From the sequence record LC739536.1: a stretch of 64,000 bases of DNA; one strand, given 5' to 3'. Numbering within the stretch: position 1 is the first letter of the stretch; the number at the start of each line of letters is the position of its first letter. Made by a program: the position numbers and the translations under genes. Shown piece by piece: positions 1 to 64,000 of this stretch. The stretch is from Escherichia phage phiWec187. Under the pieces are notes generated by a model that saw only the letters and a program-made list of their open reading frames with translations, had not been told where the DNA came from and searched no databases.

Positions 1-20
1 TTTTTTTAAGGAGTAAAACC

Positions 21-116
21 ATGCCCTATTTACATTTATTTTTCGGTATCTTATTGACAGGATCTTTTTTCTTCTGTATGCTTGTTTCTATTGTAAACCA
101 CGTTTTAAGACATTAA
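21..116 (+). CDS. small hydrophobic peptide (31 aa)
   Basis: ATG at 21 with AGGAG RBS upstream; hydrophobic ORF MPYLHLFFGILLTGSFFFCMLVSIVNHVLRH; below track size cutoff. Confidence 0.3.
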   Translation: MPYLHLFFGILLTGSFFFCMLVSIVNHVLRH

Positions 117-125
117 GGAAACAGC

Positions 126-245
126 ATGAAAATTATTCCCGTACAATATAGCGTAATAAATCCAGCATATGAGGAAGGAAGGAAAACAAGCATGGTTTTA
201 TGCTGTATTGCTACTATAGCCATGTTGTTATATATTGTGTTTTAA
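126..245 (+). CDS. small membrane peptide (39 aa)
   Basis: ATG at 126 with AAGGAA RBS; hydrophobic C-terminus MVLCCIATIAMLLYIVF. Confidence 0.3.
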   Translation: MKIIPVQYSVINPAYEEGRKTSMVLCCIATIAMLLYIVF

Positions 246-274
246 TAGGTTTTATAGTTGTACGCTTTAAAGGC

Positions 275-326
275 TTGACAATTTTTTGTTATGCTTTAAA
301 CTATATCTTGAAAACGGCAAAGGCCG
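275..326 (+). promoter_or_regulatory. sigma70-like promoter plus leader stem-loop
   Basis: -35 TTGACA 275-280, candidate -10 TAAACT 297-302; hairpin CGGC-AAAG-GCCG 315-326 before RBS. Confidence 0.4.
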
Positions 327-345
327 CAAACAAAAGGGTAAAATT

Positions 346-669
346 ATGAAATCTGTGATCGGTGTTTATTTGGATAACTCTGATTTTTTCTATCATCGCG
401 CTCGTTTCCTTGATGCGATTGAAATGATAGAATCAGGCTTTAAAGAGTATCGCCTTGCACATGATGACCTGGAAGCACTACAGGGCAATAGTGTTTTTAC
501 ATTGCAAGCGAAAGCACTATGCAAAAGCCGGATCGACATTGCGAGCAAAAATATAGAACGCGGCATGTCCTGGTTGCGCACCGCAGAAATCAACATGGGG
601 CAATGGTACGGCAAAAACTTAGAAAATAAACATACTTTTGTCAATGTAGAAAATATTGAAGATTATTGA
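346..669 (+). CDS. hypothetical protein
   Basis: track ORF 286-669 trimmed to in-frame Met21 (ATG 346) downstream of promoter and hairpin. Confidence 0.5.
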   Translation: MKSVIGVYLDNSDFFYHRARFLDAIEMIESGFKEYRLAHDDLEALQGNSVFTLQAKALCKSRIDIASKNIERGMSWLRTAEINMGQWYGKNLENKHTFVNVENIEDY

Positions 670-732
670 TTGACAGCACACCTGACAGATAGTATATTGT
701 ATCTCATAGAGCGGGGAAATGGTTTCCCGCTC
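670..732 (+). promoter_or_regulatory. sigma70-like promoter plus leader stem-loop
   Basis: -35 TTGACA 670-675, 17 bp spacer, -10 TATATT 693-698; hairpin GAGCGGGG-AAATGGTT-TCCCGCTC 709-732. Confidence 0.6.
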
Positions 733-751
733 ACAACAGAAGAGATAAGAT

Positions 752-1036
752 ATGAAAATCACAAAAGCACTTTCCAACTATGCAGCACGTCGCGGCTTAT
801 GCTTAACCGTTGAAAACTTAGGGAAAGAAGATTTTTTGTGCTTTTGGGAGCTTGAGAATGATAATGAGTGGATCTTCTCTTATTCTATCTGCGAAGATCA
901 AAACGGTTGTTTATTAACCTGGCGCGGTAATATCTATCTACCGGAAGAAATCAAAGAAGAATTGCCAGGCACGATCATGACTGAGAAACAGCTTAAGGAA
1001 GTGATTAATTTTGTAGGGCAAAACATTAAAAAATAA
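752..1036 (+). CDS. hypothetical protein
   Basis: track ORF; ATG 752 after AGAAGAGA RBS-like stretch and leader hairpin. Confidence 0.55.
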   Translation: MKITKALSNYAARRGLCLTVENLGKEDFLCFWELENDNEWIFSYSICEDQNGCLLTWRGNIYLPEEIKEELPGTIMTEKQLKEVINFVGQNIKK

Positions 1037-1037
1037 T

Positions 1038-1096
1038 TTGACACTAGGCAAACAACGTAGTAAAGTTTATCACATAGGGCGGCAATAGTGCCGCTC
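1038..1096 (+). promoter_or_regulatory. sigma70-like promoter plus leader stem-loop
   Basis: -35 TTGACA 1038-1043, 17 bp spacer, -10 TAAAGT 1061-1066; hairpin GGGCGGCA-ATAG-TGCCGCTC 1077-1096. Confidence 0.6.
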
Positions 1097-1117
1097 ATAA
1101 CAGAAGAGAAACAAATC

Positions 1118-1288
1118 ATGATCCCAACTATGTTTTATGTATCGCGCAAAGGTCACAATATTTTTTGGTCTGAAGATTTAAATGAAGCCATGACGTTTGC
1201 CCGTGATCGTGTTGCTATTGGTGGCGTTAATATCACCGTAACCGATGAAAACGGCATTGAATACTATAACGGCGACGATGAAGAGTAA
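1118..1288 (+). CDS. hypothetical protein
   Basis: track ORF 1088-1288 trimmed to Met11 (ATG 1118) downstream of hairpin. Confidence 0.5.
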   Translation: MIPTMFYVSRKGHNIFWSEDLNEAMTFARDRVAIGGVNITVTDENGIEYYNGDDEE

Positions 1289-1296
1289 TTAATGAG

Positions 1297-1317
1297 GCGG
1301 GGGAGTATTCCCCGCCG
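1297..1317 (+). promoter_or_regulatory. intercistronic GC-rich stem-loop
   Basis: GGCGGGGG-AGTATT-CCCCGCC between stop at 1288 and RBS of next gene; no T-run so not a terminator. Confidence 0.4.
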
Positions 1318-1335
1318 TCAATAAAGAGGTAAATC

Positions 1336-1605
1336 ATGAAAATATCATTGGACGTTGCAATCAAGGCCATCGAATCCGGTTACACCCTGGTAAAAGATGA
1401 TAAGGCTAAAATAGTGCATCTTGTTAACAAGGAAACAGGCGAAAGCATGATCACATATAAAGCCGCCTACTTTCTCCAATCAGTAGCAGATCCGCGCGTA
1501 CAACGCCAGGTTACAGCGGCTATTGCTAAAAAATTATGTGCTTTACAGGGCACAAGTTTTAACGAGATCGCCCCGTGTTTTGACTGGTCGAGCTTGAAAA
1601 AATAG
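1336..1605 (+). CDS. hypothetical protein
   Basis: track ORF; RBS AAGAGG 8 nt before ATG. Confidence 0.55.
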   Translation: MKISLDVAIKAIESGYTLVKDDKAKIVHLVNKETGESMITYKAAYFLQSVADPRVQRQVTAAIAKKLCALQGTSFNEIAPCFDWSSLKK

Positions 1606-1606
1606 T

Positions 1607-1668
1607 TTGACAATACGCGGTTATCTGGTAAAGTGTACTACATAGGGCGGGGCAATAAGGCAACGCCC
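1607..1668 (+). promoter_or_regulatory. sigma70-like promoter plus leader stem-loop
   Basis: -35 TTGACA 1607-1612, 16 bp spacer, -10 TAAAGT 1629-1634; hairpin GGGCGGGG...CAACGCCC 1645-1668. Confidence 0.6.
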
Positions 1669-1686
1669 ATTAATGAGGGTAGAATC

Positions 1687-1791
1687 ATGTTAGAGAAAAT
1701 TTTTACGGTTGTAGTAGTTGGCCTGGCGTTATCGGTTGGATTGGTTGCAACTATGGCTAACATGATCCTATCTTCCCACGGTATCGGCTAA
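1687..1791 (+). CDS. small hydrophobic peptide (34 aa)
   Basis: ATG 1687 after GAGGGT RBS; ORF MLEKIFTVVVVGLALSVGLVATMANMILSSHGIG. Confidence 0.3.
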   Translation: MLEKIFTVVVVGLALSVGLVATMANMILSSHGIG

Positions 1792-1805
1792 AAGAGAAAC
1801 ACAAC

Positions 1806-2192
1806 ATGAAAACAGAAATCATTATTGAAATCATCAACGGTTATAAAGAAGCCTTTATTTTTGCCGAACCAGCGACGGATCACAATGGGGAATATATTGA
1901 GAATCTAGACGATTATGATTTTTCTCCTAGCGCCCTGAAACGTATTACCAGCGATGTGACCGCCTTTTGTAGTGCCAATGTTGCCGCTATCTCTGAGGCA
2001 ATGAGCGACGGCGCTACAGCAAACCAGATCGGGAATGATTTACATTTTACCCGTAACGGTCACGGCGTAGGTTTTTGGGATCGCCCTGAAATATACACTA
2101 CTAACACCGCCAACCGTTTAACTGATGCAGCTAAATTAATGCCATTGGTGCATGCTTACATTGGTGAAGATAATTTGATTTATATTGAATAA
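1806..2192 (+). CDS. hypothetical protein
   Basis: track ORF; AAGAGAAA RBS-like region before ATG. Confidence 0.55.
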   Translation: MKTEIIIEIINGYKEAFIFAEPATDHNGEYIENLDDYDFSPSALKRITSDVTAFCSANVAAISEAMSDGATANQIGNDLHFTRNGHGVGFWDRPEIYTTNTANRLTDAAKLMPLVHAYIGEDNLIYIE

Positions 2193-2198
2193 AAAGTA

Positions 2199-2257
2199 TT
2201 GACACCGATCCCCAATATGTTACTATTTACCACGTAGGCGGGAAATGGTTTCCCGCC
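2199..2257 (+). promoter_or_regulatory. sigma70-like promoter plus leader stem-loop
   Basis: -35 TTGACA 2199-2204, 16 bp spacer, -10 TACTAT 2221-2226; hairpin GGCGGG-AAATGGTTT-CCCGCC 2237-2257. Confidence 0.6.
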
Positions 2258-2280
2258 AGGTAATCAAAAAGGTAAATACT

Positions 2281-2670
2281 ATGCGCAACCTGGTTTCTGT
2301 TTCTAACGTTGAAAAATTCCAATCTTTACAGGGTATCGTTAACAACGTAGCGCCTTTTTTAGTAAACGGCTTGATTGCAAAGATGAAAAATAAACATCAT
2401 GCGGCATGGTCTGCTTACTGCTTTGATAATGATGAAAAAGCGGCTGAAATGATGTTAAATATGCTGTTAGACAGTGTAGAATCATCTTTACCGGAAAACA
2501 TCGCAGAAGAGATCACCTATCGTTATAATATGGCGATCACTTATCAGGAGGTTGCACAATTCAACATGATGGATGATGACGAACAACAGGATCAAGAAAT
2601 GTTTTGGGAGTATGCAGATCGTCAATCGGCTTTTGATGAAAAGTTAGCGATGTATTATAACGAATATTAA
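2281..2670 (+). CDS. hypothetical protein
   Basis: track ORF 2245-2670 trimmed to Met13 (ATG 2281), RBS AAAGGT upstream. Confidence 0.5.
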   Translation: MRNLVSVSNVEKFQSLQGIVNNVAPFLVNGLIAKMKNKHHAAWSAYCFDNDEKAAEMMLNMLLDSVESSLPENIAEEITYRYNMAITYQEVAQFNMMDDDEQQDQEMFWEYADRQSAFDEKLAMYYNEY

Positions 2671-2686
2671 TACACGGTAGAAGAAA

Positions 2687-2711
2687 GGGGCGCACTAAGC
2701 GCCCTTTTTTG
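2687..2711 (+). terminator. rho-independent terminator
   Basis: GGGGCGC-ACTAA-GCGCCC hairpin followed by TTTTTTG. Confidence 0.7.
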
Positions 2712-3397
2712 TATTCTTTTTTCACGATGGAAACAACACGTAAAGAATAGGCGTAAAGGTGGCGTAAAACAGCCTAAAACCGATTATAACCGCTTAAACA
2801 AGGTATTAATGACTAATCACCTTGCCAGGATGAAAAAGCTGTTATAAAGCTGTTTAGAGCGTTTAGAGCACATAGGAAATAATTTGCTTTTTATCTTGCC
2901 TTTTATCCTGCTTTTGATTATTATTATGGAACGGGCGGCACCTGGGGACAGGGGAAGATAATCACCGGAAGATCCCGCTATATATTGATAGCTTCCACCT
3001 ATCAAAAACGTTCACCGAAAAAAGTGAATAGATCGCGGTATCGAGCTAATCAAGGAGCAGATGAATAACCATACCATGAAGATCATAAGGCGTTTACAAC
3101 GTGTTTTAGACCGCTTGTTTTTAATTTCTTCATGCAACTATCTGGCAAAAACAGCCTTTTTCTTGTCTTTCCTCTTAAATAATAATCATTCTCATTTATA
3201 GCTGATTATTTATGCAATAAACTGAATAATGTAATAATGATAATCATTCTTAACTTAAGACCATCTAACTTATAAAATAATAAGTTATCTAACTAAATTA
3301 AAACTAATTATCTTACTTTTATTTATAACATACTGTTACTATCTTATTGATAACCTTATATTAAACAACAATAAGCAATGTAAATCATTACTAAGCT

Positions 3398-3441
3398 AAC
3401 TATAATCTATCTAACCCTTAAAACTATAACTATAATCTATC
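3398..3441. repeat. direct repeat AACTATAATCTATC x2
   Basis: identical 14-mer at 3398-3411 and 3428-3441 in ORF-free AT-rich region. Confidence 0.7.
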
Positions 3442-3528
3442 GAATTGTTGCACAAAGTAACTATTAAATTGTTAGTAACATTGCTAAATAATTAATATCC
3501 TATCTATTTATGATCTAATCTTTACCTT

Positions 3529-3552
3529 CCTATTTATTACCTATTTATTACC
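3529..3552. repeat. tandem repeat CTATTTATTAC x2
   Basis: CCTATTTATTACCTATTTATTACC read directly. Confidence 0.7.
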
Positions 3553-3565
3553 TAACTAATCATTT

Positions 3566-3591
3566 CATACAGTAATCATTGCATACAGTAA
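3566..3591. repeat. direct repeat CATACAGTAA x2
   Basis: TCATACAGTAATCATTGCATACAGTAACT. Confidence 0.6.
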
Positions 3592-3640
3592 CTATAACAA
3601 GAAATATAATTCGCAAGCGTATCATTAGCAGCCTATGCCG

Positions 3641-3799
3641 GACACATAGGCGGCTAATAATAACGCAACTACACACCCCACATAATAACCATCACCGATA
3701 GTTATTATTTGTGTTTATGTAGCTTGCAACAATTGCAAGCGCAACAATATACATGGTATATTGTATCCCTTACATTGTTGCGGTGCGTTATTATTAGCT
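3641..3799. repeat. nested inverted repeats / palindromic region
   Basis: GCCTATG..CATAGGC; GCTTGCAA-CAA-TTGCAAGC; outer arms ATAATAACGCA (3661-3672) and TGCGTTATTAT (3786-3799). Confidence 0.6.
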
Positions 3800-4017
3800 A
3801 ATGTTTAGAACATTGGCTATAATATAAGCTAAGTAATAAGCTATGCAATAATAAACATGGCGAATAATGACACTGATGATCATAATGCGCCACCCTCCAG
3901 GGGGCGCTATGTGAACACAAAGAAATCTTTCTTGTCAAGAAAAATATCATCATTATTGCGCAAAATTATTTACATCTGAATAGATGATTTTTCATACTAT
4001 TGCCCCCATATAACTTA

Positions 4018-4072
4018 CTATTTGTTGCAATGTATTCCCCTATTTGTTGGATAAAACTATCCCTATTTGTTG
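4018..4072. repeat. iteron-like repeats CTATTTGTTG x3
   Basis: copies at 4018, 4040 and 4063, spacing 22-23 bp (about two helical turns). Confidence 0.65.
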
Positions 4073-4143
4073 AGCCTACTTTCTTAAAAGCGTAATAAAT
4101 CAGAATTATCTTGATTTTTAGGGCGTTTTATAGTACAGAAAGT

Positions 4144-4352
4144 ATGCAAATGATAATCATTATCAGCTATCTTCCACGGGTGGCACTATTTCACGCAGGA
4201 TCATTTCATTTGGCAAGGTGTATATAGATGTTTAGACTTGCCAAGCCATTGATTTACTTAGAATTTATCTGTTTTGTTGTGAGTAGTACCTTTCTTGCTC
4301 AGAAAATAATCAAAAGTCTTATAAGTCATTGAATGATAATGCAAATGATAAT
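4144..4352. repeat. dispersed direct repeat ATGCAAATGATAAT
   Basis: 14-mer at 4144-4157 and 4339-4352, each beside an imperfect palindrome TGATAATCATTATCA. Confidence 0.6.
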
Positions 4353-4820
4353 TATTCTCATTGATATTTGAGGGGGACGGGCGGCAGAAATCGGGGGGCG
4401 CTGAAAATCGCGTTAAGCACCTCTCGCAAGCGAGCAGTATTTTGCGGCAAGTTATTGATATTATTGACTTTACGCTTATGAAAAGGGGGTGTGTCGAAAT
4501 AAATCGGGTATACCGGAAAATTTTTGTGGCATAGATATTTATTTGTCTATATTATGTACAAAGAGGTGTGTTAAAAATAATAGGTATATATAGAATAATT
4601 GATAGGGAAATCCTATACTAATCCCTATACTAATTCCTCCATTAATGATGTTCCTATGTTACTGTTCTTGTAATAGATGAAAAGATGCTATATGATGTGT
4701 GGCATGAAACGTAAATTTATAAGATGCAAATAATGCTTGCATTGAATAGAAATGCCTGTACACTGTGTTCCATAAGATATGCAATATCGCGCATAACAAA
4801 ACTACTAATGAGAGGTGTAA

Positions 4821-5138
4821 ATGAGAACCTTAGCTTTGTATATTGATCCTCACTCCATTCGAGAAATGCGAGATGTACAACAGGATTATGAATTCTACCC
4901 AGAAATTTGTGAACGCTATGAAACTATTCTTAGTTCTGTAGAAGATCCAGATACCAGTGAAACAGGTGTTTCCCACTTACTGTGGATGTTGAATGAAGTT
5001 CAGGATGGGTGTAATGGTATGTCTGAAACCAAACGCCATCGTTGGCTAGGCTATATTCAGGGTGTTATGGTTATGAAAAACCTTATTACAGTGGATGATG
5101 AACGTAACGCTACACGCCCCGTCTTTAATGGAGCATAA
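4821..5138 (+). CDS. hypothetical protein
   Basis: track ORF; GAGAGGTG RBS before ATG; first gene after the noncoding region. Confidence 0.55.
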   Translation: MRTLALYIDPHSIREMRDVQQDYEFYPEICERYETILSSVEDPDTSETGVSHLLWMLNEVQDGCNGMSETKRHRWLGYIQGVMVMKNLITVDDERNATRPVFNGA

Positions 5139-5139
5139 C

Positions 5140-5355
5140 ATGAAAAGCATTCAGGTGTGTATTGAAAATAATTGTGGTTATCTGGGATTGACACACGTTG
5201 CTTTCCCTCTTATATTAGATGCCGATATCGCTTACAGCGGAGTTGCTTATGTGTCATTCAAGACAATGAGCCAAGTACCTGGCTGGAAGTGGGAAGTAGT
5301 TGATGTTGTTGAAGGAGAAGACTATGTTTTCCTTCCACACGAATATACTGTTTAA
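5140..5355 (+). CDS. hypothetical protein
   Basis: track ORF 5095-5355 trimmed to Met16 (ATG 5140) directly after upstream stop; GGAG RBS. Confidence 0.5.
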   Translation: MKSIQVCIENNCGYLGLTHVAFPLILDADIAYSGVAYVSFKTMSQVPGWKWEVVDVVEGEDYVFLPHEYTV

Positions 5356-5369
5356 AAGAGGAAAAGAAG

Positions 5370-5540
5370 ATGAATAAAGAGACTACTGTGTACTTAGTAA
5401 CAAAGAATACCCCAGGCTGGAGCCAATGCAGCACTGTACCTTATAAAATCTGTGCAACACTAGCACAACGTGCAGAAGCAGAAGTGAATGCCATGCAATA
5501 CAGCTATGGTGAAATCATTCCTTTTACTCTTGAACAATAA
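5370..5540 (+). CDS. hypothetical small protein (56 aa)
   Basis: ATG 5370 with AAAGAGGAAAAG RBS; not in track because under 60 aa. Confidence 0.45.
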   Translation: MNKETTVYLVTKNTPGWSQCSTVPYKICATLAQRAEAEVNAMQYSYGEIIPFTLEQ

Positions 5541-5551
5541 GGAGTTGTGTA

Positions 5552-6004
5552 ATGTTTGAAATTGGTAAAGTGTATCGTTTTAAGAACCCATCTTATATCC
5601 GTAAGTTTGCTAACGTGTCTGAGTGCAATAGCAGGATTGCTTCTTTTTTAGGTGATTCCTATTTTCGTGTATTAGATGTGGATGATTGGTATGGTGTCAC
5701 TGCTTTGCAATCCTTAGCAGGAGAACAAGAAATTATCGCTCAAAATGAAGGAGACTTTCTTCAGTGTTACACGTTGCTTGCAAAAAGTGAGTTTGAATAC
5801 TTTGTAGAAGTATTAGAAGAAGCACCAAAAAGTAAGCATGAAGAGAAATACCTGCTTGTAGTGGATGGAGTTCCGATCATGGAAACCATCTCCCGTGAGG
5901 AAGTTGAAAAAGAGGCGAAACGTTACAAGCTGGATCGTACACAGAGTGTAGTTGAAGTCTATTCTCTTGTTGGTGTTGCAGATATTAGTGTGAACATCGT
6001 ATAA
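5552..6004 (+). CDS. hypothetical protein
   Basis: track ORF; AAGGAG RBS. Confidence 0.6.
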   Translation: MFEIGKVYRFKNPSYIRKFANVSECNSRIASFLGDSYFRVLDVDDWYGVTALQSLAGEQEIIAQNEGDFLQCYTLLAKSEFEYFVEVLEEAPKSKHEEKYLLVVDGVPIMETISREEVEKEAKRYKLDRTQSVVEVYSLVGVADISVNIV

Positions 6005-6007
6005 TAT

Positions 6008-6220
6008 ATGTGTAATGACAGATACATTCTTCGTGTATCTGATAAGTCTCCTATGTTTGACTGGCGGGGCTGGTGGCTACTAGCTCCGATGCAAGGTCTG
6101 ACAGACGTGGAAAAGGAGGCTTATGTGTATACAAAAGAAGAGATAGAAGATAGTCTTTATTTGACAGATAACATTAAGAATGGTATCTTTGAGTGTAAAT
6201 TGAAAGGAGAGGAAGAATGA
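6008..6220 (+). CDS. hypothetical protein
   Basis: track ORF; stop/start overlap with next gene. Confidence 0.5.
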   Translation: MCNDRYILRVSDKSPMFDWRGWWLLAPMQGLTDVEKEAYVYTKEEIEDSLYLTDNIKNGIFECKLKGEEE

Positions 6221-6516
6221 CTATTACAGAAAAACTGCGCTGTATTGCAAAGCAAAGTGGAGAAGGTTTATGGTTTCCTATTGAGGAAATTATTCAGGAC
6301 TGTTATGATCAGGCTAAGACTGGCAAATACTCCAAAGCATTTAAACCGTCTGTTTTCGGTTTGGATGATTATCCAAAAAATGAACAAGCAAAGAAACGAC
6401 AAGTTGATTTGATTGATCTTGCTATGGAAGCACTACGAGAGCATGGGCTTAGTAAGGTGTATGCTTTAAACACCAAAGAGGGCTTTGTAGATTCAGTGAT
6501 CGTAGACTGGTATTAA
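6217..6516 (+). CDS. hypothetical protein
   Basis: track ORF; ATGA overlap with upstream gene. Confidence 0.55.
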   Translation: MTITEKLRCIAKQSGEGLWFPIEEIIQDCYDQAKTGKYSKAFKPSVFGLDDYPKNEQAKKRQVDLIDLAMEALREHGLSKVYALNTKEGFVDSVIVDWY

Positions 6517-6525
6517 GGAGAAGTC

Positions 6526-6894
6526 ATGCAAGAGAATAGTAAAGTGTGTAGCATGAAAAGCAGCCCTTATTTGCTACAATTTTATGAGTGGTGGTTAGAA
6601 CAAGAAGATACAAACTTTAGCAAAAAGCATTATGGTCTTTGCACGTGTCTTGTAGACTTCTTGTACAATATTGCTTGGATAAAAGATGTTGAGAATGTAT
6701 CAAAGCTCCAATCCTCTGTACGAGAGGAAATGAAGGAACAATTTAAGAAAGCGGGTTTGAACCATTTACATCCGTTTAATACGGATTTCTCGCACTACTT
6801 TACGGAAACAGAACTAGGCATTGCACACCTTAATAAAGAACGTGTACAATGGGTGATTGATCGTATTCGTGATATGGAGGAATACAATGGTTAA
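6526..6894 (+). CDS. hypothetical protein, paralog family A
   Basis: shares LLQFY, LxHLHPFN and HLNKERVxWV blocks with ORF 7518-8102. Confidence 0.55.
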   Translation: MQENSKVCSMKSSPYLLQFYEWWLEQEDTNFSKKHYGLCTCLVDFLYNIAWIKDVENVSKLQSSVREEMKEQFKKAGLNHLHPFNTDFSHYFTETELGIAHLNKERVQWVIDRIRDMEEYNG

Positions 6895-7105
6895 GTTTAA
6901 AACTTTCTGTGCAATCACTGTTTGTCTTATTCTTGCATACGTGTTATTCTCTAGTATCATTCGTTTAGGTGAGTATATGGCAAGAGAAGCTCGTGAAAGT
7001 GAAGCTAAAAAAGAACAGTGTATTGTGTTCAAGCATCAAAGAGATGCTGAAAAGTTTCTCGCACTTGATTGCAATCGCTATGTATCTTATCAAATGTATG
7101 AGTAA
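6887..7105 (+). CDS. small membrane protein, paralog family B
   Basis: track ORF trimmed to Met11 (GGAGGA RBS); N-terminal TM helix; C-terminal ExCIxxKHxxxAExFL block shared with ORF 11599-11823. Confidence 0.5.
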   Translation: MVKFKTFCAITVCLILAYVLFSSIIRLGEYMAREARESEAKKEQCIVFKHQRDAEKFLALDCNRYVSYQMYE

Positions 7106-7114
7106 GGAGGATTT

Positions 7115-7339
7115 ATGGTAAAACGTCTGGAATGGGATGCGTGTACTGCTCACGCTTGTCACTGCGATATTGTTGAAGATCCTAATGGAGAAATGGTGTA
7201 TTATGAAGATTACGAAGCATTGCACAATGCTGTGATTGCTTTGCTGGATGATATTAGCTCACGCTATCCAGGACAACAGTTTACGTGTCCACATATTCAA
7301 CTGTTAGCCAAACTTACGGAGTATCCAAGTGTTCCATAA
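7115..7339 (+). CDS. hypothetical Cys-rich protein, paralog family C
   Basis: CDIVxDPxGExV...DY block shared with ORF 12475-12747; AAGGAGGA RBS. Confidence 0.55.
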   Translation: MVKRLEWDACTAHACHCDIVEDPNGEMVYYEDYEALHNAVIALLDDISSRYPGQQFTCPHIQLLAKLTEYPSVP

Positions 7340-7340
7340 T

Positions 7341-7508
7341 ATGGGTGTCCCTGAACAACTCCTCTTTATTGTAGGACTAGTAGGCTTATTGGCGGCTGGC
7401 GCTAAAGCCGCTTCTCACACGCATCACATAATGTTAAGATTTCTATTCCTACTCCCTTCTATCCTCGTATTATTAGTCATACTGATCGACAACATTTTTC
7501 ACAATTAA
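7341..7508 (+). CDS. small membrane protein (55 aa)
   Basis: ATG 7341 right after upstream stop; two hydrophobic segments; no clear RBS. Confidence 0.3.
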   Translation: MGVPEQLLFIVGLVGLLAAGAKAASHTHHIMLRFLFLLPSILVLLVILIDNIFHN

Positions 7509-7517
7509 GGAGAGGTC

Positions 7518-8102
7518 ATGAGTAAAATTATACCAAGCAGTTATGAATTATTGCAGTTTTATGTATATTATATAGACTGGGTTACTAGATCGAATGTTAA
7601 AGACAATGCGATGTTTAGTAAAAGCATCTGTTTAACAGAAAGTATCTTCCGTTACTGGCACACAGGTAGAAAGTGTACACACAGTGAAGCTATGCGCATT
7701 GTAGGTGAATACCTGGAGCAATTGCAAAAAGCAGAGTTACCTGTCCTTCACCCATTCAATGAATCTAAAGAAGAATTAGAACAAGAATGTAAGGAAGGTA
7801 AGTGCCATTTGAATGAAAAACGTATCGAATGGGTAAGGCAACGTTTAGCCGATGCAGGAAAGCCTCCTAGTGACTCTGACTATACGTGGTATGATGTAGA
7901 GGGTTTAGTTCAAGGTTTTGAGGCTTGTGCTATAGATAATACCAACTTTGCCAAAGTTTTATGCGAGGCTTATGACCTGGCAGATAAAATCCGAAATCAT
8001 GGATGGAAACAAGAGCATAAAGAATCATATGAACGCCTTGACAAGATTTTCAAACAGATCTATTCTAACCACAAGAAGATGTTCCAAATGGAGGATGTGT
8101 AA
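7518..8102 (+). CDS. hypothetical protein, paralog family A
   Basis: AAGGAGAGG RBS; conserved blocks with ORF 6526-6894. Confidence 0.55.
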   Translation: MSKIIPSSYELLQFYVYYIDWVTRSNVKDNAMFSKSICLTESIFRYWHTGRKCTHSEAMRIVGEYLEQLQKAELPVLHPFNESKEELEQECKEGKCHLNEKRIEWVRQRLADAGKPPSDSDYTWYDVEGLVQGFEACAIDNTNFAKVLCEAYDLADKIRNHGWKQEHKESYERLDKIFKQIYSNHKKMFQMEDV

Positions 8103-8788
8103 TGAAAGAGATTATGTTTGAAGGGCATCGTTACGAAGTTCCAGACAATGCAAATTTCATGGCTCGTGATATCACTGGAGATGTGTTCTGGTTTGAAGAT
8201 GAACCTGTGTTTTCTTCGAACAAACACTGGTTTTCACAACAATCTTCTTCGGAAAATATGACTTTTGGCTACGTAGAGCCTAAAGTGCGCTGCAAAGCAG
8301 CTTCTTCTTTGGTAAAAATTTCCCAAGATGATCAAGAAAATACTCCAGATGTTGTTAGTGCACTACTGAAGTACATTGCAGAACTTGAGAAGAAAATTAA
8401 AGAAGCAGAAACTAAGGTGAAAGCACGATCAGCAATCATCGAAGCTATGTCTGAACGTATTTTAGAACTAGAAGATTTGTGTGGAGAGGCTTATCAAGTG
8501 GTCGGTGCACTGGCTTATGAAGCACAAATGTTTGAAACTTCAGAACAAGTTTCACATATGTTAGATAATTTAAGTGAATGTAAAATGATTCATGATGATG
8601 TATTGCCATTTTGTTGCAATGTTAACAAAACAGAGCAAACAGAAGATTCAGAAACAGTTTATGTTCCGCTGATGTGTGTTCCAGATCATCTAAAAGGTGT
8701 ATTCTCTTGTAAATGGTCACTGTTGAGCGTTACTAATTGTGGTGAAAACTATTCTGCCAACATTGAATTGCTAAAACACGTTAAATAA
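8102..8788 (+). CDS. hypothetical protein
   Basis: track ORF; start overlaps upstream stop; coiled-coil-like middle segment. Confidence 0.55.
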   Translation: MKEIMFEGHRYEVPDNANFMARDITGDVFWFEDEPVFSSNKHWFSQQSSSENMTFGYVEPKVRCKAASSLVKISQDDQENTPDVVSALLKYIAELEKKIKEAETKVKARSAIIEAMSERILELEDLCGEAYQVVGALAYEAQMFETSEQVSHMLDNLSECKMIHDDVLPFCCNVNKTEQTEDSETVYVPLMCVPDHLKGVFSCKWSLLSVTNCGENYSANIELLKHVK

Positions 8789-8798
8789 GGAGAGTAAT

Positions 8799-9203
8799 AT
8801 GTGGTCTGTTAAAATCAAATATAATGCGCAGTATTATGGTGGAAAGCCTTACGAAGTTGTTATTTGTGACTGTATCTCTAAAGAAGTTGCACAGCTTTGT
8901 GGCGCTGGTGTTAGTGAAGCTATGAACAAAATGCATAACTCTACTGTGCGTTACCTGGATCAAGATATTCCAGAAGATGTAAATGACTATGCTTACGAAG
9001 TTATTTACAGTGAAGGTAAGAAGCTCTCTATTGAAGATGCACTTAAAGCACTACCTGCTATGTGCAGCCCAACACCAGAAGCAGTTAAAGAGATTTTACC
9101 AGAATCCAACCCCGATGAATATGCTGCTATGGTTGCTTCGGACATGTGGAATCTCTGTCGAGAAACTATGATTAAAAATCTGGTGGAAATGGCGCATGAG
9201 TAA
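8799..9203 (+). CDS. hypothetical protein
   Basis: track ORF; AAGGAGAG RBS. Confidence 0.55.
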   Translation: MWSVKIKYNAQYYGGKPYEVVICDCISKEVAQLCGAGVSEAMNKMHNSTVRYLDQDIPEDVNDYAYEVIYSEGKKLSIEDALKALPAMCSPTPEAVKEILPESNPDEYAAMVASDMWNLCRETMIKNLVEMAHE

Positions 9204-9414
9204 AACGCACTTTATACATCCGTTTGATCCAAAGAACAAGGCGGTTATACACCGCCGTTGGACTGAAACGCGCATTACAAAATGTCCTGTGCCAGCAGCA
9301 CAGGAATATAACAAAACATATAAAGCAGAATTTGTGGAGTACACCTTTGTAAATAACAAAGGGAAGGAGGTTTATGTTCCAGAATACTGCCTTTGGATAA
9401 AATGGGAGGAATAA
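9196..9414 (+). CDS. hypothetical protein
   Basis: track ORF; overlapping start/stop with neighbours. Confidence 0.5.
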   Translation: MSKTHFIHPFDPKNKAVIHRRWTETRITKCPVPAAQEYNKTYKAEFVEYTFVNNKGKEVYVPEYCLWIKWEE

Positions 9415-9581
9415 TGCAAACATTTTTTATCGACAAGTTCAATAAAAGTATGAACACGTGGATGGCAACATTCACTATGCAATTTGCGTCATTTAAAGAA
9501 GCTCAAGAATGGTGCGATCAACACAAGGATTTTGATTTTTACTATCAAGTTAATGCAAATCTTTCTCCAGAGGAGAAATAA
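9414..9581 (+). CDS. hypothetical protein
   Basis: track ORF 9393-9581 trimmed to Met8 (ATG 9414) with GGGAGGA RBS. Confidence 0.45.
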   Translation: MQTFFIDKFNKSMNTWMATFTMQFASFKEAQEWCDQHKDFDFYYQVNANLSPEEK

Positions 9582-9582
9582 T

Positions 9583-9927
9583 ATGTTAGCTGATATTGAA
9601 ATCCTTATGTACCGACAAGGTATGATCAAAATGTGGCTAGATTCTTTTAGCAACATCTACTGTACAGTGCGATCAGCAGACGAGCGTAAAACGCTTATTT
9701 TATCTGCTATTGTTGATAAACAACGTTTCTTCAAAGAAATTTTGCAAACAGGCTTCTCCGATGCAGGAGTAGAGATTGCAACGCTTAGTCTTGGAGTGCT
9801 GTCTTACTTGGAATCCGTTGTTTTATATGTCTTCTCTTTAGAAGAACACTTGCAATTTGAAGCATTAAAACTTATCTTAGATGCTGCAATTGACATAGAA
9901 CAAAATCGAATTGATTCTTTTGAATAA
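9583..9927 (+). CDS. hypothetical protein
   Basis: track ORF 9484-9927 trimmed to Met34 (ATG 9583), GGAGAAA RBS; avoids overlap with upstream gene. Confidence 0.5.
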   Translation: MLADIEILMYRQGMIKMWLDSFSNIYCTVRSADERKTLILSAIVDKQRFFKEILQTGFSDAGVEIATLSLGVLSYLESVVLYVFSLEEHLQFEALKLILDAAIDIEQNRIDSFE

Positions 9928-9943
9928 AAATAAGGAGGAAACT

Positions 9944-10402
9944 ATGCAAGAGGTTAAACATTATCCACATGGTCGTAGTTTTGTAGCTGTATGGCATGTT
10001 CCTGCTCGTAATGAACTATTTTGCGCATCTTTTCATTACAAAGATGGACAATATTTCACCTATGACGAGACGATGGATGATTTTATCCCAGAGTGCGATC
10101 ATGGGTATACACCAATGTTCTTTAAACGTATGAAAGCTCGTTTCTTCGTTACAGATGTTGATGGTGAACCTACTTGGCACATCGAAGAAGATTGGCAAGA
10201 TTCTGTGGATATTAAAGAAGCCCCAGAATGGGCTACATTACTGGTACACGTCAAAACCCCTACTCTTGACGTTATGGCGTGGGTTAATCATGATGATACC
10301 CATTACCAATACATAAATGGTAGCACAGAGATTTCTGGTGAGATTATTGGTCGTTGGAAGCCTACGAATCAGGTTGCTATTGTCGGGTATAAGACAGTAT
10401 AA
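9944..10402 (+). CDS. hypothetical protein
   Basis: track ORF trimmed to Met12 (ATG 9944) with TAAGGAGGA RBS. Confidence 0.55.
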   Translation: MQEVKHYPHGRSFVAVWHVPARNELFCASFHYKDGQYFTYDETMDDFIPECDHGYTPMFFKRMKARFFVTDVDGEPTWHIEEDWQDSVDIKEAPEWATLLVHVKTPTLDVMAWVNHDDTHYQYINGSTEISGEIIGRWKPTNQVAIVGYKTV

Positions 10403-10403
10403 T

Positions 10404-10598
10404 ATGAAAAATAGTGTAGATTGGGATGATTTATCCGATTTTGAAAAATGGTTCTTAGGTAGTGGTTGTTATGCAGATGGGGATCTCGAAAGAGATCCTT
10501 CTGGAAACTACACTATGCCATTAACCCAAGGTTTTTATGAGTGCTGGTGCGCAGCACAAAACAACGTACTGAATAAGGAGACAACACAATGCAATTAA
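10404..10598 (+). CDS. hypothetical protein
   Basis: track ORF 10317-10598 trimmed to Met30 directly after upstream stop; weak RBS. Confidence 0.4.
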   Translation: MKNSVDWDDLSDFEKWFLGSGCYADGDLERDPSGNYTMPLTQGFYECWCAAQNNVLNKETTQCN

Positions 10599-10828
10599 AC
10601 ATCGGACAACCAATTTTTGATGCAGATACTGGTCAATATGCAGTGATTGTTGCTCGTATGAGCGGTGATGACCTTATTGTTTCAGAACTACTCGGATCAG
10701 ATCCGCAACTGCGCGTAGTATGTGACCTATATCTTCGAGACGAAAGTGATCGCATTGCACTGAAAGAAGATGGTATGCTCTACTATACCTGGACTAGAGA
10801 TCCTGGGGTAACGGAGGTAGAGGTATAA
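10589..10828 (+). CDS. hypothetical protein
   Basis: track ORF; AAGGAGACAA RBS. Confidence 0.5.
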   Translation: MQLNIGQPIFDADTGQYAVIVARMSGDDLIVSELLGSDPQLRVVCDLYLRDESDRIALKEDGMLYYTWTRDPGVTEVEV

Positions 10829-11127
10829 TGGTAAGGAATAGGGGTTTACATAAAAGAAGACACCTTACTTACTGGCATCGTAAAGTACATGAACCTGTAT
10901 CAAAGAAAGAATGGCAATATCTGCCTTATGGGAAGGAGCGAAGAAAGTATCTGTTAGCTCACTTAAGGGTACATGGTTCTCTTCCTGTTAACAGTAAGTG
11001 GCAATTGCAAACAGCTTATGACGAAGATATGAAATATCTGTTAAAGAGAGGCATTATTTGCCTTGTTAAGATAGGACGATGGAAATCTCGTCAATCTTAT
11101 ATCGTACTTAAACAGGAGAAACGATGA
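10828..11127 (+). CDS. hypothetical basic protein
   Basis: track ORF; Lys/Arg-rich, possible nucleic-acid binding (inference). Confidence 0.5.
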   Translation: MVRNRGLHKRRHLTYWHRKVHEPVSKKEWQYLPYGKERRKYLLAHLRVHGSLPVNSKWQLQTAYDEDMKYLLKRGIICLVKIGRWKSRQSYIVLKQEKR

Positions 11128-11375
11128 ATATCAAAGATGTTGTAGCATACGTAGAAGATGAAGTTAAAAACCATACAAGTTTACTGAAAGTAATGGTTGT
11201 GGTTAAAGATGGTATTGGACAAGTAAACGTACAACATGTCTTATCTGACACTGTATATAATGTGTTTGAATGTAAAGAAACACCTCATGGAGTACGTGTT
11301 GTTTATATTGATAACAATTTCAAAGAATGTGTGAGACATACCTTAGAAAATGAACTAAGGATCACAATCTTATGA
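11124..11375 (+). CDS. hypothetical protein
   Basis: track ORF; ATGA overlap with upstream gene. Confidence 0.5.
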   Translation: MNIKDVVAYVEDEVKNHTSLLKVMVVVKDGIGQVNVQHVLSDTVYNVFECKETPHGVRVVYIDNNFKECVRHTLENELRITIL

Positions 11376-11545
11376 GTTATTATGTTGTACCTTATGCCAA
11401 TAAGTGGAGAGTAAGAGAAACTTGTTTTCTATTCTCCTGGTGGGCTACGTTCGGAGATGGTTGTGGAAATGATACAGGAAAGCCTGTAGAGTACGACACA
11501 AAAGAAGAATGTGAACAGTGGATAAAATTAACACAAAGATGTTGA
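11372..11545 (+). CDS. hypothetical small protein (57 aa)
   Basis: ATG 11372 overlapping upstream stop (ATGA); Cys/Trp-rich; under track cutoff. Confidence 0.4.
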   Translation: MSYYVVPYANKWRVRETCFLFSWWATFGDGCGNDTGKPVEYDTKEECEQWIKLTQRC

Positions 11546-11598
11546 CACGATCTTAACTTCTTGTTAGTATCAATGTGTACTAACGATAAGGAGGGTTT

Positions 11599-11823
11599 AT
11601 GAAGTCTGTAAACAAGTTGCAACAATTTTTGTTATCAACAGCAATCTTTTTGCTTTTGTTAATTGGTATTCTGTATGGTGCATCTAACTTATACAATCTA
11701 CATAATGATGTAGAACAGAATAAAGAGAAGTGCATCATTCTAAAACACAAGAAACAAGCAGAAGATTTCTTAAAGAATAAGTGTTACAACTACATTGATT
11801 ATGAGGAGACAAACAATGATTAA
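11599..11823 (+). CDS. small membrane protein, paralog family B
   Basis: AAGGAGGG RBS; N-terminal TM helix; EKCIILKHKKQAEDFL block matches ORF 6887-7105. Confidence 0.55.
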   Translation: MKSVNKLQQFLLSTAIFLLLLIGILYGASNLYNLHNDVEQNKEKCIILKHKKQAEDFLKNKCYNYIDYEETNND

Positions 11824-12058
11824 AGAATTAGGTATGCGAGTATACAGTGAGTGGACTCCAAGCAATGGCCCAGGAGTTGTTGCAGCTAAATGTATCAATG
11901 GTCGTATTGAGTACCTGGAAGGGTATGAAGATAATGAAGAATTAGTAGATTATGCTAAATCTTTTATTGAAGATGATACAGACTTTATTGTATTATATGA
12001 TACAGGAGAGTTAGAGTATGGATATGATGGAGATGGGGATATCTTTGAACTTCAATAA
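11816..12058 (+). CDS. hypothetical acidic protein
   Basis: track ORF trimmed to Met8 (ATG 11816) with GAGGAG RBS. Confidence 0.5.
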   Translation: MIKELGMRVYSEWTPSNGPGVVAAKCINGRIEYLEGYEDNEELVDYAKSFIEDDTDFIVLYDTGELEYGYDGDGDIFELQ

Positions 12059-12265
12059 GAGTAGTAAGTAAGGTATAGAGAGTATATAGTTAGTTATAGA
12101 GTTAGTAACATTACATATACTCTTTCCATGTATAACATGGAATATTCTCTACCTCGCTATCGCTCGGTATATAAGATTAGGGTAGCATGTTTTTTACGAA
12201 AAGTAAAACTGTTTATACCGATTGATAGCAGGTTTTTAATAGATTCTATCTATGAGGAGTAGAAA

Positions 12266-12484
12266 GTGTACAAATTATATAAAGGAAAAGATAAGTTTAC
12301 GGGTAATACATCTGGTTTCTATGTAACACCACGTGGTGTTGCTGTGTTCGATTGGATCTCTGGTACGCCAGATCGTGAAATGATCTCTCTTGTAAAACTG
12401 TCAGAACAAGATTATACTTACGGTGACATTACAACATTCTATTCTCGTGCAGAAAATCCAAAACTGATTGCGGAGTGGGAATAA
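12266..12484 (+). CDS. hypothetical protein
   Basis: GTG start at 12266 with GAGGAG RBS 6 nt upstream. Confidence 0.5.
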   Translation: MYKLYKGKDKFTGNTSGFYVTPRGVAVFDWISGTPDREMISLVKLSEQDYTYGDITTFYSRAENPKLIAEWE

Positions 12485-12747
12485 TGGTTACACGATATGA
12501 TTTAGAGGTGTACAGCCAAGGTGCTGCTGGTCAATGTGATATTGTACCAGATCCAGAAGGGGATTATGTTCTTCTTGCTGATTACAATAAGCTAGAAGAA
12601 AGACTTCTGGCTGTGTATGCTAAAGAGAACAAAACAATCTGTCCTTATTGCAGTGGAATGGGTTGGGTAGTTGCAGATGTTGGACAGATGTATGAATGTG
12701 TGCCTTGTAAAACCACAGGATTTATTGAAAAGGATACTGACAAATGA
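12475..12747 (+). CDS. hypothetical Cys-rich protein, paralog family C
   Basis: QCDIVPDPEGDYV...CPYC...CVPC; block shared with ORF 7115-7339. Confidence 0.55.
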   Translation: MGIMVTRYDLEVYSQGAAGQCDIVPDPEGDYVLLADYNKLEERLLAVYAKENKTICPYCSGMGWVVADVGQMYECVPCKTTGFIEKDTDK

Positions 12748-12992
12748 CTGTAGCAGATAAAATGAGAGAACTGGCAGAAAACGCAGAACTTAACAAAGCA
12801 AAGGAGAGTTTACAAAATATCTACGCGTATATTGAAAGAGCAGCTAAAGATGGAGACAGAGAAGCTGCTATATACACGCTTTATCCAACTTTCGTAAAAG
12901 TTAGCTTGGATGCTGAAGGTTTTTCAACTTTTATCGATACAGAAACATCTCATTACGATGAAAACTTTACTCGAATAGTTATTCGATGGTAA
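12744..12992 (+). CDS. hypothetical protein
   Basis: track ORF; ATGA overlap. Confidence 0.5.
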   Translation: MTVADKMRELAENAELNKAKESLQNIYAYIERAAKDGDREAAIYTLYPTFVKVSLDAEGFSTFIDTETSHYDENFTRIVIRW

Positions 12993-13097
12993 ATTTCTGA
13001 TATTTATGCGCCCTGGCTACCTGGGCGTAATAAATTCAGCTTATATTTGATCCGCGCCTTCGGCGCTTAGGCAAAGCCACGCCACATAGGAGAGTTT

Positions 13098-13508
13098 ATG
13101 TTCAAATGGTTAAAAGAGTTTCTAACATCTTTGGCAGAACCTAAGCAAGATGTTATTAAAAGCTCTATCACAGGAAAACCGCTTGTTATAGTTACAGGCG
13201 GCTTTGGTCATGGGTTTTCTCTTAAACAAACAGACATAGGTTTACAGGGATGTTTGATTAGTTTTAGAATCACTCAATTAGGAGATAATAGACAAACAAT
13301 CTTAGACCTTTTCAATGGGGAGTTTGATGATTATTTATCTAAGAGTGGTAAAGAACGTCTGATCGAACATATAAAACACCGCTATGAGCATGGTGGTTAC
13401 TACTTAGATACAAAACGTAATGCACAAGGTGATCTTGACATAGTTCGTATAGCGTGGGATAATGAATTTAAAACTAAACTTGGTAAACTTCTGGAGGAGT
13501 TATGGTAA
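13098..13508 (+). CDS. hypothetical protein
   Basis: track ORF; GGAGAG RBS; preceded by two GC-rich hairpins at 13008-13068. Confidence 0.55.
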   Translation: MFKWLKEFLTSLAEPKQDVIKSSITGKPLVIVTGGFGHGFSLKQTDIGLQGCLISFRITQLGDNRQTILDLFNGEFDDYLSKSGKERLIEHIKHRYEHGGYYLDTKRNAQGDLDIVRIAWDNEFKTKLGKLLEELW

Positions 13509-13684
13509 ATATTAAAACAGGTGATATTGTACGTCTTGCCAGTGAAGAAATGTTAATGACTGTAATGGTATCTACCTATGATACTTGCGAAGTGGTATGG
13601 TTTGATGTTAATGAACAACTACAGAAAGCTACATTTGATAAACGTATGCTTCGTAAAATTGAAGAAGTGAAGGAGGAAGAATAA
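13502..13684 (+). CDS. hypothetical protein
   Basis: track ORF; overlap with upstream gene. Confidence 0.45.
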   Translation: MVNIKTGDIVRLASEEMLMTVMVSTYDTCEVVWFDVNEQLQKATFDKRMLRKIEEVKEEE

Positions 13685-13685
13685 T

Positions 13686-13898
13686 ATGACAATGTTGCTT
13701 CGTATGTTTGTGTTTCTTATGTTCTGGATTATCGTTGGTAACGGTATTGTGTTTTTGATTTTTCCTGAAGTAATGACAGGTAATGAAAATAAGGCAGTGC
13801 CTTACATTATGCTTATCGGTTACGGTATTGGTACACTTGGATTACTGTTTGCTGACTGGTTAGTCAATACTTTGTTCTCTAAGTACAGGAACAACTAA
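13686..13898 (+). CDS. small membrane protein
   Basis: two hydrophobic helices (FVFLMFWIIVGNGIVFLIF and IMLIGYGIGTLGLLFADWLV). Confidence 0.5.
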   Translation: MTMLLRMFVFLMFWIIVGNGIVFLIFPEVMTGNENKAVPYIMLIGYGIGTLGLLFADWLVNTLFSKYRNN

Positions 13899-13899
13899 T

Positions 13900-14172
13900 A
13901 TGTCGGAAAAATTACCTAATGTTTTCTTTTGTTTTGTAGATTGTGTTACACAAGAAATTATAGTTGACGAAGAAGGTATGTTTACTTATTTTGCATCTGA
14001 AGAAGAGGCAAAACTGTCAGCTATGAAATGTATAAGCCAATTGTCAGTACCTGCTGTCAACAGGTTCGGTATTGCACAGGTGTATAAAACAGTAACAGAG
14101 TTTACACCAGATCGAAAACTAACTTTTCTTAACGTTCACTTTGTTTGTAAGTTTAGTGAACTACGACATTAA
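13900..14172 (+). CDS. hypothetical protein
   Basis: track ORF. Confidence 0.5.
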   Translation: MSEKLPNVFFCFVDCVTQEIIVDEEGMFTYFASEEEAKLSAMKCISQLSVPAVNRFGIAQVYKTVTEFTPDRKLTFLNVHFVCKFSELRH

Positions 14173-14185
14173 ATCAGGAGTGAAA

Positions 14186-14785
14186 ATGAAAGAATATTGG
14201 AGTGGTGAGAAGGGCTTACTAAAGCCAGGAATGCTTTTGCGAGTGAAGAACATGTTGATCACACAAGATTACATAATGCCTAATCCTGGAGCATTAGTAG
14301 AATTCCTTACTGCGCGAGATCAACCTGGGGTTGGTGAAATGTGGATTGTAACGTGGATATCTCTCGATGGTAAATTGCGCGTTGCTCCTATTGACCCAAA
14401 ACACCTAGAATCTCCTTACGCCAGTATTGATCCTCGGATCATAGATTTGGCTAGAGTTTATAAAGCTCGTACTGGTGTAGAATTAAATGTGGAAATTTTA
14501 AATCAATGTATTGACTTCTTACCGGAAAAAGTGCATAATGCACAACAAGAAGGTAACGGTTTAGAAGTTGTTCTTCTTAATGATGGGATGTTCTCTGGTT
14601 TGGCATCCGTAGATTTTCCAATAACATTAAGATTGTTACCTGGAGAATATGTACTGGATGAAGATACTATTGCTATATCCTCTAAAATTTTAGAACTCAT
14701 TCCAGGTGCAAGGTGTGTTGGTGATACATCTTCCTTGCTGTTTACTCTGAATGAAGAAGCCATTATAGTTAAAAAGGAGAAGTAA
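14186..14785 (+). CDS. hypothetical protein
   Basis: track ORF 14141-14785 trimmed to Met16 (ATG 14186) with CAGGAG RBS. Confidence 0.5.
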   Translation: MKEYWSGEKGLLKPGMLLRVKNMLITQDYIMPNPGALVEFLTARDQPGVGEMWIVTWISLDGKLRVAPIDPKHLESPYASIDPRIIDLARVYKARTGVELNVEILNQCIDFLPEKVHNAQQEGNGLEVVLLNDGMFSGLASVDFPITLRLLPGEYVLDEDTIAISSKILELIPGARCVGDTSSLLFTLNEEAIIVKKEK

Positions 14786-14890
14786 ATGATGACGTTTATT
14801 GTTGGTGTTGTTGTTGGTTATTTTGGTCACAAGTACCAAGATGTTATCATCGCTAAAGTTGACGAAGTAATCGAAAAATTTAAACACTAA
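14786..14890 (+). CDS. small membrane peptide (34 aa)
   Basis: ATG 14786 with AAGGAGAAG RBS; MMTFIVGVVVGYFGHK... Confidence 0.35.
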   Translation: MMTFIVGVVVGYFGHKYQDVIIAKVDEVIEKFKH

Positions 14891-14940
14891 TTTTTAAAAG
14901 GCTGTACTGCTGTGCAGCCTATCTTTCAAAGGAGAGTAAA

Positions 14941-15114
14941 ATGTTCAAAGATACCAATTATAAATGTGTACATTGTGGTAAATCTTTTGGTGATCACAAA
15001 GCTAAAACATTCAATTGTCCACGAAAAGGGCGAGGTAGCTTTAAAGGTTTTAATCCATCTCACGTTTATTCTCCCAACTACGAGAAACCAGAAGAAGAAA
15101 AATTTGTAATCTGA
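14941..15114 (+). CDS. small zinc-ribbon protein (57 aa)
   Basis: ATG 14941 with AAAGGAGAG RBS; CxxC...CP motif; preferred over alternate-frame track ORF 14912-15109. Confidence 0.45.
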   Translation: MFKDTNYKCVHCGKSFGDHKAKTFNCPRKGRGSFKGFNPSHVYSPNYEKPEEEKFVI

Positions 15115-15123
15115 GGAGGCAAT

Positions 15124-15411
15124 ATGGAACTAGTGCAAGAAGTTTATGAAAAACTGAAAGAAGAGAATCTTGATTGGCCTGAACATGCTCTTATTGTCGT
15201 CAAAGATACTAATGGTGAAATAAAATTCTCAAGTGTAAGTGAAGATGATGTTGTTTTAAGTCCTACAGGATATTATATGAGAGGTGTTACGTGTCTATTC
15301 AACACCAAAGTGTATCCTGAAATTAAACTTAGTTACGGTGAACCTGATCATCCAGATATCGTTACACGTAATGAATATGAAAATTATTATTTTGCTCGTG
15401 AAAGCAAATAA
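15124..15411 (+). CDS. hypothetical protein
   Basis: track ORF; GAGGAGG RBS. Confidence 0.55.
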   Translation: MELVQEVYEKLKEENLDWPEHALIVVKDTNGEIKFSSVSEDDVVLSPTGYYMRGVTCLFNTKVYPEIKLSYGEPDHPDIVTRNEYENYYFARESK

Positions 15412-15419
15412 GGAAAACT

Positions 15420-15743
15420 ATGCAAAAAATAAACACTGGTTCTCGTCCTAAACAGAAGCAAACAAAAGCAAGGGTATCTTATGTTGACAAATCTTGTTAT
15501 AATTTCAAAAATGTTAAAGAAGTTATCATTGATGAAAAAGAAGGTTTGATTCACATTTCATCTGAACGTTTGAAAGGTAGTGTTACTCTTCGTGAGAATG
15601 TATCTATACCTATGAAAGTTGTGGCTACACTCTGTGTTGATAAACCAGATGTTGTTAACTACTATGTGTTCCGTGATAGTTGTATTTCATTACATAATAA
15701 GATTTTTAAATCTTCGCACGTTAAAACAAAACACATTGTATAA
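15420..15743 (+). CDS. hypothetical protein
   Basis: track ORF; AAGGAAA RBS. Confidence 0.5.
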   Translation: MQKINTGSRPKQKQTKARVSYVDKSCYNFKNVKEVIIDEKEGLIHISSERLKGSVTLRENVSIPMKVVATLCVDKPDVVNYYVFRDSCISLHNKIFKSSHVKTKHIV

Positions 15744-15749
15744 CACATA

Positions 15750-15772
15750 AACCCGCTTCGGCGGGTTTTCTT
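15750..15772 (+). terminator. rho-independent terminator
   Basis: AACCCGC-TTCG-GCGGGTT hairpin plus TTTCTT. Confidence 0.65.
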
Positions 15773-15828
15773 GTATGTGTGTTCTTTATTTGTTATAAGT
15801 ATTCTTAGTATAAACAATAGGAGGTATT

Positions 15829-16050
15829 ATGTCTGTAGTTGTAGAAGGTAGTATTGGTTTCTTAGTAGATAACCCTCACCCTTTCGTGGTTAAGGTTCAT
15901 ATTCAAGAAAAGGTAAGCAACAATACGTGGTTGTGCTTGTTAGATAGTAAGATACACTCTTATACAGAGGTTTATCTTCACACTTGGCAAATTGGTACGA
16001 TAACAGCAGAGGATGAATTGATAATTGAACTATATGAACGAGATTTATAG
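15829..16050 (+). CDS. hypothetical protein
   Basis: track ORF; TAGGAGG RBS. Confidence 0.55.
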   Translation: MSVVVEGSIGFLVDNPHPFVVKVHIQEKVSNNTWLCLLDSKIHSYTEVYLHTWQIGTITAEDELIIELYERDL

Positions 16051-16130
16051 ATGACTTTATTAGAGAGTATTGTAGTGTTAATCATCTTTATCATTGTTGT
16101 CATAGGATATTTTACAGAAGACTAAAATAA

Positions 16131-16160
16131 AGCCCCTAGAATCGCTTCTAGGGGCTTTTG
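16131..16160 (+). terminator. rho-independent terminator ending the plus-strand block
   Basis: AGCCCCTAGA-ATCGCT-TCTAGGGGCT hairpin then TTTTG. Confidence 0.65.
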
Positions 16161-16225
16161 TCTACATTAGGTAGGGAAACGTATTACTAAAATAAAAAGT
16201 GCGTTAGAATGCGTTACAGGAGGTT

Positions 16226-16483
16226 TTAGGAATGCATAAAATCTTCTTCAGGGCAGGTTGAGAGATAAGAGATGCATGTTGGGACAACAACAACATTGTC
16301 TTTAAGGTTTTCAACCAAGCCTTTTGTAATCCCAGCCACTGCCCCGTTAATATCTGCTTGACGGATACCAAAACCTTGTTGTGCGGATAGATAACAAAAT
16401 CCCTCACCTTTCTGTTGATTGTTATTGAAGTAATACACGTAGTGCATCATAAAATGGTCTTTAACGATTTGTTCTGTGGTCAT
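16226..16483 (-). CDS. hypothetical protein
   Basis: track ORF; AGGAG RBS on minus strand. Confidence 0.5.
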   Translation of the reverse strand: MTTEQIVKDHFMMHYVYYFNNNQQKGEGFCYLSAQQGFGIRQADINGAVAGITKGLVENLKDNVVVVPTCISYLSTCPEEDFMHS

Positions 16484-16492
16484 AATATTCTC

Positions 16493-16517
16493 CTATAAGA
16501 AAAGGGGCTTTCGCCCC
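16493..16517 (-). terminator. rho-independent terminator after Sir2-like gene
   Basis: GGGGCTTTCGCCCCC hairpin with T-run on minus strand. Confidence 0.6.
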
Positions 16518-16527
16518 CTTGGTTAAG

Positions 16528-17340
16528 TTATTTAGTCAAATGATCTTCTATCATTTTTATGAAAGCAGGATTGCTAAAAGCATCTGCGGCCTTTTCTCGA
16601 TAAACAAAGACTCCTCTATCTTCGTAAAGAAGAGTTTCTTCGTAATTAATTCCTGGGTTAACAACAATCATTTTTGTACCCATATTAAGTGCAGGGAATA
16701 ATTCCCAATTAAAATTGATAACTTGGTTTGAACATCCTACTACAACAACCAAATCTTGCATGGTCAAAGTATCAAACAAGTGAGCCATATCTGCATACAA
16801 AGGTGCAGCCTCACCAAAAAATACAACATTAGGCTTCACCCAGTTGTAATCATCTATGTTTATACTGTTGTAACCAATATCTACCAGTGTTTTGTAATCC
16901 CCAGGATGCATACGGTAAACTACTTCAGGAAGATATCCGTGCACGTGGATAACAGAATCCCTGTCTACACCTGCTCGCTCTAGTAGATCATCAACGTTTG
17001 TTGTCAAGTTTACTACTTGGTTAGGATATTCCTTAAACCACTTTGCTATTTGAATATGTGCAGCATTAGGTTGTACATCTTTAAGCTCAACACGTCTTTT
17101 GTTATAAAATTCGTGTGTTTTGGCATACAAATCCATACCGTTTTCGTCTACACCACCAACCACTGGAAGATCTGGTGATGTTCTCACACGATAACCTGCT
17201 TGGAAAGCTCCAATATCGCAGATCTCTTCTAAATCCCATTCTTCCCATAGGGCACGACCACTATCTGTGTCTGTTCGGAATGTTCGAATCCCACTATCTG
17301 CACTTAAACCAGCTCCACTAACAAAAATTACTCTTCGCAT
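16528..17340 (-). CDS. Sir2-family (sirtuin-like) NAD-dependent protein
   Basis: GAGLSADSGIRTFR, PNAAHIQIA, TTNVDDLLERAG, HVHG, KPNVVFFGEAAP, VVVVGCS match Sir2 catalytic-core motifs; no CxxC zinc motif. Confidence 0.75.
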   Translation of the reverse strand: MRRVIFVSGAGLSADSGIRTFRTDTDSGRALWEEWDLEEICDIGAFQAGYRVRTSPDLPVVGGVDENGMDLYAKTHEFYNKRRVELKDVQPNAAHIQIAKWFKEYPNQVVNLTTNVDDLLERAGVDRDSVIHVHGYLPEVVYRMHPGDYKTLVDIGYNSINIDDYNWVKPNVVFFGEAAPLYADMAHLFDTLTMQDLVVVVGCSNQVINFNWELFPALNMGTKMIVVNPGINYEETLLYEDRGVFVYREKAADAFSNPAFIKMIEDHLTK

Positions 17341-17897
17341 TCAATATCCTCTTCGTAATCATCATCCCAAGAAGATGCGTCGTAACGCTCTTCCGCTTCG
17401 AAATCCCAGTTAATTTCTACCCCAAAATCTAAAAACAATTTAACAATGTTTTCTGTAGAGTAGTATTTATCATAAGCATTAGCTAGTTCCCAATACTTAT
17501 CACTCAATTTTTTATAAGTAGGATCATTATAGTCATAATCTACTTTATAACCATAGTCATACATCTCTTGTTCAGCTTTAAGCATAGCTTCTGGTGTAAG
17601 AAGATTAGGGAACGGACGATTTCTTTCTTTTAACTTAGAAGCGATCCAGTTTGCAACATTCGCCACTTCACCATCTCGATTATCACCTAAACAACTTGCA
17701 TAATCTCCATCTTCGTAAGTGCCTAAATCCCCACTTACTTCATGTACAATAGATGAATACGATCCACACGTTTCACAATCTGAAAAAGTGTCTACTGTTG
17801 TAATATCAATAGATAAAACTGGTAAAGCCATAGCTTCTTTCACACAAGCCTCCTCATATAATAACATGTCATCAAAACCCATATATCCTCCAGACAA
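17328..17897 (-). CDS. highly acidic protein (possible DNA mimic)
   Basis: Asp/Glu/Tyr-rich 189 aa; 3-prime end overlaps Sir2-like start (coupling). Confidence 0.5.
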   Translation of the reverse strand: MSGGYMGFDDMLLYEEACVKEAMALPVLSIDITTVDTFSDCETCGSYSSIVHEVSGDLGTYEDGDYASCLGDNRDGEVANVANWIASKLKERNRPFPNLLTPEAMLKAEQEMYDYGYKVDYDYNDPTYKKLSDKYWELANAYDKYYSTENIVKLFLDFGVEINWDFEAEERYDASSWDDDYEEDIECEE

Positions 17898-17937
17898 ATA
17901 AAGCCCCTGCTTGGGGGCTTTGGTTAAGTTTTACGGA

Positions 17938-18549
17938 TTATACCAGACTTTTAAGGTACTTGTCAAGGGCTTCTTGATCACCTTGACAAACATAGCAACG
18001 GAAGTCTTGAGCAGAAGGTTCTTTGTCCTCGTCCCAATCCCAATAGACAGTACCTTTATAGCGTGAGCCTGGGAACTCGAAGTATGCCACATGAGTAATA
18101 TGGTGTGGGCCACCCCAAAACTCTGTAAAAGTAAATTGAGGATACGCTGCTTTAACTGTATTTTCAAACCAAGTTTTACGATCTAATGCTTCGTTTATAA
18201 AATAAGCATGGCGTTCCATTTCATCCCAATCTTTCCAAACGCATTTTTCATCCAGAGAGAAAACAAAATTTTCACTGTTAAACTCGTCTGTATCTGATTC
18301 CAAAATATCATAGTCATGTGCACTAGGTATCCACCATCCAGCTTCTAATAGTGCTTTTGCAGGTACAAAACCTTTTTCAGCGTATTGATCAAATTCTTTT
18401 ACTCTACGTACAGTGCAGTATTCATCTTCACCACCAATGTCCAGTAGACAAGCACCTTTGCGTCTTGCTGCAAGACCATGTGTATCAAAAACTACAACAC
18501 TACCTTCACCGTCTTCACGATCTACTTGATATGCAACTTTTTGAGTCAT
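17938..18549 (-). CDS. hypothetical protein
   Basis: track ORF 17938-18705 trimmed to Met53; Trp/Asp-rich; no recognised motif. Confidence 0.45.
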   Translation of the reverse strand: MTQKVAYQVDREDGEGSVVVFDTHGLAARRKGACLLDIGGEDEYCTVRRVKEFDQYAEKGFVPAKALLEAGWWIPSAHDYDILESDTDEFNSENFVFSLDEKCVWKDWDEMERHAYFINEALDRKTWFENTVKAAYPQFTFTEFWGGPHHITHVAYFEFPGSRYKGTVYWDWDEDKEPSAQDFRCYVCQGDQEALDKYLKSLV

Positions 18550-18673
18550 ATTACCCCCCAATGTATATGGGAAATTAACCAAAAGATAAATTCCCAAAAA
18601 CACCAACCAAGAAAAGTTAATGGAATTATAAAGGCTATCAAAGCAGTCTTCCAGCCTTTCCACAATGTTTCCA

Positions 18674-19663
18674 CTATTCCTCCATACATTTAAGAATATG
18701 TGCAATGACAGGTATAGTCCAACCGTTACCTAACATCTTATATGCTTGTGTGTTACTACTCACTTTAAAGTAGTCATCTGGCACACCTTGCAAACGGCAA
18801 CACTCTTTAACGGTTAACTTTCTATAATGTACGCCTTCACTCAATTTTTCAAAAGCATCTAAATATCTTCCAGGTGGAATGTAAGCTAATAGTACGTCTT
18901 TCGGCACAGTCGTGAGGCAACGAGTTTTTTCACTGTCCTGAACTTCCAAACAATGTACCAAACGATCAGTTTTAGATGTACTACGTTTGCCATTTTCATT
19001 AATTCTACGCCCATATATTGCTGCTGGATAAAAAACCAGTTGTCTGCGACTCTTTTCAAAATACTGTTCTATATTACCACCTTTGGCATAATTTGCATCT
19101 ATGCAATAAGCCTTATCTCTGTCTACAATACTATCATCTTCAATGATATCTTGCAACACTTCATTGGTAATATCCCAAGGTTTTATTTCCCAGTTGCACC
19201 AGTATAAACGTTGTCTATTCTGTGCCGTGAAATCTGCGGAATTAATGAATACGGGATCAACACCTAAGTAACTTGTGATCACGTTTTCCCACTCCACTTT
19301 CATCTTAACGTTTTCAAGCATGAACTTAACATTAGGATTAAACTTTTTAATATGTTCAAGAATTTCAACATATTCGAAGAATAGCTTAGATCGCGGATCT
19401 TGAAAGTTCAAACCCTTACCAGAAGAAGAGAAGCCTTGACACGGACTACCACCTAACAAAAGATCAATTTCTCCCCACGGAATATCCCATTCTCTCCATT
19501 TTGTAACATCACCTAACTGAATAATATCTGGAAAATTTGCTTGGCTTTCAGCTATGGCGAATTTGTCTAATTCTGAAGCATAATACTTATCTACTTCAAT
19601 ACCTGCACTTTTTAGTGCAAGCATTCCTCCTGACATACCATCAAAAAGACTTAAAACTTTCAT
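18674..19663 (-). CDS. DNA (cytosine-5)-methyltransferase
   Basis: motif I LFDGMSGG, motif IV GGSPCQGFSSSG, ENV motif (MLENV). Confidence 0.8.
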   Translation of the reverse strand: MKVLSLFDGMSGGMLALKSAGIEVDKYYASELDKFAIAESQANFPDIIQLGDVTKWREWDIPWGEIDLLLGGSPCQGFSSSGKGLNFQDPRSKLFFEYVEILEHIKKFNPNVKFMLENVKMKVEWENVITSYLGVDPVFINSADFTAQNRQRLYWCNWEIKPWDITNEVLQDIIEDDSIVDRDKAYCIDANYAKGGNIEQYFEKSRRQLVFYPAAIYGRRINENGKRSTSKTDRLVHCLEVQDSEKTRCLTTVPKDVLLAYIPPGRYLDAFEKLSEGVHYRKLTVKECCRLQGVPDDYFKVSSNTQAYKMLGNGWTIPVIAHILKCMEE

Positions 19664-20076
19664 TATTGCTTCTTCTCCTTAACACTAGCTGGTAATTCTG
19701 CCTTAAGACAGAAGTTTAAACGGTAAGCCTCATTTTCATTTAAAAGTACAGATTCGCACGATAACCAAAACAAGAGATCCTCAATACTAGGACTGTGAAG
19801 CCAACAGTGCAGAAGAGAATGTTGTTCTATATCAATGTAATTTAGCAACAAGCCTTGTAAGGCATAGCTAGTTCCTGTCGTTTTTGCTTTTTCAAGGATG
19901 ATATTGTGTTTACTAACAACCTTCTTTCTAAGACCAAACCATTTACTAACAACAACAGTCTCTTCTTGCAGTTGTTTTCTTATTTTCTCACATTCTTTAA
20001 CTACAATCTGCATCTTATCCACTGCTGATTGAAGTTGTTCTTTTGTTGGGTTTACAAAATAGTCACTATAATACAT
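19663..20076 (-). CDS. hypothetical protein
   Basis: track ORF; stop overlaps methyltransferase start. Confidence 0.5.
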   Translation of the reverse strand: MYYSDYFVNPTKEQLQSAVDKMQIVVKECEKIRKQLQEETVVVSKWFGLRKKVVSKHNIILEKAKTTGTSYALQGLLLNYIDIEQHSLLHCWLHSPSIEDLLFWLSCESVLLNENEAYRLNFCLKAELPASVKEKKQ

Positions 20077-20126
20077 GCTAATCTCCTCTTCTGTTTTTGT
20101 GTAGTTTATTCGAAAAAACTGGTGTT

Positions 20127-20154
20127 GTCAACAAAAAACCCGCCGAAGCGGGTT
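20127..20154 (-). terminator. rho-independent terminator
   Basis: AACCCGCCGAAGCGGGTT hairpin; TTTTTTGTTG on minus strand. Confidence 0.6.
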
Positions 20155-20158
20155 TATA

Positions 20159-20416
20159 TTATTCTACAGGAATTTCTTCACCAAGAGAAACTTCCAAACG
20201 GAATGCTTTACTTTCAATACATTCACTACCTTTTAAGAAATCGAATTGCACTATAGACTGACTTAATAGAATAGATAGAATCACATCGCAATCTTCACTA
20301 GGAGCTAGATGTTTGTATTCTTCCTTCAAGGTAACATCATAAAAACATAAATCCCCTACTCCGAGTTCATCCCATCCTTCCCACGCATCTACAAAGTTAA
20401 ACTCTAAACCTTTCAT
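20159..20416 (-). CDS. hypothetical acidic protein
   Basis: track ORF. Confidence 0.45.
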   Translation of the reverse strand: MKGLEFNFVDAWEGWDELGVGDLCFYDVTLKEEYKHLAPSEDCDVILSILLSQSIVQFDFLKGSECIESKAFRLEVSLGEEIPVE

Positions 20417-20937
20417 ACAACCTCCTCGTAATTGTTATTGTGTTTTACTGTCTCAACATACAATAAAGATTCCATCTGTAATACATTACCAGAAATAATA
20501 AACCCATAAGCCATTTCAGATGTGTCTATATCATATGCCCCGTCTTCCGGTTTAGCAAAGTGTAAAACTATTTCATCTGGGTTTTCTTCATCCCATATTT
20601 TAGAAATTTTCCGAACCAGAATATTAGCTAAAATAGTTGACATTCGGGATAAAGCTGTATCCTCGTATCTTTTAAAACCTAACCAATAGAGGTTAAGAAT
20701 TTCTACTTCTTCTTGTGTTAAGTTTTTGTCTAAAGTAATCAGATCTGTAGGATACATCGTTTCTGTTGAACCTACTATTACAAAACCTGGAGTGTTATGA
20801 AAAACAATCTTAACTTTATCACGTATGAAGTTTAAACCTTGTGCCTCAACTATATATTGTATTGTAGGTACAATATCGTTTGTTACGTCAATAAAGCTAT
20901 CTTTAATGACGCTTATATTATTTCTGGACAAGACCAT
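20413..20937 (-). CDS. hypothetical protein
   Basis: track ORF. Confidence 0.5.
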   Translation of the reverse strand: MVLSRNNISVIKDSFIDVTNDIVPTIQYIVEAQGLNFIRDKVKIVFHNTPGFVIVGSTETMYPTDLITLDKNLTQEEVEILNLYWLGFKRYEDTALSRMSTILANILVRKISKIWDEENPDEIVLHFAKPEDGAYDIDTSEMAYGFIISGNVLQMESLLYVETVKHNNNYEEVV

Positions 20938-21496
20938 TCTCCTCTAAAATAGGTTTAATAAATTCGAAGATTTGTTTTTTACTTTTACCTCGAATATTAA
21001 AACAAGGAACATTAAACTTTTTAGCCAACATCCAAGCTGTTCTTGTACCACCTAAAGGATCTCCATTTTTATCTGTATTTGCACAAGCTAAAAGAAAACA
21101 AGATGGTTTTGGATTCTCAAGATCTCTGCCAAGAACTTGGTGGATATTTCTTTGATGTAATTTTTTAGCACCTTGAGATAATCTGTCCCAAGCTGGATGC
21201 AATTCTTTTGCATATTGCAAAGTTAGAGCATAGTTTACACTATCTGGTCTGTCAAGAACAATAACCTCTCCATCTATCTCATTACCTTTAAACGAAGGCC
21301 AAGGAATGTATATTTCTTTCTTTGTATTGTTTCCACTATCATATACCCCGCATTCAAATGCGGAATCTGCACCTTCTGCTTTACCAGATCGCAAAATGAA
21401 CCATGTAGATAACCATTTTGCAACAGCTACCATAGTGTCCCATTCTTCGTCTGTAATGTCTCTACTACCAACACCTGTGTAGAATAAATCGCTCAT
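20918..21496 (-). CDS. DprA/SLOG-like Rossmann-fold protein
   Basis: trimmed to Met40 with AAGGAG RBS; GVGSR...SGKAEGADSAFE resembles DprA/Smf nucleotide-binding motif; weak. Confidence 0.35.
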   Translation of the reverse strand: MSDLFYTGVGSRDITDEEWDTMVAVAKWLSTWFILRSGKAEGADSAFECGVYDSGNNTKKEIYIPWPSFKGNEIDGEVIVLDRPDSVNYALTLQYAKELHPAWDRLSQGAKKLHQRNIHQVLGRDLENPKPSCFLLACANTDKNGDPLGGTRTAWMLAKKFNVPCFNIRGKSKKQIFEFIKPILEENGLVQK

Positions 21497-21506
21497 GGTT
21501 TTCTCC

Positions 21507-21827
21507 TTAACAAGTAATATTGGGAATAATATTAGGAGTAACAATTGGAGTAATAGGATACGTATACCAAGGGCTTCCAATTTCCCAGGGATTATAAGGT
21601 GTATGAGGATCAAATGGAGGCGTTACTTGAGGCTTTTTCCAAATCTCCTCTAGTTGTTTCTTCCATTTATCCCTTGCTGTCTCGTTATCTTCATCCAACT
21701 GTTCGTCATTATCTTTTATTTCTGGTTTTGGAAATAAAAGCTCTTTGACTAACTCAACGTCTTCTGTTTCAATAGTAGTTTCTTTCGTAATATTCCCTAC
21801 CGTCTCTTTAATTGTGACTTTATACAT
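21507..21827 (-). CDS. hypothetical protein
   Basis: track ORF; Pro/Thr-rich C-terminus. Confidence 0.45.
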   Translation of the reverse strand: MYKVTIKETVGNITKETTIETEDVELVKELLFPKPEIKDNDEQLDEDNETARDKWKKQLEEIWKKPQVTPPFDPHTPYNPWEIGSPWYTYPITPIVTPNIIPNITC

Positions 21828-22573
21828 TAGTCCTCCTCTAAAGTAGAATAAAATTGTAACGTATTTGAATCATCAAAATATGCAAAGGTTAAATTACCAT
21901 TGAAGCAAGATCCTGTATCCATATATACCCTATTACTGCTAATTACAGGTTTAGGAACATAAGAATGCCCGTGAAATACATAATCTACTCCTGAAACTCT
22001 AGGAAGAAGAATCCCTTCAAGGGCGCAATCTATCATATCACGATCCCACATTAAAGATTCTGTGAATCGAGATACTTGTTCTTTATTCATATTCGAACAA
22101 AATGGCAAAACTTCCGTCACTGGCAGATGTTCCAAAACTGAAGGATATCCCCCGTGAATAAAGCCTAGTTTCATATTACGATAATTGACAACAAGTACAA
22201 CAGGTAAGTCTTCTAGCATCAAAGCAAGAGCAGTTGCACCTTCTTCTCCACACTCATTTAGAACTGTATGGCCTCCGTTCTGAAACCAACATTCGTAATA
22301 TCGCCTATCACCTTCTAGCAACCCTTTAATCATCATATCTTCGTGATTTCCACGAATACCATAGCGATTTAGCTTTCTGGTGAATTCAACGGTACAACGA
22401 AAATTCTGCTTGCCGCGATCTGTAAGATCTCCTAAAGATACAACAACATCTTGATCTCGGATACCTAAAGTATTAACACCTTTCTGGTACAAATCAAAGC
22501 AACCATGTAAATCACCAATAATAAACAGGTCTTGATCATCTTTTACACTAATTTCTTGATATACTAGCATCAA
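21827..22573 (-). CDS. Ser/Thr protein phosphatase (metallophosphatase)
   Basis: GDLHG, GDLTDRG, GNHE, GH motifs of the calcineurin-like PPP family. Confidence 0.75.
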   Translation of the reverse strand: MMLVYQEISVKDDQDLFIIGDLHGCFDLYQKGVNTLGIRDQDVVVSLGDLTDRGKQNFRCTVEFTRKLNRYGIRGNHEDMMIKGLLEGDRRYYECWFQNGGHTVLNECGEEGATALALMLEDLPVVLVVNYRNMKLGFIHGGYPSVLEHLPVTEVLPFCSNMNKEQVSRFTESLMWDRDMIDCALEGILLPRVSGVDYVFHGHSYVPKPVISSNRVYMDTGSCFNGNLTFAYFDDSNTLQFYSTLEED

Positions 22574-22896
22574 CTCTCCTCAAAATCCATAAGTATAAAG
22601 ATATTAACTTTACCTTCTATATTATGTTCTACAACAAGATCTGCAAATTCTTTGTAGGCTTTTTCTTCTATTTGTTCAATGTGAGACGCTACATCTTTAT
22701 ATATAGCATCACCATCTACTTTAACAAGGAGGAATAGAGATCTTACCTCAATCTCTTTATTTTTGCGGGGTAGAAAATCGACGGCTTCTTGTATACGCCA
22801 GCCGAGATACCCTGGAGTCCTTTGAATATCCTCCAAATGACTTTCTAAGATTTCCCTTCCTTTGTCTATTAAAGCCTGTTCTGTCGTTATTTTCAT
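22570..22896 (-). CDS. hypothetical protein
   Basis: track ORF. Confidence 0.5.
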   Translation of the reverse strand: MKITTEQALIDKGREILESHLEDIQRTPGYLGWRIQEAVDFLPRKNKEIEVRSLFLLVKVDGDAIYKDVASHIEQIEEKAYKEFADLVVEHNIEGKVNIFILMDFEES

Positions 22897-22906
22897 CCCC
22901 TTCTCC

Positions 22907-23479
22907 TTAATGTGTTAATGAAACTGCGTAACTAAACACAGGTTCAGATATTACATCGGCTACAGTAATAAAAACGTCTTCGTCTTGAGTTGTTTCTACA
23001 CGACATACAGTTACACCATTCACCACGAATTCAACGCAATGTGGAATATCTTCACAAACGAAGGTAGTGTAAGTAACACCAAAAGCATCATACAAAGATT
23101 TAACAGTGTTTGCAAGTGCCGCAGTTTCTTCTTTTTCTGAGACAATGAATGCTGTAACAACAAGATTGTTTGCATAGTTTAGACTGTCCTCTATAGCCAA
23201 TGATTTACAAGGTAGTAATGCAAAATATTTACCTGGTTTAATCAGACCTGCTTCCCATTGATTCAAAATTGCCTGGGATGGTTTAGTAATATAAAACAGA
23301 TTTTCACTTGGGTTATCAATATTACTTCTGGCGATACAACGTGAAGGATTATTAATATCAAATACATGATCAAAATCTACACAAACAGGTAAACTGAAAG
23401 GTGTGAATTTTTTACCTAATAATCCTATGGCTGATAATATGTTTGCTGTGCTTATCTTCCCGTTAAAAGCTAAACGCAT
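22907..23479 (-). CDS. hypothetical protein
   Basis: track ORF. Confidence 0.5.
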   Translation of the reverse strand: MRLAFNGKISTANILSAIGLLGKKFTPFSLPVCVDFDHVFDINNPSRCIARSNIDNPSENLFYITKPSQAILNQWEAGLIKPGKYFALLPCKSLAIEDSLNYANNLVVTAFIVSEKEETAALANTVKSLYDAFGVTYTTFVCEDIPHCVEFVVNGVTVCRVETTQDEDVFITVADVISEPVFSYAVSLTH

Positions 23480-23490
23480 ATTTAACTCCT

Positions 23491-23694
23491 TTAACTAGCA
23501 ACCGTAACTTCCGAACTTTCTTCTTTCGTACTGTCTACGATATGCCTGGTGGCAATATACGAGACTTGCCAGTTACCATCTGGTGTAGTCTCAATAAGTA
23601 CCCTATCTACTTCGAGAAAATGCAAAAATTCAACCATCGCTCGCTTCGATAGGAATTGTTTTTTAACAGTCTCCTCAAAAGATTGAACTGCCAT
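23491..23694 (-). CDS. hypothetical protein
   Basis: track ORF. Confidence 0.45.
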   Translation of the reverse strand: MAVQSFEETVKKQFLSKRAMVEFLHFLEVDRVLIETTPDGNWQVSYIATRHIVDSTKEESSEVTVAS

Positions 23695-23703
23695 GTTTCC
23701 TCC

Positions 23704-24366
23704 TTATTTAATATTCAATTTTGCACAAAGACGTTGTACAGCTTTGGCATCGAACAAACTCCCACGAATAGTTCTCTTTCCTGATTCATTCAGATGCTTT
23801 GCAATCGTCATATATGGCGTTTTACAAGCTCTGTATGCAACTAAAGAATCTTTTAAAGAAAGTGCAAACTCTTTTGAGCGTTTTGCTTCTTCCGTTTTCG
23901 TATAATCTGTTCTTTTGTATTTAGGGTTTGCTGCACCAAGAAGCGTTCCCTTCGCTTTTGCTACCTTAAGGCTCTTCTTAACACGATCAGATATTGCACG
24001 AGCCTCTTCTTCTGCCAGAACTGCTAAAATATTTATTATCATATTTTCAGCGGAGGGCATAGTGGCTATCCGTACATTAATCATCTCTAACAAGGTTGCA
24101 ACAGAAGCTGTGTTACGTCCAAGACGGTCAACCTTAGCAACAACAAGTGTAGCACCTGTTTCTTTGCAAAGATTAACAGCTTTTACAAGCTCTCTACGTT
24201 GCTTCCAATCTCCTTTACCCGAATAAAACTCTGCAAAGCTACCTACAATAGTATAATTTTCTTGTGAATCCAGGAAGCGTTGGATATCTGCTTCCTGTGA
24301 TTCTATACCATACTGGTTGCCTTGTTGTTTCTTCTTAGAAAGTCGATGATACAGTACAAACTTCAT
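23704..24366 (-). CDS. serine recombinase (resolvase/invertase family)
   Basis: YHRLSKKKQ catalytic-Ser block, VDRLGRN, ILAVLAEEEARAISDR, C-terminal HTH; 220 aa. Confidence 0.75.
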   Translation of the reverse strand: MKFVLYHRLSKKKQQGNQYGIESQEADIQRFLDSQENYTIVGSFAEFYSGKGDWKQRRELVKAVNLCKETGATLVVAKVDRLGRNTASVATLLEMINVRIATMPSAENMIINILAVLAEEEARAISDRVKKSLKVAKAKGTLLGAANPKYKRTDYTKTEEAKRSKEFALSLKDSLVAYRACKTPYMTIAKHLNESGKRTIRGSLFDAKAVQRLCAKLNIK

Positions 24367-24423
24367 AATACCCTCCTGTTCTGTTACAGGAAGTATGCAC
24401 TACCTTAACGTTAAAGTCAACAG

Positions 24424-24627
24424 TTAAGTAGTGGTAATATCATCTTCTTGAATACCAGGGTCAACTTCTGCAAAGATAGCCTCTACAGGAATTTCTTCAC
24501 CTGCTATTCTAGAAAGAAGCACTGAACCAATAGCTTTTGCGTGTTCTTCGGATTCCGCATAAACATTAGTTCCTGTGTCTTTTTTCTTAGTTTCGTTAAA
24601 ATATACCAGATAGTAATTGTATGCCAT
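24424..24627 (-). CDS. hypothetical protein
   Basis: track ORF. Confidence 0.4.
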   Translation of the reverse strand: MAYNYYLVYFNETKKKDTGTNVYAESEEHAKAIGSVLLSRIAGEEIPVEAIFAEVDPGIQEDDITTT

Positions 24628-24878
24628 TATTCATCCCAATCGCCGTTACGAGCACTTTCAAGAACCTTGACAACTTCTGCATACTCTACAGCTAAACCAG
24701 CACATACTTCAGCTTGTTTTGCAATTGCTTGTTTAAAGAACATAGCGATTGCAACACTCTGTGTTGTGTGAATGTTATCTGCTTTAGTTGATACATGAAG
24801 ATCAAAATCTTCTTCATCAAAGGTGAGTTCCATAGTAACAATAAATTTCTCGGTCATAAAAATGCTCCTCTTAAACAA
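24627..24878 (-). CDS. hypothetical protein
   Basis: track ORF. Confidence 0.45.
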   Translation of the reverse strand: MFKRSIFMTEKFIVTMELTFDEEDFDLHVSTKADNIHTTQSVAIAMFFKQAIAKQAEVCAGLAVEYAEVVKVLESARNGDWDE

Positions 24879-25380
24879 AATAGAAAGGTTGAGTTAAACC
24901 CAGCCTGTTTTTTGGGTCGTAGACGTACCAAGCATATGCTGTCTTATCAGTACCACCTGCAACAAAAGATGGTCGTTCAGAAAGAACAATCAAATTTGTT
25001 GGTGGATTCTGTTTATGGAATTCCCTTCGTTTAATAGACTCTAGGAACCCAAGACGCAACAAGTATATGCAAACGTCTGCTTCTTTTAAGCTCTTTTGCA
25101 AGAACTCAAGTGCAAGTTTGAATGGGGGATTTGTGATTATAATATCCGGCTTAGTATGCCATTCGTGGTTAAAATAATCTTTCCCTTCTTCTAACTCACA
25201 ATATTCTGATCCTTCTGGAAAATGTTGATAAATTGCAGCAGCAGCGCCTTTACACGGTTCTGCAAAAATAAAACCTTCTTCTTTAAGGTTATTAAAATCT
25301 ATTACACTAAATAATGCATTTATACATTTTTGTGGAGTAGGATAGTAATCAGTTGGTGGACGATCATACTTATTTGCCAC
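24871..25380 (-). CDS. DNA N6-adenine methyltransferase (phage Dam-like)
   Basis: DYYPTP block and catalytic NPPF (DPPY-type) motif. Confidence 0.65.
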   Translation of the reverse strand: MANKYDRPPTDYYPTPQKCINALFSVIDFNNLKEEGFIFAEPCKGAAAAIYQHFPEGSEYCELEEGKDYFNHEWHTKPDIIITNPPFKLALEFLQKSLKEADVCIYLLRLGFLESIKRREFHKQNPPTNLIVLSERPSFVAGGTDKTAYAWYVYDPKNRLGLTQPFYFV

Positions 25381-25798
25381 TACTTAAAATCTCCTCTTTT
25401 GTGATTTCAGGGTCTTCTTCAAAAACCATAATATCTCTTAAGAACGTTAATTCTTCCATAGATACTGGTATTATATCTTCTTCTGTTTTTCGTTTACATA
25501 AATCGTCAAGAAAGTTTTTAAAGTTTTCTGACAAATCGTAAAATTTCAACAGTTGATAATCACAGGAGGAGATCCTATCTAGTTCTAACATTCTTTCTAA
25601 GATATTTTCTGTGTTGCCATACAGCACACGAACTTCTCCGAAAGGGTTGACTGAATATTGTGAAGTTCTGAACCATCCCTTTTTAGATACAGTGTAACAC
25701 TGTTCTGCTAAACTTTCAATAAAATTTTTAGCTCTTTTACAGTTTTGTTCTAAAGAGTAGTAGGCTTTTTCTACAAAGGTTACAGGTACTGGTAACAT
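25370..25798 (-). CDS. hypothetical protein
   Basis: track ORF. Confidence 0.5.
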   Translation of the reverse strand: MLPVPVTFVEKAYYSLEQNCKRAKNFIESLAEQCYTVSKKGWFRTSQYSVNPFGEVRVLYGNTENILERMLELDRISSCDYQLLKFYDLSENFKNFLDDLCKRKTEEDIIPVSMEELTFLRDIMVFEEDPEITKEEILSSGK

Positions 25799-25838
25799 AT
25801 CTCCTCCTAATAACCCCCTTGCGGGGGTTTATACTAGA

Positions 25839-26492
25839 TTAATTATCAGAGGATACTTTATCAAGTTTTTCAGAGACTGTCAATACTTTTTCTTGTGATT
25901 CTTTCATTTCTGCTAAAATACTTTCAGCTTCATCACTATCAGGATCACCAGTCAACAGCATACTAATTAGTTGCTCCTTGCTGAAGTTCAGAATATCTTC
26001 CGCTGTTAGCTCCAGTTGTTCTTCGATCTCTTCGATAAAAGTTTCACCGCCTGAAAAAGCATCTCGCAGTTTTGCAACTTCCATCGCTTCTTCTGGGGTT
26101 GCCCCAGCATCTAAAGCTGCTAAAGCAAAATCTGCCCCACTACCCACAGCATAATAATCTTCAGTTAAAGGATATGCTCGCGTGGGATTATTACCCTCGT
26201 GCATATAAATTTTACCGTCTGGGTGAACAACCAATGCCACAAATTCTTCATCTTCTTTATCAGGATCTGACTGGATCACCAAACCTGGGATTGTCTCTTG
26301 TGCTGCTTGGCATTGTAAGTTTTGTTCGAACCAAGAAAAGAAAGTCAGGATAGAAGACAGACGTCCTGCACCACCAACAAGGTAATCCCCAATTTTACGC
26401 ACTTTCTTGAAATTTAAAGTGTCTACACGACTACCTACTGTTACTTTACCGTCAGACAGAATTTTGTTACGTGTTGCAATAATTGTTGTCAT
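25839..26492 (-). CDS. hslV: HslV-like Ntn-hydrolase peptidase
   Basis: N-terminal MTTI (Thr nucleophile), KKVRK, GGAG, AVGSGADFALAA resemble HslV; acidic C-terminal extension. Confidence 0.55.
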   Translation of the reverse strand: MTTIIATRNKILSDGKVTVGSRVDTLNFKKVRKIGDYLVGGAGRLSSILTFFSWFEQNLQCQAAQETIPGLVIQSDPDKEDEEFVALVVHPDGKIYMHEGNNPTRAYPLTEDYYAVGSGADFALAALDAGATPEEAMEVAKLRDAFSGGETFIEEIEEQLELTAEDILNFSKEQLISMLLTGDPDSDEAESILAEMKESQEKVLTVSEKLDKVSSDN

Positions 26493-26983
26493 TGTACTTC
26501 CTCCTGTAGTGTTTTAAGGACTGCTTTACCACCGCTCACATATTTACGGAGGTAATCAATAGCTCTTAGTGTTTCTTTATCCACAAGAATTTTATTAGTT
26601 CTTGTTAGTGGATGATTTAGTAAATCACTGCAATTTCTTACTAACATAGATTTCTTGTGAAAGATACTGCTAAGAAAAAGAAGTTTAGAATCTTCTTCAT
26701 CAATCAGGAGTAATTCTGAATTAGACCCAGCTATATTTATTATACACTCAAACAAGCCTTCTTGACTATCAGATAATTCCTGGTGATATTTAGTTAACCA
26801 ATCCTCGCCTTTTAACCAACTAAAAAACATCTGAACTTTTTGCAAAGTTGTCATGTTCTCTAAACGAAGAGATATTTCTTTTTCAATCTTGTCAATATAA
26901 ATCTGTCTAAACTCATTCGGCTTAACTAAGCCAGCTTGATAGCATTCATCAATACCATTGCGATCAATCTCAATTAGCGTCAT
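26489..26983 (-). CDS. hypothetical protein
   Basis: track ORF; stop overlaps HslV-like start. Confidence 0.5.
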   Translation of the reverse strand: MTLIEIDRNGIDECYQAGLVKPNEFRQIYIDKIEKEISLRLENMTTLQKVQMFFSWLKGEDWLTKYHQELSDSQEGLFECIINIAGSNSELLLIDEEDSKLLFLSSIFHKKSMLVRNCSDLLNHPLTRTNKILVDKETLRAIDYLRKYVSGGKAVLKTLQEEVQ

Positions 26984-27019
26984 TTAACCTCCATAACAGG
27001 CATCCTTGCCTTGTAATTA

Positions 27020-27772
27020 TTAATATACTTCCGTGATAAACTGAGACAAACGGGAACGTTGGTTATCAGCAGTTGTCATTTCAACATAACCAATAAAATC
27101 CACAATAGCTTCCCTTTCTCCTTCTTCATTAATAGGAACAACACGATCTAACAAATCACCTAACCCGTTAGCTCTTCGTTTAATTGCATATGTTTGATTA
27201 ACATCGCCCATAATGACAATACGTGTATTAAGACCTGCTCGCTCAAGGAGAAGTTTTACTGTATTTGGTGACATAAGTTGAACTTCATCAATAAGAATAA
27301 TGCTGTTATCCCACGTAGCACCTAGTGCATAGTTTGGAATATTAAGTTCAATTTTGCCACTTGCAATATCGTTTTCCAATTTATTTGCAGTCATAAACTG
27401 TTGGAAAATTCTTTTAGTTGATTCGTAGTGTGCTGCTAGTTTATCAGTCTTATCTCCAGATAAGAAACCAATTTGATCATCACCTACTTCTGTCGGGTTT
27501 TTAAGGAAAATCAACTTTCTGAAATCACCAGCTTTAAGCATTTGCAATGCTTTCCACAGTGCTGTTGTCGTTTTTCCTGTTCCTGCTGGGGCATTAACAA
27601 TGGTTAAATCATTCCAAACCATGCTTCTTACAATAGCTTCTTGATTCCCAACAGGGGTAAATTCATCAAGACGGTAATCATCATTTCCTACTGCTTTAGC
27701 CGCATAACGACTGGCACGTTTGTCATCATTGGCTGCTGATTGACGACGAGCCTTTGCGGTTTTATTTCCCAT
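27020..27772 (-). CDS. phoH: PhoH-like ATPase
   Basis: Walker A APAGTGKTT, Walker B IILIDEVQ; typical PhoH length. Confidence 0.75.
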   Translation of the reverse strand: MGNKTAKARRQSAANDDKRASRYAAKAVGNDDYRLDEFTPVGNQEAIVRSMVWNDLTIVNAPAGTGKTTTALWKALQMLKAGDFRKLIFLKNPTEVGDDQIGFLSGDKTDKLAAHYESTKRIFQQFMTANKLENDIASGKIELNIPNYALGATWDNSIILIDEVQLMSPNTVKLLLERAGLNTRIVIMGDVNQTYAIKRRANGLGDLLDRVVPINEEGEREAIVDFIGYVEMTTADNQRSRLSQFITEVY

Positions 27773-27784
27773 GTTTGCACTCCT

Positions 27785-27805
27785 TATAAAAGGGGCTTTC
27801 GCCCC
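27785..27805 (-). terminator. terminator-like hairpin after lysozyme gene
   Basis: GGGGCTTTCGCCCC at 27792-27805 with T-rich tract on minus strand. Confidence 0.5.
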
Positions 27806-27810
27806 TTTGT

Positions 27811-28311
27811 TTAGTTATAAGCGTCTAATGTTCCAGTTTTAAGTACCTGAATTACACGCTCTGCGCGATTAGGCGTTTGGCGATACCATTTACTTTTACG
27901 TAAATTTATAGAGGCTTGAGTATAATATGAATTACTCACTAAAGTCAAGCTATTTTTGAAAGATTCTGCACCTTTCAATCCCATTTGAAATACCATATTG
28001 ATAATAGCCATTTTACGATTAGGACTTACTTTATCGTAAATAGGAGATAATATGGTACTTGAATGGATTTGTTGTATCGCTTTCTTTACGTCACTTTCAA
28101 AGATTCTTCTAGCTTCCGCTTCAGTAATAACTCCATTGGTTTTTCTACCTACTAAGTTATCAAGAATGCATATAGCTTCTGCTTTATCTTTGAGTTTTGT
28201 CAGAAGGTGTCCAATACCAACTGTCCAATACCCTTCGGTATCAGGATACACAGTTAGCTTTAGTCCTTCATCAAAACGTAACATATCAAACACATCAACT
28301 ACTTTAGCCAT
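27811..28311 (-). CDS. T4-type lysozyme (GH24 endolysin)
   Basis: near-collinear with T4 lysozyme from memory: DEGLKLTVYPDTEGYWTVGIGHLLTK, NGVIT, INMVFQMG, KSKWYRQTPNRAERVI, GTLDAY. Confidence 0.85.
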   Translation of the reverse strand: MAKVVDVFDMLRFDEGLKLTVYPDTEGYWTVGIGHLLTKLKDKAEAICILDNLVGRKTNGVITEAEARRIFESDVKKAIQQIHSSTILSPIYDKVSPNRKMAIINMVFQMGLKGAESFKNSLTLVSNSYYTQASINLRKSKWYRQTPNRAERVIQVLKTGTLDAYN

Positions 28312-28323
28312 GTTTTCCTTATA

Positions 28324-28467
28324 TTAGTCGCCCTCCCCATGATCTAGCTCTTGAAACAGTAGGTGTTCAGGAGACATTTCACGTTTAGGCTTCGTCTTTT
28401 TAGTTTGGGACTTAAGCTCTGTTGCCAAAGCACGAGAAAAGATCTTACGTTTCTGTTTACCTTTCAT
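28324..28467 (-). CDS. small basic protein (47 aa)
   Basis: ATG with GGAGT RBS; Lys-rich; between glutaredoxin and lysozyme genes. Confidence 0.3.
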   Translation of the reverse strand: MKGKQKRKIFSRALATELKSQTKKTKPKREMSPEHLLFQELDHGEGD

Positions 28468-28471
28468 ATTG

Positions 28472-28738
28472 TTACTCCGCAATCTGAGCCATGAATTCAC
28501 GTAGTTCAGAAAAACCTCCTACGTGGGTTAGCTGTTCACCATCTTCCACAAAAATCTGAGGAAATGTGCGTGGTAGAACACCTGTTTTCTCTAAAACCAG
28601 ATTCTGAATCTGATCTAAAGAATAGTCTTCATCTAAGGTAAGGTATTTAAAATCCTGTTCACGCTGTTCTAGTAGAATCTTAGCGTTAGTGCAGAAAGGA
28701 CAATTTGGTTTACCGTAGATAATAAAATTCATTTTCAC
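28472..28738 (-). CDS. glutaredoxin-like protein
   Basis: CPFC active site in 88-aa thioredoxin-fold protein; likely RNR reductant. Confidence 0.7.
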   Translation of the reverse strand: MKMNFIIYGKPNCPFCTNAKILLEQREQDFKYLTLDEDYSLDQIQNLVLEKTGVLPRTFPQIFVEDGEQLTHVGGFSELREFMAQIAE

Positions 28739-29565
28739 TCCTTGTTTAAAAGTATAGTTAAAGTTCTTACAATACCACTATCAACACTTCGCGGATTTAA
28801 AGTAGGATCTGTTTTTAAATAAGATGTTGCTGGTCTGACTGCTTTGGAATTATAGGTTGAAGCAGATACAGGATTAACTGTAACAGACAAATCTATAACA
28901 AGAAATATCTTTCGTGCAAAATCATACCAAGAAATATAATCTGCACCTGCATAGTGTACAATTTTACTATTTACACCATCTTTTACAAGTTTAAAAATTG
29001 TTTCTGCAAGATCAGGTGCATAAGTAGGACACGACAAATGATCACATACTACATTAAATTCTTTTTGACCACCATTGTAGCGTTCCAACATTGTTTTCAA
29101 AAAGTTATGTCCAAATTCACTATAAACAGAAGCTGTTCTGATAATAAGTGCTGTAGGACAAACTGCTTGTACTAAAGTTTCACCTAATTGTTTACTGTAA
29201 CCGTAGGTGTTCAAGGGGTTTGTTTTACTCTCTTCTGTGCCAGCAACATGCCCATCAAAAACATAGTCTGTTGAAATATGTACAAACTGTATCAGTAAAT
29301 CATTACATGCTTTGGCAATGTTTGTTGCACCGTATGCATTAACATTTATACAGGTGTTAACATCTTCTTCAGCTTTATCTACTGCCGTGTAAGCCGCACA
29401 ATTCACAACAACATCAGGCACGTGCTGTACAAGACTATTCATAACATCTTTAAAGTTGGTAATGTCTATATCACTTGCTTCAATCAAAACAACATCTTCT
29501 GGTGCAACTTTTGCCAAAGATTGTCCTAATTGACCTTTTGAACCAAAGACTAAAAATTTTGTCAA
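28735..29565 (-). CDS. rmlD: dTDP-4-dehydrorhamnose reductase
   Basis: FGSKGQLG Rossmann motif, STDYVFDG, YGYSK; last gene of rml cluster. Confidence 0.75.
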   Translation of the reverse strand: MTKFLVFGSKGQLGQSLAKVAPEDVVLIEASDIDITNFKDVMNSLVQHVPDVVVNCAAYTAVDKAEEDVNTCINVNAYGATNIAKACNDLLIQFVHISTDYVFDGHVAGTEESKTNPLNTYGYSKQLGETLVQAVCPTALIIRTASVYSEFGHNFLKTMLERYNGGQKEFNVVCDHLSCPTYAPDLAETIFKLVKDGVNSKIVHYAGADYISWYDFARKIFLVIDLSVTVNPVSASTYNSKAVRPATSYLKTDPTLNPRSVDSGIVRTLTILLNKE

Positions 29566-30116
29566 AATATGATCTCCTTTAGTGTTTTGGCTTGCTGATC
29601 TTTTTGTGACAAGATAGGTTTAAAATTAATATCATTAAAGATTAAATCAAAACCCCAATCTATATTGATATCTGGATCATTCCACGCAAGACTACACTCT
29701 GAAGTCGGATCGTAATATTCTGTACATTTATATTCAAAATCAGCAATGTCGCTAATCACAACAAAGCCATGAGCGAAACCAGGAGGAATCCAAAATTGTG
29801 TTTTATTCTTTTCAGATAAAAGAACACCTACCCATTCTCCAAATGTTGGACTACCAACCCTAATATCTACAGCAACATCATAAACTTCACCACGAACACA
29901 ACGTACTAACTTCCCTTGTGGGTTTTTCTTTTGAAAATGAAGCCCACGTAGAACTCCTCGAATAGAACGTGAGTGGTTATCTTGGACAAAGTTTTGTTTA
30001 CCTATGTATTGATCATATAAAGCCTGATTAAAACTTTCTAAGAAAAAGCCACGTTCATCTCCGTAAACGTCAGGTTGAATGATCAACAAATCTTCGATTT
30101 TTGTTGCTTGAATCAT
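29562..30116 (-). CDS. rmlC: dTDP-4-dehydrorhamnose 3,5-epimerase
   Basis: DERGFFLE, RGLHFQ, FAHGF cupin motifs typical of RmlC. Confidence 0.75.
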   Translation of the reverse strand: MIQATKIEDLLIIQPDVYGDERGFFLESFNQALYDQYIGKQNFVQDNHSRSIRGVLRGLHFQKKNPQGKLVRCVRGEVYDVAVDIRVGSPTFGEWVGVLLSEKNKTQFWIPPGFAHGFVVISDIADFEYKCTEYYDPTSECSLAWNDPDINIDWGFDLIFNDINFKPILSQKDQQAKTLKEIIF

Positions 30117-30128
30117 TTAATTCCCCCT

Positions 30129-30998
30129 TTATTTTAATTTAAGTAAATACTTACCGTAGTCTGTTTTACTTAAAACCTCTCCAGAACTTTTTACAGAGTC
30201 TAAAGTAATCCATTCATTTTTAAAAGCAATCTCTTCTAGGCATGCAACCTTCATACCTTGTTGCTTTTCTATTGCATGAACAAATTGAGATGCTTCCATA
30301 AGACTTTCATGTGTTCCTGTATCCAGCCAAGTGAAACCTCTTCCTAGTTTACAGACACGTAAAGTCTTTTCTTTCCAGTACATCTCATTTATATCTGTAA
30401 TCTCTAACTCCCCTCTAGCAGAAGGTTTAACGCTTTTAGCTTTCTGTATAACAGAATTATCGTAAAAGTACAAGCCTGTAACTGCATAGTTGCTTTTTGG
30501 TGTTTTTGGTTTTTCTTCAATACTCACCACTGTACCTTCAGAATCAAACTCAACAACACCAAATCTTTCAGGATCATTTACGTGATACCCAAAAATATTA
30601 GCTCCACCATTCTTTTCAATATGTTCTTTAGCAGAATCTAAAATGCTACCAAAACTCTGACCAAAGAATAAATTATCACCTAGCACAAGTGCTACAGAAT
30701 CTTCACCAATAAAGTTCTCACCAATAATAAACGCTTCTGCTAAACCTCTTGGGCTATCCTGTATTGCATACTGTAGGGAAATACCAAAAGAAGAACCATC
30801 ACCTAGAAGATTTACAAAATTAATTTGATCTTCTGGTGTTGTAATTATTAGTATTTCCCTAATTCCAGAAAGCATTAGGACAGAGAGTGGATAATAAATC
30901 ATAGGCTTATCATAAATTGGTAATAGTTGTTTACTAACCCCTTTAGTAACTGGGTAAAGTCTTGTTCCACTACCACCTGCTAAGATAATACCTTTCAT
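30129..30998 (-). CDS. rmlA: glucose-1-phosphate thymidylyltransferase
   Basis: [19 protein letters not shown]-terminus, [23 protein letters not shown]. Confidence 0.85.
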
Positions 30999-31006
30999 AC
31001 TCCTCC

Positions 31007-31996
31007 TTAAACTTTATTTTCCCACCACTCTTTGTTATCTACATACCAATCAATGGTTGAATAAAGTTTTTCTTCAAATGTGCCTTTAGCTTTCCACCCT
31101 AATTCCTTTTCAATCTTATAAGGATTCACTTCGTATCTTAAATCATGCCCAGGTCTATCTGTAACCATCTCAATGAGGCTACAAGCATCTGTTTCAGATG
31201 GATACACCGCATCCATATAATCACAAATCATATAGATTACATCAATATTAGTTCTAGGGTTTCTGCTCCCAATATTATATGTTTCTCCAGATTTGCCTTT
31301 AGTTACTACTAGGTGTAATGCTTCTGCGTGATCGTCAACGTATAACCAATCTCTTACTTGAAGACCATTGCCATAAACAGGGATTGGTTTATTCATTAAG
31401 ATATTTGTTATCGTCTTAGGTATTAGTTTTTCTGGATGATGATATGCTCCAAAATTATTTGAACAATTTGTTATAACTGTCGGAATACCATAAGTACGAT
31501 GCCACGCTCTTACCAAATGATCGCTTGCAGCTTTAGATGCAGCATATGGACTACTTGGTTTATAAGGATTCTGTTCTGTAAACGGATAATCCCCTTCTTC
31601 CAGATCACCATACACTTCATCTGTTGAAATATGATGGAACATTTTAAGATTTGATTTATCTCCTATTAAACGAACAGCTTCTAAAAGATTAAATGTCCCA
31701 ACAATATTTGAATTTATAAAAACACTCGGTGATGCTATTGAATTATCTACGTGACTCTCTGCTGCAAGATGCATTATATAATCTGGATTAACATCTGCCA
31801 CAATCTTAGCAGTTAACTGAGCATTTGTCAAGTCAACACGACAAAACTTTACATTAGGTGTTTCTGATAAATTCCTAGGGTCTGAAGCGTAACCCCATTT
31901 ATCTATAACGTAAATATCATTCTTAGTATTTTTAGCCAGGAAACGAACTACTGCACTTCCAATAAAACCTAAACCACCTGTTACTAAGTATTTCAT
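31007..31996 (-). CDS. rmlB: dTDP-glucose 4,6-dehydratase
   Basis: [10 protein letters not shown] Rossmann motif, [19 protein letters not shown] (YxxxK). Confidence 0.85.
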
Positions 31997-32190
31997 TTAG
32001 TCTCCTTCCAATTATTCCCTTCAGTAAAAATAATACCTTCATAAAACAACCATCTGGAACCTTTTTCAACAGGAACAGGAAGCTCTTCTTCAGTAAAGTT
32101 ATAAACCTCTCTAGCATCTTCTAAAAGTGATGCAAATGTTTTTGGACTTACTGTTACGCGAGGAGCATTGATCAGTTGATCTAGCATCAT
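31993..32190 (-). CDS. hypothetical protein
   Basis: track ORF 31993-32283 trimmed to Met32 with AAGGAGG RBS. Confidence 0.45.
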   Translation of the reverse strand: MMLDQLINAPRVTVSPKTFASLLEDAREVYNFTEEELPVPVEKGSRWLFYEGIIFTEGNNWKETK

Positions 32191-32203
32191 TCTACTATCC
32201 TCC

Positions 32204-32530
32204 TTACCAAACGTGTTGAGAAATAATAGTTTCCGTTTCAATGTTATATTTTTCAAGAATTTGTGCATAGGCTTCTTTTGCATTCTTATTTAGTTGCTCA
32301 AGATCTACAGCTACACTTCCTTCGCCACCTTCTAAATAAATCCCATATATGCAATAAGATGCATCAGCGTCATAGAAAGGTGAGATACGGCTTAAATCAA
32401 GACCTTCTTGTAAGAACCAATTAAAATCTCCATCAAATTCTTCTTCAATTCTAGGATCTTCTCCTACAGCCTCTTCCCATTTATTAAAAGGTGCACCCTG
32501 TAACATACGCCATTCAGTGGCAACTCCCAT
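32204..32530 (-). CDS. hypothetical acidic protein
   Basis: track ORF; GGAGG RBS. Confidence 0.5.
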   Translation of the reverse strand: MGVATEWRMLQGAPFNKWEEAVGEDPRIEEEFDGDFNWFLQEGLDLSRISPFYDADASYCIYGIYLEGGEGSVAVDLEQLNKNAKEAYAQILEKYNIETETIISQHVW

Positions 32531-32666
32531 TATCTTCCTCCTCTTCTTTTTCTTCCGTGTGAACGAAGCCTAAACCGTTACAATTCCAACACGGAATAAA
32601 TTGTTCCATACTAACAATAAAATTCCCAGTACCACCGCAGATAGGACAAATACTTACATCATCCAT
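32514..32666 (-). CDS. small zinc-finger protein (50 aa)
   Basis: CPICGGTG and CWNCNGLG (DnaJ-type CxxCxGxG repeats); GAGGAG RBS; under track cutoff. Confidence 0.4.
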   Translation of the reverse strand: MDDVSICPICGGTGNFIVSMEQFIPCWNCNGLGFVHTEEKEEEEDNGSCH

Positions 32667-32668
32667 TA

Positions 32669-32851
32669 TTAAAGCTCCTCAATCTTTTCTAACATCTGTT
32701 TTAACTCATTCTCTGTTAACAGAATTTCTGTGATACCATCATAAGTTTCTACCATCAGAGTAAAACATTTCTCTCCATCTGAACACACAAAAGCACCACC
32801 TTCATCTTCTGTTAAGTCAGAATTAATATCTACATCAACAAAATCAATCAT
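32669..32851 (-). CDS. hypothetical protein
   Basis: track ORF trimmed to Met9 with AGGAG RBS. Confidence 0.45.
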   Translation of the reverse strand: MIDFVDVDINSDLTEDEGGAFVCSDGEKCFTLMVETYDGITEILLTENELKQMLEKIEEL

Positions 32852-33062
32852 CTTTTTCTCCTTTGATAATTTCAAACTTGGCTACACCATTAACTATAAT
32901 GTGACCGCAAGACATAACTCCTAGCCAATGATCACCATTCTTTTTTAAACGTTTACCGTAAACATCACAGAAACCATTCTGTAATTCGGAAGCCTCATAA
33001 GAGGCTCCCTTTTCGAAAACGTCTTTGAAGTCAGAAATTAATCCAACACAAAGTAGTTTCAT
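32844..33062 (-). CDS. hypothetical protein
   Basis: track ORF; Cys/His-containing. Confidence 0.45.
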   Translation of the reverse strand: MKLLCVGLISDFKDVFEKGASYEASELQNGFCDVYGKRLKKNGDHWLGVMSCGHIIVNGVAKFEIIKGEKDD

Positions 33063-34147
33063 TAAAAGTCTAACTCCTCGTCATCACTTACATCTTTATT
33101 TGCTGAATTCAGTTTGTAAGCTGTAATTTGGATCTCCTGTGCTGCTGCTTGAATTTGATCTGGATTTAACCAAACATCCATCCAAGGCAGTGGACTTTTC
33201 TTCGGTGCACGGAATTTGTGTTTCATTTTCAGTCTGCGATAGATAGGCGCAGCATTGAAGTAAACCCAAAGTTTGAACAACTCTGCGTTACCACCAACGA
33301 TAATCCTTCCTTCACTAAACAGATAGTCACACCAATCTTCCTCTTGTCCAACTACCGTGTCAAGAATTTCTGTCAGAACGTAGATATTATCTTCGTATAC
33401 TTTTCTCCAGACAGGATCTTTCAGCAGTGCATCAATAATAGCATAATCCATTTTAACGTGCAATAGTTCATCCAACATAATTTTTTGAATGAGTTTAGCT
33501 GCACCTACAAACAGTTGCTGCTCTGCTAAGGCAAATGTTGCAGCAAAAGATGATATGAATTGAATGCCTTCCAGACCGATAAGTGCAATCATTCCTTTCA
33601 GAATCAGTAGACGAAGGTTATCATCCTTCTCAATCAGACCTAGAGCATACTTATGCCCTGCCTCTGCCAGATCACTCATTATCTCTTCAACTATACCCAT
33701 CCTCTGGAAGATTCTTTCGTTCTCCATAATCTGATCGATAACTTCATTTGGATTAGGGATACACTGACGAATAATTTCAGAATATGTCAAAGCGTGTAAA
33801 ACTTCCATTTCTGATTGCTTCATCATCATTGCACATGCTTCGTTGTTGCTTAAAAATGGTGCAAACAAAGTGATAATTGATTTAGCAAGTGAGTCATTTT
33901 CCCATTGGAAAGATAGGTTTTTGATCATAACATCATAGTTGCTTTTAGAACAAGCTACGAAATCTTTTCGTGTCTGATCTAAGTTTACTTCGTTTTCATC
34001 CCAATCTTGCTGTTTTTGTAGTTTGTACAGACGATGCATTTCTGGGTATGTTACATTAATAGAATCAAAAATACCTAACTGTTCTCCCAAAAATACAGGG
34101 TAGAAACCTTCTTTGTAAGTGTCGTTGTATAAATTAATCGCTGCCAT
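33062..34147 (-). CDS. nrdB: ribonucleotide reductase small subunit
   Basis: 361 aa; ferritin-like di-iron His/Glu pattern; position next to nrdA. Confidence 0.8.
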   Translation of the reverse strand: MAAINLYNDTYKEGFYPVFLGEQLGIFDSINVTYPEMHRLYKLQKQQDWDENEVNLDQTRKDFVACSKSNYDVMIKNLSFQWENDSLAKSIITLFAPFLSNNEACAMMMKQSEMEVLHALTYSEIIRQCIPNPNEVIDQIMENERIFQRMGIVEEIMSDLAEAGHKYALGLIEKDDNLRLLILKGMIALIGLEGIQFISSFAATFALAEQQLFVGAAKLIQKIMLDELLHVKMDYAIIDALLKDPVWRKVYEDNIYVLTEILDTVVGQEEDWCDYLFSEGRIIVGGNAELFKLWVYFNAAPIYRRLKMKHKFRAPKKSPLPWMDVWLNPDQIQAAAQEIQITAYKLNSANKDVSDDEELDF

Positions 34148-34469
34148 TTAAATCCTCCACAATATCACACATTGCTTTTATTGTATCAATGTGTTTTCTC
34201 TCCATACCATTCTCTATGTAAGCCTTCTCTAATGCGTTCCATACACTCTTTGTGAGTAGTACAGTAACCTCTCCGTCATATCTTGCCCTGGTTAAAGCAT
34301 ACCAGGTAGCTATGGGATCATTGGAAGCCCATATTTCAACACTGGAAAATTGAAAACCTGCAATATAATGACAACACCAATCGAATGTAAAATCTTTACT
34401 ATCTACCAGTGTATAATTTCCCCTGCGTCTTTGTGGTGTTGCCCCAGGTAATACAACTAATGTAGGCAT
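34134..34469 (-). CDS. hypothetical protein
   Basis: track ORF trimmed to Met15 with AAGGAGG RBS; between nrdA and nrdB. Confidence 0.45.
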   Translation of the reverse strand: MPTLVVLPGATPQRRRGNYTLVDSKDFTFDWCCHYIAGFQFSSVEIWASNDPIATWYALTRARYDGEVTVLLTKSVWNALEKAYIENGMERKHIDTIKAMCDIVEDLNGSD

Positions 34470-34510
34470 ATTCCTCCTTAAGAAAGGGGGGACAAAGCCC
34501 CCTAGTTTCA

Positions 34511-36775
34511 TTACATTTTACAGGCGCTACACCCCTCGTCTTCAGAATCTTCTTGAGCGAGTGAGGATGCCGATTTTGTTCTGCTATTTAGATAGTACAA
34601 AGATTTACCACCAAGTTTTGCAAACTGAAGGATATATTGCATTTCTGATTTAATGGATAAACGACCACCTTCCATCTTAGAGTAGTCAATCCACTTATCA
34701 CATGATGCACCTTGATCTAAGAATTTAGTCAACAGGCCATATGCTTCAGCCATATCTTTATCTGGTGTATCCCAAGCCGATTGGTAAATATCTTTTAGTT
34801 TATCGTAGTCTGGCACAATAAACAGAACATTACCCTTTTGGCTTTGTTTATAAACTATAGTATCACGTACAGGATACACAGAGTTAGTCGTATTACTTAC
34901 AAGACTACTGGACTCATTTGGAGCAATAGCTGCTAATACGCTATTTCGGATACCACCTTGTGCAATGATATCTTGTCGTAAACCTTCCCAATCCATTTTA
35001 AGTTTAAAATTGCCAATATCGTCTACAGCTTTAGCGTAGGTATCAATAGGCAACCATCCTTCAGGCCATTTGGTTTTATGCATCCATTCTGCATTACCTT
35101 TCTCTTTTGCCAAACGAAGAGAAGCTCTTGCTAACCAATAATAATGTCTTTCTGCTAATTCGTGAATTAGTTTTTTGCCGTAAGGATCTGAATAAGTAAC
35201 AAAATTACTTGCCAGATAATGTGCAAGGTTTGTAATACCTACACCGATAGACCTACGTGCTTTAGCAGTGATTTCGTTATGTTTAAACGGATACTGCATT
35301 GTTTCAATAACATTATCAATAGTCAGAACGGTATAATATGCAACATCTTCATATTCTTCTGGTGTAACACGACCAGCTACAATAGAAGACAGGAAGCATA
35401 ATGCCAATTCTTGATCTTCTGTATTCTCACCTGTGAAAAGATCAGTCATATTGTGAAATGCTTTCGTAGGTAAGAAAATTTCTTGGCACAAGTTTGACTG
35501 GTAAATAACATCCTTAAACGGAGTATGCTTATTAGCATTATCCGCAAAGAACATATAAATACGTCCTGTCTCTGCTCTTTGTGTAATAATTTCTGCCAGA
35601 AGATCTCGTGCTTTTACAAACTTCTTCTTAATTCGTTTGCGACTAACTTTTTCATATACTTCTTCAAACTCTTCCTCGCTTTTATAAAGCGCCTCATAGA
35701 GTTCTGGTGCTTCGTCATAACTGACTAGCATCCAATCTTTACCTTTTGCTGCACGGCGCAGGAAAGCATTGTTTACTACAATAGAGTAATCAAGTTTATC
35801 TACTCGTTTTTCACTAACAGTAGTTGGGTTTTTCAAACGTACCAGATCTTCAAAATCAGGTTCTAGTATTGTAAACGTTACTGTTGCACTTCCACCACGA
35901 CTTGCTTGTTTTGATGCTCCAACACTTGTCTCCATCCATTTCAGATATGGTAAAAGACCACCGTGAACGATACGGTTGTTCTTAACACCTTGTCCTGTGG
36001 CACGGGTTTGAAGGTTAACACCAATACCTGCATTATTCAATGTATATTCATGCGCAAGATAGTTAGCAATTGCTAAAGATTCTGCTGTATCGTCTGCTCT
36101 AAACAGACAACAAGAAGCACTACCTTTAATCTTAGTACGCAAAGTTGTTAAATAAGGCGATGGTAAATTAATCTTAAGATCACTTACGTAGGTATATAGA
36201 CGTTTAATGTCTTCTACTCTGCGGTCTTTTGGTTGGATTTCCATTACCTTCATTGCTACACCAATGAATAAAAACTGTGGTGATTCAAAAACAACATCAT
36301 TGATCGCATCTTTCACAAGATACTTATCAACCATCTGGCGCAGTACGGAATAACCATAAGTTAGGTTTTTATCGTGATTGACAATCTTACCAATCTCAAT
36401 AATTTCTTCTTCTGTATAATCCATTTTCCCCCAATAGCCTTTACTTACAGACATATTGTAGAAATCCAGGAGGGAGGGGATATTGTGATATCCCCCATGA
36501 GCCTGTTTATAGATCATACCAAGAAGTAACCGACCTGCCATATCACTATATGCCTGATCTTTCTTATCAATACATGCTGCTATCATAGCTTTATGTAAAT
36601 CACGAGTAGGCACACCGTCGTAACAACGTTTAACAGCTTCGAGTTCGATTTCAGACCAATTTAATTTACCAGCAGCAAACTCTGACCATTTACGAAGTTT
36701 TTCTGGATTAAATTCTTCTTTCTTGCCGTTTGTTTTTGTTACATAACGGATAGATTTGCTTAGATACTGAGTCAC
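34511..36775 (-). CDS. nrdA: ribonucleotide reductase large subunit (class Ia)
   Basis: 754 aa; N-terminal ATP-cone-like region; catalytic-core motifs (NLCQEI, CCLF-type Cys); length matches NrdA. Confidence 0.85.
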   Translation of the reverse strand: MTQYLSKSIRYVTKTNGKKEEFNPEKLRKWSEFAAGKLNWSEIELEAVKRCYDGVPTRDLHKAMIAACIDKKDQAYSDMAGRLLLGMIYKQAHGGYHNIPSLLDFYNMSVSKGYWGKMDYTEEEIIEIGKIVNHDKNLTYGYSVLRQMVDKYLVKDAINDVVFESPQFLFIGVAMKVMEIQPKDRRVEDIKRLYTYVSDLKINLPSPYLTTLRTKIKGSASCCLFRADDTAESLAIANYLAHEYTLNNAGIGVNLQTRATGQGVKNNRIVHGGLLPYLKWMETSVGASKQASRGGSATVTFTILEPDFEDLVRLKNPTTVSEKRVDKLDYSIVVNNAFLRRAAKGKDWMLVSYDEAPELYEALYKSEEEFEEVYEKVSRKRIKKKFVKARDLLAEIITQRAETGRIYMFFADNANKHTPFKDVIYQSNLCQEIFLPTKAFHNMTDLFTGENTEDQELALCFLSSIVAGRVTPEEYEDVAYYTVLTIDNVIETMQYPFKHNEITAKARRSIGVGITNLAHYLASNFVTYSDPYGKKLIHELAERHYYWLARASLRLAKEKGNAEWMHKTKWPEGWLPIDTYAKAVDDIGNFKLKMDWEGLRQDIIAQGGIRNSVLAAIAPNESSSLVSNTTNSVYPVRDTIVYKQSQKGNVLFIVPDYDKLKDIYQSAWDTPDKDMAEAYGLLTKFLDQGASCDKWIDYSKMEGGRLSIKSEMQYILQFAKLGGKSLYYLNSRTKSASSLAQEDSEDEGCSACKM

Positions 36776-36786
36776 TTCCTCTCCTA

Positions 36787-37047
36787 TTAATTGTGCATGT
36801 TTAGAACATCTACATCATAACCGCCACGCATCTCGTTATATAAGCCATTTGCGTATAGAAAACCTTCAAAATGATCTATACCTTCAAAACCTTTTGCCTT
36901 TGCTTTGCGGTCTGCTTCTTGTCTTTTTGGTGATAATCTTTTAGATGTATCAAGGATAACTGTTACATTGCAACCTAATGTTTCATCAAAATAGACTTCA
37001 ATTTCACAGCCTTCATATTTATTACTTTCTGTCATTTGGCCTCTCAA
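36787..37047 (-). CDS. hypothetical protein
   Basis: track ORF. Confidence 0.45.
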   Translation of the reverse strand: MRGQMTESNKYEGCEIEVYFDETLGCNVTVILDTSKRLSPKRQEADRKAKAKGFEGIDHFEGFLYANGLYNEMRGGYDVDVLNMHN

Positions 37048-37458
37048 TTAGAATTCAGAATCATCATCTCGTGATGGATCATGTTCATTTCCGAAGTCTT
37101 CCATTTTGATATGAGAGCTACCCCAACCTGTAAAATCTTCTTCTCCAAAGTGCAAAATATCTACACCTTGATAGATTCGCTTATATTTATAGTCTTGTCG
37201 AACTGGGAAAGTATACAATGTAGTATTTGCAAACACCACACGTCGATTGTTGTTACTACGAATATTAACACCACGTTCTACTGTATAATGTCCATCGGTA
37301 GACATACCAAGCATTACTAATGCTGCTCGCAATGTGGTGTTATGATACTCGTGAGGAATTTTTCCTCCATGCTTTTTAGCCATTTCTTTCCAGATCGGTG
37401 TAGCCTTAATGGTAGACATACTTACGGTCGCCCAAATGGTTGTATTAATTAGTGACAT
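37048..37458 (-). CDS. hypothetical protein
   Basis: track ORF; downstream of minus-strand promoter. Confidence 0.5.
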   Translation of the reverse strand: MSLINTTIWATVSMSTIKATPIWKEMAKKHGGKIPHEYHNTTLRAALVMLGMSTDGHYTVERGVNIRSNNNRRVVFANTTLYTFPVRQDYKYKRIYQGVDILHFGEEDFTGWGSSHIKMEDFGNEHDPSRDDDSEF

Positions 37459-37509
37459 AAATTCTCCTTCTCTCTTTTAAGGAGAGCATAGCTCTCCTAA
37501 CGTTAGCCT

Positions 37510-37538
37510 ATACTACACGAATCTCAATTAAAAGTCAA
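37510..37538 (-). promoter_or_regulatory. sigma70-like promoter (minus strand)
   Basis: reverse complement reads TTGACT - 17 bp - TAGTAT; sits between thyX stop and next gene. Confidence 0.5.
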
Positions 37539-37555
37539 CTATAATTTTAAGTTGA

Positions 37556-38527
37556 TCACCATTTTGTATGGTTCGTCAAAAGTTGACGATGTTGAATCCA
37601 ACCACAGAAGTTTCCACTCCACAAACGATGTTTACGATCCATATGTGTAATACCTTCTTCCCAAGAGGAAGGGAACGGAGGAATATTAATACCACCTTTC
37701 TGTTGTTTTAATCCTGACAAATCCATTTCTTTCATTGGCGTTGCCTGGTGTTCAAACGGGGATGCATGTACCTTTTGTCCAGACAGCAAACGAGAATAGA
37801 TATCCAATGCTTTATCTTTAGTATCATTCAACTTACGATAACTTACCTGAGCGCAACAAGAAGCTGAAATAGCTTTTGCTTCATCTTCTGTCAACATTTT
37901 CTCGTTGGAGAAGGTTTCACCCAAGAAATAACGGATCATACCAGTTTCTGGATCTCGATCACGATTAACGTAAGGTGTATGCCATTCTCCTGGGAAAAGA
38001 AGATATGGTTCAGAAGATTCATACAGTTTTTTAATTTCTTTAGCAAGAGCCTCAATAGTAGGATCTGCATCAGCATCTACGCGCAACCACAAGAAGTTTT
38101 CTAGTTCTGTAGTGGTTACTACAGTCTTCATACGCTGAAATGGTTCTAGTAGGCGGTTTGCAACCTGTTTATGATAACCAGCAAGGGCAAACTCTTCTGC
38201 AAAACGTGCAGCACTTAGTGCAGCCAAGTCCCACCATTCTTTTGCAGTATAACCTGCATCAATCAGGGCATCATGATCTGTGCCTTTATCTTGCATACCT
38301 GGTTGGTTAGCACCAAAACGATAAGGACGTGCTGGAGATTGCCGTACCATTTCAATCAGGGTTTTAACAGGGATAGCTCGACTTGATGCGGCATTACGAG
38401 AAAACAAACGATGCGTCATCAATTCAGAGTGAATGATTCGAGGATATTCAAGTTCAAAGGTAACAATATCCTTACCTTCAGATGTTTGAGAGTGTGCAAT
38501 AATTTTTGCTGAAATAGAATCTGTCAT
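37556..38527 (-). CDS. thyX: flavin-dependent thymidylate synthase
   Basis: ThyX signature MTHRLFSRNAASSRAIP (RHR-x7-S); 323 aa, longer than typical. Confidence 0.75.
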   Translation of the reverse strand: MTDSISAKIIAHSQTSEGKDIVTFELEYPRIIHSELMTHRLFSRNAASSRAIPVKTLIEMVRQSPARPYRFGANQPGMQDKGTDHDALIDAGYTAKEWWDLAALSAARFAEEFALAGYHKQVANRLLEPFQRMKTVVTTTELENFLWLRVDADADPTIEALAKEIKKLYESSEPYLLFPGEWHTPYVNRDRDPETGMIRYFLGETFSNEKMLTEDEAKAISASCCAQVSYRKLNDTKDKALDIYSRLLSGQKVHASPFEHQATPMKEMDLSGLKQQKGGINIPPFPSSWEEGITHMDRKHRLWSGNFCGWIQHRQLLTNHTKW

Positions 38528-38536
38528 TATTTCTCC

Positions 38537-39127
38537 TTAAGGTAGTAAAATACTTTCAATTTCTTCCCACTGATTATCTAAACCAGTGATAATTACATTA
38601 GGAAGTTTCTTTAACTCTTCCAAGTATGGATCTTCGTAAATAGTGTTGAAATATATTTTCAACGTTTCATCTGGAAATAGGACAAGATTTTCAGCCCTAT
38701 CGTCAATAGTTACGTCGCAAGGTAATAAGTATTTTTCTTTTGTTGCGAAAAAGCCATTACCAGATGTTCTACTAAAGTCCACTTTATCTAAAGATCGTGT
38801 TACGTGTCTATATTTAGAACTAAGGTGTCCACCCTTAGTGTGGCTTGCTATAGATATATTAGCTCCATTTGCAATTATACGATGAACAACATCTGTACTA
38901 TTAGGTACTACTCCCATAGTATCATATAGATGTTGGTTATCCCAAAAAGAGTAAGGATCTACACCAAATTGCTTTTTAAAATCAGGAAAATATTTCGTAA
39001 TATCATAATGCACAGTCTTATGTGCCTTATCAAATTTGATATTAGATCTACTTACCGCATTTAACCAATTTAACCATTCTATATCCGCAGGAGCTATTAC
39101 TAAATCCCAATCACATACTAGACGCAT
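38537..39127 (-). CDS. hypothetical protein (possible HAD-like nucleotidase)
   Basis: trimmed to Met39 with AGGAG RBS; C-terminal TIDDRAEN resembles HAD motif; weak. Confidence 0.35.
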   Translation of the reverse strand: MRLVCDWDLVIAPADIEWLNWLNAVSRSNIKFDKAHKTVHYDITKYFPDFKKQFGVDPYSFWDNQHLYDTMGVVPNSTDVVHRIIANGANISIASHTKGGHLSSKYRHVTRSLDKVDFSRTSGNGFFATKEKYLLPCDVTIDDRAENLVLFPDETLKIYFNTIYEDPYLEELKKLPNVIITGLDNQWEEIESILLP

Positions 39128-39674
39128 TATTTCTCCTGTTATAACATTTTCTACACATTGTTTCGTAAATGTCTTCTCCCCCAATAACAATCTGTTCTTT
39201 AGAGTCGATAAGTCTAGCATTAAAAATAGCCTTTCTTCCACATTTACAAATGCTTTTCAATTCTGTAATTGAATCTGCTATGGCTAATAACCGTTCAGAA
39301 CCTTCAAACAATTCTGTAGCAAAATCTGTTTTAAGTCCATAGCAGAATACAGGAATATCGTAATTATCTACCACATCTCCAAGAATGTCAACCATATCTT
39401 TAGTTAGGAATTGTGATTCATCCACAAATACTGCATCTACTGGATTTTCTTTAAGCTGTGTATAAATTTCCAGCATATCTTCTTTTGTTTTAACTGGTTT
39501 TGCTTCCTCTTTAATACCTATCCTAGAAGCAATAGCACAACCAGATCTGGTATCTAAAGCCGAAGTTAAAAGAAGAACTTTCATATTTCTTTCTTTATAG
39601 TTCCAAGCTGTTTGTAAAAGATGTGTGCTTTTACCACTGTTCATTGGACTATATCGGAAATAAAGTTTAGCCAT
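39111..39674 (-). CDS. tdk: thymidine kinase
   Basis: P-loop YSPMNSGKST, C-terminal zinc ribbon CxxC...CxxC; 187 aa. Confidence 0.85.
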   Translation of the reverse strand: MAKLYFRYSPMNSGKSTHLLQTAWNYKERNMKVLLLTSALDTRSGCAIASRIGIKEEAKPVKTKEDMLEIYTQLKENPVDAVFVDESQFLTKDMVDILGDVVDNYDIPVFCYGLKTDFATELFEGSERLLAIADSITELKSICKCGRKAIFNARLIDSKEQIVIGGEDIYETMCRKCYNRRNNASSM

Positions 39675-39719
39675 ATTTTCTCCTCTAACGCTCCCATTTG
39701 TGGGAGCGATAATACTGTA

Positions 39720-40295
39720 TTATTTCTCTTCGTCAAGAAGAATTTTTACTATTTGTTTTCTTCGCTTACTTACTGTACTTTCTGGTGAAATTCCGCGCTT
39801 CGTTAGCCAATTTTTATCCTTTTTAGACTGGCATAAAGCTATCGCTTCTTTCTCCGCTTTTGCTTCCCTGAATGTCATATCGTGCTTGTCAGCATAAGCC
39901 AGGATAGCGTTACACTGCTTACAAACTACACGCAGGTCGTCTTCTGTTACATACAATAGGCGTAAAACAAAACTTGGGATATCTTCATAACAGGTTAATG
40001 TACCTGCTGCATTAATATGGTCTACTTGAAAGTCTTTCATACCTCCTGTATATCCACACAATTCACATTTACAATTCCAAACCTGTTTCGGTTTGCCTGT
40101 TTTCTTATCTAAAACTACATTGCCATCTTTATCCAACCTATCGGCTTTAAATCGTACAGATTGGATCTTTTTTATCTTATTCGGGTGTCTCACCCATGCT
40201 TTCCTTAAGCAACCCCTTAAATATGTATAAAAGGCTGCTTGAGTTTTCCAAGGTGTTCCATCTCCCCAAATAACTTTAGGTTCTTTATTTTCCAA
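39720..40295 (-). CDS. HNH endonuclease
   Basis: CKCELCGY...VDHI...N HNH/zinc motif; TTG start in track. Confidence 0.6.
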   Translation of the reverse strand: MENKEPKVIWGDGTPWKTQAAFYTYLRGCLRKAWVRHPNKIKKIQSVRFKADRLDKDGNVVLDKKTGKPKQVWNCKCELCGYTGGMKDFQVDHINAAGTLTCYEDIPSFVLRLLYVTEDDLRVVCKQCNAILAYADKHDMTFREAKAEKEAIALCQSKKDKNWLTKRGISPESTVSKRRKQIVKILLDEEK

Positions 40296-40479
40296 TAGTG
40301 CTCACCTTTTTAGCTACATAATCTCCAGGTGGAATGTTATACTTAAAGAAAAGCATACGGTCTAAACCAGCTTTACACATGTTTTCTGGGATTGTGATTG
40401 TATATAGGAGTTTATCTCCACGTTTATTGTATATTTTATATACTTCACCCTCTCCGTATTGTTTACCGTGAGAAGCCAT
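40285..40479 (-). CDS. hypothetical protein
   Basis: track ORF. Confidence 0.45.
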   Translation of the reverse strand: MASHGKQYGEGEVYKIYNKRGDKLLYTITIPENMCKAGLDRMLFFKYNIPPGDYVAKKVSTIGK

Positions 40480-40864
40480 CTACACTCTCCTTCAATGTTT
40501 CAATAGCATCTGCTGCTTCAATATACTTACCTTTGTACATTGCTTTTAAAGCCTTACGAACAAGATCATCGTCTGTGTATAAATCAATTAGCTGATTAGC
40601 TAACTCAATTTTTACAGGATTTTTTAAGTTAGGGTAGGCTTCATACAACATATTGTAATACTTATCACTTAATTCTTTTTCAATATGAATAACGTGAATC
40701 GCTTTGTTTAGGTTGATCACACGATCACCTTTGTTTCGACAAGCATACTTAGCTAACTTAGTGAAACAAGGAGTTGCACCAATTAGATATGCAAGTTCCA
40801 AAGGTTGCATACGCATACGTTTGTAGTGATCACCATCAATTTGAATATCCAGTGCTGTAGTCAT
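40463..40864 (-). CDS. hypothetical protein
   Basis: track ORF; GGAGG RBS. Confidence 0.5.
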   Translation of the reverse strand: MTTALDIQIDGDHYKRMRMQPLELAYLIGATPCFTKLAKYACRNKGDRVINLNKAIHVIHIEKELSDKYYNMLYEAYPNLKNPVKIELANQLIDLYTDDDLVRKALKAMYKGKYIEAADAIETLKESVDGFSR

Positions 40865-40873
40865 AAATCCTCC

Positions 40874-40903
40874 AAAAATAAAGGGGCTTTCGCCCCTTTT
40901 TTA
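40874..40903 (-). terminator. terminator hairpin (bidirectional-capable)
   Basis: GGGGCTTTCGCCCC at 40883-40896 flanked by A-run and T-run. Confidence 0.55.
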
Positions 40904-41866
40904 TTAAATTCCAATAACAGTGTTTACACGCTTCTCTTTGCTACGCAAATTAACACGTCCACGAGACAGGCTATTACATGATGTGCATCTTAGCACTTGG
41001 AATGTACTAACCGCTGTTGTGTAAACCTTACCAGGAACAACTTCAAGGTGCTCTTTACCGCAACGAGGACAACGAAGTTTTTCATCGTCATAGAATGCAG
41101 ATACGTTAGGATGTTGTGGAATCCACGCACGAAGTTTGATGTAAAGATCTCTAAGAGAAACAACATCACCATCATTGTATGTTTGCATACGGAAGAAGGC
41201 ATGTCTGTCCCCTTCACAACATGCTTTCCACAAAGGAAAACCTTCATTATCAAGTTTAAAGTTTTCTGTATCAAAATACAAACACATTTCTTTAAGCGCA
41301 TTAGAAGGTAGTGCAAACTGCTTCTTAGCTGCCTTGAGTGTATCAATTACAACATAATGTGATGGTGGCTCCATACCGTGAAAAGCAAAACGTTGGTTAA
41401 TATAAGCCTTATCAAACTTAATACCATTGTGCGCGATCACAATATCTGCATCGTCAAGTAAGTGCCAGAGATCTTGACATAATTCCCAATCATCTGTATG
41501 ATCTATGTCAAACAAAGGGTAATTGCTAAGGTTCTTACCTTCTACTTCCCCTGTTTCTAAGTCAGCAGATGAATAGGAAAGCAAGTAACCTCGACGAATA
41601 ACTTGTTCAGGTGCAATAAAGGCTTTGAAACGTGAGAAGCTATACACAATCTCCGGTGCTGTCTCTACGTCAATAATTTTAATTACTGGCCCACCTTTAT
41701 CTTGCGGAGCACCGCGATGTGGTGAATTTACACGAGCTAAGTAATCATTTACTGTGCTCTTCTTAGTAGAACTTCCCAACACCTCTTGTGCAATCTTACG
41801 CGAAGAATAACCTTGTGCTTTCATAGATACAATCAAGGCTTTCTGTTCGTCTGTTAATTTACTCAA
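40904..41866 (-). CDS. DnaQ-like 3-prime-5-prime exonuclease with N-terminal HTH
   Basis: Exo I IIDVETAP, Exo II AHNGIKFD, Exo III YNDGD; C-terminal CPRC...CTSC zinc ribbon. Confidence 0.5.
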   Translation of the reverse strand: MSKLTDEQKALIVSMKAQGYSSRKIAQEVLGSSTKKSTVNDYLARVNSPHRGAPQDKGGPVIKIIDVETAPEIVYSFSRFKAFIAPEQVIRRGYLLSYSSADLETGEVEGKNLSNYPLFDIDHTDDWELCQDLWHLLDDADIVIAHNGIKFDKAYINQRFAFHGMEPPSHYVVIDTLKAAKKQFALPSNALKEMCLYFDTENFKLDNEGFPLWKACCEGDRHAFFRMQTYNDGDVVSLRDLYIKLRAWIPQHPNVSAFYDDEKLRCPRCGKEHLEVVPGKVYTTAVSTFQVLRCTSCNSLSRGRVNLRSKEKRVNTVIGI

Positions 41867-42897
41867 TGTTCCTCCTGCTCTGAAATATATGCTTGTAGCA
41901 TACTTTCAAAAGTTGTTTCATCATTCGCCCAACGTTTCATATATACCAACTGAAAAATTGTCTCTATCCATTCATCAGTTGTCATTTCTACTTCTTCACC
42001 ATCCCAAGAAGTAAATTTAACGCCATCTGGGAACCATTCATAATACTGATCTTTAACTGTCTGAAAAAGTTCAGCCTGTGTTTTACATTTGGAAATAAGA
42101 TTAAAGCAAGTAATATCTCCAAACTTAACATCGAAATCTTGGTAAGGTCGAATACTATCTGTCTTATCGCCCATTAGCATTTGATAAGCTAACCAGTAAC
42201 TACCCCAACCCTTAATTTCTTTTTTCTTACCTTTTTCTACGATCCAGATATCACCGATAGATTCATCAATCAGAATAATACAAGGATTTTTATAAACACC
42301 ATCCTCTTTATAAAAGTTAAAGAGTAAACTTGGTGTGTGCAAGCTATCTTTGTCGATAGATGCTACAATATGAGAAAACTTACCAGTTTCCTTGTAGGCT
42401 TTATACCCTGCATATCCATAGATTTCTAAAGCATCGTCTGCCTCAATACCAGTAACAACGTCACCGTTATGTTTTTCAACTAGATAATCTTTAGTATCTG
42501 ATAAATGGATTGGTCTTAAATCTGATCGTTCTGATTTATATTCTTTTGGCATTTTGAAAGAATGCCGGAAGGTTTTTCCTACCCCGATGACACCGCAATA
42601 CTTTTGAAGTTTTAGGTGATCCATCATCTGGGTTATTTTTGTCTTTGCAGCTTGAAACGTAAAAGAAATATTATCTGGGACTATTTGAACATCTTTTATT
42701 TCAAAATCTTCTCTAGAGAACAACTTCTTACCAGCAGCTTCGCGTTGCGCGTTAAGTGCTCCTAACCATCCTCCAATATTTTTTGAAGATTTACCCCAAA
42801 AATCTGTTCTTGTTTCAAACTCTTTTACATTACCGGAAGCCTTGTGTACAGCGTGGATTTTTCTTTGTTCTAAAGCTGAAGACGCTTGGAACGCCAC
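41863..42897 (-). CDS. 5-prime-3-prime exonuclease / flap endonuclease-like
   Basis: GIEADD and LMGDKTDSI resemble FEN catalytic and H3TH motifs; N-terminal region atypical. Confidence 0.45.
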   Translation of the reverse strand: MAFQASSALEQRKIHAVHKASGNVKEFETRTDFWGKSSKNIGGWLGALNAQREAAGKKLFSREDFEIKDVQIVPDNISFTFQAAKTKITQMMDHLKLQKYCGVIGVGKTFRHSFKMPKEYKSERSDLRPIHLSDTKDYLVEKHNGDVVTGIEADDALEIYGYAGYKAYKETGKFSHIVASIDKDSLHTPSLLFNFYKEDGVYKNPCIILIDESIGDIWIVEKGKKKEIKGWGSYWLAYQMLMGDKTDSIRPYQDFDVKFGDITCFNLISKCKTQAELFQTVKDQYYEWFPDGVKFTSWDGEEVEMTTDEWIETIFQLVYMKRWANDETTFESMLQAYISEQEEH

Positions 42898-42989
42898 TTG
42901 ATCGTAGTCTATTGCAAGAATTGTGTTCTCGTCAACATATTTGTGCAGGTCTTCCGGTTGGATTAAAATGTAACCGCTAATATTACCTC

Positions 42990-43202
42990 CTATTCATCAT
43001 CTGAACTCTCTGTTGAGAATGTTCGTGTGTATGGACACTGACGACTTGCAGAAACCTCTATAACCTTGTCGTACATACCGTTAGAGTAAAAACAGTATTT
43101 TGTACTTCCAGAAACTTGTTCTCCAGAATTAATTAAAGTTATTTGACCAGCATAAGAATAAGAACTGATTACTAAAAGTAAACCGACAAGAAGTTTTTTC
43201 AT
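42990..43202 (-). CDS. small secreted protein
   Basis: N-terminal signal peptide MKKLLVGLLLVISSYSYA. Confidence 0.5.
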   Translation of the reverse strand: MKKLLVGLLLVISSYSYAGQITLINSGEQVSGSTKYCFYSNGMYDKVIEVSASRQCPYTRTFSTESSDDE

Positions 43203-43276
43203 GGTGTGTCTCCTTAAAAGCCCACCTAACTAAGTAGGTAGGCATATTAACACATATTAAATTAGTAAGTCAAGTA

Positions 43277-44161
43277 TTATTTTTGAATAGTTGACTTAAT
43301 AAGGTCTTGCATAATACCACGGATTTCATTAAAGCACAGAAGAACAGATGCTTCAAAAGATCCTTCTTCATCGTTAAAGTATTTAGGGAATTTAATACCA
43401 CTCAACTTAAATTCTTTATCAACAATAAAGTTAACGAAACCGTCATATTCCAGGCCAATGGCAACAACGTGCTTACCATCTTCCATAAGTTCTACTGCAC
43501 GAGATTCATAAAGGGATTCTTTACTCCATACAACCACACCTTCCGAATCTTCAAGTTTAATATAATTACCAAGGGTCAGTCGTTCAGCCTCATGTTCTTC
43601 TAAGATGGTATCAAAACCTTTAATAATGGCTTCTTCGTGTACACTAAACGGCAGGACTGGGAAAGTACCCAACACCCCACGAAGAAACACAGCAATATCT
43701 TCACTAATTTTCTTAGTACCATTAAGAACGTAGGTAATACTGTTTTCAGTGTCTACAACAACATAGTTATAGAAATCATCTGCCTCTGTCTCTGGGAGCA
43801 GAGAAAACACGATATCAGCCTCAATTGCTTTTTTACTTTCTTTGTCCAGGAAGAATTCTTTAGTAGGGTTTGCAGCAATAAACTCTTGTTCCATCTCCTG
43901 GAGTTTTTCATTAAGAATGCGTTTAACTTTTTTCTTGTTAACTTTCTTAACAGATTGCCCTACTTTAATAACCTCTAAACCAGAGAACACTTTTACATAG
44001 GAACCATCATCTTCAAAACGAACAAGACCAATGGTATGTGCTTGTTGACCCTGTGCCACAACAAAATCCAGCGGTTTGTCTGTTACTGTGTTCAGTGCGG
44101 AAATAGACAGACCATCACCAGAAATCAGGGTTACGCAAGATTTGAAATTTTTAGCAAACAT
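43277..44161 (-). CDS. rdgC: RdgC-like recombination-associated protein
   Basis: 294 aa; SLLPETEA...VVDTENSITYVLNG...LRGVLGTFPVLPFSV resembles E. coli RdgC core (from memory). Confidence 0.5.
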   Translation of the reverse strand: MFAKNFKSCVTLISGDGLSISALNTVTDKPLDFVVAQGQQAHTIGLVRFEDDGSYVKVFSGLEVIKVGQSVKKVNKKKVKRILNEKLQEMEQEFIAANPTKEFFLDKESKKAIEADIVFSLLPETEADDFYNYVVVDTENSITYVLNGTKKISEDIAVFLRGVLGTFPVLPFSVHEEAIIKGFDTILEEHEAERLTLGNYIKLEDSEGVVVWSKESLYESRAVELMEDGKHVVAIGLEYDGFVNFIVDKEFKLSGIKFPKYFNDEEGSFEASVLLCFNEIRGIMQDLIKSTIQK

Positions 44162-44171
44162 AGTTTTCTCC

Positions 44172-44450
44172 TCAAATAATAACTACAAAATATTTTACAC
44201 CATCATATTCGACAATATGATCAGGATATTTAAATCCTTTATAAGATTTACCAAACAGACTAACAGCCTCATTAGCTTTGTTTTGCGGATTACTCAGCCA
44301 CTGTTCTTCTGTGTAAAACTTAAACTCTGTTCTCTTACCTTCTTTTTCTAAACCAACAATTTCCTGTGTGATATCTTCAATACCTGCATTCTTCAAGGAT
44401 TTGATTACCTGACGCAAACCGTGTTTAAAGATATCTTCTGCTGTTAACAT
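44172..44450 (-). CDS. hypothetical protein
   Basis: track ORF. Confidence 0.45.
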   Translation of the reverse strand: MLTAEDIFKHGLRQVIKSLKNAGIEDITQEIVGLEKEGKRTEFKFYTEEQWLSNPQNKANEAVSLFGKSYKGFKYPDHIVEYDGVKYFVVII

Positions 44451-44485
44451 AATACCTCCAATAAGCCCCGAAGGGGCTTTATTTC

Positions 44486-45208
44486 TTAAGCAATGATTGC
44501 TGCGATATTAGGTTTAACAAAGGTAGATGGTTTCATAATTTTACCTTTGTCATCAAAGAATACGTACACCTTTTGAACTTCGTTATATACAGCATGTACC
44601 CCAGTATAAGAACCTTCTGCACGATCTTTGCTTCGCATCTCGATAGCATCGCACTCTTTTTCAAGAGCTTCAATAATATCCTTAGTTTCCCAAATAGCTA
44701 GGAGTTGCTTCTTGGTAGGATACTTGGACTCATTGCTATTCAACACTTCACGCATAACCTTCTTCTCGTTATAAACAGAACGCACCAAAGTATCTCGTGC
44801 CATACGGGTAAGTGTAAGAGACATTAAGGCAAATTGCAAGTCATTTTCTACCATTTTATCAAATTCAATGATAACATCGTAAATGTTCTCTGCCAGAACA
44901 TCTCCTGTTGGCATTTCCAGAGCTTTATCAACACCTTCTTTACCAAAGAACATAAACGCCAGGTAGGATGCTACCACAAAAATATCTGCTGCTGCATCAA
45001 GTAATTCAACGTGATCATTTTCCTGTGCTGCTGCTTGAAACTCTTTAAGTTCTTCTCGTACAAAAGAAAGTTGAGCTTCAAACATCTCTTGAGTAAATTC
45101 TGGAGTTACTCCACCGCGTGCCTTAGCATTCCAAGCAACAATTTGATCGGCAGCTTTGATAAAGAAGCTATTGTCCACTTTTACTTGTTTGAAAAAATTC
45201 TCGATCAT
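44486..45208 (-). CDS. MazG-like NTP pyrophosphohydrolase (tentative)
   Basis: EELKEFQAA...ELLDAAADI resembles MazG/HisE all-alpha motif; weak. Confidence 0.35.
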   Translation of the reverse strand: MIENFFKQVKVDNSFFIKAADQIVAWNAKARGGVTPEFTQEMFEAQLSFVREELKEFQAAAQENDHVELLDAAADIFVVASYLAFMFFGKEGVDKALEMPTGDVLAENIYDVIIEFDKMVENDLQFALMSLTLTRMARDTLVRSVYNEKKVMREVLNSNESKYPTKKQLLAIWETKDIIEALEKECDAIEMRSKDRAEGSYTGVHAVYNEVQKVYVFFDDKGKIMKPSTFVKPNIAAIIA

Positions 45209-45217
45209 TGTTTCTCC

Positions 45218-45424
45218 TTATTTAAAATATTGTTCTAACAAAACACTAATGCGAACTACCGATTCGCCCATATACGCCCCAGCACAGAGGAAAACAACAA
45301 ATCTACAAAAATTGCAGTACCATTTGTCCACTGGAAACGAGGCTAACATTATAATTGCAATAGCAATTAACATCATAAGAACTGTTACTAATACCATATT
45401 ACCTCTTACTCTGCTGGTTCCCAA
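45218..45424 (-). CDS. small membrane protein
   Basis: hydrophobic stretch VLVTVLMMLIAIAIIMLASF; overlaps ligase 3-prime end. Confidence 0.3.
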   Translation of the reverse strand: MGTSRVRGNMVLVTVLMMLIAIAIIMLASFPVDKWYCNFCRFVVFLCAGAYMGESVVRISVLLEQYFK

Positions 45425-46521
45425 GTACCTGGAATCATCTTACGTAAACGGACACCTGTTGGTTTCGTAGGTATTCCACCATCGGAAAACTCTTCATACT
45501 CAATCTCAACAAATTTACCAATTAACATTTCGGCATTTTCTGCTTTACGATAGTTAATGGTTTCATCTGAATCCTTACGCATCAGGAATTCGACTACTTT
45601 ACCATTTTCCATCTCTCCTGTCAATACCCCGTCACCATTTTTATCACGCTTTGCACTTACCACTTTAACTTCAAGCGTCTGACGTGGTTTACGTTTAATA
45701 ACATCATAAGAACGTTTATCGAATTCGTAAACACCTTTTGCGTTACGATACACCACACCTTCCGCTTTCTCGCGTAGGGCTTTTGCATAGAAAGCCTCAA
45801 ACTGTTCTTGGTTTTCAATGTACTCTGTATGTACTACACAAATAAGTTCATCTAAACCTTTATCTTCAACAACTTCTTTTAGAGCAGCCAAAACTTGAAC
45901 CCTCTTCTCAAATGGTACAGATGCCACAGGAACATCATATACATAGTATTTAAGAAGCGGTGTGTTAGCATTATGCTTTTTCCACGCACTATTAATTTGT
46001 TGAAGGCTAAGGACACCCAAGCCAGCAAAAACTTCACCGTCAAGAGGATGACCAACTACTTCTTTAATGAAGGTTGGAATTTCTTCCCAGTGAGGTGGAA
46101 GTTTATATACCTCCCCAGCTTTAGATAAACATTCACCTTGCATGTTAATCATTGAACGTAGACCATTCAATTTATATTGTGCATAACCTGGGAACAAAAC
46201 ACGGTCAGCATAATCTTTATAATCCTGACATTTCATGGGTGTGGAAGGAACATGGTTTTCAGCTTCCTCTTTTGTTTTATAATACCCATTCTTAAGTTGC
46301 TTTGTCCATTTGGCAAGAGCTTCTATTTCAGCTTGTTCTTCTGCTGTTGTTTCATTTGAGCGACCAATATTTTTAGGTTCTGCCGTATAAGATTTGCTAG
46401 TGATCTTTCCACCTAATTGACCATGAGCAACAGTTACAACACTACCTTCGGTATAGACTGACCACTGTCTAATTTTACCTGTAGAAGTTTTACCATACAA
46501 TGTAGGATTAGTTTGTTTCAT
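45406..46521 (-). CDS. ATP-dependent polynucleotide ligase
   Basis: trimmed to Met17 with GGAGG RBS; motif I KLNG, III DGEVF, IV EGVVYR, V KRK. Confidence 0.6.
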   Translation of the reverse strand: MKQTNPTLYGKTSTGKIRQWSVYTEGSVVTVAHGQLGGKITSKSYTAEPKNIGRSNETTAEEQAEIEALAKWTKQLKNGYYKTKEEAENHVPSTPMKCQDYKDYADRVLFPGYAQYKLNGLRSMINMQGECLSKAGEVYKLPPHWEEIPTFIKEVVGHPLDGEVFAGLGVLSLQQINSAWKKHNANTPLLKYYVYDVPVASVPFEKRVQVLAALKEVVEDKGLDELICVVHTEYIENQEQFEAFYAKALREKAEGVVYRNAKGVYEFDKRSYDVIKRKPRQTLEVKVVSAKRDKNGDGVLTGEMENGKVVEFLMRKDSDETINYRKAENAEMLIGKFVEIEYEEFSDGGIPTKPTGVRLRKMIPGTWEPAE

Positions 46522-46711
46522 CTTTAACCTCCAGTTGCGAAAGAACCCATTTAGCCATTTCAATTTCACCGTGTAGTCTGCCTAGTTCATAGGCATCATC
46601 AATATTACCACCAGTGTAATCATCCACCATAAAGTAAGGATCTTCACTACTGTTAGGCGCGTTTGCAATTCTCGTTAGTTCTTCAATAAATGTCATAGTT
46701 AACCTTACCAA
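46508..46711 (-). CDS. hypothetical protein
   Basis: track ORF. Confidence 0.45.
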   Translation of the reverse strand: MVRLTMTFIEELTRIANAPNSSEDPYFMVDDYTGGNIDDAYELGRLHGEIEMAKWVLSQLEVKDETN

Positions 46712-46929
46712 TTATACACAAGAGTTTGAATTTCTTCCATCAAATCTTCAAGATCTGTATCAACATATTCAGAAGATGTTGCCATAAAGTATGTAATCAT
46801 TATAAACCCTTCCGAAGAAAGGGCATCAAGGATATCATTAAACATATCTTCCATTTCAGTATTCTCACCAAATGAGAATAACATTTGTTGGTCTTCGCTT
46901 ACACCTTTAACATAGATGGCTGTACTCAT
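46705..46929 (-). CDS. hypothetical acidic protein
   Basis: track ORF. Confidence 0.45.
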   Translation of the reverse strand: MSTAIYVKGVSEDQQMLFSFGENTEMEDMFNDILDALSSEGFIMITYFMATSSEYVDTDLEDLMEEIQTLVYNW

Positions 46930-46932
46930 ATA

Positions 46933-47253
46933 TTAATCCTTAAGACGTTCATTTAAATCTGCAATAACATCACCTAAATCTTCACATTCCAGTGTTAACT
47001 CTGAAACTTGTCCACTCAAATAACAAACTTCTTCATTTAGATCTGAAATAATGTTTTCTAATGAATCTACTTGGTCATCATATGAACGTTTTGTTTCTTC
47101 AAGTTCTTCCGTAAGATCATTAATCAAACGGAGCAAAGATAAGATATAACCGTCTCCTGTCTCGTTCCTCCACTCACTTCCGTAGCGATAAATAATAATT
47201 TCACCATTATCAACTACTGTAAAATACTTACCTTCACCAGAATAAATTTCCAT
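46933..47253 (-). CDS. hypothetical coiled-coil protein
   Basis: track ORF; heptad-like acidic region. Confidence 0.45.
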   Translation of the reverse strand: MEIYSGEGKYFTVVDNGEIIIYRYGSEWRNETGDGYILSLLRLINDLTEELEETKRSYDDQVDSLENIISDLNEEVCYLSGQVSELTLECEDLGDVIADLNERLKD

Positions 47254-47262
47254 AAACTCTCC

Positions 47263-47667
47263 TTATTGTAGCTTAAGTGAACTGCGAAGACGTTCCTCTT
47301 GCTGATCACGAATATGTTGTGGAACCTCATGAATTGAATCGTTACCGTGCCTATTCTCCACAACTAAAGAAATAACTTGATAACCAAACTCTTCGGCAAG
47401 AGTTAAATAAGGTTTAAGTTCTTTTTCTGTAGTAGAGGTATTAGAAACAATAATCTTTTCAACACCATACTGCATATATTTTTGTACTTTGACACGACAC
47501 CATTGGTGTGCTTTATGGATATTCTCTTGTTTCCACTCATACACACCATCTTCAGTGTAGTGGTATTGATCTGCCTCACAAATAGGCCAATGATTTTCAG
47601 AGATAATTTCTGCTACTGTAGATTTACCTGCACCTGAAACACCACGTAAAATGATAAGTTGTTTCAT
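47263..47667 (-). CDS. polynucleotide 5-prime-kinase (T4 Pnk kinase-domain-like)
   Basis: LIILRGVSGAGKST P-loop and IIVSNTSTTEKELKPYLTLAEEFGYQV track T4 Pnk N-terminal domain; GGAGG RBS. Confidence 0.7.
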   Translation of the reverse strand: MKQLIILRGVSGAGKSTVAEIISENHWPICEADQYHYTEDGVYEWKQENIHKAHQWCRVKVQKYMQYGVEKIIVSNTSTTEKELKPYLTLAEEFGYQVISLVVENRHGNDSIHEVPQHIRDQQEERLRSSLKLQ

Positions 47668-48600
47668 TTAGCCTCCAAAGAAGTTTTCTATTTCTTTACG
47701 TCGCTCTTGTGGATCTAGAGCAGCCCATTGAACCTTCGTAAAGTTATTTCGAAGCCATTCTAGCAAAGTATAATATTCTTCGTCAACAATTTGTTTAGCA
47801 TTGTTTGGGTTGTCCCAAATCATATCCCACTTCTTATTGCCACCACGCATAAGGAACTTCTTAGCAAGATAGTATGGTGACTTAATCTTTAAGAGTAAGT
47901 TAAACGGATAGTTTGTTTCACGAACAACAAAGCCTTCGTGTCGACAATGTTTAGACATTTCAACAACATCTGAAAATTTAATCATCGGATAAACTTCAGG
48001 ACGTTTAAATTTTGTAATAGATGCAATCCCATCAAGAACACCTTCAGGTAACATGAAACTTGTTCCATCAAGATTTTGAATTCTTGCTCCAATTAAGTAT
48101 GCGCCTGGTTCTTCTTCGACAATATGTGGATCAGAAGGATCACAGATTTCAAAAAGAAAAGTTGCTTTTGCACTCTCTGTCCACTTAATGAAATACTCTA
48201 TGTCGTCACACTCGGAAACAATACGGTTCTTTGCCATAATTGCGAAATCTGATTCTAGGCTCCCTGTTGTTGATACAACAAGTTTCCCTTTGTACACACC
48301 TACAGATGCCATAAAACCGTTTACTTTACGGACAGCATCTACAATTTCGTCTGCTGGAAGATCTGTACCATTTTCAAAACGATTAAAGATTTTAGTAAAA
48401 GGCCAAATAACAACATTGTCTTCTGAGTCAACAACCAACCCACGACAATCTAAAAGTCGTTTGTCAACGTTCCACAAATTATCCCAGAATACATTGTTTT
48501 TGTATTTAAGCACAGCAAGACCAGCATACTCTCCAGATTTAACTTCTTTTTTATGCACTAAACCTTTTGCAATCAGGTCATCACAATTGAACTTAGCCAC
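47668..48600 (-). CDS. RNA ligase (T4 Rnl1 family)
   Basis: LLDCRGLVVD, motif I KVNG, FLFEICDP, EGFVVR, KIKSPYY align with T4 Rnl1 blocks (from memory); GTG start. Confidence 0.7.
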   Translation of the reverse strand: MAKFNCDDLIAKGLVHKKEVKSGEYAGLAVLKYKNNVFWDNLWNVDKRLLDCRGLVVDSEDNVVIWPFTKIFNRFENGTDLPADEIVDAVRKVNGFMASVGVYKGKLVVSTTGSLESDFAIMAKNRIVSECDDIEYFIKWTESAKATFLFEICDPSDPHIVEEEPGAYLIGARIQNLDGTSFMLPEGVLDGIASITKFKRPEVYPMIKFSDVVEMSKHCRHEGFVVRETNYPFNLLLKIKSPYYLAKKFLMRGGNKKWDMIWDNPNNAKQIVDEEYYTLLEWLRNNFTKVQWAALDPQERRKEIENFFGG

Positions 48601-48601
48601 C

Positions 48602-49153
48602 TTAATCTCCTTTGATTATCTTATGATGGTCTACAACAACAATATCACGCTTATCCATAATAGATATGATTTCGTCAAAATGCAAGATTTTCCCGTGTGC
48701 ATCCCAACCAACATCCAACATCTTCCCATACAAATGATCAGGGAATGATCCGTGAGAGTGTCCGTGTAGCATGATTGATCCATGCCCTTGTTTATTCCAT
48801 GCAGCCATAGGGTAATGGCTTAAGACGAAAAACAGCTTCTGATATTTCACTTCGTCATAATAAATCACTTCTCCATACTCTGCAAGCACTTTTCTGTGTT
48901 TACTGTAATCATGGTTCCCAACACAGTAAGTAATATCCCCTTGGAGACGGGAAGCAATCTTACGGGTATCTTCTTCAGTCCCGAAACAGAAGTCCCCAAG
49001 ATGGTACATCTTTACTCCTGGTGTTGTGGCACATTTATTCCATGCTTCGATCAGTGCTTCTGTCATATGCTCCATATCTTCCCACGGGCGATATTCAGGA
49101 GCAAACTCTCGGATACGTTTGTGCATAAAATGCAAATCACTTGTAATAAACAT
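48602..49153 (-). CDS. calcineurin-like metallophosphoesterase
   Basis: DLHF, GDF, GNHD, GHSHG motifs; first gene of three-gene operon with ligase and kinase. Confidence 0.65.
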   Translation of the reverse strand: MFITSDLHFMHKRIREFAPEYRPWEDMEHMTEALIEAWNKCATTPGVKMYHLGDFCFGTEEDTRKIASRLQGDITYCVGNHDYSKHRKVLAEYGEVIYYDEVKYQKLFFVLSHYPMAAWNKQGHGSIMLHGHSHGSFPDHLYGKMLDVGWDAHGKILHFDEIISIMDKRDIVVVDHHKIIKGD

Positions 49154-49515
49154 TAGTATAATCCCTCGCTGAATAGTTCACTGTTGTGACCATTTCTTTC
49201 GTAGTTAATTTGTTTGGCGTTATCTGCAATGATATAAGCATCTTTGCGACTCCACCAATTATAATACTGATCAATAAACCCTTGATTATCAGGTAAGCAA
49301 AACAGTTTATCAATCAATCCTGCATCTTTTAAAACATTAAGTTGTGCAGATAGTACAGGATTTGCATGCCTAACACAAGGAATAATTAACTCTTCACCAT
49401 TGTTGAGAATATACTTATTCGCAGCGCATACTATAACACGTTGAGCATAGTGATCCTCACCAATCCAAGTAAGAGGTTGGTAACAAATATCATGTTGATT
49501 AGTAGCGCACATCAA
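49153..49515 (-). CDS. hypothetical protein
   Basis: track ORF; stop overlaps phosphoesterase start. Confidence 0.5.
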   Translation of the reverse strand: MMCATNQHDICYQPLTWIGEDHYAQRVIVCAANKYILNNGEELIIPCVRHANPVLSAQLNVLKDAGLIDKLFCLPDNQGFIDQYYNWWSRKDAYIIADNAKQINYERNGHNSELFSEGLY

Positions 49516-49670
49516 TTTTCTCCGTACTCTTTTAATCTATCAGCGAAAAAACTGTAGTCAGGAAGTAAAAGATCATTACTCGTATTGCTCCAGTTTTCTT
49601 CCTCTTCATAGATAAAACGCCCTTCATCCTCTTCTTGCTCTGACCAAACTGAGTAATGCATAATACCTAC

Positions 49671-50045
49671 TTAATAGTTAACACGTTTAATTTCAACACC
49701 ATAGGATGAAATAAAATTTTCCTTAGCTAACATATATTTACCAGCAGCAGAAGGATTTGATGTATGAACATAGATAGTTTTAAGAGCATCCCATTCACCC
49801 GCGTACAACATACACTCTACATCTAAGAATGCATGATATCCTTCCTGATCTTCTCCAAGATCATTATCGAAGTGTATCTCTGAGATATCATTGAAATTAT
49901 CTTCATCTGAAATAAAAGATAACCAATCCTCAAAAGATTTTAACCAAATGGCATCCTCATAACCATAATCTTTAGGATCTCTTAAATCGTCTAACCAAAG
50001 AATTTTAGCCACTATTAACCCCCTTCCTGTTTCTCTTCTTTCCAA
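49671..50045 (-). CDS. hypothetical protein
   Basis: track ORF. Confidence 0.45.
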   Translation of the reverse strand: MERRETGRGLIVAKILWLDDLRDPKDYGYEDAIWLKSFEDWLSFISDEDNFNDISEIHFDNDLGEDQEGYHAFLDVECMLYAGEWDALKTIYVHTSNPSAAGKYMLAKENFISSYGVEIKRVNY

Positions 50046-50206
50046 GTTTTACCATTATCTACCAACTTCTTAGAAACAGCAAATCTTTCTCCATTGATAT
50101 AAAACAAATAAAGAATAAAGGATTTTCCTATAGTTACAGTATCTACTACTTCTACACGCTTCACACCTTGCATGTATTTGGCTTTACCTGAATAAATAAG
50201 GAACAT
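50015..50206 (-). CDS. hypothetical protein
   Basis: track ORF. Confidence 0.4.
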   Translation of the reverse strand: MFLIYSGKAKYMQGVKRVEVVDTVTIGKSFILYLFYINGERFAVSKKLVDNGKTWKEEKQEGG

Positions 50207-50484
50207 TACTTATTCCTTTTGTTGTTGATCACATCTAAAGCTGTGTAAGGCTTGTTTGTACCGCTGTATTCCAGAATAATTGGTACATATTCATAGACCA
50301 ACTCAAAAGTACCATACATAGAATCTGCAACTGAAATAAGCATTTCAGTGCTTTTGTCGTTCTTAATTAATGAAAATCTTGCCCCTGGTTTATTGAGCAC
50401 TTCATATTTCTTACCTGCTGTCAGCAAACCTGAATACCATTCATTTTGCACAACAGACAAACACTTCAGATAAGTTTTTCTCAT
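50206..50484 (-). CDS. hypothetical protein
   Basis: track ORF. Confidence 0.45.
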   Translation of the reverse strand: MRKTYLKCLSVVQNEWYSGLLTAGKKYEVLNKPGARFSLIKNDKSTEMLISVADSMYGTFELVYEYVPIILEYSGTNKPYTALDVINNKRNK

Positions 50485-50822
50485 TTCTTTTTGCTCCTTC
50501 TTTTAGGTTTCTCGTATAAACCTAACACAGCCGACTCTTTTGCGCAAATAGGAACTGACTTCATTCCTCGTTTTTTAGCTTCTGGTAGATTCAAAACCCA
50601 CCAGCCAAACCAGTACAATTCATCTTCTGTGAAAGGATCTGCCATAGGATCTGCATCACGTGCTTCAAATTTAGCAAGAGCTTCTTCTATCTTTTCTATA
50701 GGAGTATCAAAGACAAAAGCCTCTGTGTCAAATTTTTGTTTCTTAGGAGCGGCTTTTGCCGCCCCATCTTTAGATGCGCGCTTTGTTACGGATCGCTTCT
50801 TCGGTGTTTTCGCCATCAACAA
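50481..50822 (-). CDS. hypothetical basic protein
   Basis: track ORF; Lys-rich N-terminus. Confidence 0.45.
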   Translation of the reverse strand: MLMAKTPKKRSVTKRASKDGAAKAAPKKQKFDTEAFVFDTPIEKIEEALAKFEARDADPMADPFTEDELYWFGWWVLNLPEAKKRGMKSVPICAKESAVLGLYEKPKRRSKKK

Positions 50823-51009
50823 CCTCCATGCGGTGTAAGAAATCTTGCTGGAATCGCCAATACTGTTGACCAGTCCTTACATCTTCGTAGATCACAACAG
50901 GATCAAATACTTTAGATACACCCGCTGGTTTAGGAAAGCCAACTACACGATATAAACCGCCTTTGCTAATACAAGAATATGTTACATCAGTTAAAATTTC
51001 TTTTTTCAT
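50770..51009 (-). CDS. hypothetical protein
   Basis: track ORF. Confidence 0.4.
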   Translation of the reverse strand: MKKEILTDVTYSCISKGGLYRVVGFPKPAGVSKVFDPVVIYEDVRTGQQYWRFQQDFLHRMEVVDGENTEEAIRNKARI

Positions 51010-51203
51010 TTCTTAATAAACTCCAATACAGGTACGTGATCAGCAGTTAAAGTTACACAATTGTAACTTACCTTTTCAACTTCAGAGAATGCTTCAACCC
51101 ATAGCAAGAAATTCTCTTTAGCTTCTTCATAATTCAATGTTGACTTAACAACATGGAACTCACCAAGGATGACTCTATAGATTGTTTGCATAGTTTGATT
51201 CAT
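51006..51203 (-). CDS. hypothetical protein
   Basis: track ORF. Confidence 0.4.
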   Translation of the reverse strand: MNQTMQTIYRVILGEFHVVKSTLNYEEAKENFLLWVEAFSEVEKVSYNCVTLTADHVPVLEFIKK

Positions 51204-51269
51204 TTATTTTTCCTTTGTTTAAAATGTGTTAAACAATCGCAAATGCTTGTGACGCACTTTGTGATCCCA

Positions 51270-51638
51270 CTAATTAATGTCAGCACTATGATTGTTGAGA
51301 GTATAGGATACTCCATCGCCCAAGTCAACATGAATCTCAACTCCTAACTGTCTTTCTAATGGTAAACGTTTTGAGAATTGATAATTACAAAGTTTACAGT
51401 CTAAGTCAAGCAATTCATGTTTGCTTAAACCTAGGATGATAACTTTGCTTCCCACTGTCCACTCAATACCTTCAAAGTTATCTCTTCTTTTCAAAATGTC
51501 AAGTAAGAAGATGATTTGTTGCCATTCCGTAGACAAGTCTTCTTCATAGAACGCAGAACAAAAAGTTTTATCATCGTAGAAAGCATACATTATGCCTCCA
51601 TCTATTGTTTCACTTCTAACGTAACGTGTGACCCTCAT
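51270..51638 (-). CDS. hypothetical protein
   Basis: track ORF; first gene of minus-strand block; AGGAGG RBS. Confidence 0.5.
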   Translation of the reverse strand: MRVTRYVRSETIDGGIMYAFYDDKTFCSAFYEEDLSTEWQQIIFLLDILKRRDNFEGIEWTVGSKVIILGLSKHELLDLDCKLCNYQFSKRLPLERQLGVEIHVDLGDGVSYTLNNHSADIN

Positions 51639-51979
51639 TATTTCCTCCTGTACGGCTCTGTAACGAGCTAATAGCCTCTAAGATATGCAATCACCTTACC
51701 TCACAGTAAAACTCGTTACAATCGTTTTTAGGAGGTTTAGGTTGTACTTAAAAATAATCTAAAAAGGTGTTGACAAACGCAAAAAAGTATGCTACCCTAA
51801 CCCCCGAAAAACGCCGAGCGCAGCGAGGGGGTGTTATCTAATCTTGTGATACATGATCTAACAGACAACTGAGTAGTCTACATATAGCACTATGTTATGT
51901 CTATAATACTAACATACATACTCTATACTAACAATAGATTCTTTATTAATTTTATTATTAATTAAATAATAAATATCTA

Positions 51980-52008
51980 TTGACTTTAGATCTATCTGTA
52001 TGTAGAGT
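51980..52008 (+). promoter_or_regulatory. sigma70-like promoter
   Basis: -35 TTGACT 51980-51985, 17 bp spacer, -10 TAGAGT 52003-52008. Confidence 0.5.
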
Positions 52009-52047
52009 AGAGAACATAAAGTCCTAACTCAACTAAGGAGATAAACA

Positions 52048-52941
52048 ATGAAAGTTAGTATTCTACATGGTGTTGACTGTTATGTTACTGATGTAGACGT
52101 TAAAGTCTTTACATTCTCTGGTGGAGAACAACATGTTCAACTAGATACGAATCTATCAGGTTTCAATCATGCTACAGACAGAATCTTACTCTCTTTAGAA
52201 GTAAGATCTGCTAAAGACTTGATGACTTTGGTTATGACTAAGAATGCATTGGACAATATGCTATATCATAAACCATATTGTGTTGATTTACTCATGCTGT
52301 ATGTACCGTATGCACGACAAGACAGAGTGTGTGAGCCTGGGGAAGCATTCGGAGTTAAAGCCTTTGCTTCTATAATTAATTCATTAAATTTCTCACGTGT
52401 TATCGTTGCTGATCCACATAGTGATGTTACTCCAGCAGTGTTTGACAGACTCTGTGTAATACCTCAAGAAGAGATTGCTTACGAAACTTTAAAGTGGAAG
52501 TTACGTATGGAGAATTTTGCTCTTGTTAGTCCTGATGGTGGTGCTCTTAAGAAAATATTTAAATTATCTAAGAAAATGTCTTTAGATGTGTTCTGTGCAG
52601 AGAAGGTTAGAGATACTGCAACAGGTGCTATTGTTCGTACAGACATTTCTGTACAGGATTTCAATAAGCGTAACCTGATGATCGTAGATGATATCTGTGA
52701 CGGCGGTAGAACTTTTATTGAATTGGCTAAAGTGCTACGTGCTCGTAACGCAGGTAAGATTGAGTTATATGTTACACACGGTATCTTTTCTAAAGGTCTT
52801 AAAGAGTTAAGTGAGCACTTTGACTGCATTCATTCTCTTAATGTGTGGGAAGATAACATCCAAGAAGATTCCGGTGTTCTTGTTAAGAATCAGTCAGATT
52901 TGCAACAACAAATTGTATCTCCATACGTGTGGAATTTTTAA
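52048..52941 (+). CDS. Prs-like phosphoribosyl pyrophosphokinase
   Basis: hallmark PYARQDR loop and VDDICDGGRT (PRPP-binding-like); AAGGAG RBS. Confidence 0.75.
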   Translation: MKVSILHGVDCYVTDVDVKVFTFSGGEQHVQLDTNLSGFNHATDRILLSLEVRSAKDLMTLVMTKNALDNMLYHKPYCVDLLMLYVPYARQDRVCEPGEAFGVKAFASIINSLNFSRVIVADPHSDVTPAVFDRLCVIPQEEIAYETLKWKLRMENFALVSPDGGALKKIFKLSKKMSLDVFCAEKVRDTATGAIVRTDISVQDFNKRNLMIVDDICDGGRTFIELAKVLRARNAGKIELYVTHGIFSKGLKELSEHFDCIHSLNVWEDNIQEDSGVLVKNQSDLQQQIVSPYVWNF

Positions 52942-52951
52942 ATAATAAGTG

Positions 52952-52986
52952 TTGACAATAGGGAGTATGCTTAGTAAGATACTCCC
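52952..52986 (+). promoter_or_regulatory. sigma70-like promoter with overlapping inverted repeat
   Basis: -35 TTGACA 52952-52957, 17 bp spacer, -10 TAAGAT 52975-52980; arms GGGAGTAT (52961-68) and ATACTCCC (52979-86). Confidence 0.5.
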
Positions 52987-53012
52987 ACACTAACAAACAA
53001 GGAGACATAACT

Positions 53013-54746
53013 ATGAATATTTTTGCACCTTTTGCTACTGATTGGTATAAACCTGGTCACAAGCAGATGTACAACCAAAATACAAAACTCATTTTCTCTA
53101 ATTTAACTCCTCGTAATGATAAAAACTTTGCACACTATGCAGATCGTGAAGCACGTGGTGTAATTGTTTTAGGTATTCGTCGAGCAGTTACTGATGCTCT
53201 TGTAACTATGTGGGATGGCTTCTTTAAAATGTCTCGTAGTGCAGCAGTAAATAAATTTTATCGTATGTCTAAGAATGCATTAGGTGCTTCTGCTCCTTCT
53301 GCTGAATGTTGGGGAGAATTGCACGATTTAGGTTATCTTCCGCTAGAAGTTCGATCTCTGCCAGAAGGTGTTTTGTGTCCTATTGGTGTTCCTGTGTTTA
53401 CTGTGCATAACACTTTAGAAAAATTCTTTTGGTTAACTAACTATGTGGAAACACTCTTGTCAGATGAAACTTGGAAGACAATGACTAATGCCACAGCAGC
53501 TTTTCAGTATAAGCGTATCGCTATGGCGTATGCGATGGCAACGTGTGATAACATTGATCACGTTAATTTCCAGTGTCATGACTTTAGCCTACGTGGTTTA
53601 AGCAATATCGAAGATGGTTATAAGAGTGGTATCGCTCATTTGGCATCTTTCACAGGTACAGATAATATTCTGGCTATTGAAACTGTGCATGATTACTATG
53701 GTATTGATTATGATCAGTTTGTTGCAGGTTCTATTCCGGCAACAGAACATTCAGTAGCAACGACTAACATTGGAGCTATTGTTGAAGATCTGAAGAAACA
53801 TTTCCCACATCTTAAAGATGATGTTGATGGGCTTCGTTATGTAGCAGAGAAAGAGTTTCTTCGCCGCTATATTGAAGAAATTGTTCCAGAAGGTTTTTGT
53901 TCATATGTAGCAGATTCTTATGATTACTGGGCTGTCTTGACTCGCATTCTGGTAGAATTGAAAGAGTCCATTATGTCACGAAATGGTCGTCTTGTTATTC
54001 GTCCAGACTCAGGAGATCCGGTTAAAGTTGTTGCAGGATACAATGTTGAATCTTTTGATAACTATGAAGACCTTTTAAATAATGGTATTGCTACAGCCAC
54101 TGAAGTAGTACATTTGGCTGATGTTAATAAGTATTACAATGTTCTTCAGGATTGCAGTGTTGCTGATTGTATTGATGAAACTTATGAGATTCCTTATTGT
54201 GAAGCAGTAGGTTCTATTCAAATCCTTTGGGAAGTGTTTGGTGGTACTATCAACCGAAAAGGCTACAAGGTTCTTGATCAGCACATCGGTATGATTTATG
54301 GTGATTCTATTACTGTTGAACGAGAACACGAGATCTTACGCCGACTGAAGAAGAAAGGTTTTGCAGCTTCCAATATTGTATTTGGTGTTGGTAGTTATAC
54401 TTATCAGTTCAATACACGAGATACTTTTGGTTTTGCTGTTAAAGCAACAGGTAGTATCATCGGTGAACACGAAATTTTGGTAAGTAAGGAGCCTAAAACT
54501 GATCCTGGTAAACGCTCTGCAAAAGGTTTTATTAAGGTTGTTAAGGATACAAATGGTAAACTTTCTCTTGTGGATAATCTTTCTTTTAAAGATATCCAAG
54601 ATGAAGACAATGAGTTAAAAGTTATCTTCAGGGATGGTACGGTTATTACACCACAAGTAGAAGGACGTGATGAAACATTTACTGATATCCGTAACCGTGT
54701 TGATGTAGAGGTTCTTCGTACTATGGGAACCATCCAGGTTGACTAA
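53013..54746 (+). CDS. nadV: nicotinamide phosphoribosyltransferase-like (Nampt/NadV family)
   Basis: ATDWYK, LPEG, VFTVHNT...WLTNYVETLL, HDFSLRG, FTGTDN, SIPATEHS, IRPDSGDP, KEPKTDPGKRSAKG parallel Nampt blocks. Confidence 0.8.
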   Translation: MNIFAPFATDWYKPGHKQMYNQNTKLIFSNLTPRNDKNFAHYADREARGVIVLGIRRAVTDALVTMWDGFFKMSRSAAVNKFYRMSKNALGASAPSAECWGELHDLGYLPLEVRSLPEGVLCPIGVPVFTVHNTLEKFFWLTNYVETLLSDETWKTMTNATAAFQYKRIAMAYAMATCDNIDHVNFQCHDFSLRGLSNIEDGYKSGIAHLASFTGTDNILAIETVHDYYGIDYDQFVAGSIPATEHSVATTNIGAIVEDLKKHFPHLKDDVDGLRYVAEKEFLRRYIEEIVPEGFCSYVADSYDYWAVLTRILVELKESIMSRNGRLVIRPDSGDPVKVVAGYNVESFDNYEDLLNNGIATATEVVHLADVNKYYNVLQDCSVADCIDETYEIPYCEAVGSIQILWEVFGGTINRKGYKVLDQHIGMIYGDSITVEREHEILRRLKKKGFAASNIVFGVGSYTYQFNTRDTFGFAVKATGSIIGEHEILVSKEPKTDPGKRSAKGFIKVVKDTNGKLSLVDNLSFKDIQDEDNELKVIFRDGTVITPQVEGRDETFTDIRNRVDVEVLRTMGTIQVD

Positions 54747-54817
54747 ATAAAAACTTCGTGATAAGATTAAGGTAAGGAGAGCCTGCAACTGCCCTGGATG
54801 GGCTTCACGAAGGATTT

Positions 54818-55039
54818 ATGAAACAACATAATTTTTATTTTCGTTGCCGAGCCTGTAACAGACACTTGACTAATCACTCCCGTAGAGACAGGAATGGTAA
54901 TATTCAAGAGTCGGATCTATGCTCGATTTGTACAAGTTTGGCATTCGACGACAGTCCCGAAAGGGTTTATCAACATCAAAGTGTAACTGATCTTCTTCTA
55001 AATTACACAGCACCAGAGGAGGAATTAGATTTCACATAA
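54818..55039 (+). CDS. zinc-finger protein
   Basis: CRAC...CSIC paired CxxC; AAGGA RBS. Confidence 0.5.
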   Translation: MKQHNFYFRCRACNRHLTNHSRRDRNGNIQESDLCSICTSLAFDDSPERVYQHQSVTDLLLNYTAPEEELDFT

Positions 55040-55052
55040 TTAAGGAAACAGT

Positions 55053-55166
55053 ATGTCTACAGAAATTATTTTTGGCTTATCTGTTTTTATTGCTATTGTA
55101 TCTTTTGTATGCGGTTATACACTATTTTTATTGCTGTTGTATCTTTGGTATGCTGCTCTACACTAG
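55053..55166 (+). CDS. small membrane peptide (37 aa)
   Basis: ATG 55053 with AAGGAAA RBS; hydrophobic. Confidence 0.35.
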   Translation: MSTEIIFGLSVFIAIVSFVCGYTLFLLLLYLWYAALH

Positions 55167-55200
55167 GTTACAGATCAAGAAAAAATATTGTAAAAACTAG

Positions 55201-55230
55201 TTGACAACATAGCTAGTTATTTGCTAAGAT
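55201..55230 (+). promoter_or_regulatory. sigma70-like promoter
   Basis: -35 TTGACA 55201-55206, 18 bp spacer, -10 TAAGAT 55225-55230. Confidence 0.45.
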
Positions 55231-55260
55231 AAGCCCAAGTTAAACAAAAAGGAGAAAACT

Positions 55261-55527
55261 ATGACAGAACGTACTTATGGTAAAGAATTGATTGAGAAGC
55301 ACGTATTGATTGATAATAAAGGTGGAGCAATCTTTATTTTTGAACCTGAATCAGTTCTTACTGAAAACGAAAATGGTAGCGTTAGCCTTAAAACAGAAAG
55401 TTTGGTAATTGACTTCCTTGCTCTTCTGGATGAAATGGGGCTTCCTCACGAAGAAGAAGCAGCTATTGCTTTGATTGCAGTTCTTCTGGAGAAACGCGAA
55501 GCTGGTGAAATGACCCAGTATGCTTAA
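55261..55527 (+). CDS. hypothetical acidic protein
   Basis: track ORF; AAGGAGAAAA RBS. Confidence 0.55.
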   Translation: MTERTYGKELIEKHVLIDNKGGAIFIFEPESVLTENENGSVSLKTESLVIDFLALLDEMGLPHEEEAAIALIAVLLEKREAGEMTQYA

Positions 55528-55534
55528 TATTCAA

Positions 55535-55610
55535 GGTTCCATAGCTCACTGACGAGAGCGCACACCTCATAAGTGTCGAGGGCAGGGATTGTAACCCTGG
55601 GGAACCACCA
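55535..55610 (+). tRNA. tRNA-Met/Ile2 (anticodon CAT)
   Basis: acceptor GGTTCC/GGAACC, anticodon loop CTCATAA, encoded CCA; T-loop ATTGTAA atypical. Confidence 0.65.
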
Positions 55611-55641
55611 TTTAAAAGGAGGTGCTATGCATCTCCTATAT

Positions 55642-55728
55642 GCAAGTGTGGTGGAATTGGTGATACACATTGTGCTTAAAACGCAACGCTTAAATGCTTG
55701 AGGGTTCGAATCCCTCCACTTGCACCAA
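55642..55728 (+). tRNA. tRNA-Leu (anticodon TAA)
   Basis: acceptor GCAAGTG/CACTTGC, loop CTTAAAA, long variable arm, T-loop TTCGAAT, CCA. Confidence 0.8.
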
Positions 55729-55742
55729 AACCTAAAAATATC

Positions 55743-55771
55743 TTGACATTTACTTAGTTTTTTGTTATAGT
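55743..55771 (+). promoter_or_regulatory. sigma70-like promoter inside tRNA array
   Basis: -35 TTGACA 55743-55748, 17 bp spacer, -10 TATAGT 55766-55771. Confidence 0.55.
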
Positions 55772-55782
55772 TACTATGAAAA

Positions 55783-55864
55783 CGGGGTGTATCTCACCTG
55801 ACTTCTAATCAGGCGTTAACCGAGTAATTGGAGTATGCAGGTTCGAATCCTGTCACCCCGGCCA
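55783..55864 (+). tRNA. atypical tRNA-like gene (possible Arg, TCT)
   Basis: perfect acceptor CGGGGTG/CACCCCG, T-arm GCAGG-TTCGAAT-CCTGT, CCA; CCTGA-CTTCTAA-TCAGG arm too close to 5-prime end for a canonical cloverleaf. Confidence 0.4.
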
Positions 55865-55882
55865 AAAAGTTTTAAAAACTAC

Positions 55883-63816: not shown

Positions 63817-64000
63817 ATGGAACTTAATAAAGACACGCTTTGGGAACTCTATAAAACGTTCAGTGGAACGAAAGAGAAAAAGCAAACCCAACAAAATTCC
63901 ACTCCAGAAGAAACACCTGCTACTATCGTCAAACAAAATAAATTTGACGAAGAAAAAATGCAAGTGATTGAAGTGATGTATTGTCCACCAGAACACGATG
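63817..64000 (+). CDS. hypothetical late protein (partial, 3-prime end beyond window)
   Basis: ATG 63817 with GAGGA RBS; ORF runs to window end. Confidence 0.5.
   Translation, partial: MELNKDTLWELYKTFSGTKEKKQTQQNSTPEETPATIVKQNKFDEEKMQVIEVMYCPPEHD

Follow-up and report, generated by a model that had tools for sequence, protein, structure and literature searches.

We propose that the reiterated units near the beginning of the DNA analysed here (64,000 nucleotides of Escherichia phage phiWec187, LC739536.1; hereafter, the window) are early-gene cassettes of the PeSL (promoter-early stem-loop) type, carried by a phage that is not T4-like. According to this proposal, to which we assign a probability of about 0.6, the GC-rich hairpin of each unit would protect the RNA, at its 5' terminus or between cistrons, and the unit as a whole would serve as a patch of homology for the shuffling of cassettes. 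Positions 1-2800 of the window are 95-97.5% identical to Justusliebigvirus genomes and, judged by its sequence, the source phage is a Justusliebigvirus of the phi92/phAPEC8 group within the Stephanstirmvirinae.

The modules of promoter, leader hairpin, RBS and small ORF reported in a preliminary description of this DNA are real, and their sequences and coordinates agree with those found here. Between positions 670 and 2257 there are four strong units, each made of TTGACA, a spacer of 16-17 nt, TAnnnT, exactly 10 nt and a GC hairpin (GCGG/CCGC). The TTGACA element is perfect in all four and the promoters match the consensus at 10-11 of 12 positions. The pattern TTGACA-N16/17-TANNNT-N10-12-GCGG occurs four times in the 64 kb window, always within 670-2257, against 0.01 occurrences expected by chance, and none of 100 shuffles of the sequence reached four matches to the promoter-hairpin pattern. 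When 52 distinct unit contexts (10 loci) are compared, the -10 element and the hairpin are mostly separated by 9-11 nt. The complete unit measures about 85 bp and comprises a near-consensus sigma-70 promoter, a conserved C-R-T-A, the GC hairpin, a purine-rich RBS after another ~10 nt and, finally, the start codon ATG of a small ORF; the distance from the hairpin to the RBS is constant, and that from the hairpin to the ATG has a mode of 21-22 nt.

The promoters and hairpins of the window, as well as the terminator that closes the array, all lie on the plus strand. In unit 1, the promoter (670-698; TTGACA-17-TATATT, 11/12 match; -35 at 670-675, -10 at 693-698) has its predicted start at A706 and is followed by leader hairpin 1 (709-732; GAGCGGGGAA-ATGG-TTTCCCGCTC, 10 pairs, one of them G.U; -16.8 kcal/mol, z -4.3), then by a purine-rich RBS and the ORF at 752-1036. 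Unit 2 has its promoter at 1038-1066 (TTGACA-17-TAAAGT; -35 at 1038-1043, -10 at 1061-1066; predicted start A1074) and leader hairpin 2 at 1077-1096 (GGGCGGCA-ATAG-TGCCGCTC, 8 pairs, one G.U), ahead of the ORF at 1118-1288. Between this ORF and the next one (1336-1605) lies a promoterless intercistronic hairpin with the arms GGCGGGG and CCCCGCC around a GAGTATT loop; the preliminary description had noticed this copy between the cistrons and placed it at 1297-1317, and its position is 1296-1316. Units 3 and 4 both carry a TG before the -10 element. The promoter of unit 3 (1607-1634; TTGACA-16-TAAAGT; -35 at 1607-1612, -10 at 1629-1634; predicted start A1642) precedes leader hairpin 3 (1645-1668), a degenerate structure of the form GGGCG...CGCCC with an inner GC/GC pair, and the ORFs at 1687-1791 and 1806-2192; the 5'UTR of this unit folds at -16.8 kcal/mol (z -3.95), a value that includes a second small hairpin. 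The promoter of unit 4 (2199-2226; TTGACA-16-TACTAT; -35 at 2199-2204, -10 at 2221-2226; predicted start G2234) is followed by leader hairpin 4 (2237-2257; GGCGGGAAA-TGG-TTTCCCGCC, 9 perfect pairs) and the ORF at 2281-2670, after which an intrinsic terminator with a 12-pair stem and a T-run (2682-2710) closes the array in the window. At least five recurrences had been counted before; four are these strong units, and the fifth is weak, with a promoter at 275-302 (TTGACA-16-TAAACT) and a hairpin of only 4 bp at 315-326 (CGGC-AAAG-GCCG; -6 kcal/mol, z -1.6), located 12 nt after the -10 element and ahead of an ORF of 107 aa (346-669) that belongs to a PHROG of unknown function.

We infer that transcription starts at the R of the conserved C-R-T-A, 8 nt after the -10 element, and with this predicted start the hairpin would begin at +4 of the mRNA. 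Folds computed from the predicted start leave three unpaired nucleotides ahead of the stem in all four strong units, and the predicted 5'UTRs of these units have folding energies between -14.4 and -16.8 kcal/mol (z -2.9 to -4.3). The hairpin had been located within about 10 nt of the start; it is indeed close by, and the distance is about 3 nt. The stems have 8-10 bp in three of the strong units and are interrupted in the degenerate hairpin of unit 3. From one hairpin to another the stem sequence, its length (6-10 bp) and the loop (3-5 nt) differ and the pairing is kept. What had been taken for an identical AAATGGTTT loop in two hairpins is actually a set of three A-T pairs closing a TGG triloop. 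A strong hairpin does not appear to be obligatory, because that of the unit at 275 is weak and that of the unit at 1607 is degenerate.

The pairs themselves point to a hairpin maintained as an RNA structure, because the internal non-Watson-Crick pairs of 39 distinct hairpins, read on the sense strand, comprise 19 G.T and a single A.C. This count was computed in Python with a strand-symmetric definition of the stem, and the sequences are related and non-independent. Comparison of the phi92 orthologues with the window reveals A>G and C>T changes that give G.U pairs. The sense-strand fold is the better one in 37 of 49 contexts; this plus-versus-minus MFE comparison is secondary evidence only, since the hairpin finder allowed G.T only on the searched strand and is biased toward G.T pairs of the sense strand. 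Two MAFFT alignments of the hairpins (A1 and A2), in which the 3' arms were misaligned, were excluded from pair counting, and an alignment derived from the covariance model (A4) was left out of covariation because minus-strand matches were mixed in.

Under the proposed mechanism, host RNA polymerase would initiate at the R of C-R-T-A and produce an mRNA with about three free nucleotides followed by the hairpin. Acting as RNA, the 5'-terminal hairpin would hinder RppH as well as the 5'-end-dependent entry and scanning of RNase E, in analogy with the 5' protection given by the ompA and T7 phi10 leaders; the protection of mRNA by a base-paired 5' end has been reviewed (PMC3997798). This protection might be partial, because RppH may still act on three free nucleotides. 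Where the hairpin is internal, as in transcripts that read through a unit or at the copy without a promoter, it could block both 3' exonucleases and the scanning of RNase E. It would also supply every cassette with a uniform leader, whichever ORF comes next. That transcription starts at this site, that the units are of the "early" class and that their hairpins stabilise the mRNA are predictions. Among the roles suggested before, stabilisation of the 5' end fits best, since only about 3 nt separate the base of the hairpin from the predicted start and variation in the stems preserves pairing on the sense strand only; no evidence appeared for a dedicated role in the timing of early expression.

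The array as a whole, with at least 12 co-oriented units, extends over about 9 kb, and the units of the window are its 3' half; it ends about 1.7 kb short of the genome terminus, and its upstream part extends beyond the window, which the preliminary description had overlooked. In the close relative PaulScherrer, 12 strict units are found at 84.0-92.8 kb of MZ501100, and a scan of the other ~130-140 kb of this genome returned no GCGG-type units outside the array. The tRNA cluster has consensus promoters without the hairpin. A search of the 64 kb window with a covariance model (R1), which recovers type-A hairpins and misses the GGGCGGCAATAGTGCCGCTC type, matched only 708-733 and 2235-2259. The exact hairpin was found in only two contigs of IMG/VR, both from relatives, and Rfam, searched at a permissive E-value with positions 1-5000, gave only chance-level matches. 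The ORFs of the array are small (34-129 aa), and Pfam and PHROGs assigned a function to none of them. In the literature, we found no description of these units for Justusliebigvirus, Phapecoctavirus, PVP-SE1 or rV5, nor a transcriptome for this phage group.

Gain, loss and replacement of cassettes between related phages have their junctions inside the units. Phage Paula has an extra unit with its ORF cassette, flanked by a repeated block that matches positions 1597-1657 of the window. In phi92, a chimeric unit joins the promoter and hairpin of the unit at 1038 to the leader and ORF of the Paula unit "4610", the crossover falling within the hairpin common to both parent units, that is, leader hairpin 2 (1077-1096). 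At 2249-2257, in the hairpin of unit 4, the window ceases to be homologous to phi92, phAPEC8 and KKP_3264, with divergence from phi92 directly after this hairpin (2237-2257), and one deletion junction consists of 3-nt microhomology only. The promoterless hairpin occupies the same position in Paula, PaulScherrer, phAPEC8 and KKP_3264, and TSP7 has a variant hairpin there; Seunavirus (Vequintavirinae) follows the same unit design with other stem sequences. The crossovers look like homologous exchange, and the comparison of genomes supports the view that the ~85-bp unit is a homology patch at which recombination can add, remove or swap ORF cassettes with their expression signals intact. That junctions lie in intergenic units is in part to be expected in any case, since a recombinant survives only if its ORFs are preserved, and the identity of hairpins within a genome may have arisen by recent duplication or gene conversion and not through selection. 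No link between the units and any recombinase was found. A putative site-specific recombinase is annotated elsewhere in the PaulScherrer genome.

Stable, GC-rich stems are also what terminators have, and both the original interpretation of PeSLs and the Paula record, where the hairpins are annotated as "terminator", see in them terminators or attenuators by which each cassette is shielded from transcription coming from upstream; a PeSL stem-loop of RB49 lowered lacZ expression as strongly as rrnB T1 (PMC2839356). We regard this function as unlikely in the present units. As had been stated of the missing T-runs, a U-tract is absent on both strands, with 0-2 T in the 8 nt after the hairpins; most other terminator-form GC hairpins in the window have at least five T, such as that at 2682-2710, which already provides the array with a separate canonical terminator. 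The hairpin would occupy +4 to +24 of the transcript that contains it, where efficient termination would cut short the mRNA that the consensus promoter produces, and in the Paula record the "terminators" are placed on the minus strand and the genes on the other. The absence of a U-tract together with the position inside their own transcript argues that the hairpins are not intrinsic terminators. It is very improbable that they are processing sites like those of the T7 early region, as an earlier suggestion of RNase III sites would have it. Processing is common in the polycistronic early RNAs of phages, and one of the hairpins does lie between cistrons, but RNase III requires around 20 bp, about two helical turns, or at least a full turn plus, and these stems have only 6-10 bp without an internal-loop architecture. 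Most copies, moreover, lie at the extreme 5' end of a transcript, where there is nothing to process, and no Rfam families were matched. Antitermination signals that modify RNA polymerase, either nut/boxB-like or put-like, are just as hard to credit: a promoter-proximal hairpin recalls lambda nutL and HK022 putL, but put elements are two larger stem-loops and a boxA partner for a nut site is missing, the boxA-like matches (77, one of them overlapping a unit) being at the level of chance (65 +/- 8). Furthermore, the interior of the array has no terminators to suppress, and every gene has its own promoter.

Selection of the structure at the RNA level would also suit the protein-binding role suggested before, with the hairpin as a target for binding or cleavage by a phage RNA-binding protein that, like T4 RegA or RegB, would jointly control translation or decay across the whole early set. 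The semi-conserved loops (U-R-G closed by A-U) and the constant hairpin-RBS distance speak for such a protein; we nevertheless hold its involvement to be unlikely, as no candidate was identified among the array ORFs with Pfam and PHROGs, the loops of some units are unrelated (GAGTATT, ACAAG and CAC; AGG or CGG in Seunavirus), and common descent or gene conversion can account for the similarity of the others. That the inverted repeats are instead DNA operators, at which a dimeric repressor of the phage or the host bound at +4 to +24 would silence all early promoters, seems quite unlikely. Palindromic repeats at a fixed distance from the -10 element are in a typical operator position, loops are alike within a subfamily (TGG, TAG, ATGG, ATAG), and PaulScherrer has genes downstream that are annotated as putative DNA-binding proteins or transcription factors. 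However, the GCGG and CCGC cores lie 8-11 nt apart depending on the unit and the stems have 6-10 bp, a variation unsuited to one rigid dimer, and the changes preserve pairing over sequence with the strand asymmetry described above; the conservation of promoterless copies and the other stem sequences at the same position in Seunavirus also argue against operators. The least probable reading of all is that of a phage-specific promoter or an N4-style hairpin promoter. The phAPEC8 annotation gives GTAGGGCGGCAATGGTGCCG as "putative promoter determined with PHIRE", and the 3-nt loops recall N4 hairpin promoters, but PHIRE detects only repeated 20-mers, the consensus sigma-70 promoter 10 nt before each copy already accounts for transcription, and RNA polymerase annotation is absent in the ~140 kb of PaulScherrer examined. 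It has been argued, in addition, that this phage group uses the host RNA polymerase (rV5; PMC3606486). There is, finally, a slim chance that the hairpin is more than a passive RNA cap and that a phage factor reads it as a dedicated cis-element. In the form of RNA it would then serve to switch off the whole ORFan array; in the form of folded ssDNA it would serve to catalyse an integron-like, site-directed exchange of cassettes, and the strand asymmetry is as compatible with the folding of one DNA strand as it is with RNA. If this were true, the array would be a phage-borne system of gene-cassette acquisition common to the Stephanstirmvirinae and Vequintavirinae.

For PeSL-type cassettes with a protective hairpin, the reading we favour, the closest relatives are the PeSLs of the T4-like phages RB49/phi1, PST/T4 and nt-1/KVP40 (Arbiol 2010, PMC2839356; Comeau 2014, PMC4122927). 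They too are composites of ~60-100 bp with a near-consensus sigma-70 promoter, a GGGG...CCCC-like stem-loop, a Shine-Dalgarno sequence and the start codon that opens a small ORFan. Their copies are numerous and grouped in a variable ORFan region, and where close relatives differ by indels or replacements the junctions fall within the units, the stem-loop included. Release of mini-circles by recombination between units is counted among the features of PeSL cassettes (Arbiol/Comeau/Krisch). The units described here differ in being hosted by the Stephanstirmvirinae and in having the stem-loop fixed at +4 of the predicted transcript, where published PeSLs rarely or never have it: in RB49 the stem-loop lies mostly between or over the -35 and -10 elements, and in PST and nt-1 upstream of the promoter. 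They also differ in the lack of a U-tract and a position in their own transcript that argues against the terminator role claimed for PeSLs, and in strand-asymmetric G.U pairs that point to an RNA function. With the leaders of E. coli ompA and papA and of T7 phi10 (pET vectors) they would share a stable stem-loop a few nucleotides from the 5' end, a strong promoter and an accessible RBS, the three free nucleotides given by the predicted starts being within the ~0-4 nt expected of such stabilisers; those leaders are single and experimentally proven, whereas here a dozen cassettes repeat the structure, with a 5' position that is predicted and without sequence homology. Phage morons and integron cassettes are likewise self-contained small gene units with their own expression signals that are gained or lost singly, but morons have a promoter plus a terminator without a conserved linker, and integron cassettes are promoterless and moved by an integrase acting on folded attC sites.

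The array embodies no new principle. The database labels "terminator" and "phage promoter" (PHIRE) attached to these hairpins are misleading and are corrected here. The combination of consensus promoter, 21-nt 5' hairpin and RBS is a compact, natural part for synthetic biology, and the array offers a clean test system for the influence of 5' hairpins on the lifetime of early phage mRNA. The idea behind PeSLs, that a regulatory cassette is also a recombination linker, would be extended from the T4-like phages to the phi92/phAPEC8 and PVP-SE1 groups, which are widely isolated for phage therapy and in which the array is the main variable ORFan region between isolates.

Reading of window positions 1-3600 bore out the sequences of the preliminary description, in which a consensus promoter, a GC-rich leader hairpin and a small gene recur as a module. 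Unit 1 has its -35 TTGACA at 670-675, its -10 TATATT at 693-698 and its hairpin at 709-732 (GAGCGGGGAAATGGTTTCCCGCTC). The same elements lie at 1038-1043, 1061-1066 and 1077-1096 (GGGCGGCAATAGTGCCGCTC) in unit 2, at 1607-1612, 1629-1634 and 1645-1668 (GGGCG...CGCCC) in unit 3, and at 2199-2204, 2221-2226 and 2237-2257 (GGCGGGAAATGGTTTCCCGCC) in unit 4. All four share a gap of exactly 10 nt from the -10 hexamer to the hairpin, C-A-T-A or C-G-T-A directly 5' of the hairpin, and an ATG with a purine-rich RBS about 20 nt past it. This combined promoter and hairpin pattern occurs four times in the 64 kb window, always in the array, against 0.01 expected from shuffles; a covariance model built from the hairpins matches the whole window only at 708-733 and 2235-2259. 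"At least five" copies had been counted; four are strong, but the unit at 275-302 joins a good promoter to a hairpin of only 4 bp (315-326; z -1.6). The hairpin at 1296-1316 is promoterless, the best candidate there being TTGAAT-18-AAGAGT. The ORFs in the window's share of the array are all small, and none has a known function.

The consensus promoters of the tRNA cluster (55.5-58.5 kb) lack the GCGG leader hairpin. Fifteen tRNA genes are clustered at 55535-58453, with TTGACA-N18 promoters just before or within the cluster (55201, 55743, 55883, 57191), most with an extended -10 (TGTTAnnnT). The consensus promoter TTGACA-18-TAAAGT of window 62058-62120 has, 11 nt further on, an unrelated hairpin of 8 bp (TCTACCCC/GGGGTAGA). 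The pair may be a second, independent case of promoter plus leader hairpin; its counterpart in phage PaulScherrer (position 2764) lies upstream of the portal gene. On the minus strand at 25812-25883, TTGACA-17-TAAAGT precedes by about 20 nt a hairpin, AACCCCC/GGGGGTT, that abuts an AGGAGG RBS, an arrangement unlike that of the array units.

Justusliebigvirus genomes of the phi92/phAPEC8 group (Stephanstirmvirinae), among them VEcB, PaulScherrer and Paula, match window 1-2800 at 95-97.5% identity. The window starts in mid-array, and further upstream units are present in Paula and PaulScherrer. PaulScherrer (MZ501100) carries 12 strict units at 84.0-92.8 kb, all in one orientation, and no other GCGG-type unit in the 40-kb stretch holding the array or a further 100 kb. 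In phi92, the array spans gp225-gp248 and ends about 1.1 kb short of the annotated right terminal repeat; the window alignment runs across the phi92 right terminus. Past the array terminator, window 2711-4820 (about 2.1 kb) has few ORFs and several short tandem repeats, with GC falling to 22% at 3201-3600. As this stretch aligns with the phi92 right end, including the annotated 343-bp direct terminal repeat (about 4070-4415), the window crosses the physical genome end, with array transcription directed toward it. The design recurs in a Seunavirus (PVP-SE1 group, Vequintavirinae), where the stem sequences differ, e.g., GGCGGGAGAGGTTCCCGCC and GGCCGGGAGCGGTTCCCGGTC, and the gap is 8-10 nt. Seunavirus early regions built in this way, with promoter, gap and GC hairpin, were seen in Cronobacter phage EspYZU15 (2749-8024) and PVP-SE1 (GU070616, about 121.4 kb), whose record annotates a promoter at that site.

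In BLAST comparisons of the window with its relatives, homology breaks fall inside units, with one exception, the junction 1791/1801. Paula has one extra unit with its ORF (Paula_0074), and sequence aligning with window 1597-1657 lies at either side of this cassette, the shared patch being AAAAAATAGTTTGACAA. Window 1112-1596 is absent from phi92, where a chimeric unit joins the promoter and hairpin of unit 2 to what follows the hairpin in the Paula unit '4610', its leader and ORF, with the crossover within the identical hairpin GGGCGGCAATAGTGCCGCTCA. Window and phi92 are identical through hairpin 4 (2237-2257) and unrelated beyond; in phAPEC8 and KKP_3264 homology breaks at 2249. A phAPEC8 deletion (...GTCAATA|GGGCGG...), with only a 3-nt match at its junction, puts the promoterless hairpin directly against hairpin 3. 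Its product, two tandem leader hairpins without a promoter, lies at phAPEC8 2377-2430, and the ORF and the promoter that the window has at 1324-1644 are lost. Since crossovers are spread over the unit, the unit-to-unit exchanges look as expected for homologous exchange, not a site-specific reaction. At window 2986-3006 (approximately), a site bordered by a 21-nt repeat (length approximate), relatives have an extra unit, two ORFs and a terminator (Paula 6492-7367) that the window lacks; one of these ORFs is Gp30.8-like in phi92.

Whether the hairpins act as RNA or as DNA was examined by folding and by mismatch counts. Folded from the predicted start, a purine 8 nt after the -10 with a C before it, the leaders show 3 unpaired nt and then the stem (-14.4 to -16.8 kcal/mol, z -2.9 to -4.3). 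With a stem definition symmetric for both strands, 39 distinct hairpins from 10 loci, related to each other so that the counts are not of independent events, hold 19 internal G.T mismatches, which pair in the sense strand only, against 1 A.C, which would pair in the antisense only. At orthologous sites, A>G and C>T changes produce G.U pairs (phi92 hairpin 4 is GGCGGGAAGTGGTTTCCCGCT), and pairing is kept despite variable stem (6-10 bp), loop (3-5 nt) and GCGG/CCGC core spacing (8-11 nt). Together these favour selection of the structure on the transcribed strand, and the strand-asymmetric mismatches and the pairing kept through variation argue against a DNA operator bound by a rigid protein dimer. 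As intrinsic terminators the hairpins fit poorly: as had been noted, they lack T-runs (0-2 T in 8 nt for every one), and A- and T-tracts flank most other terminator-form GC hairpins of the window. The earlier suggestion of RNase III sites also fits poorly, the stems being too short; nut or put signals are a poor fit, with boxA absent and an array without internal terminators, and so is a phage-specific promoter. A putative RNA-binding regulator might conceivably have them as its target.

Among 5'-terminal stem-loops that slow mRNA decay, the classic examples are those of the ompA and T7 phi10 leaders. Transcription of the units would start about 3 nt upstream of the hairpin. The resulting 5'-terminal stem-loop would slow RppH and RNase E 5'-end-dependent decay, a principle reviewed in PMC3997798. 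Within read-through RNA, internal copies could serve as barriers, a role that would account for the conservation of the promoterless copy.

We found no paper describing the units in the phi92/phAPEC8 group, nor a transcriptome of these phages, in the literature. The Paula record annotates the hairpins as 'terminator', on the opposite strand, and that of phAPEC8 gives GTAGGGCGGCAATGGTGCCG as 'putative promoter determined with PHIRE', directly after a 'host dependent promoter'; earlier annotators saw the repeats but mislabelled them. In T4-like phages, the promoter-early stem-loop cassettes (PeSLs) are composites in which a strong sigma-70 promoter is combined with a GGGG..CCCC stem-loop and an SD. 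They cluster in regions rich in ORFans, bring about the exchange of cassettes and give rise to mini-circles (PMC2839356, PMC4122927). The window units have every sequence-level property of PeSLs, although the host family differs. Their stem-loop has one fixed place within the transcript, whereas that of RB49 lies mostly between or over the promoter hexamers and that of PST and nt-1 upstream of the promoter; the window hairpins are poor candidates for the termination attributed to the stem-loops of PeSLs. The units are a real, well-defined feature of these phages, and a variant of the known PeSL kind.

Follow-up and report, generated by a model that had tools for sequence, protein, structure and literature searches.

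A probable genome-end region with a short direct terminal repeat in the 2.1-kb non-coding gap of Escherichia phage phiWec187

The stretch of DNA analyzed here, to which we refer as the window, comprises 64,000 nucleotides of Escherichia phage phiWec187 (LC739536.1), a phi92-like myovirus of the genus Justusliebigvirus in the Stephanstirmvirinae, with 93-96% identity to several isolates. Between positions 2713 and 4820 it contains a gap which, just as a preliminary description of the same letters had it, is both poor in open reading frames and rich in A and T. Namely, no ORF overlapping the gap is longer than 62 aa, while its GC content is 33% overall and 22-23% at 3150-3600, as compared with 36-44% in the flanks. 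There are no tRNA genes in it, all 15 of them being located at 55.5-58.5 kb. To the left, the upstream small-gene block, which forms part of the right arm of the physical genome, is closed by an intrinsic terminator on the + strand (2682-2710; a 12-bp stem, 6 of its pairs being G-C, with a T run after it), and phage Paula has an annotated terminator at the homologous position. To the right, the first gene starts at 4821.

The earlier statement that the gap holds no credible ORF is correct as far as anything above 62 aa is concerned, but it is slightly too strong in that a 46-codon ORF on the + strand at 3061-3201 (MNNHTMKIIRRLQRVLDRLFLISSCNYLAKTAFFLSFLLNNNHSHL), equipped with an AAGGAG ribosome-binding site, is a possible gene. 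It is intact in the window and in 6 other Justusliebigvirus sequences, i.e. in all of those compared, its residues 1-23 are invariant, and the substitutions in it are distributed as 14/5/25 over the three codon positions. In Phapecoctavirus it has neither the start codon nor the ribosome-binding site, and in phi92, arall and Paula it is unannotated. What is more, relatives carry 1-4 additional small-gene cassettes, inserted at window positions ~3006 and ~4722 and bounded by a 21-bp direct repeat. Given such gain and loss of cassettes, the plausible 46-aa ORF and the poor conservation of large parts of the gap, one could take the region for a graveyard of lost cassettes, that is, for decaying and largely functionless DNA with possibly a few tiny genes. 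We find this quite improbable, however. The ORF-free region is syntenic in every lineage examined, with a non-coding core of approximately 1.2-2.0 kb retained wherever its boundaries were determined (phAPEC8, phiWec186, KP13-26, Schickermooser), and it harbors invariant blocks, position-locked sites and a covarying structure. Our search for related loci in IMG/VR returned 2 loci only.

Direct repeats are significantly enriched in the gap: it contains 34 repeated 10-mers, whereas dinucleotide shuffles of the region have 8.1 +/- 3.8 (at most 19) and other stretches of 2.1 kb have 8.2 +/- 4.1. All of the repeat classes listed in the preliminary description are indeed there. In particular, we find an 18-nt direct repeat in 2 copies (3397/3427), a tandem CCTATTTATTA (3529-3554, x2.4), three copies of CTATTTGTTG on the + strand at 4018, 4040 and 4063 (4018-4072; spacing 22 and 23), ATGCAAATGATAAT in 2 copies (4144/4339), and nested inverted repeats such as 3653-3667 with 3784-3798 (15/15 complementary). 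Short repeats at 3397/3427, 3499-3554 and 3557-3591 fall in a G-poor, AT-rich and variable spacer (3255-3616; GC 22%, GC skew ~-0.5), which is poorly conserved.

Could the region then be, or contain, a replication origin, as had been proposed, with an AT-rich unwinding stretch and initiator-bound iterons? The direct repeats, a GC content that drops to 22%, a local dip in the cumulative GC skew and the fact that an E. coli island sharing motifs with the region (see below) has an iteron-rich non-coding block would all agree with this. That said, the AT-rich stretch at 3150-3600, necessary as it is for an origin of the iteron type, is not specific for one, and its core at 3430-3580 is absent in Phapecoctavirus. 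DnaA boxes are absent from 2713-4820, be it as TTATCCACA with at most 1 mismatch or as TTWTNCACA (1.25 and 0.46 expected from the window density, respectively), and the GC skew is positive on both flanks, hence there is no switch of polarity. The iteron-like repeats, moreover, change in number or vanish among relatives that are 93-96% identical. Namely, CTATTTGTTG is present in three copies in the window, in two in phi92 and in one in arall and Paula, with only the third copy, abutting the terminal repeat discussed below, being conserved, and phi92, arall and Paula each lack one unit of CCTATTTATTA. Klebsiella phage KP13-26 has three copies of TGTTGAGC in place of CTATTTGTTG. The conserved islands are the edges of the terminal repeat, the palindromes and a folded element, and not the repeats. 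An origin is therefore unlikely. The short "iterons", striking as they are, are variable spacers or by-products and do not form the functional core.

It is our belief that the gap probably represents the terminal (concatemer-junction) region of the genome, and that the virion DNA would be linear with a short direct terminal repeat (DTR). Of the roles suggested in the preliminary description, that of a packaging-related region was the right one. Namely, the 343-bp DTR annotated in phi92 (record NC_023693; PHI92_DTR-L = 1-343, PHI92_DTR-R = 148270-148612) maps to 4073-4415, inside the gap, and therefore both physical genome ends lie within the gap. Note that the ends of this phage are placed by homology to its relatives, and that the DTR is present as a single copy in this collapsed or circularly opened sequence. 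Window positions 4073-4626 match phi92 1-556 at 97.1%, and the alignment of 2986-4415 reaches the final base of the phi92 and UAB_1 records. The Schickermooser record has an exact 329-bp duplication at its ends; in the passages of the respective papers that deal with these repeats, the terminal repeat is given as 328 bp for Schickermooser (PMC6563267) and, by PhageTerm, as 342 bp for BME3 (PMC12210895). Among the phages compared, the DTR is 329-344 bp long and gene-free. The DTRs of phi92 and of its relatives Schickermooser, BME3 and Salmonella phage UAB_1 are the same feature as the one studied here, being homologous, equal in length and bounded by the same edge sequences. In phiWec187, the DTR is preceded by the non-coding tail of the right arm (2713-4072) and followed by a unique non-coding leader of the left end (4416-4820, + strand), ahead of the first early genes.

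The preliminary description had also considered a T5-type injection-stop, or first-step-transfer, region on account of a T5-like gene content. This premise is wrong: the close relatives found all belong to the Stephanstirmvirinae and not to the T5 group, and no T5 homology was found for this phage. Furthermore, the terminal repeat of T5 measures ~10 kb and carries pre-early genes, as opposed to 0.34 kb of gene-free DNA here. Such a region is comparable to ours only in a broad sense, both being non-coding, rich in repeats and close to a genome end, and we regard this possibility as negligible.

The two edges of the DTR carry one shared motif, cut at one and the same position and conserved across three lineages. 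On the left, it reads GTTG|AGC (4069-4075, + strand), with the left genome end starting at A4073, and on the right GTTA|AGC (4412-4418, + strand), with the right genome end at A4415. These motifs are the ends of the phi92 and Schickermooser records: in both, the first bases are AGC, directly after GTTG, and the records of phi92, UAB_1 and Schickermooser terminate in ...CGCGTTA. At the left edge, TGTTGAGC is invariant in all 9 aligned phages, and GAAAATCGCGTTAAGCAC (4403-4420) around the right edge is near-invariant across genera, even though only 25% of the aligned columns are invariant and long segments are ~60-65% identical in pairwise blastn comparisons. Taken alone, GTTRAGC is not rare in the window (10 matches, 14 expected) and is meaningful only within its conserved context. 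Judging by the records of the relatives and the literature passages on these repeats, what is already known is the 343-bp DTR of the relatives, in the form of a repeat length or a repeat_region feature. In the same records and passages, we found no description of the GTTR|AGC edge motifs or of how the DTR is laid out internally, nor one of the Fur-like boxes, of the folded element or of the non-coding DNA on either side.

The layout of the DTR itself is fixed, with two Fur-box-like palindromes placed on either side of a central IHF consensus. The left module, F3 (4144-4185, + strand), is made up of ATGCAA, a perfect 7-1-7 Fur box TGATAATCATTATCA (4151-4165), TATCTT and ACGGGTGGCA, and the right one, F4 (4339-4386, + strand), of ATGCAA, a Fur-like box TGATAATTATTCTCA (4346-4360), GATATT and ACGGGCGGCA. 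At 4146-4165, the match to the Fur consensus is 17/19 (GATAATGATAATCATTATC) and 15/15 (7-1-7 core TGATAATNATTATCA), and at 4341-4359 it is 15/19. In the DTR centre (4210-4254), a hairpin TTGGCAAG...CTTGCCAA is followed by the IHF consensus WATCAANNNNTTR (4242-4254, - strand), a candidate site that is kept in 8/8 phages, its centre being separated from the left cut by 164-176 bp and from the right cut by 164-168 bp. The F3 box is centred 84-86 bp away from the left cut in Justusliebigvirus and Phapecoctavirus, the distance in KP13-26 being 112 bp, and the F4 box is centred 62-66 bp away from the right cut in all lineages. The F4 block CATTGATATTTGAGG is invariant across genera. Two more Fur-box-like palindromes, F1 (TAATAATCATTCTCA, 3180-3194, + strand) and F2 (TGATAATCATTCTTA, 3238-3252, + strand; 16/19 to GATAATGATAATCATTATC at 3233-3251), sit ~850 bp upstream. 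The syntenic site of F1 in Phapecoctavirus, TGATAACCATTATCA, has one mismatch to the 7-1-7 consensus, and F2 is only partly conserved in other genera. The gap contains 5/6 of the Fur-like matches of the window, as compared with 0.89 expected, and the region 10 Fur-like sites, as compared with a mean of 0.19 in 500 composition-matched shuffles, of which 0/500 had a perfect site.

The left-end leader features a second IHF-like site (4448-4460), a conserved promoter-like block (4571-4599, + strand), a palindrome TGATAGGGAAATCCTAT (4600-4616) and a tandem CCTATACTAATC (4612-4638). At the opposite end of the gap, a promoter-like site TTGCCT-17-TATTAT is joined to a conserved ~80-nt leader (2896-3006, + strand), which begins with ACGGGCGGCA and ends with TGATAG-N7-CTATCA (2986-3004). 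Relatives have this unit ahead of gp248-type gene cassettes, which are absent from this phage; the unit is 83-87% identical in Phapecoctavirus and ~74-84% identical in Vequintavirinae, where the adjoining DNA does not align. The exact palindrome TGATAG-N7-CTATCA occurs in the 64-kb window only at 2986 and 4600 and thus brackets the region, while neither TTATTAGC nor TGATAG-N7-CTAT is enriched overall window-wide.

Is the core function of the region then a regulatory, RNA-based one, with the DTR merely overlapping it? According to such a reading, F1-F4 would be Fur-repressed rightward promoters, giving rise to iron-responsive transcripts that include a non-coding RNA with the folded element and the early-gene leaders. 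Indeed, there are 4 or 5 Fur-consensus sites, one of them perfect, the boxes are kept across genera, and F1, F3 and F4, all of which point rightward, are built in the same way (RTGCAA, box, 2 nt, -10-like hexamer). Moreover, ACGGGYGGCA comes after three promoter-like sites and is found nowhere else in the 64-kb window. However, the modules have weak -35 and -10 hexamers, with a score of 3-4 of 6, and the consensus scan, which gave only minus-strand candidates at F3 and F4, did not list them on the + strand. A generic promoter and terminator scan did not rise above shuffles (27 promoter-like sites, 22.8 expected), nor did it reveal any convincing transcription unit in the surroundings of the folded element. 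The constant distances from boxes to cuts, in addition, suit an architectural role at least equally well.

A further feature of the region is a multi-helix element of ~180 nt (3631-3798), situated 190-460 bp to the left of the DTR, depending on the phage. It is composed of helices P1 (3631-3637/3645-3651), P2 (3653-3667/3784-3798), P3 (3685-3693/3697-3705) and P4 (3722-3729/3733-3740), the last of which is invariant (GCTTGCAA nnn TTGCAAGC). Here, the preliminary description had perceptively pointed to a block able to form a large cruciform. By a crude count, inverted 10-mers in the gap do not exceed composition-matched chance; it is covariation that validates the block, which is a conserved, covarying four-helix element. 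Over 23 distinct sequences, 98.4% of the cells are paired, with compensatory double changes in 13 pairs (76 cells) and zero one-sided (G-U) changes, and 0/500 shuffles did as well. Those mismatches that do occur are few and, read on the + strand, C-A. An independent MAFFT alignment recovers identical helices, and the two strands fold equally well as DNA (z of -7.6 for the + strand and -8.0 for the - strand). A hand-drawn P5 (P5/P6) was dropped, with only 56% of its cells paired owing to alignment shifts, as were three unrelated metagenome matches to the P4 palindrome (L020, L023, L029). Each phage locus searched has one copy of the element, and a covariance-model search gave no extra copies in the window, in one Vequintavirinae locus or in the E. 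coli islands.

In favor of a regulated transcript, the element lies downstream of F1 and F2 and covaries strongly. Yet it has no Rfam match at E <= 1 (window 1-9000), no conserved promoter or terminator was found around it, and no terminator follows it. The lack of G-U among the 76 compensatory cells and the C-A mismatches on the + strand argue against a + strand RNA. Because the element covaries without G-U, DNA is favored over RNA, and its position and Watson-Crick-only covariation lead us to infer a role at the DNA level. Altogether, a primarily regulatory function is possible, but we do not consider it probable.

Returning to a terminal region with a short DTR, we propose the following scenario. 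Packaging would proceed from concatemers with one repeat per junction, the terminase nicking or cutting GTTR|AGC on both sides, probably with the help of proteins that bend or organize DNA and sit at the palindromes and at the IHF site. As has been put forward for T7, whose repeat-duplication model is summarized together with its hairpin intermediate in PMC4281155, strand-displacement or primed synthesis would serve to duplicate the repeat. The folded element near the right end would work at the DNA level, be it as a hairpin or cruciform intermediate, as a recognition structure or in priming. The palindromes may be bound by a phage protein, e.g. the small terminase subunit, just as plausibly as by Fur. 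In addition, the Fur-like boxes in the promoter-like modules may put weak early promoters under the control of host Fur and hence of iron. In the literature, we found nothing relevant on Fur boxes in phage terminal repeats, on transcriptomes of these phages or on satellites of Stephanstirmvirinae.

The right-end cut-site block is also found outside of phages, in 505/5426 E. coli genomes (~9% of complete genomes). In the 8 islands inspected, it lies within a conserved integrative element of ~13.5 kb, a small island that adjoins a tRNA gene and has its own capsid-protein gene and no recognizable terminase. The islands copy a ~100-bp block around the right cut, with a spacing of 42 nt from TGATATTTGRGG to the cut, counted from the sequences, that equals the spacing in the phage. 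No correctly placed copy of the left-edge motif was found in the islands, the right-edge block alone being copied. A 16-mer scan of genome contigs was abandoned as too unspecific, with chance matches in unrelated bacteria. The island may be a satellite. The copied block is the kind of mimicry seen at packaging signals and can be counted in favor of the terminal-region reading; alternatively, it may mimic a promoter or leader instead of a packaging site. As a tentative and more speculative proposal, Fur and probably IHF may bind the position-locked DTR sites, such that iron would gate the first transcription from the genome ends or their cutting, while the cut signal TGATATTTGRGG-N42-GTTA|AGC may have been copied by the island family as an unrecognized satellite or decoy of virulent phi92-like myoviruses.

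At the coarse level, the region is an ordinary genome end with a short terminal repeat, already annotated in relatives, and its position lets the genome be opened and annotated correctly. Beyond this, the finer structure offers GTTR|AGC as a testable cut-site motif and, with its ~350 bp, a compact candidate packaging signal for a group of broad-host-range therapeutic phages. Host Fur and IHF are suggested at the genome ends and, if they indeed act there, would tie phage development to the iron available in the gut. Finally, an island that is common in E. coli may either exploit these phages or sabotage them, a possibility of relevance for phage therapy and for the biology of satellites of virulent phages.

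How does this compare with known systems? Phage satellites carry packaging sites derived from their helpers, such as the cos of P4 and the cos or pac sites of PICIs. Here, an island beside a tRNA gene likewise has a near-exact copy of the phage right-cut block; unlike in those cases, the presumed helper is virulent with a direct terminal repeat, and only one edge is copied. In Fur-repressed promoters of E. coli and of phage-borne stx1, the Fur box lies between the -35 and -10 hexamers. Similarly, the phage has a 17/19 classical box and a perfect 15-bp 7-1-7 core between -35- and -10-like hexamers, but here the predicted boxes are part of a virulent phage's terminal repeat, their hexamers are weak and no iron-related gene lies downstream.

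The T7/T3 concatemer junction is similar in having a short non-coding terminal repeat with abutting short repeats, a repeat that must be duplicated, and an inverted-repeat structure that precedes the repeat at the right end by a few hundred bp; the arrays of repeats in T7 and the position of its hairpin were reportedly described by Dunn & Studier in 1983 and by Chung, Nardone & Hinkle in 1990. On the other hand, there is no sequence relationship, and the phage here is a 148-kb myovirus. What is more, both edges here carry one shared 7-bp motif, and neither the palindrome-IHF-palindrome layout nor a four-helix element with a 15-bp closing stem is a T7 feature.

In the cosB of lambda, R sites for the small subunit of the terminase flank the IHF site I1, next to the cut site. 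The architectural logic is alike, namely, repeated putative protein-binding sites on either side of an IHF site near a cut. Lambda, however, has 12-nt cohesive ends, in contrast to the 343-bp repeat here and the exact 329-343-bp terminal duplications in relatives, which contradict a lambda-type cos with cohesive single-stranded ends. Finally, the candidate sites in phiWec187 are palindromes that match the Fur operator, and there are two cuts, which flank the IHF site at a distance of ~165 bp each.

The region at 2713-4820 is, with good probability, the terminal-repeat or concatemer-junction region of this phage, as judged by comparison with its relatives. Namely, megablast and blastn searches against 50,697 phage records, used for assigning the phage, gave 93-96% identity to Escherichia phages alia, Paula, arall, Eryne and others, i.e. 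genus Justusliebigvirus, which by sequence places it in the phi92 group of subfamily Stephanstirmvirinae, with genomes of ~147 kb. The phi92 reference record is linear, with an annotated 343-bp direct terminal repeat (DTR) at 1-343 and 148270-148612. Window 4073-4626 aligns with phi92 1-556 at 97%, and window 2986-4415 aligns with the final 1.4 kb of phi92 as well as with the end of Salmonella phage UAB_1; the DTR is therefore window 4073-4415, present as a single collapsed copy. The packaging-related role proposed in the preliminary description is thus borne out by this alignment, and is supported by the repeats of relatives. In particular, three papers give a repeat of 342 bp for BME3, by PhageTerm (PMC12210895), one of 328 bp for Schickermooser of genus Phapecoctavirus (PMC6563267), the ends of whose record are an exact duplication of 329 bp, and the statement that genomes in Stephanstirmvirinae "terminate with direct terminal repeats" (PMC12695924), and in LL12, a more distant phage of the rV5-like kind, non-coding DNA holds a repeat of 459 bp (PMC6658697). 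The same description had assumed T5-like gene content, and with it an injection stop of the T5 kind; the gene content is that of a phi92-like Justusliebigvirus, and an injection stop of that kind is excluded by both the taxonomy and the size of the DTR. The DTR itself is already known, being annotated in relatives of this phage.

The region lies between small plus-strand genes on its 5' side, each with a near-consensus TTGACA promoter in front, and homologues of phi92 gp002-gp011 on its 3' side. At 1-2230 and 5188-5216 near-consensus sigma-70 promoters (TTGACA-16/17-TAxxxT) follow one another, some of them inside terminator hairpins and each followed by a small plus-strand gene, which is the typical organisation of an early-gene cassette. 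Farther along, 15 tRNA genes cluster on the plus strand at 55535-58453, including two each for tRNA-Met, tRNA-Leu and tRNA-Ser. Records MG065639, MG065645, MG065656 and MG065689 ("Campylobacter phage") and OR584014 ("Pseudomonas phage PsgM04F") are Justusliebigvirus or Phapecoctavirus of E. coli, being 93-95% identical to, or clear members of, these genera; probably their hosts are mislabelled, or else these isolates are contaminants.

From the terminator (2682-2710) to the start codon ATG at 4821 the longest ORF has at most 62 aa, and the GC content of the region is 33% overall, with a minimum of 22% and a strong C-over-G bias at 3150-3600. The repeats listed in the preliminary description were all found in place, and the region holds 34 repeated 10-mers, compared with 8.1 +/- 3.8 in its dinucleotide shuffles and 8.2 +/- 4.1 in other windows of equal size; for these reasons that description is accurate and the repetitiveness non-random. 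Its claim that no credible ORF is present stands for anything above 62 aa and fails for one plausible small gene. Namely, an unannotated ORF of 46 codons on the plus strand (3061-3201), preceded by a strong AAGGAG ribosome-binding site and hydrophobic in the C-terminal half of its product, is intact here and in six further Justusliebigvirus sequences, and its substitutions within the genus (14, 5 and 25 at codon positions 1, 2 and 3) show a third-position excess. A G-poor, variable spacer occupies 3255-3616.

An ORF-free gap is found at the syntenic position in every Stephanstirmvirinae lineage fetched (phAPEC8, Schickermooser, phiWec186, PsgM04F, KP13-26 of Klebsiella, Tr1 of Citrobacter, nieznany, EF1-1 and AV125), with a length of ~1.2-2.0 kb where its boundaries were read (phAPEC8, phiWec186, KP13-26, Schickermooser). 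Only 25% of columns are invariant in a nine-phage alignment, and pairwise blastn identity is ~60-65% over long aligned segments. Sharply conserved islands stand out, namely both DTR edges, four palindromes and blocks 3624-3800, 4321-4373 and 4593-4608, and these contradict the notion that the gap is junk left behind by cassette loss. In the record ends of phi92 and Schickermooser, AGC opens the DTR directly after GTTG, and GTTA closes it directly before AGC; in the window the corresponding edges are GTTG|AGC at 4069-4075 and GTTA|AGC at 4412-4418. It follows that the cuts on either side of the DTR fall at one and the same point within a shared 7-bp motif. Since the GTTR|AGC 7-mer by itself is not rare in the window, recognition of the cut must involve conserved context, and the left edge (TGTTGAGC) and the right edge (TCGCGTTAAGCA) are kept with little or no change across all lineages. 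The three phased CTATTTGTTG copies are additional copies of the left-edge sequence, of which phi92 has two, arall and Paula one each, and KP13-26 three of TGTTGAGC; with a copy number that varies in this way, they are not a conserved iteron array. This variation of the iterons, the absence of DnaA boxes from the region and a GC skew that does not switch across it leave the earlier suggestion of a replication origin unsupported, although one might still co-reside here.

Inside the DTR, which is 329-344 bp long in eight phages, the layout is locked in position. The left cut lies 84-86 bp from the centre of the first palindrome, or 112 bp in KP13-26, and the right cut 62-66 bp from that of the second; the centre of the IHF consensus WATCAANNNNTTR lies 164-176 bp from the left and 164-168 bp from the right cut, and these near-equal distances put it at the midpoint of the repeat. 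It is kept in all lineages despite diverged flanks. Of the 19 positions of the classical E. coli Fur box GATAATGATAATCATTATC, 17 are matched at 4146-4164, a site that includes a perfect 15-bp 7-1-7 core, TGATAATCATTATCA (box F3, 4151-4165); the boxes starting at 3180 (F1, overlapped by the stop region of the 46-codon ORF), 3238 (F2) and 4346 (F4) differ from this core by one or two mismatches. Five of the six Fur-box matches in the window fall in the region, with 0.89 expected. What is more, 500 composition-matched shuffles of the region gave a mean of 0.19 matches against 10 observed on both strands, and none gave a perfect site. The boxes are retained at syntenic positions in other genera, and at least three (F1, F3, F4) share a rightward module of an RTGCAA hexamer, the box, 2 nt and a -10-like hexamer. 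At F3 and F4, whose RTGCAA is clear, the box makes up a spacer of 18 nt; at F1 the hexamer is clear only in Phapecoctavirus. ACGGGYGGCA, which occurs three times in the 64-kb window, always within the region, follows the module at F3 and F4. On sequence grounds, this arrangement is that of a Fur-repressed promoter, with hexamers so weak that a consensus promoter scan did not call them. The putative binder may be host Fur, a phage protein or both.

The flanks of the DTR carry leader-like sequences as well. A promoter-like site with a conserved leader at 2896-3006 precedes gp248-type cassettes in relatives, where a TGATAGCTTCCACCTATCAAA-type 21-bp direct repeat brackets the cassette (4387-4407 and 4971-4991 in locus L001). 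The window has a single copy (2986-3006) and no such cassette; the cassettes were lost here between the repeats, which points to cassette gain or loss through recombination between promoter-proximal repeats. After the promoter, an ~80-nt leader-like element (GAACGGGCGGCACCTGGGG...CCGCTATATATTGATAG; 2911-2991, and 2976-3101 in locus L012) is ~84% identical in rV5-like Vequintavirinae, where the adjacent DNA is no longer alignable. One of its pairs shows GC/AU covariation, and the element could serve as a conserved 5' leader or bind a protein. In the left-arm leader (4416-4820) a promoter-like block is conserved, and the leader also contains the palindrome TGATAGGGAAATCCTAT, whose form TGATAG-N7-CTAT has an exact copy elsewhere only at 2986. 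A mainly regulatory or RNA-level role for the region, which would be compatible with a terminal repeat, seems to us possible and rather doubtful.

Upstream of the DTR lies a folded element (3631-3798), whose helices were drawn from alignments of 18 and of 25 (23 distinct) sequences from phage records, IMG/VR and metagenomes. In window positions of the 18-sequence alignment these are P1 (3631-3637 with 3645-3651), P2 (3653-3667 with 3784-3798), P3 (3685-3693 with 3697-3705) and P4 (3722-3729 with 3733-3740). Paired cells make up 98.4%, with two-sided changes in 13 pairs (76 cells); none of 500 shuffles paired as well, and slid controls collapse. The alignments hold no G-U pairs, the rare mismatches are C-A on the plus strand, DNA folding is equal on both strands (z = -7.6 and -8.0), and we found neither a conserved promoter or terminator around the element nor an Rfam match to it. 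We read this as a DNA-level structure, either a hairpin or cruciform or a single-strand fold on either strand, so that the large cruciform proposed earlier survives as a covarying four-helix block for which a cruciform is one of several options. Each phage locus searched has a single copy of the element, and in Citrobacter phage Tr1, the most distant relative, no part of the region is better conserved; the one Vequintavirinae locus searched lacks the element. The outer half of P2, TTATTAGC, has many copies between the element and the DTR in other genera (at least six in KP13-26, L009 3200-3560; also phAPEC8, L006 4380-4500), which hints at a candidate protein site overlapping the base of the structure; window-wide it is not enriched in this phage.

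Sequence comparison establishes where the DTR lies (through homology), that its edges share a motif, that its layout is locked and that the structure covaries, and a mechanism can be proposed around these points, each step of which, taken singly, is much less probable than the terminal-repeat assignment. Replication would yield concatemers with one DTR per junction, on which palindrome-binding protein(s) flanking an IHF-type bend would form a nucleoprotein complex, placing terminase for cuts at GTTR|AGC on both sides. The DTR would then be duplicated, either by displacement or by primed synthesis, in the manner of the T7 models, where a hairpin intermediate is part of the scheme (PMC4281155), and the folded element close to the right end, with its Watson-Crick-only pairs, might act in this processing or in priming. 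In addition, the rightward Fur-box modules of an infecting genome may double as iron-responsive early promoters.

In the searchable literature, whose scope did not extend to the original phi92 paper, neither the GTTR|AGC edges nor the palindrome-IHF-palindrome layout was found described, and the same holds for the Fur-box identity of the palindromes, the four-helix DNA element with its covariation and an E. coli island copying the right-end signal; all five are computational observations. The island is a lead in itself. Window 4388-4435, spanning the right cut, has 46-48-bp blastn matches at 92-96% identity in 505 chromosomes among 5426 complete E. coli genomes. In two aligned chromosomal loci the similarity covers ~80-100 bp, from TGATATTTGGGG to past GTTA|AGC, with the 42-nt spacing (hand count) of the phage; copies of the block lie at window 4362-4435, L030 7949-8046, L031 14968-15046 and in IMG/VR loci L032-L045. 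All eight loci with flanking DNA (two chromosomal, six IMG/VR) have the block inside a conserved island, and six keep most or all of its gene order, M8 being degraded. The island, ~13.5 kb from integrase to tRNA in one example, adjoins tRNA-Thr or tRNA-Leu and encodes, in order, an integrase, a Dit-like tail protein, a tape-measure-like protein of 609 aa, a major capsid protein (Pfam Phage_cap_E, lambda-E-type), small ORFs and a regulator, followed by an iteron-packed non-coding block of 2-3 kb, an optional invertase and the phage-like site. It also has CTATTTAT-type tandem repeats and a look-alike of the DTR's central hairpin and IHF site; Fur-like boxes, the folded element and a correctly placed left-edge motif were not found in it. 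The block could instead mimic a promoter or leader. As a copy of the right cut site, it resembles what is seen in P4 and the PICIs, and the island may act towards phi92-like phages as a satellite or decoy not described before. Because such satellites copy the packaging signal of their helper, the comparison lends indirect support to ~4362-4435 being a functional recognition and cut signal.

Follow-up and report, generated by a model that had tools for sequence, protein, structure and literature searches.

Multi-copy families of small genes in early or host-takeover regions are a general phenomenon of large lytic phages, and proteins of the T4 Spackle/Imm type are small exported proteins of superinfection exclusion. 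The window analysed here, a 64,000-nucleotide stretch of Escherichia phage phiWec187 (LC739536.1), represents a phi92-like Justusliebigvirus (about 98% nucleotide identity). It resembles the multi-copy early families in its small, tightly packed, same-strand genes near the genome terminus. The related block of phAPEC8, from the sister genus Phapecoctavirus, holds seven copies of one of the families described below (family A) together with the pairs gp21/gp33 and gp26/gp45, and close relatives differ in gene content, nieznany being without the gp18-31 block. The finding overall is one of ordinary phage early-region paralogy, with family A as its most interesting by-product.

Six plus-strand ORFs are concerned, named A1, B1, C1, A2, B2 and C2 for their families. 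All six were found as the earlier note had placed them, apart from one start codon, and they equal annotated phi92 genes. A1 (gp006, 6526..6894, 122 aa), B1 (gp007, 6887..7105, 72 aa) and C1 (gp008, 7115..7339, 74 aa) are contiguous; the A1 stop and B1 start overlap by 8 nt and 9 nt separate B1 from C1, such packing and overlaps being general to all genes of this block. Next comes gp009 (7329..7508, plus strand), a 59-aa membrane protein with a hydropathy maximum of 2.78, and then A2 (gp010, 7518..8102, 194 aa). B2 (gp022, 11599..11823, 74 aa) and C2 (gp025, 12484..12747, 87 aa) lie further downstream, and the repeated A-B-C order, in which the first three genes are contiguous and the second three are scattered across 5.2 kb, was correctly described beforehand. 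C2 more likely begins with the ATG at position 12484 (MVTRYD...) than with the GTG at 12475 previously assigned, since this N-terminus aligns with those of C1 (MVKRLE...) and the Mansfield protein (MIQRYD...). In this phi92-like myovirus the six appear to be expressed as early accessory genes; early expression is suggested by their location by the genome terminus and by the place of family A in N4-like and T7-like phages, where it lies in the early regions. A tentative sigma-70-like promoter match (11542..11570, plus strand; TTGACA-17-TAGTAT with TG upstream) occupies the gap just 5' of B2, and promoter-like sites within this region show no enrichment (56 versus 48.9±7.5 in shuffles).

The paralog pairs are genuine in all three families, each being significant by pairwise BLASTP: A1/A2 with 30% identity over 114 aa (E=2e-11), B1/B2 with 41% over 34 aa (E=2e-9) and C1/C2 with 36% over 44 aa (E=6e-7). 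A chance or compositional resemblance among short, AT-rich ORFs, some of them not genes, is an explanation invited by proteins of 72-122 aa and by B and C alignments of only 34-44 residues; its probability is nevertheless negligible. In the shuffled-sequence control proposed by the earlier note, the Smith-Waterman score of every pair was above those of all 2000 shuffles: 117 versus 31.6±5.6 for family A (Gumbel P = 2e-9), 86 versus 23.3±4.4 for family B (P = 8e-9) and 69 versus 24.5±4.6 for family C (P = 2e-6). No cross-family control pair was significant in the same comparison. In an all-vs-all BLASTP of the window's 307 ORFs with lengths of 45 aa or more, the three pairs account for three of the five non-overlapping matches at E<1e-2. 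PHROG profiles cross-match reciprocally inside each family, the same motifs are conserved in independent homologs from other phages, and the ORFs are intact with dN/dS well under 1 in eight genomes, so that the all-vs-all search, the shuffles and the dN/dS values effectively refute a chance resemblance. Two of the motifs first proposed need small amendments: HLNxERxxWV becomes HLNxxRxxWV, since A2 reads HLNEKR, and CDIVxDPxGExV becomes CDIVxDPxG(E/D)xV. A literature search found no prior description of the three paralogies.

All six genes are present in all 55 Justusliebigvirus records and intact in each of the eight genomes sampled, where they are under purifying selection. The estimates of synonymous and non-synonymous change that had been called for give dN/dS of 0.03-0.39 across the six. 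Families A (A1 0.06, A2 0.09) and C (C1 0.03, C2 0.08) fall at 0.03-0.09, and gp009 is at 0.03; the B genes evolve faster than their neighbours (B1 0.39, B2 0.16), the value for B1 being among the highest of the block. This faster evolution is the sole observation related to the earlier note's conjecture that such paralog sets often target different host variants. As both copies of each pair are under purifying selection, the copies are not redundant.

Family A consists of uncharacterised all-helical phage proteins and is large, with 2032 cluster representatives, some with two or three domains, and it has no Pfam model and no fold match. A1 matches phrog_2510 (E=1e-25), and A2 matches phrog_27059 (E=2e-139) as well as phrog_2510 (E=3e-17); PHROG 2510, 27059 and 6418 are all uncharacterised phage protein families. 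The family signature, F-Y-x2-W, G-L-C, Q-F, P-F and H-x-N-x2-R-x2-W-V, is retained in full by A1, a canonical member (F19, Y20, W23, G37-L38-C39, Q72-F73, P83-F84, H101, N103, R106, W109-V110), for which AF2 predicts six helices (pLDDT 80.9). A2 departs from the near-invariant positions G37, C39, F73 and G77. Its A domain (aa 1 to about 115) is followed by a 75-aa domain (7875-8099) homologous to phAPEC8 gp42, with an end-to-end alignment at E=1e-7. In phAPEC8, gp42 is the gene after the A copy gp41, and the two are collinear with A2, which equals gp41+gp42 in fused form; the split within family A is thus older than the split of the genera. A1 is 42% identical to phAPEC8 gp18, 33-36% to copies in Ounavirinae, Skatevirus and Schitoviridae, and 32% to A2. 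Nieznany has three A copies, RHEph03 has three A domains over two adjacent genes, and tandem-domain fusions are found in Rhizobium phages. Members of family A are probably cytoplasmic helical proteins that, at an early stage of infection, bind a factor of the host or of the phage. A1 was also considered as the sigma-factor-binding protein Crl and rejected, a significant sequence match together with the alpha/beta Crl fold being required. PADLOC models of anti-phage defence gave no matches except a stray one to A2 (E=0.017).

In family B, B1 has an N-terminal hydrophobic helix (hydropathy maximum 2.55, aa 7-25) followed by a tail of about 45 aa with two conserved Cys, and B2 has a signal-peptide-like N-terminus (SignalP probability 0.985 in the phi92 record annotation) and a tail with the same two Cys. 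The likeness of B1 and B2 is restricted to the C-terminal 35 aa or so, past the membrane helix. From hydropathy, the two Cys and the SignalP note, the B proteins are probably exported or membrane-anchored small proteins that act at the envelope and carry a single disulfide in the periplasm. Their role there may be, for example, in superinfection exclusion or envelope modulation. As a functional analogy only, they may be compared with T4 Spackle/Imm, since they are small, early and faster-evolving than their neighbours, with an N-terminal signal or anchor helix and a two-Cys tail; unlike the T4 proteins, their topology and disulfide are predicted from sequence, and family B has no sequence similarity to any solved structure. 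The B1 ortholog in phAPEC8, gp31, likewise overlaps an A copy (gp30), and phAPEC8 and FKP3 have a single B gene each. Full-length matches to B2 are found only in the 55 Justusliebigvirus records, and B2 sits inside a lineage-specific cassette, gp014-gp023, with no collinear phAPEC8 counterpart around it, the flanks of which are conserved in phAPEC8 (gp013 as gp48, gp024 as gp60).

The likeness of C1 and C2 is restricted to the N-terminal 45 aa or so (the C module), their C-terminal parts being unrelated. C1 matches phrog_23083 (E=1e-56), and its SRYPGQxFTCPH tail is common to the N-terminal half of phAPEC8 gp36. Its AF2 prediction, of low confidence (pLDDT 70.6), gives a helix, a beta-hairpin at CDIV/EMV and a long helix. 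In C2 the C module (aa 1-45) is followed by a zinc finger of the CxxCxGxG type (aa about 50-85) that is 63% identical to phAPEC8 gp62. Neither gp62 nor the FKP3 ortholog of C2, both of which retain the zinc finger, carries the C module, and the C-like N-terminus of C2 was found only in E. coli Justusliebigvirus. The same module is joined to other tails in Mansfield gp104 (Wifcevirus) and in P0162; it probably serves as a small element for interaction or oligomerisation, attachable to different C-terminal parts. C1 was rejected as a Lar-like restriction alleviation protein, having a weak match to phrog_3592 (E=8.7e-4, aa 2-48) and none in Pfam. The C2 C-terminus recalls DnaJ-type zinc fingers, anti-TRAP and Lar zinc ribbons (PF00684, PF15777, PF14354) by its motifs, CPYCSGMG being a full and CVPCKTTG a partial CxxCxGxG; it differs from them in that its Pfam scores lie under the gathering thresholds (DnaJ_CXXCXGXG 14.9 versus 32.7, Anti-TRAP 15.6 versus 32), and this zinc-finger part is absent from C1. 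The phi92 record annotates C2 as 'DnaJ-like zinc finger', and orthologs elsewhere are labelled automatically by similarity as 'restriction alleviation protein' or 'DNA ligase'.

How the three pairs arose is addressed by their layout and their distribution. The earlier note proposed an ancient A-B-C segmental duplication, of which the paralogy and the collinear order stand: all six genes lie on the same strand in the order A1-B1-C1...A2...B2...C2, an arrangement with P=0.066 by permutation for two non-interleaved collinear sets and P of about 0.002 if the first set is also required, post hoc, to be contiguous. At this post hoc value three independent events alone do not account for the layout. 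The second copies do not share one phyletic distribution, as A2 has an ortholog in Phapecoctavirus and B2 and the C2 module occur only in E. coli Justusliebigvirus. Homology does not extend over whole genes (about 45 aa in family C, about 35 aa in family B, and an extra domain in A2), and in none of the three families are the two copies mutual closest relatives. B1 is closer to phAPEC8 gp31 and to the FKP3 B gene than to B2, and C1 is 56% identical to Mansfield gp104 versus 37% to C2. A single segmental duplication is thus weakly supported, and we somewhat favour three different events, duplications or domain swaps, within a block of rapidly changing genes.

Under these separate events, family A would be old and easily amplifying, with A1 and A2 splitting before Justusliebigvirus and Phapecoctavirus diverged, and A2 would later have diverged at core positions and been fused to its second domain. 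B2 would be a whole-gene duplicate of a B1-type gene, existing in the Justusliebigvirus lineage only, and its cassette would stand in place of the segment that the sister genus has at this position. C2 would be a conserved small zinc-finger protein provided with an N-terminal module of about 45 aa that is also found on C1 and on unrelated phage proteins, and the C pair would then reflect domain-level sharing through recombination or fusion.

One ancient tandem A-B-C duplication in an ancestor of Stephanstirmvirinae, with A2, B2 and C2 separated by later insertions, and with B2 and the C2 module lost and extra A copies gained in sister lineages, is the less probable account. Besides the gene order and the contiguous first set, it would explain why A2 begins just 180 nt past C1, as a tandem copy should, and why the three pairs are similarly deep (30-45% identity). 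In phAPEC8 the overlap of A and B is kept in gp30-gp31, and further downstream C (gp36) again precedes A (gp41). B2 stands apart from B1, gp31 and the B gene of FKP3 (scores of 82-86 versus 108-112), and this position fits an origin before the genus split with later losses and, equally well, rapid evolution following a recent duplication. Such a duplication nevertheless demands at least four added losses, those of B2 in Phapecoctavirus and FKP3 and of the C module from gp62-type genes in both, and it does not suit the short C homology, the nearness of C1 to a Wifcevirus protein, the placing of B2 in a lineage-specific cassette, the multiplication of A copies apart from B and C or the lack of co-occurrence of the three families beyond this subfamily. 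Each of A, B and C has a paralog, and gp009, between C1 and A2, has none in the window by all-vs-all BLASTP. No DNA-level trace of a block copy is left, though none would be expected at such divergence. Given how short and diverged the sequences are, they do not allow a decisive phylogeny.

It is improbable that the A, B and C proteins work together as one functional module, kept in two diverged versions for different host variants. The close packing of A1-B1-C1, the conservation of A-B adjacency in phAPEC8 and the retention of both copies under purifying selection in all 55 genomes agree with such a module, but close packing is the rule across the whole block. A, B and C were not found together outside the subfamily, and family A occurs alone in loci of Ounavirinae, Skatevirus, Schitoviridae and Autographiviridae. 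B is missing from nieznany, where A and C are present, the B gene of FKP3 has no A next to it, and of the seven phAPEC8 A copies just one adjoins a B gene, the other six being without a B-like neighbour. The second set is itself not contiguous, and a natural deletion variant loses A2 through B2 and keeps C2.

A more tentative reading, to which we give a limited probability as a whole, is that family A constitutes a new class of early effector, widespread among phages. Its expansion in copy number and its divergence would then stem from an arms race with variable targets in the host, and the exported, fast-evolving B proteins would be a second family of this kind. The basis of this reading is an all-helical domain of about 105 aa with an invariant P-F / R-x2-W-V core and more than 2000 sequence clusters, found in the early regions of Proteobacteria phages of the myo-, sipho-, N4-like and T7-like kinds. 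If it is true, the canonical A1 and the remodelled, fused A2 would be products of that arms race, with targets such as defence systems.

A further small zinc-finger ORF is located elsewhere in the window (32514..32666, minus strand). Its Pfam matches to DUF5351, DnaJ_CXXCXGXG and Lar are all below threshold, and it is 32% identical to the C2 zinc finger over 34 aa (E=6.6e-4). As it matches the zinc finger and not the C module, it shows C2 to be a two-part protein.

Among the phage records listed as matches to window positions 6000-13000, Escherichia phage phi92 (Justusliebigvirus, Stephanstirmvirinae) ranks first, and all 55 records matching this interval fall within a 95-99% identity band (96.7-98.8% for the 25 of them that were listed). 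Window coordinates correspond to phi92 coordinates plus about 4211, which puts the left terminal repeat 2-8.5 kb away from the six genes of families A, B and C; these lie in a region of about 30 tightly packed small genes on the plus strand. The first set consists of A1 (phi92 gp006, 6526-6894), B1 (gp007, 6887-7105) and C1 (gp008, 7115-7339), and the second of A2 (gp010, 7518-8102), B2 (gp022, 11599-11823) and C2 (gp025, annotated start 12484, end 12747). All six are plus-strand genes annotated as hypothetical proteins, B2 with a signal peptide predicted by SignalP and C2 with the note 'predicted DnaJ-like zinc finger'. No paper on these genes or their PHROG ids was found in a literature search. 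The case is ordinary: paralogs within a plastic early region of a phage whose genome was already sequenced and annotated.

The three paralog pairs proposed in the earlier note are real. BLASTP aligns A1 with A2 at E=2e-11 (30% identity across 114 aa), B1 with B2 at E=2e-9 (41% across 34 aa) and C1 with C2 at E=6e-7 (36% across 44 aa). The shuffled-sequence control suggested by that note, performed with Smith-Waterman alignment, found all three pairs significant: the observed score was reached in 0 of 2000 shuffles for each (Gumbel P of 2e-9, 8e-9 and 2e-6 for A, B and C), and cross-family control pairs were not significant. PHROG profiles cross-match inside each family. Among 307 window ORFs compared all-versus-all by BLASTP, the A, B and C pairs make up three of the five non-overlapping matches with E<1e-2, and HMMs built from the pairs and their homologs in phAPEC8 (Phapecoctavirus, the sister genus) detected no further copies in the 64-kb window. 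Word-indexed protein searches recovered few relatives. The motifs and coordinates described for the families held overall; two motifs and the start codon of C2 needed minor correction.

The other two of the five matches lie elsewhere in the window. A 50-aa CxxC zinc-finger ORF at 32514-32666 (-) shares 32% identity over 34 aa with the C-terminal zinc finger of C2 and has sub-threshold Pfam matches to DUF5351, DnaJ_CXXCXGXG and Lar. An RmlB-like dTDP-glucose 4,6-dehydratase (31007-31996 (-); PF16363, E=4e-82) and an RmlD-like reductase (28735-29565 (-); PF04321, E=2e-73), phage-encoded sugar nucleotide enzymes of the rhamnose-pathway type, form the only other sizeable paralog match, which is explained by their common SDR fold.

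All six ORFs are intact in the eight Justusliebigvirus genomes examined, and the genes are found in all 55 close relatives. Nei-Gojobori dN/dS was estimated between orthologs in these eight genomes rather than from paralog dS, as the paralogs share only 30-45% amino acid identity and are far beyond saturation. The ratios are 0.06 for A1, 0.09 for A2, 0.03 for C1 and 0.08 for C2, against 0.02-0.13 for most neighbouring genes, while the B genes are the fastest-evolving of the six (B1 0.39, B2 0.16). Taken together, intactness, dN/dS and presence in the 55 relatives indicate that both copies of each pair are kept by selection. Among otherwise strongly constrained neighbours, dN/dS is raised in three genes, B1 (0.39), gp020 (0.35) and gp017 (0.51), at window 6887-7105, 10380-10598 and 11124-11375. 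Annotations disagree on the start codon of gp017, and its amino acid identity is as low as 0.40 in one of the genomes; a frameshift or mis-called ORF is possible.

The earlier note had suggested an ancient segmental duplication of an A-B-C block, with later insertions dispersing the second set, a reading supported in part. The paralogy, the collinear order and the contiguous first set all stand, and the layout is non-random: two non-interleaved collinear sets arose in 6.6% of random-placement simulations, and in about 0.2% of trials when a contiguous first set was also required, a condition added post hoc. Only 180 nt separate C1 from the start of A2, the three pairs are of similar depth, and the same succession is conserved in phAPEC8, where A (gp30) is followed by B (gp31), C (gp36) and a further A (gp41). 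Against a block copy, gp009, the gene between C1 and A2, is not duplicated, and A2, B2 and C2 differ in their phyletic distributions. DNA comparison of the two sets yielded short chance matches only.

Family A multiplies alone in many phages, which also argues against a copied block. Searched with a family profile, 1.84 billion cluster representatives gave 2032 matching clusters (E<=1e-3), of which 1086 also reached E<=1e-10; they are mostly stand-alone proteins of 100-115 aa, with two or three tandem domains in some. No model of the family was found in Pfam, NCBIfam or PADLOC. Three stretches of one 344-aa representative (P0015) gave matches, and the BFVD fold neighbours include a BcepSaruman protein, also of 344 aa. 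By tblastn, family A occurs in 177 phage records, including Ounavirinae (Arno18), Skatevirus (SeSz-2), N4-like Schitoviridae (Ea9-2) and T7-like Rhizobium phages (RHEph03). The Ea9-2 and RHEph03 loci are in blocks of small genes a few kb from the record start, where early genes lie. RHEph03 carries three A domains across two adjacent genes, one in its gp008 (1708-2034) and two in its gp009 (2159-2851). The family signature, L16 F19 Y20 W23 ... G37-L38-C39 in the N-terminal half and Q72-F73 ... G77-L78 ... P83-F84 ... H101-x-N103-x2-R106-x2-W109-V110 in the remainder, is kept in A1, and G37, C39, F73 and G77 are lost from A2. A weak similarity of A1 residues 9-71 (6526-6894) to the sigma-S-binding protein Crl, centred on F-Y/W-x-W-W-x-E-x-E, was dismissed, being non-significant at E of about 0.03 in two libraries (PDB 6kj6_J, 0.028; NCBIfam PRK10984, 0.031) and the predicted fold being different.

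There are seven A copies in phAPEC8 (gp18, 19, 30, 41, 44, 51 and 54) and three in nieznany, also a Phapecoctavirus. A1 is closer to phAPEC8 gp18 (42% identity) and to copies from unrelated phage families (33-36%) than to A2 (32%). Homology between the last 75 aa of A2 and phAPEC8 gp42 runs from end to end (E=1e-7), and gp42 directly follows the A copy gp41 at a position collinear with A2; A2 thus corresponds to gp41 and gp42 fused, and the A1/A2 split predates the split of the genera.

Family B is limited to Stephanstirmvirinae, with one copy each in phAPEC8 (gp31) and FKP3. These proteins, B1 and B2 consist of an N-terminal hydrophobic helix followed by a tail with the motif K-E-x-C-I-x-L-K-H-x3-A-E-x-F-L-x3-C-x2-Y-x2-Y, in which two invariant Cys are 16 residues apart; replacements in B1 and B2 cluster at the helix end and the following linker. 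B1 is the ortholog of the phAPEC8 and FKP3 proteins (scores 108-112) and B2 the outlier (82-86). The phAPEC8 gene overlaps the end of the A copy gp30, as B1 does A1, and that of FKP3 has no neighbouring A; HMM and hydropathy searches found no B-like protein after the other six phAPEC8 A copies. Full-length B2 is confined to the 55 Justusliebigvirus records and lies within a gp014-gp023 segment that has no collinear phAPEC8 counterpart although its flanking anchors are conserved (gp013 to gp48, gp024 to gp60). This lineage-specific cassette counts against a block copy. In nieznany the segment equivalent to phAPEC8 gp18-gp31 is missing, and with it three A copies and the sole B gene, so the presence and absence of these families vary widely even inside a single genus.

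In family C the pair shares a module rather than a gene, a further point against the block. The likeness of C1 and C2 is confined to roughly 45 aa at the N-terminus, a module with the pattern M-V-x-R-x-D/E ... C-D-I-V-x-D-P-x-G-x-x-V ... D-Y-x-x-L. A model of low confidence (pLDDT 70.6) predicts a short helix and a beta-hairpin for it, after which a long helix begins. After the module, C1 continues with an SRYPGQxFTCPH tail that the N-terminal half of phAPEC8 gp36 (151 aa) also has, and C2 with a CxxCxGxG-type zinc finger; Wifcevirus Mansfield gp104 has a coiled coil plus a further domain there, and a metagenomic protein (P0162) has a different tail again. At the position of C2, the orthologs from phAPEC8 (gp62, 63% identity) and FKP3 (57%) keep the zinc finger, and their N-termini are short and different from the module. 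C1 resembles Mansfield gp104 (56%) more than it does C2 (37%). Searches of solved structures gave no fold or sequence match for the family, and a Lar-like identity for C1, based on a weak PHROG match alone, was dismissed.

In none of the three pairs are the two copies mutually the nearest relatives, and a block duplication before the genus split would require at least four additional losses. For this reason three heterogeneous events are rated the probable origin of the pairs, and a single block duplication is considered rather unlikely. Paralogs in the same order are not necessarily a copied module; family amplification, domain swaps and cassette replacement are routine in the evolution of early accessory regions. 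Paralogy is pervasive in the sister-genus early block, as phAPEC8 gp21/gp33 (7976-8206, 11486-11707) are both homologous to window ORF 5095-5355, and gp26/gp45 (9833-10132, 15145-15699) to window gp005 (6217-6516).

Retention of two versions of a functional three-protein module is improbable, since A, B and C do not co-occur elsewhere and a natural variant without A2 through B2 keeps C2. This variant, Logan contig SRR3713844_547 (1550 bp), carries an in-frame 4.7-kb deletion of window 7218-11923: it matches 6265-7217 and then 11924-12536, joined at TATGAAGAT microhomology. The deletion removes gp009, A2, gp011-gp021 and B2, and fuses residues 1-32 of C1 to the C-terminal part of gp023, the gene directly after B2. 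The junction (C1 'YYEDYE', gp023 'GYEDNE') prompted the idea that gp023 is a diverged C-like gene, so that B2-gp023 would mirror B1-C1; it was rejected, with P=0.07-0.4 by Smith-Waterman against five C members and no match to the C-module HMM.

Putative early accessory roles of the six genes, in host takeover, anti-defence or exclusion, are suggested by their position by the genome end and by the presence of family A in the early regions of N4-like and T7-like phages. A is probably a soluble helical binder, B an exported or membrane-anchored protein with a periplasmic disulfide, and the C module a portable interaction element. The raised dN/dS of B fits an interface under conflict, and the B pair stands out as small, probably exported proteins that evolve fast. 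As a lead, family A, large and unannotated, is the most useful: it is now delimited by a signature, a structural model fit for use and a list of genomes with several copies, and is hence a reasonable candidate for anti-defence and host-takeover screens in phi92 and BASEL phages (Bas60-62).

Several 146-kb MG0656xx records titled 'Campylobacter phage' (A150, A110a, A145, C3) encode proteins up to 100% identical to those of this phi92-like E. coli phage. A1 is 100% identical in A150 and A110a, and B1, B2, C1 and C2 are 89-99% identical in these records. The host assigned to them seems questionable and may reflect contamination or a labelling error. In a scan of the early region, promoter-like sites were not enriched relative to shuffled sequence. 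At 15749-15768 a strong terminator-like hairpin, bidirectional and with a T tract on each strand (AAACCCGC-TTCG-GCGGGTTT), lies near a sign change of GC skew and probably marks the end of the plus-strand early block.

Follow-up and report, generated by a model that had tools for sequence, protein, structure and literature searches.

A stretch of 64,000 nucleotides of Escherichia phage phiWec187 (LC739536.1, called the window hereafter) was found to carry a two-gene unit, in which the gene of an acidic protein is followed by that of a sirtuin devoid of zinc-binding cysteines. By sequence, the sirtuin is the orthologue of phi92 gp038, annotated earlier as Sir2. The explanation that we prefer, and to which we give about an even chance, is that of an early unit encoding a class III-like, zinc-less sirtuin that would consume NAD+ and act preferentially on acyl-lysine, the acidic protein being a separate product. 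It builds on what was observed of the structure of the genes, their family membership, the conservation of motifs, promoter and hairpins, and the predicted class of fold; expression of the unit is presumably early. The finding is largely known from the existing literature: that phage Sir2 is zinc-less and linked to NAD+ salvage has been published (PMC5107563), and the phage sirtuin clade has been described (PMC9503650).

Genomic context

The window comes from a phi92-like Justusliebigvirus and is 98.8% identical to phi92. The three open reading frames of the locus, encoding the sirtuin (Sir2 hereafter), the acidic protein and a second acidic protein upstream, were all present, and all lie on the minus strand (Table 1). 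The neighbours of Sir2 are the acidic gene, the gp037 and gp041 orthologues and a Dcm-type methyltransferase gene, and the acidic-Sir2 pair is placed downstream of the latter. The gp037 orthologue shares 47% identity with the gene found at the same position in phAPEC8_ev052. The GC skew switches sign at about 16 kb.

Table 1. Features of the window, by position.
Feature	Position	Strand	Basis or remark
Strong terminator hairpin	16129..16158	.	13 bp, -22.5 kcal/mol, z = -6.4; where rightward and leftward gene arrays converge
Small 85-aa gene, phi92 gp037 orthologue, PHROG 15991	16226..16483	-	last gene of the leftward array
Terminator-like hairpin directly after the Sir2 stop	16502..16520	-	-13.7 kcal/mol, z = -2.6
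Sir2/sirtuin, 270 aa, phi92 gp038 orthologue, PHROG 2162	16528..17340	-	Pfam SIR2 2.8e-22; PHROG 2162 3.3e-104
Acidic protein, 184 aa, phi92 gp039 orthologue, PHROG 9509	17328..17882	-	PHROG 9509 1.6e-66
GC-rich hairpin with short T-tract	17900..17921	-	terminator scan; -13.1 kcal/mol, z = -2.4
Sigma-70 promoter, extended -10, TTGACA-18 nt-TGgTATAAT	17937..17966	-	12/12 consensus positions (scan) and direct reading
Upstream acidic protein, 203 aa, phi92 gp041 orthologue, PHROG 8514	17938..18549	-	PHROG 8514 2.9e-92
RNA end-healing and sealing module	44486..50045	-	PHROG and Pfam matches; tblastn of the Proteus phage Mydo module
MazG-like protein	44486-45208	-	RNA-repair module
ATP-dependent DNA ligase	45406-46569	-	RNA-repair module
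AAA_33 kinase	47263-47667	-	RNA-repair module
Rnl1-type RNA ligase	47668-48600	-	RNA-repair module
Calcineurin-like phosphoesterase	48602-49153	-	RNA-repair module
cREC	49671-50045	-	RNA-repair module
NARP1-type NAD+ reconstitution operon (Adps-like 52048-52941, Namat-like 53013-54746)	52048..54746	+	Pfam Pribosyltran and NAPRTase

Family and motifs of the sirtuin

Membership in the sirtuin superfamily was clear from a profile search, in which the protein matched Pfam SIR2 (PF02146) at 80 bits for a cut-off of 24; the PHROG 2162 profile spans residues 1-269. The protein is 100% identical to the Sir2 of phage SD2. Homologues of PHROG 2162 were found in 982 phage records (T5-like, rV5-like, phi92/phAPEC8-like and jumbo phages), and the best 120 of 690 homologues were phage-like. 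Among sequenced phage genomes, about 2% have a member of the family, and these comprise T5, rV5 and phi92 relatives kept in therapy collections.

The initial annotation had ascribed to this protein the full set of Sir2 NAD-binding and catalytic motifs. Every motif it listed is indeed present, and the similarity holds under proper alignment, where G9-R22, N115, D117 and H134 fall on their CobB equivalents. In the phmmer alignment, H134 corresponds to CobB H147 and Y79/R82 to CobB Y92/R95, the segment F78-Y79-N-K-R82-R83 facing FYNARR of CobB. An alignment of 52 homologues (55-91% identical) showed that G9, A10, G11, S13, F21, R22, Y79, R82, N115, D117, H134, E177 and N228 are invariant. The FGE loop is invariant as well, the acyl-lysine tunnel residues are kept, and the class III Tyr-x-x-Arg motif formed by Y79 and R82 is thus common to the whole phage sirtuin clade as sampled. 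Since the NAD+ pocket, His134, Asn115, Asp117, the FGE loop and the anion-binding pair Tyr79-x-x-Arg82 are all kept, we infer that the protein is an active NAD+-consuming transferase. It would release nicotinamide and an ADP-ribose derivative.

The absence of the CxxC zinc module, also reported initially, was borne out. The protein has two cysteines only (Cys41 and Cys203), the cysteine positions of CobB being replaced, so that there is no Cys4 zinc site and the cysteine-based zinc module of class III enzymes is missing. The strands of the small domain are still predicted with high confidence (pLDDT 94-96) despite these replacements, in an AF2 model with a Rossmann and small-domain fold (pLDDT 90), and about 26 residues are inserted in the helical small domain. 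The family is acidic throughout (pI 4.65-6.05, net charge -6 to -19). Searches of the literature returned no experimental work on, or measured activity for, any member of the phage sirtuin clade.

A promoter and two hairpins delimit the acidic-Sir2 unit

The consensus promoter lies within the end of the upstream 203-aa gene, namely its last codons and its stop. The same two hexamers are found in phi92, EmilieFrey, phAPEC8_ev052, Citrobacter phage Tr1 and Klebsiella phage KP13-26, with different residues between them. The promoter is followed by the GC-rich hairpin, and this by the ribosome-binding site of the acidic gene; in the relatives, a hairpin of another sequence occupies the same position. 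The GC-rich hairpin may act as terminator of the upstream unit, as a stem-loop at the 5' end of the acidic-Sir2 mRNA, or in both ways. The hairpin after the Sir2 stop is part of a 91% identical block shared with phAPEC8_ev052. Promoter and hairpins are conserved in these five relatives, which come from across the Stephanstirmvirinae. Transcription from the promoter would produce an mRNA with the 5' hairpin, the gene of the acidic PHROG 9509 protein and then the overlapping sirtuin gene, up to the terminator-like hairpin.

The initial annotation had proposed that three genes are co-transcribed, the upstream one encoding an unrecognised protein of 204 aa behind a hairpin. The hairpin is real; the protein is 203 aa long, and gave no Pfam match and no PDB relative by sequence. 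Co-transcription of the three genes was not supported, as the conserved promoter and hairpin stand between the 203-aa gene and the acidic-Sir2 pair, and this arrangement puts the 203-aa gene outside the Sir2 transcription unit. The promoter and the hairpin after Sir2 did not figure in that annotation. A motif, AACTTAACCAA, precedes both hairpins and showed no significant enrichment in the window (7 occurrences versus 3.1 expected, a number reached in 4 of 100 shuffles).

The acidic protein

The acidic gene had been described as a 189-aa frame rich in Asp, Glu and Tyr, with the composition of a DNA-mimic anti-restriction protein and a stop overlapped by the Sir2 start. The overlap exists, and amounts to 13 nt when counted from the Sir2 ATG. 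The 189-aa form begins at a TTG, but translation probably starts at the ATG of position 17882, which is preceded by a GGAGG ribosome-binding site; this yields the 184 aa annotated in phi92. The composition was confirmed: the protein has a pI of 4.05, a net charge of -31, 24.5% of Asp+Glu and about 9% of Tyr, and its Asp+Glu fraction is the highest of the 53 window ORFs of at least 120 aa (median 14.3%, 95th percentile 18.5%). The AF2 model (pLDDT 82) predicts an alpha/beta core and a disordered polyanionic C-terminal tail (residues ~166-184). Cys36, Cys39 and Cys64 are invariant in the family, and this Cys3 core probably binds a metal.

The family is tiny and limited to phages, with 17 representative clusters among 1.84 billion proteins, and a search for related loci with a sub-alignment of it retrieved two only. 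No structural relative outside the family was found in PDB and BFVD, and nothing passed the thresholds of Pfam, NCBIfam and PADLOC. The composition is compatible with the proposed DNA mimicry, and no solved mimic turned up with a similar fold. Like Ocr and ArdA, the protein is small, presumably early, very acidic and encoded near methyltransferase genes, but it is similar to them neither in fold nor in sequence, its family is marked by three cysteines and a disordered aromatic-acidic tail rather than by a conserved charge array, and a Dps-like gene accompanies its distant homologues.

Sir2 and the acidic gene evolve independently

A functional coupling of Sir2 with the acidic protein had been suggested initially. 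If the two genes formed an obligate pair, they should be found together; Sir2 is present in 982 phage records, versus 134 for the acidic family, and more than 800 Sir2-bearing records are without any member of the latter. Stephanstirmvirinae and Eneladusvirus jumbo phages have both families, but in the jumbo phages the genes are far apart. In Erwinia jumbo phages and in metagenomic T4-like contigs, homologues of the acidic gene adjoin DUF5856/Dps-like genes, and Sir2 is absent from the 5-8 kb around them. Conversely, the genes upstream of Sir2 in T5-like and Mydo phages encode proteins that have no similarity to the acidic protein by blastp. The pairing is therefore restricted to Stephanstirmvirinae, and even there it can be broken: Klebsiella phage KP13-26 has kept the promoter, the hairpin and Sir2, with an acidic gene reduced to ~17 codons. 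In EmilieFrey, a nonsense mutation abolishes the overlap, and the EP57 variant has neither Sir2 nor most of the acidic gene. Finally, the Sir2 gene is 91% identical in nucleotides to that of phAPEC8_ev052, whereas the sequences on either side reach 69% identity or do not align; Sir2 was thus exchanged between genera on its own, as a single-gene cassette. Neighbourhoods of distant homologues, variants within the subfamily and recombination boundaries gave no support to functional coupling, which was dropped. At the level of sequence, these data show that the Sir2 and acidic genes are evolutionarily independent, the acidic protein being a lineage-specific neighbour of Sir2 and not a required partner. 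The locus itself adds little that is new, and its main value is that of a clean natural comparison, as a single subfamily offers Sir2 with its acidic partner, Sir2 alone (KP13-26), and neither Sir2 nor most of the acidic gene (EP57).

The overlap kept in most Stephanstirmvirinae could still be compatible with a stoichiometric co-expression of two partners. In Stephanstirmvirinae, the Cys3 protein might be an inhibitor, an antitoxin or a metal-bearing subunit of the zinc-less sirtuin, for instance a zinc-stabilised module provided in trans. The antitoxin-like order of the genes, with the acidic one first and its stop overlapping the enzyme start, is consistent with this, as are the co-occurrence of the families in two groups of phages and the three invariant cysteines found next to a Sir2 that has lost its own. 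We nevertheless consider such a partnership highly improbable: Sir2 proteins that are 96% identical sit beside acidic proteins only 36% identical, both proteins are strongly negative, and the KP13-26 arrangement, the many records with Sir2 alone and the distance between the genes in jumbo phages all argue against it. The Glu-Cys conserved in the acidic tail is accounted for by the Sir2 start codon, since the Sir2 ATG is set within these two codons. We see the acidic protein rather as a separate early product of this lineage, with a Cys3 core and a polyanionic tail, that shares a promoter with Sir2 and would be dispensable for Sir2 function.

Class III deacylase or defence NADase

The best sequence matches of Sir2 are E. 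coli CobB, Sir2Af1 and human SIRT5, all class III deacylases (CobB 1s5p, 6.4e-18). Foldseek aligned the model to CobB 1s5p with a TM of 0.85, and the top 50 fold matches were all canonical deacylase-type sirtuins. The GAGxS...FR loop, PNxxH, N-x-D, the catalytic His, the FGE loop and the Tyr-x-x-Arg acidic-acyl motif of CobB and SIRT5 are all found in the phage protein. It differs from these enzymes by the missing zinc-binding cysteines, by its extra helical-module residues and by a Thr in place of Gln in the TQNID motif; identity is about 29%, and the scores are far below the NCBIfam CobB equivalog and subfamily cut-offs (104.8 bits versus 243, and 84.5 versus 320). We propose, from these similarities, that the phage zinc-less clade (PHROG 2162) derives from class III sirtuins of the CobB/SIRT5 type.

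A kinship with Sir2 domains acting as NADases or ADP-ribosyltransferases in defence systems, which the initial annotation had put forward, was not supported. PADLOC models of defence Sir2 gave no match with the window protein nor, at E <= 1e-3, with the 52 family members, except for one marginal match to PDC-S65. Sequence and fold are closest to the deacylases, and the class III Tyr-x-x-Arg is invariant. No sensor or partner (SLOG, HerA, pAgo, large C-terminal domain) is fused to this stand-alone 270-aa protein or encoded next to it, and no flanking protein matches Macro, as would be expected of a SirTM-type partner. A defence-type Sir2 was set aside in view of the PADLOC scans and the fold search. 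What the protein has in common with ThsA, DSR1/2, SIR2-HerA and SPARSA is the superfamily, the NAD+ substrate and the setting of phage-host conflict; unlike them, it keeps the peptide-binding FGE loop, and it is encoded by a phage whose genome also contains NARP1, the known counter to such NADases. The complete model proposed initially, namely a defence-type NADase or ADP-ribosyltransferase coupled to a DNA-mimic anti-restriction protein in a three-gene operon, accounts for the lost zinc cysteines, for the extreme acidity and overlap of the neighbouring gene and for the position of the pair in a presumably early region, downstream of a methyltransferase gene. It is quite improbable in our view, given the deacylase-like sequence and fold, the lack of a sensor domain, a pairing limited to one subfamily and broken within it, and a promoter and hairpin that divide the supposed operon.

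Deacylation is the activity that we favour on sequence and fold, RNA 2'-phosphate removal being ranked second. The preferred substrate would be acyl-lysine, chiefly with negatively charged groups (succinyl, malonyl), carried by proteins of the host or of the phage at an early stage of infection. If so, Sir2 would provide a direct example of how a virus resets the acylation state of its host.

A possible link with RNA repair

From gene neighbourhoods, phage sirtuins have been predicted to act in RNA repair (Iyer et al. 2022, PMC9503650, section 3.7.3). We re-verified such neighbourhoods. Sir2 lies inside the RNA-repair module in rV5 (together with Rnl1 and cREC) and in Proteus phage Mydo (with Rnl, cREC and a kinase); it is two genes away from HAD_SAK_2 in the T5-like phage rutana, and is grouped with a 2H/Acb1-like protein, a Nudt16-like Nudix and cREC in Erwinia and E. 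coli jumbo phages. Four other phage lineages place the sirtuin beside RNA-end or cyclic-phosphate genes, which suggests a substrate other than protein. Phage phiWec187 resembles the wider clade (T5 'Sir2-like protein', phi92 gp038, rV5, KVP40/phiSt2 Sir2) in that its Sir2 matches over the full length, has a zinc-less small domain and the same invariant residues, and in that its genome likewise combines an NAD+ regeneration pathway with a cREC/RNA-ligase module. It differs in that the gene does not adjoin RNA-repair genes, has its own consensus promoter and comes after a PHROG 9509 acidic gene, an arrangement specific to Stephanstirmvirinae.

Under this alternative, which we hold to be possible but rather unlikely, the zinc-less phage sirtuin would act on an anionic substrate other than protein. 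The leading candidate is an RNA 2'-phosphate, left once tRNA or mRNA cut by a nuclease has been healed and sealed, which would attack NAD+ as with Tpt1/KptA and yield ADP-ribose cyclic phosphate, Tyr79 and Arg82 holding the phosphate. Sir2 would then cooperate in trans with the ligase/kinase/phosphoesterase/cREC module at 44.5-50 kb, against RNA-cleaving host defences, and cREC, 2H and Nudix enzymes would process the product downstream. Besides the neighbourhoods, the presence in the window of the full module and of 15 tRNA genes is consistent with such a role, and the invariant Tyr/Arg anion site could accommodate a phosphate. The loss of the zinc site and the ~26-residue insert alter the wall of the substrate cleft, and the low scores against the CobB equivalog cut-offs also count against a deacylase. 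On the other hand, a distance of 30 kb separates Sir2 from the module in all Stephanstirmvirinae, including the window, and the gene has a promoter of its own there; in Vibrio phage phi-Grn1, it adjoins a topoisomerase gene. The acidity of the family is unusual for an enzyme that has to grip RNA, and the acyl-lysine tunnel and peptide-binding loop have been kept. In addition, T4-type Rnl1 repair is not known to leave a 2'-phosphate behind. The likeness to Tpt1/KptA lies in NAD+ being spent to strip an anionic group, and in the links of the clade elsewhere with RNA ligase, kinase, cREC and 2H/Nudix genes; the folds are unrelated, the phage protein is acidic and unlinked from the RNA module, and the comparison comes from the published neighbourhood prediction only. 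No test of this 2022 prediction was found in the literature searched. Were it true, the chemistry of sirtuins would be extended and phage RNA repair would gain a further arm, and the same early operon would also bring in a Cys3 polyanionic protein family.

NAD+ reconstitution genes

An NAD+ salvage or reconstitution module had been noticed initially in the same genome, and we could identify its Prs-like and NAPRTase-family genes as NARP1 homologues. They share 35% and 40% identity with Bas63 genes 79 and 80, which constitute the experimentally defined NARP1 (10.1101/2024.02.11.579819), and are in the same order with a similar spacing. The pathway, from ADPR to ADPR-PP to NAD+, has been demonstrated for the Bas63 and SpbetaL1 homologues (10.1101/2024.02.11.579819). 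In principle, it could rebuild the NAD+ that the sirtuin would spend.

Genetic organisation of the sir2 locus

The window derives from a phi92-like myovirus (Justusliebigvirus, Stephanstirmvirinae). Over 16200-18800 it is 98.8% identical to phi92, and at least 80% of this segment is covered in 54 phage records. Every gene of the Sir2/acidic/203-aa locus lies on the minus strand. The initial annotation, which reported a Sir2-like gene preceded by genes for an acidic protein and a third protein, was confirmed with small corrections only. All the motifs it listed are present in the Sir2 ORF, and the hairpin between the 203-aa and acidic genes is real, as judged by a terminator scan and folding energy. 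The acidic ORF exists and overlaps the Sir2 start, but rather than the 189-aa form starting at TTG, the form starting at ATG is likelier, given the phi92 annotation and the GGAGG ahead of it. The third protein also exists, with a length of 203 aa instead of 204.

Features of the sir2 locus and of the RNA end-healing module (window coordinates)
Feature	Position	Strand	Remarks
Sir2	16528-17340	-	270 aa; phi92 gp038 orthologue
Acidic gene	start ATG at 17882	-	184 aa; ribosome-binding site GGAGG
Upstream protein	17938-18549	-	203 aa
Hydrophobic small ORF	18552-18674	-	about 40 aa; phi92 gp042 orthologue; predicted membrane peptide
Second hairpin	16502-16520	-	downstream of Sir2
Strong terminator	16129-16158		closes the gene array
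RNA end-healing/sealing module	44486-50045	-	complete; ligase of T4 Rnl1 type

The stop codon of the 203-aa gene coincides with part of a perfect extended -10 sigma-70 promoter (TTGACA-18-TGgTATAAT, 17966-17937), after which come, in order, the hairpin, the ribosome-binding site of the acidic gene and the acidic gene itself. Both hexamers are retained in phi92, EmilieFrey, phAPEC8_ev052, Citrobacter phage Tr1 and Klebsiella phage KP13-26, and in each of them a hairpin stands at this position, though its sequence differs. The positions of this promoter, the hairpins and the terminator define a transcription unit that comprises the acidic gene with Sir2 and may include the small gp037 gene. The three-gene operon proposed initially was therefore not upheld, since the conserved promoter and hairpin part the 203-aa gene from the other two. 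That the promoter is of the consensus host type suggests early expression of Sir2.

The acidic ORF and the Sir2 start overlap by 13 nt, and within the tail of the acidic gene the codons for Glu and Glu-Cys double as the Shine-Dalgarno sequence (GAGGA) and ATG of Sir2 (17340-17355). This accounts for the 'EC' conserved near the C-terminus of the acidic protein in Stephanstirmvirinae, which is probably a by-product of the overlap and not a functional cysteine.

Consensus or near-consensus sigma-70 promoters paired with GC-rich hairpins were found at two gene boundaries of the minus strand (17937-17966 and 20103-20155), one of the promoters lying inside the end of the coding sequence before it. 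They resemble the promoter/stem-loop cassettes for which a role in the gene shuffling of T4-type phages has been proposed. The gp042 orthologue is placed between a Dcm methyltransferase gene and the 203-aa gene. Farther along the minus strand (28735-31996), Pfam matches revealed a full dTDP-L-rhamnose pathway (RmlD, RmlC, RmlA, RmlB), possibly serving modification of the host surface or of DNA or sugars. Several records labelled 'Campylobacter phage' (MG065645, MG065689 and others) share 96-98% identity with E. coli phi92-like or rV5-like phages across the genes of the locus, and these host labels look doubtful.

Sir2 belongs to a zinc-less branch of class III sirtuins

Sir2 matches Pfam SIR2 far over threshold and, over its whole length, PHROG 2162 'Sir2 (NAD-dependent deacetylase)' (3.3e-104). 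It is 100% identical to a product of phage SD2, and its phi92 orthologue has been annotated as Sir2-like since the first phi92 publication. By tblastn, the family occurs in 982 of 50,697 phage records, spread over T5-like Demerecviridae, rV5-like Vequintavirinae, phi92/phAPEC8-like Stephanstirmvirinae, Vibrio schizoT4 and jumbo phages of Erwinia and E. coli.

The nearest solved proteins by sequence are E. coli CobB (6.4e-18), Sir2Af1/Af2, Sir2Tm and SIRT5. By fold, an AlphaFold2 model built from 52 homologues (pLDDT 90) comes closest to CobB (TM 0.85), with Sir2Af1 and SIRT5 next; its top 50 fold matches are all canonical deacylase-type sirtuins, and include no defence Sir2. In the phmmer alignment, H134 pairs with the catalytic His147 of CobB, and F78-Y79-N-K-R82-R83 is aligned with CobB FYNARR, which contains the class III Tyr92/Arg95 pair (numbering verified via the I131C and Y92A mutant entries). 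This pair recognises negatively charged acyl groups. Invariant among 52 Sir2 sequences (55-91% identity) are G9, A10, G11, S13, S16, F21, R22, Y79, R82, R83, P91, N92, H95, N115, D117, H134, F174, F175, E177, G202, S204 and N228. Only two cysteines are present and the CobB zinc ligands are substituted; the strands of the small domain are nevertheless confidently predicted. The helical module has an insertion of about 26 residues, the TQNID motif carries Thr in place of Gln, and scores against the NCBIfam CobB models are far under their cut-offs. None of the PADLOC defence Sir2 models was matched by the window Sir2, and its 52 relatives gave one marginal match (PDC-S65).

Taken together, the CobB and SIRT5 matches, the Tyr/Arg pair, the loss of zinc ligands and the PADLOC result indicate that Sir2 is, by sequence and predicted fold, a zinc-less derivative of class III sirtuins. 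The kinship to defence NADases, initially suggested by the missing zinc module, was not supported, be it to the ThsA, DSR or HerA type. The missing zinc site had already been reported for Sir2 of KVP40 and phiSt2 by Skliros et al. (2016, PMC5107563), who also noted the same sirtuin gene in T5 and suggested a connection with NAD+ salvage by phages. Iyer et al. (2022, PMC9503650) then delimited a separate clade of phage sirtuins. The window protein is an ordinary, already-annotated member of this computationally described clade, for which no experimental characterisation of any member was found in the literature.

The acidic protein is not an obligate partner of Sir2

The acidic protein (pI 4.05, net charge -31, Asp+Glu 24.5%, Tyr about 9%) has the highest Asp+Glu fraction of the 53 window ORFs of at least 120 aa. 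As regards composition alone, the DNA mimicry evoked initially would fit; fold searches gave no match to a solved mimic. Its family, PHROG 9509, is tiny: five clusters in an index of 5.8 billion proteins and 17 representatives among 1.84 billion (E <= 0.001), all phage or phage-like where the context was readable. Four columns only are invariant (Cys36, Cys39, Gly59 and Cys64, in a CxxC...C pattern), and the Asp/Glu-rich C-terminal tail is variable, with aromatic-acidic residues at its end. In the AlphaFold2 model (pLDDT 82), an alpha/beta core is predicted with confidence, and the tail is disordered starting near residue 166. The BASEL label 'putative aminoacyl-tRNA synthetase' is probably based on a sub-threshold match to PhetRS_B1 (E 0.074).

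Several observations argue against functional coupling of the two proteins, as initially proposed. The acidic protein was found in 134 records only, versus 982 for Sir2, and in T5-like and Mydo phages the products encoded upstream of Sir2 show no blastp similarity to it. No Sir2 occurs within 5-8 kb of the distant acidic homologues of Erwinia jumbo phages and two metagenomic contigs; the jumbo phages carry their Sir2 elsewhere in the genome. A natural 'Sir2 without partner' variant is found in KP13-26, which belongs to the same subfamily: promoter, hairpin and Sir2 are retained, and all that is left of the acidic gene is some 17 N-terminal codons (MNYQDMINYQTQCVLNS...), joined in frame with the ATG of Sir2 (locus L016, 2432-2497). 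Between the window (17342-16479) and phAPEC8_ev052 (Phapecoctavirus; locus L002, 2993-3858), Sir2 and its 3' hairpin are 91% identical in DNA, versus 69% for the upstream gene, and the acidic genes are barely alignable (36% protein identity). The two breakpoints coincide with the start of Sir2 and that of the next gene, and this confinement of high identity indicates an exchange of Sir2 by itself, as a single-gene recombination cassette. In EmilieFrey the acidic reading frame is cut short by a nonsense mutation; its eight C-terminal residues are lost, and with them the overlap with Sir2. Finally, Escherichia phage EP57 differs from phAPEC8_ev052 by two deletions, of 152 nt in the acidic gene and of an 871-nt block (acidic 3' end and whole Sir2), by which Sir2 and the greater part of the acidic gene are missing; these deletions may be an assembly artefact of this short record (130.7 kb). 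Our conclusion is that the two genes are adjacent through lineage-specific synteny and are co-expressed, that their pairing is incidental at the functional level, and that they do not form an obligate two-component system.

The distant acidic homologues (loci L005, L011, L012 and L014) adjoin a DUF5856 gene annotated as a starvation-inducible DNA-binding (Dps-like) protein, with thymidine kinase nearby in two of these contexts. DUF5856 may be the real functional link of the family; no homologue was found in the window.

Proposed roles in deacylation or RNA repair, and the NAD+ economy

The intact cofactor loop, Asn/Asp/His set, FGE peptide-binding loop and invariant Tyr/Arg pair suggest that Sir2 would be an active NAD+-consuming transferase, acting on a substrate with an anionic group. 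We give roughly even chances to the removal of succinyl, malonyl or acetyl groups from lysines of host or phage proteins, by a deacylase of class III type. From three neighbourhood types, Iyer et al. (2022, PMC9503650) predicted instead a KptA-like role in RNA repair, which we regard as rather unlikely. Such neighbourhoods were re-verified in rV5 (Rnl1, cREC, Sir2) and Mydo (Rnl, cREC, kinase, Sir2, DNA ligase); in T5-like rutana, HAD_SAK_2 lies two genes downstream of Sir2, and the Erwinia and E. coli jumbo phages have a 2H/Acb1-like protein, Sir2, a Nudt16-like Nudix and cREC. The window itself holds cREC, a calcineurin-like phosphoesterase, Rnl1, an AAA_33 kinase, an ATP-dependent DNA ligase and a MazG-like protein (44.5-50 kb), as well as 15 tRNA genes. 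This module is syntenic with those of Proteus phage Mydo and rV5, both with an embedded Sir2; it is the Mydo module minus Sir2, which has moved 30 kb away. However, the Sir2 family is consistently acidic (pI 4.65-6.05), a property more compatible with basic protein substrates than with RNA, and all structural evidence points to deacylation, so the deacylase is favoured.

The NARP1 pathway converts ADP-ribose and nicotinamide to NAD+ and counters NAD+-depleting defences (10.1101/2024.02.11.579819). Homologues of the Bas63 NARP1 pair Adps and Namat, with 35% and 40% identity, lie in the same order at 52048-52941 and 53013-54746, so that the NAD+ reconstitution module noted initially was borne out. 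Sirtuin products include nicotinamide and, after deacylation, ADP-ribose. As both are also NARP1 substrates, the phage could recycle through NARP1 the NAD+ spent by its own Sir2, and the presence of NARP1 makes a bulk NADase role of Sir2 unlikely. The general idea of such recycling was raised in 2016 (PMC5107563). The 15 tRNA genes are clustered directly downstream of the NARP1-like operon (55535-58453).

In Erwinia phage pEa_SNUABM_12 (locus L019, 500-4671) and a second jumbo-phage locus (L020), Sir2 is flanked by a protein matching Pfam Acb1 and by a Nudt16-like Nudix, itself fused to cREC or preceding it. Acb1 is an anti-CBASS 2H phosphodiesterase. In the Erwinia phage, a Nampt gene lies 1 kb upstream. 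This jumbo-phage neighbourhood could be an anti-defence and NAD island rather than an RNA-repair one.
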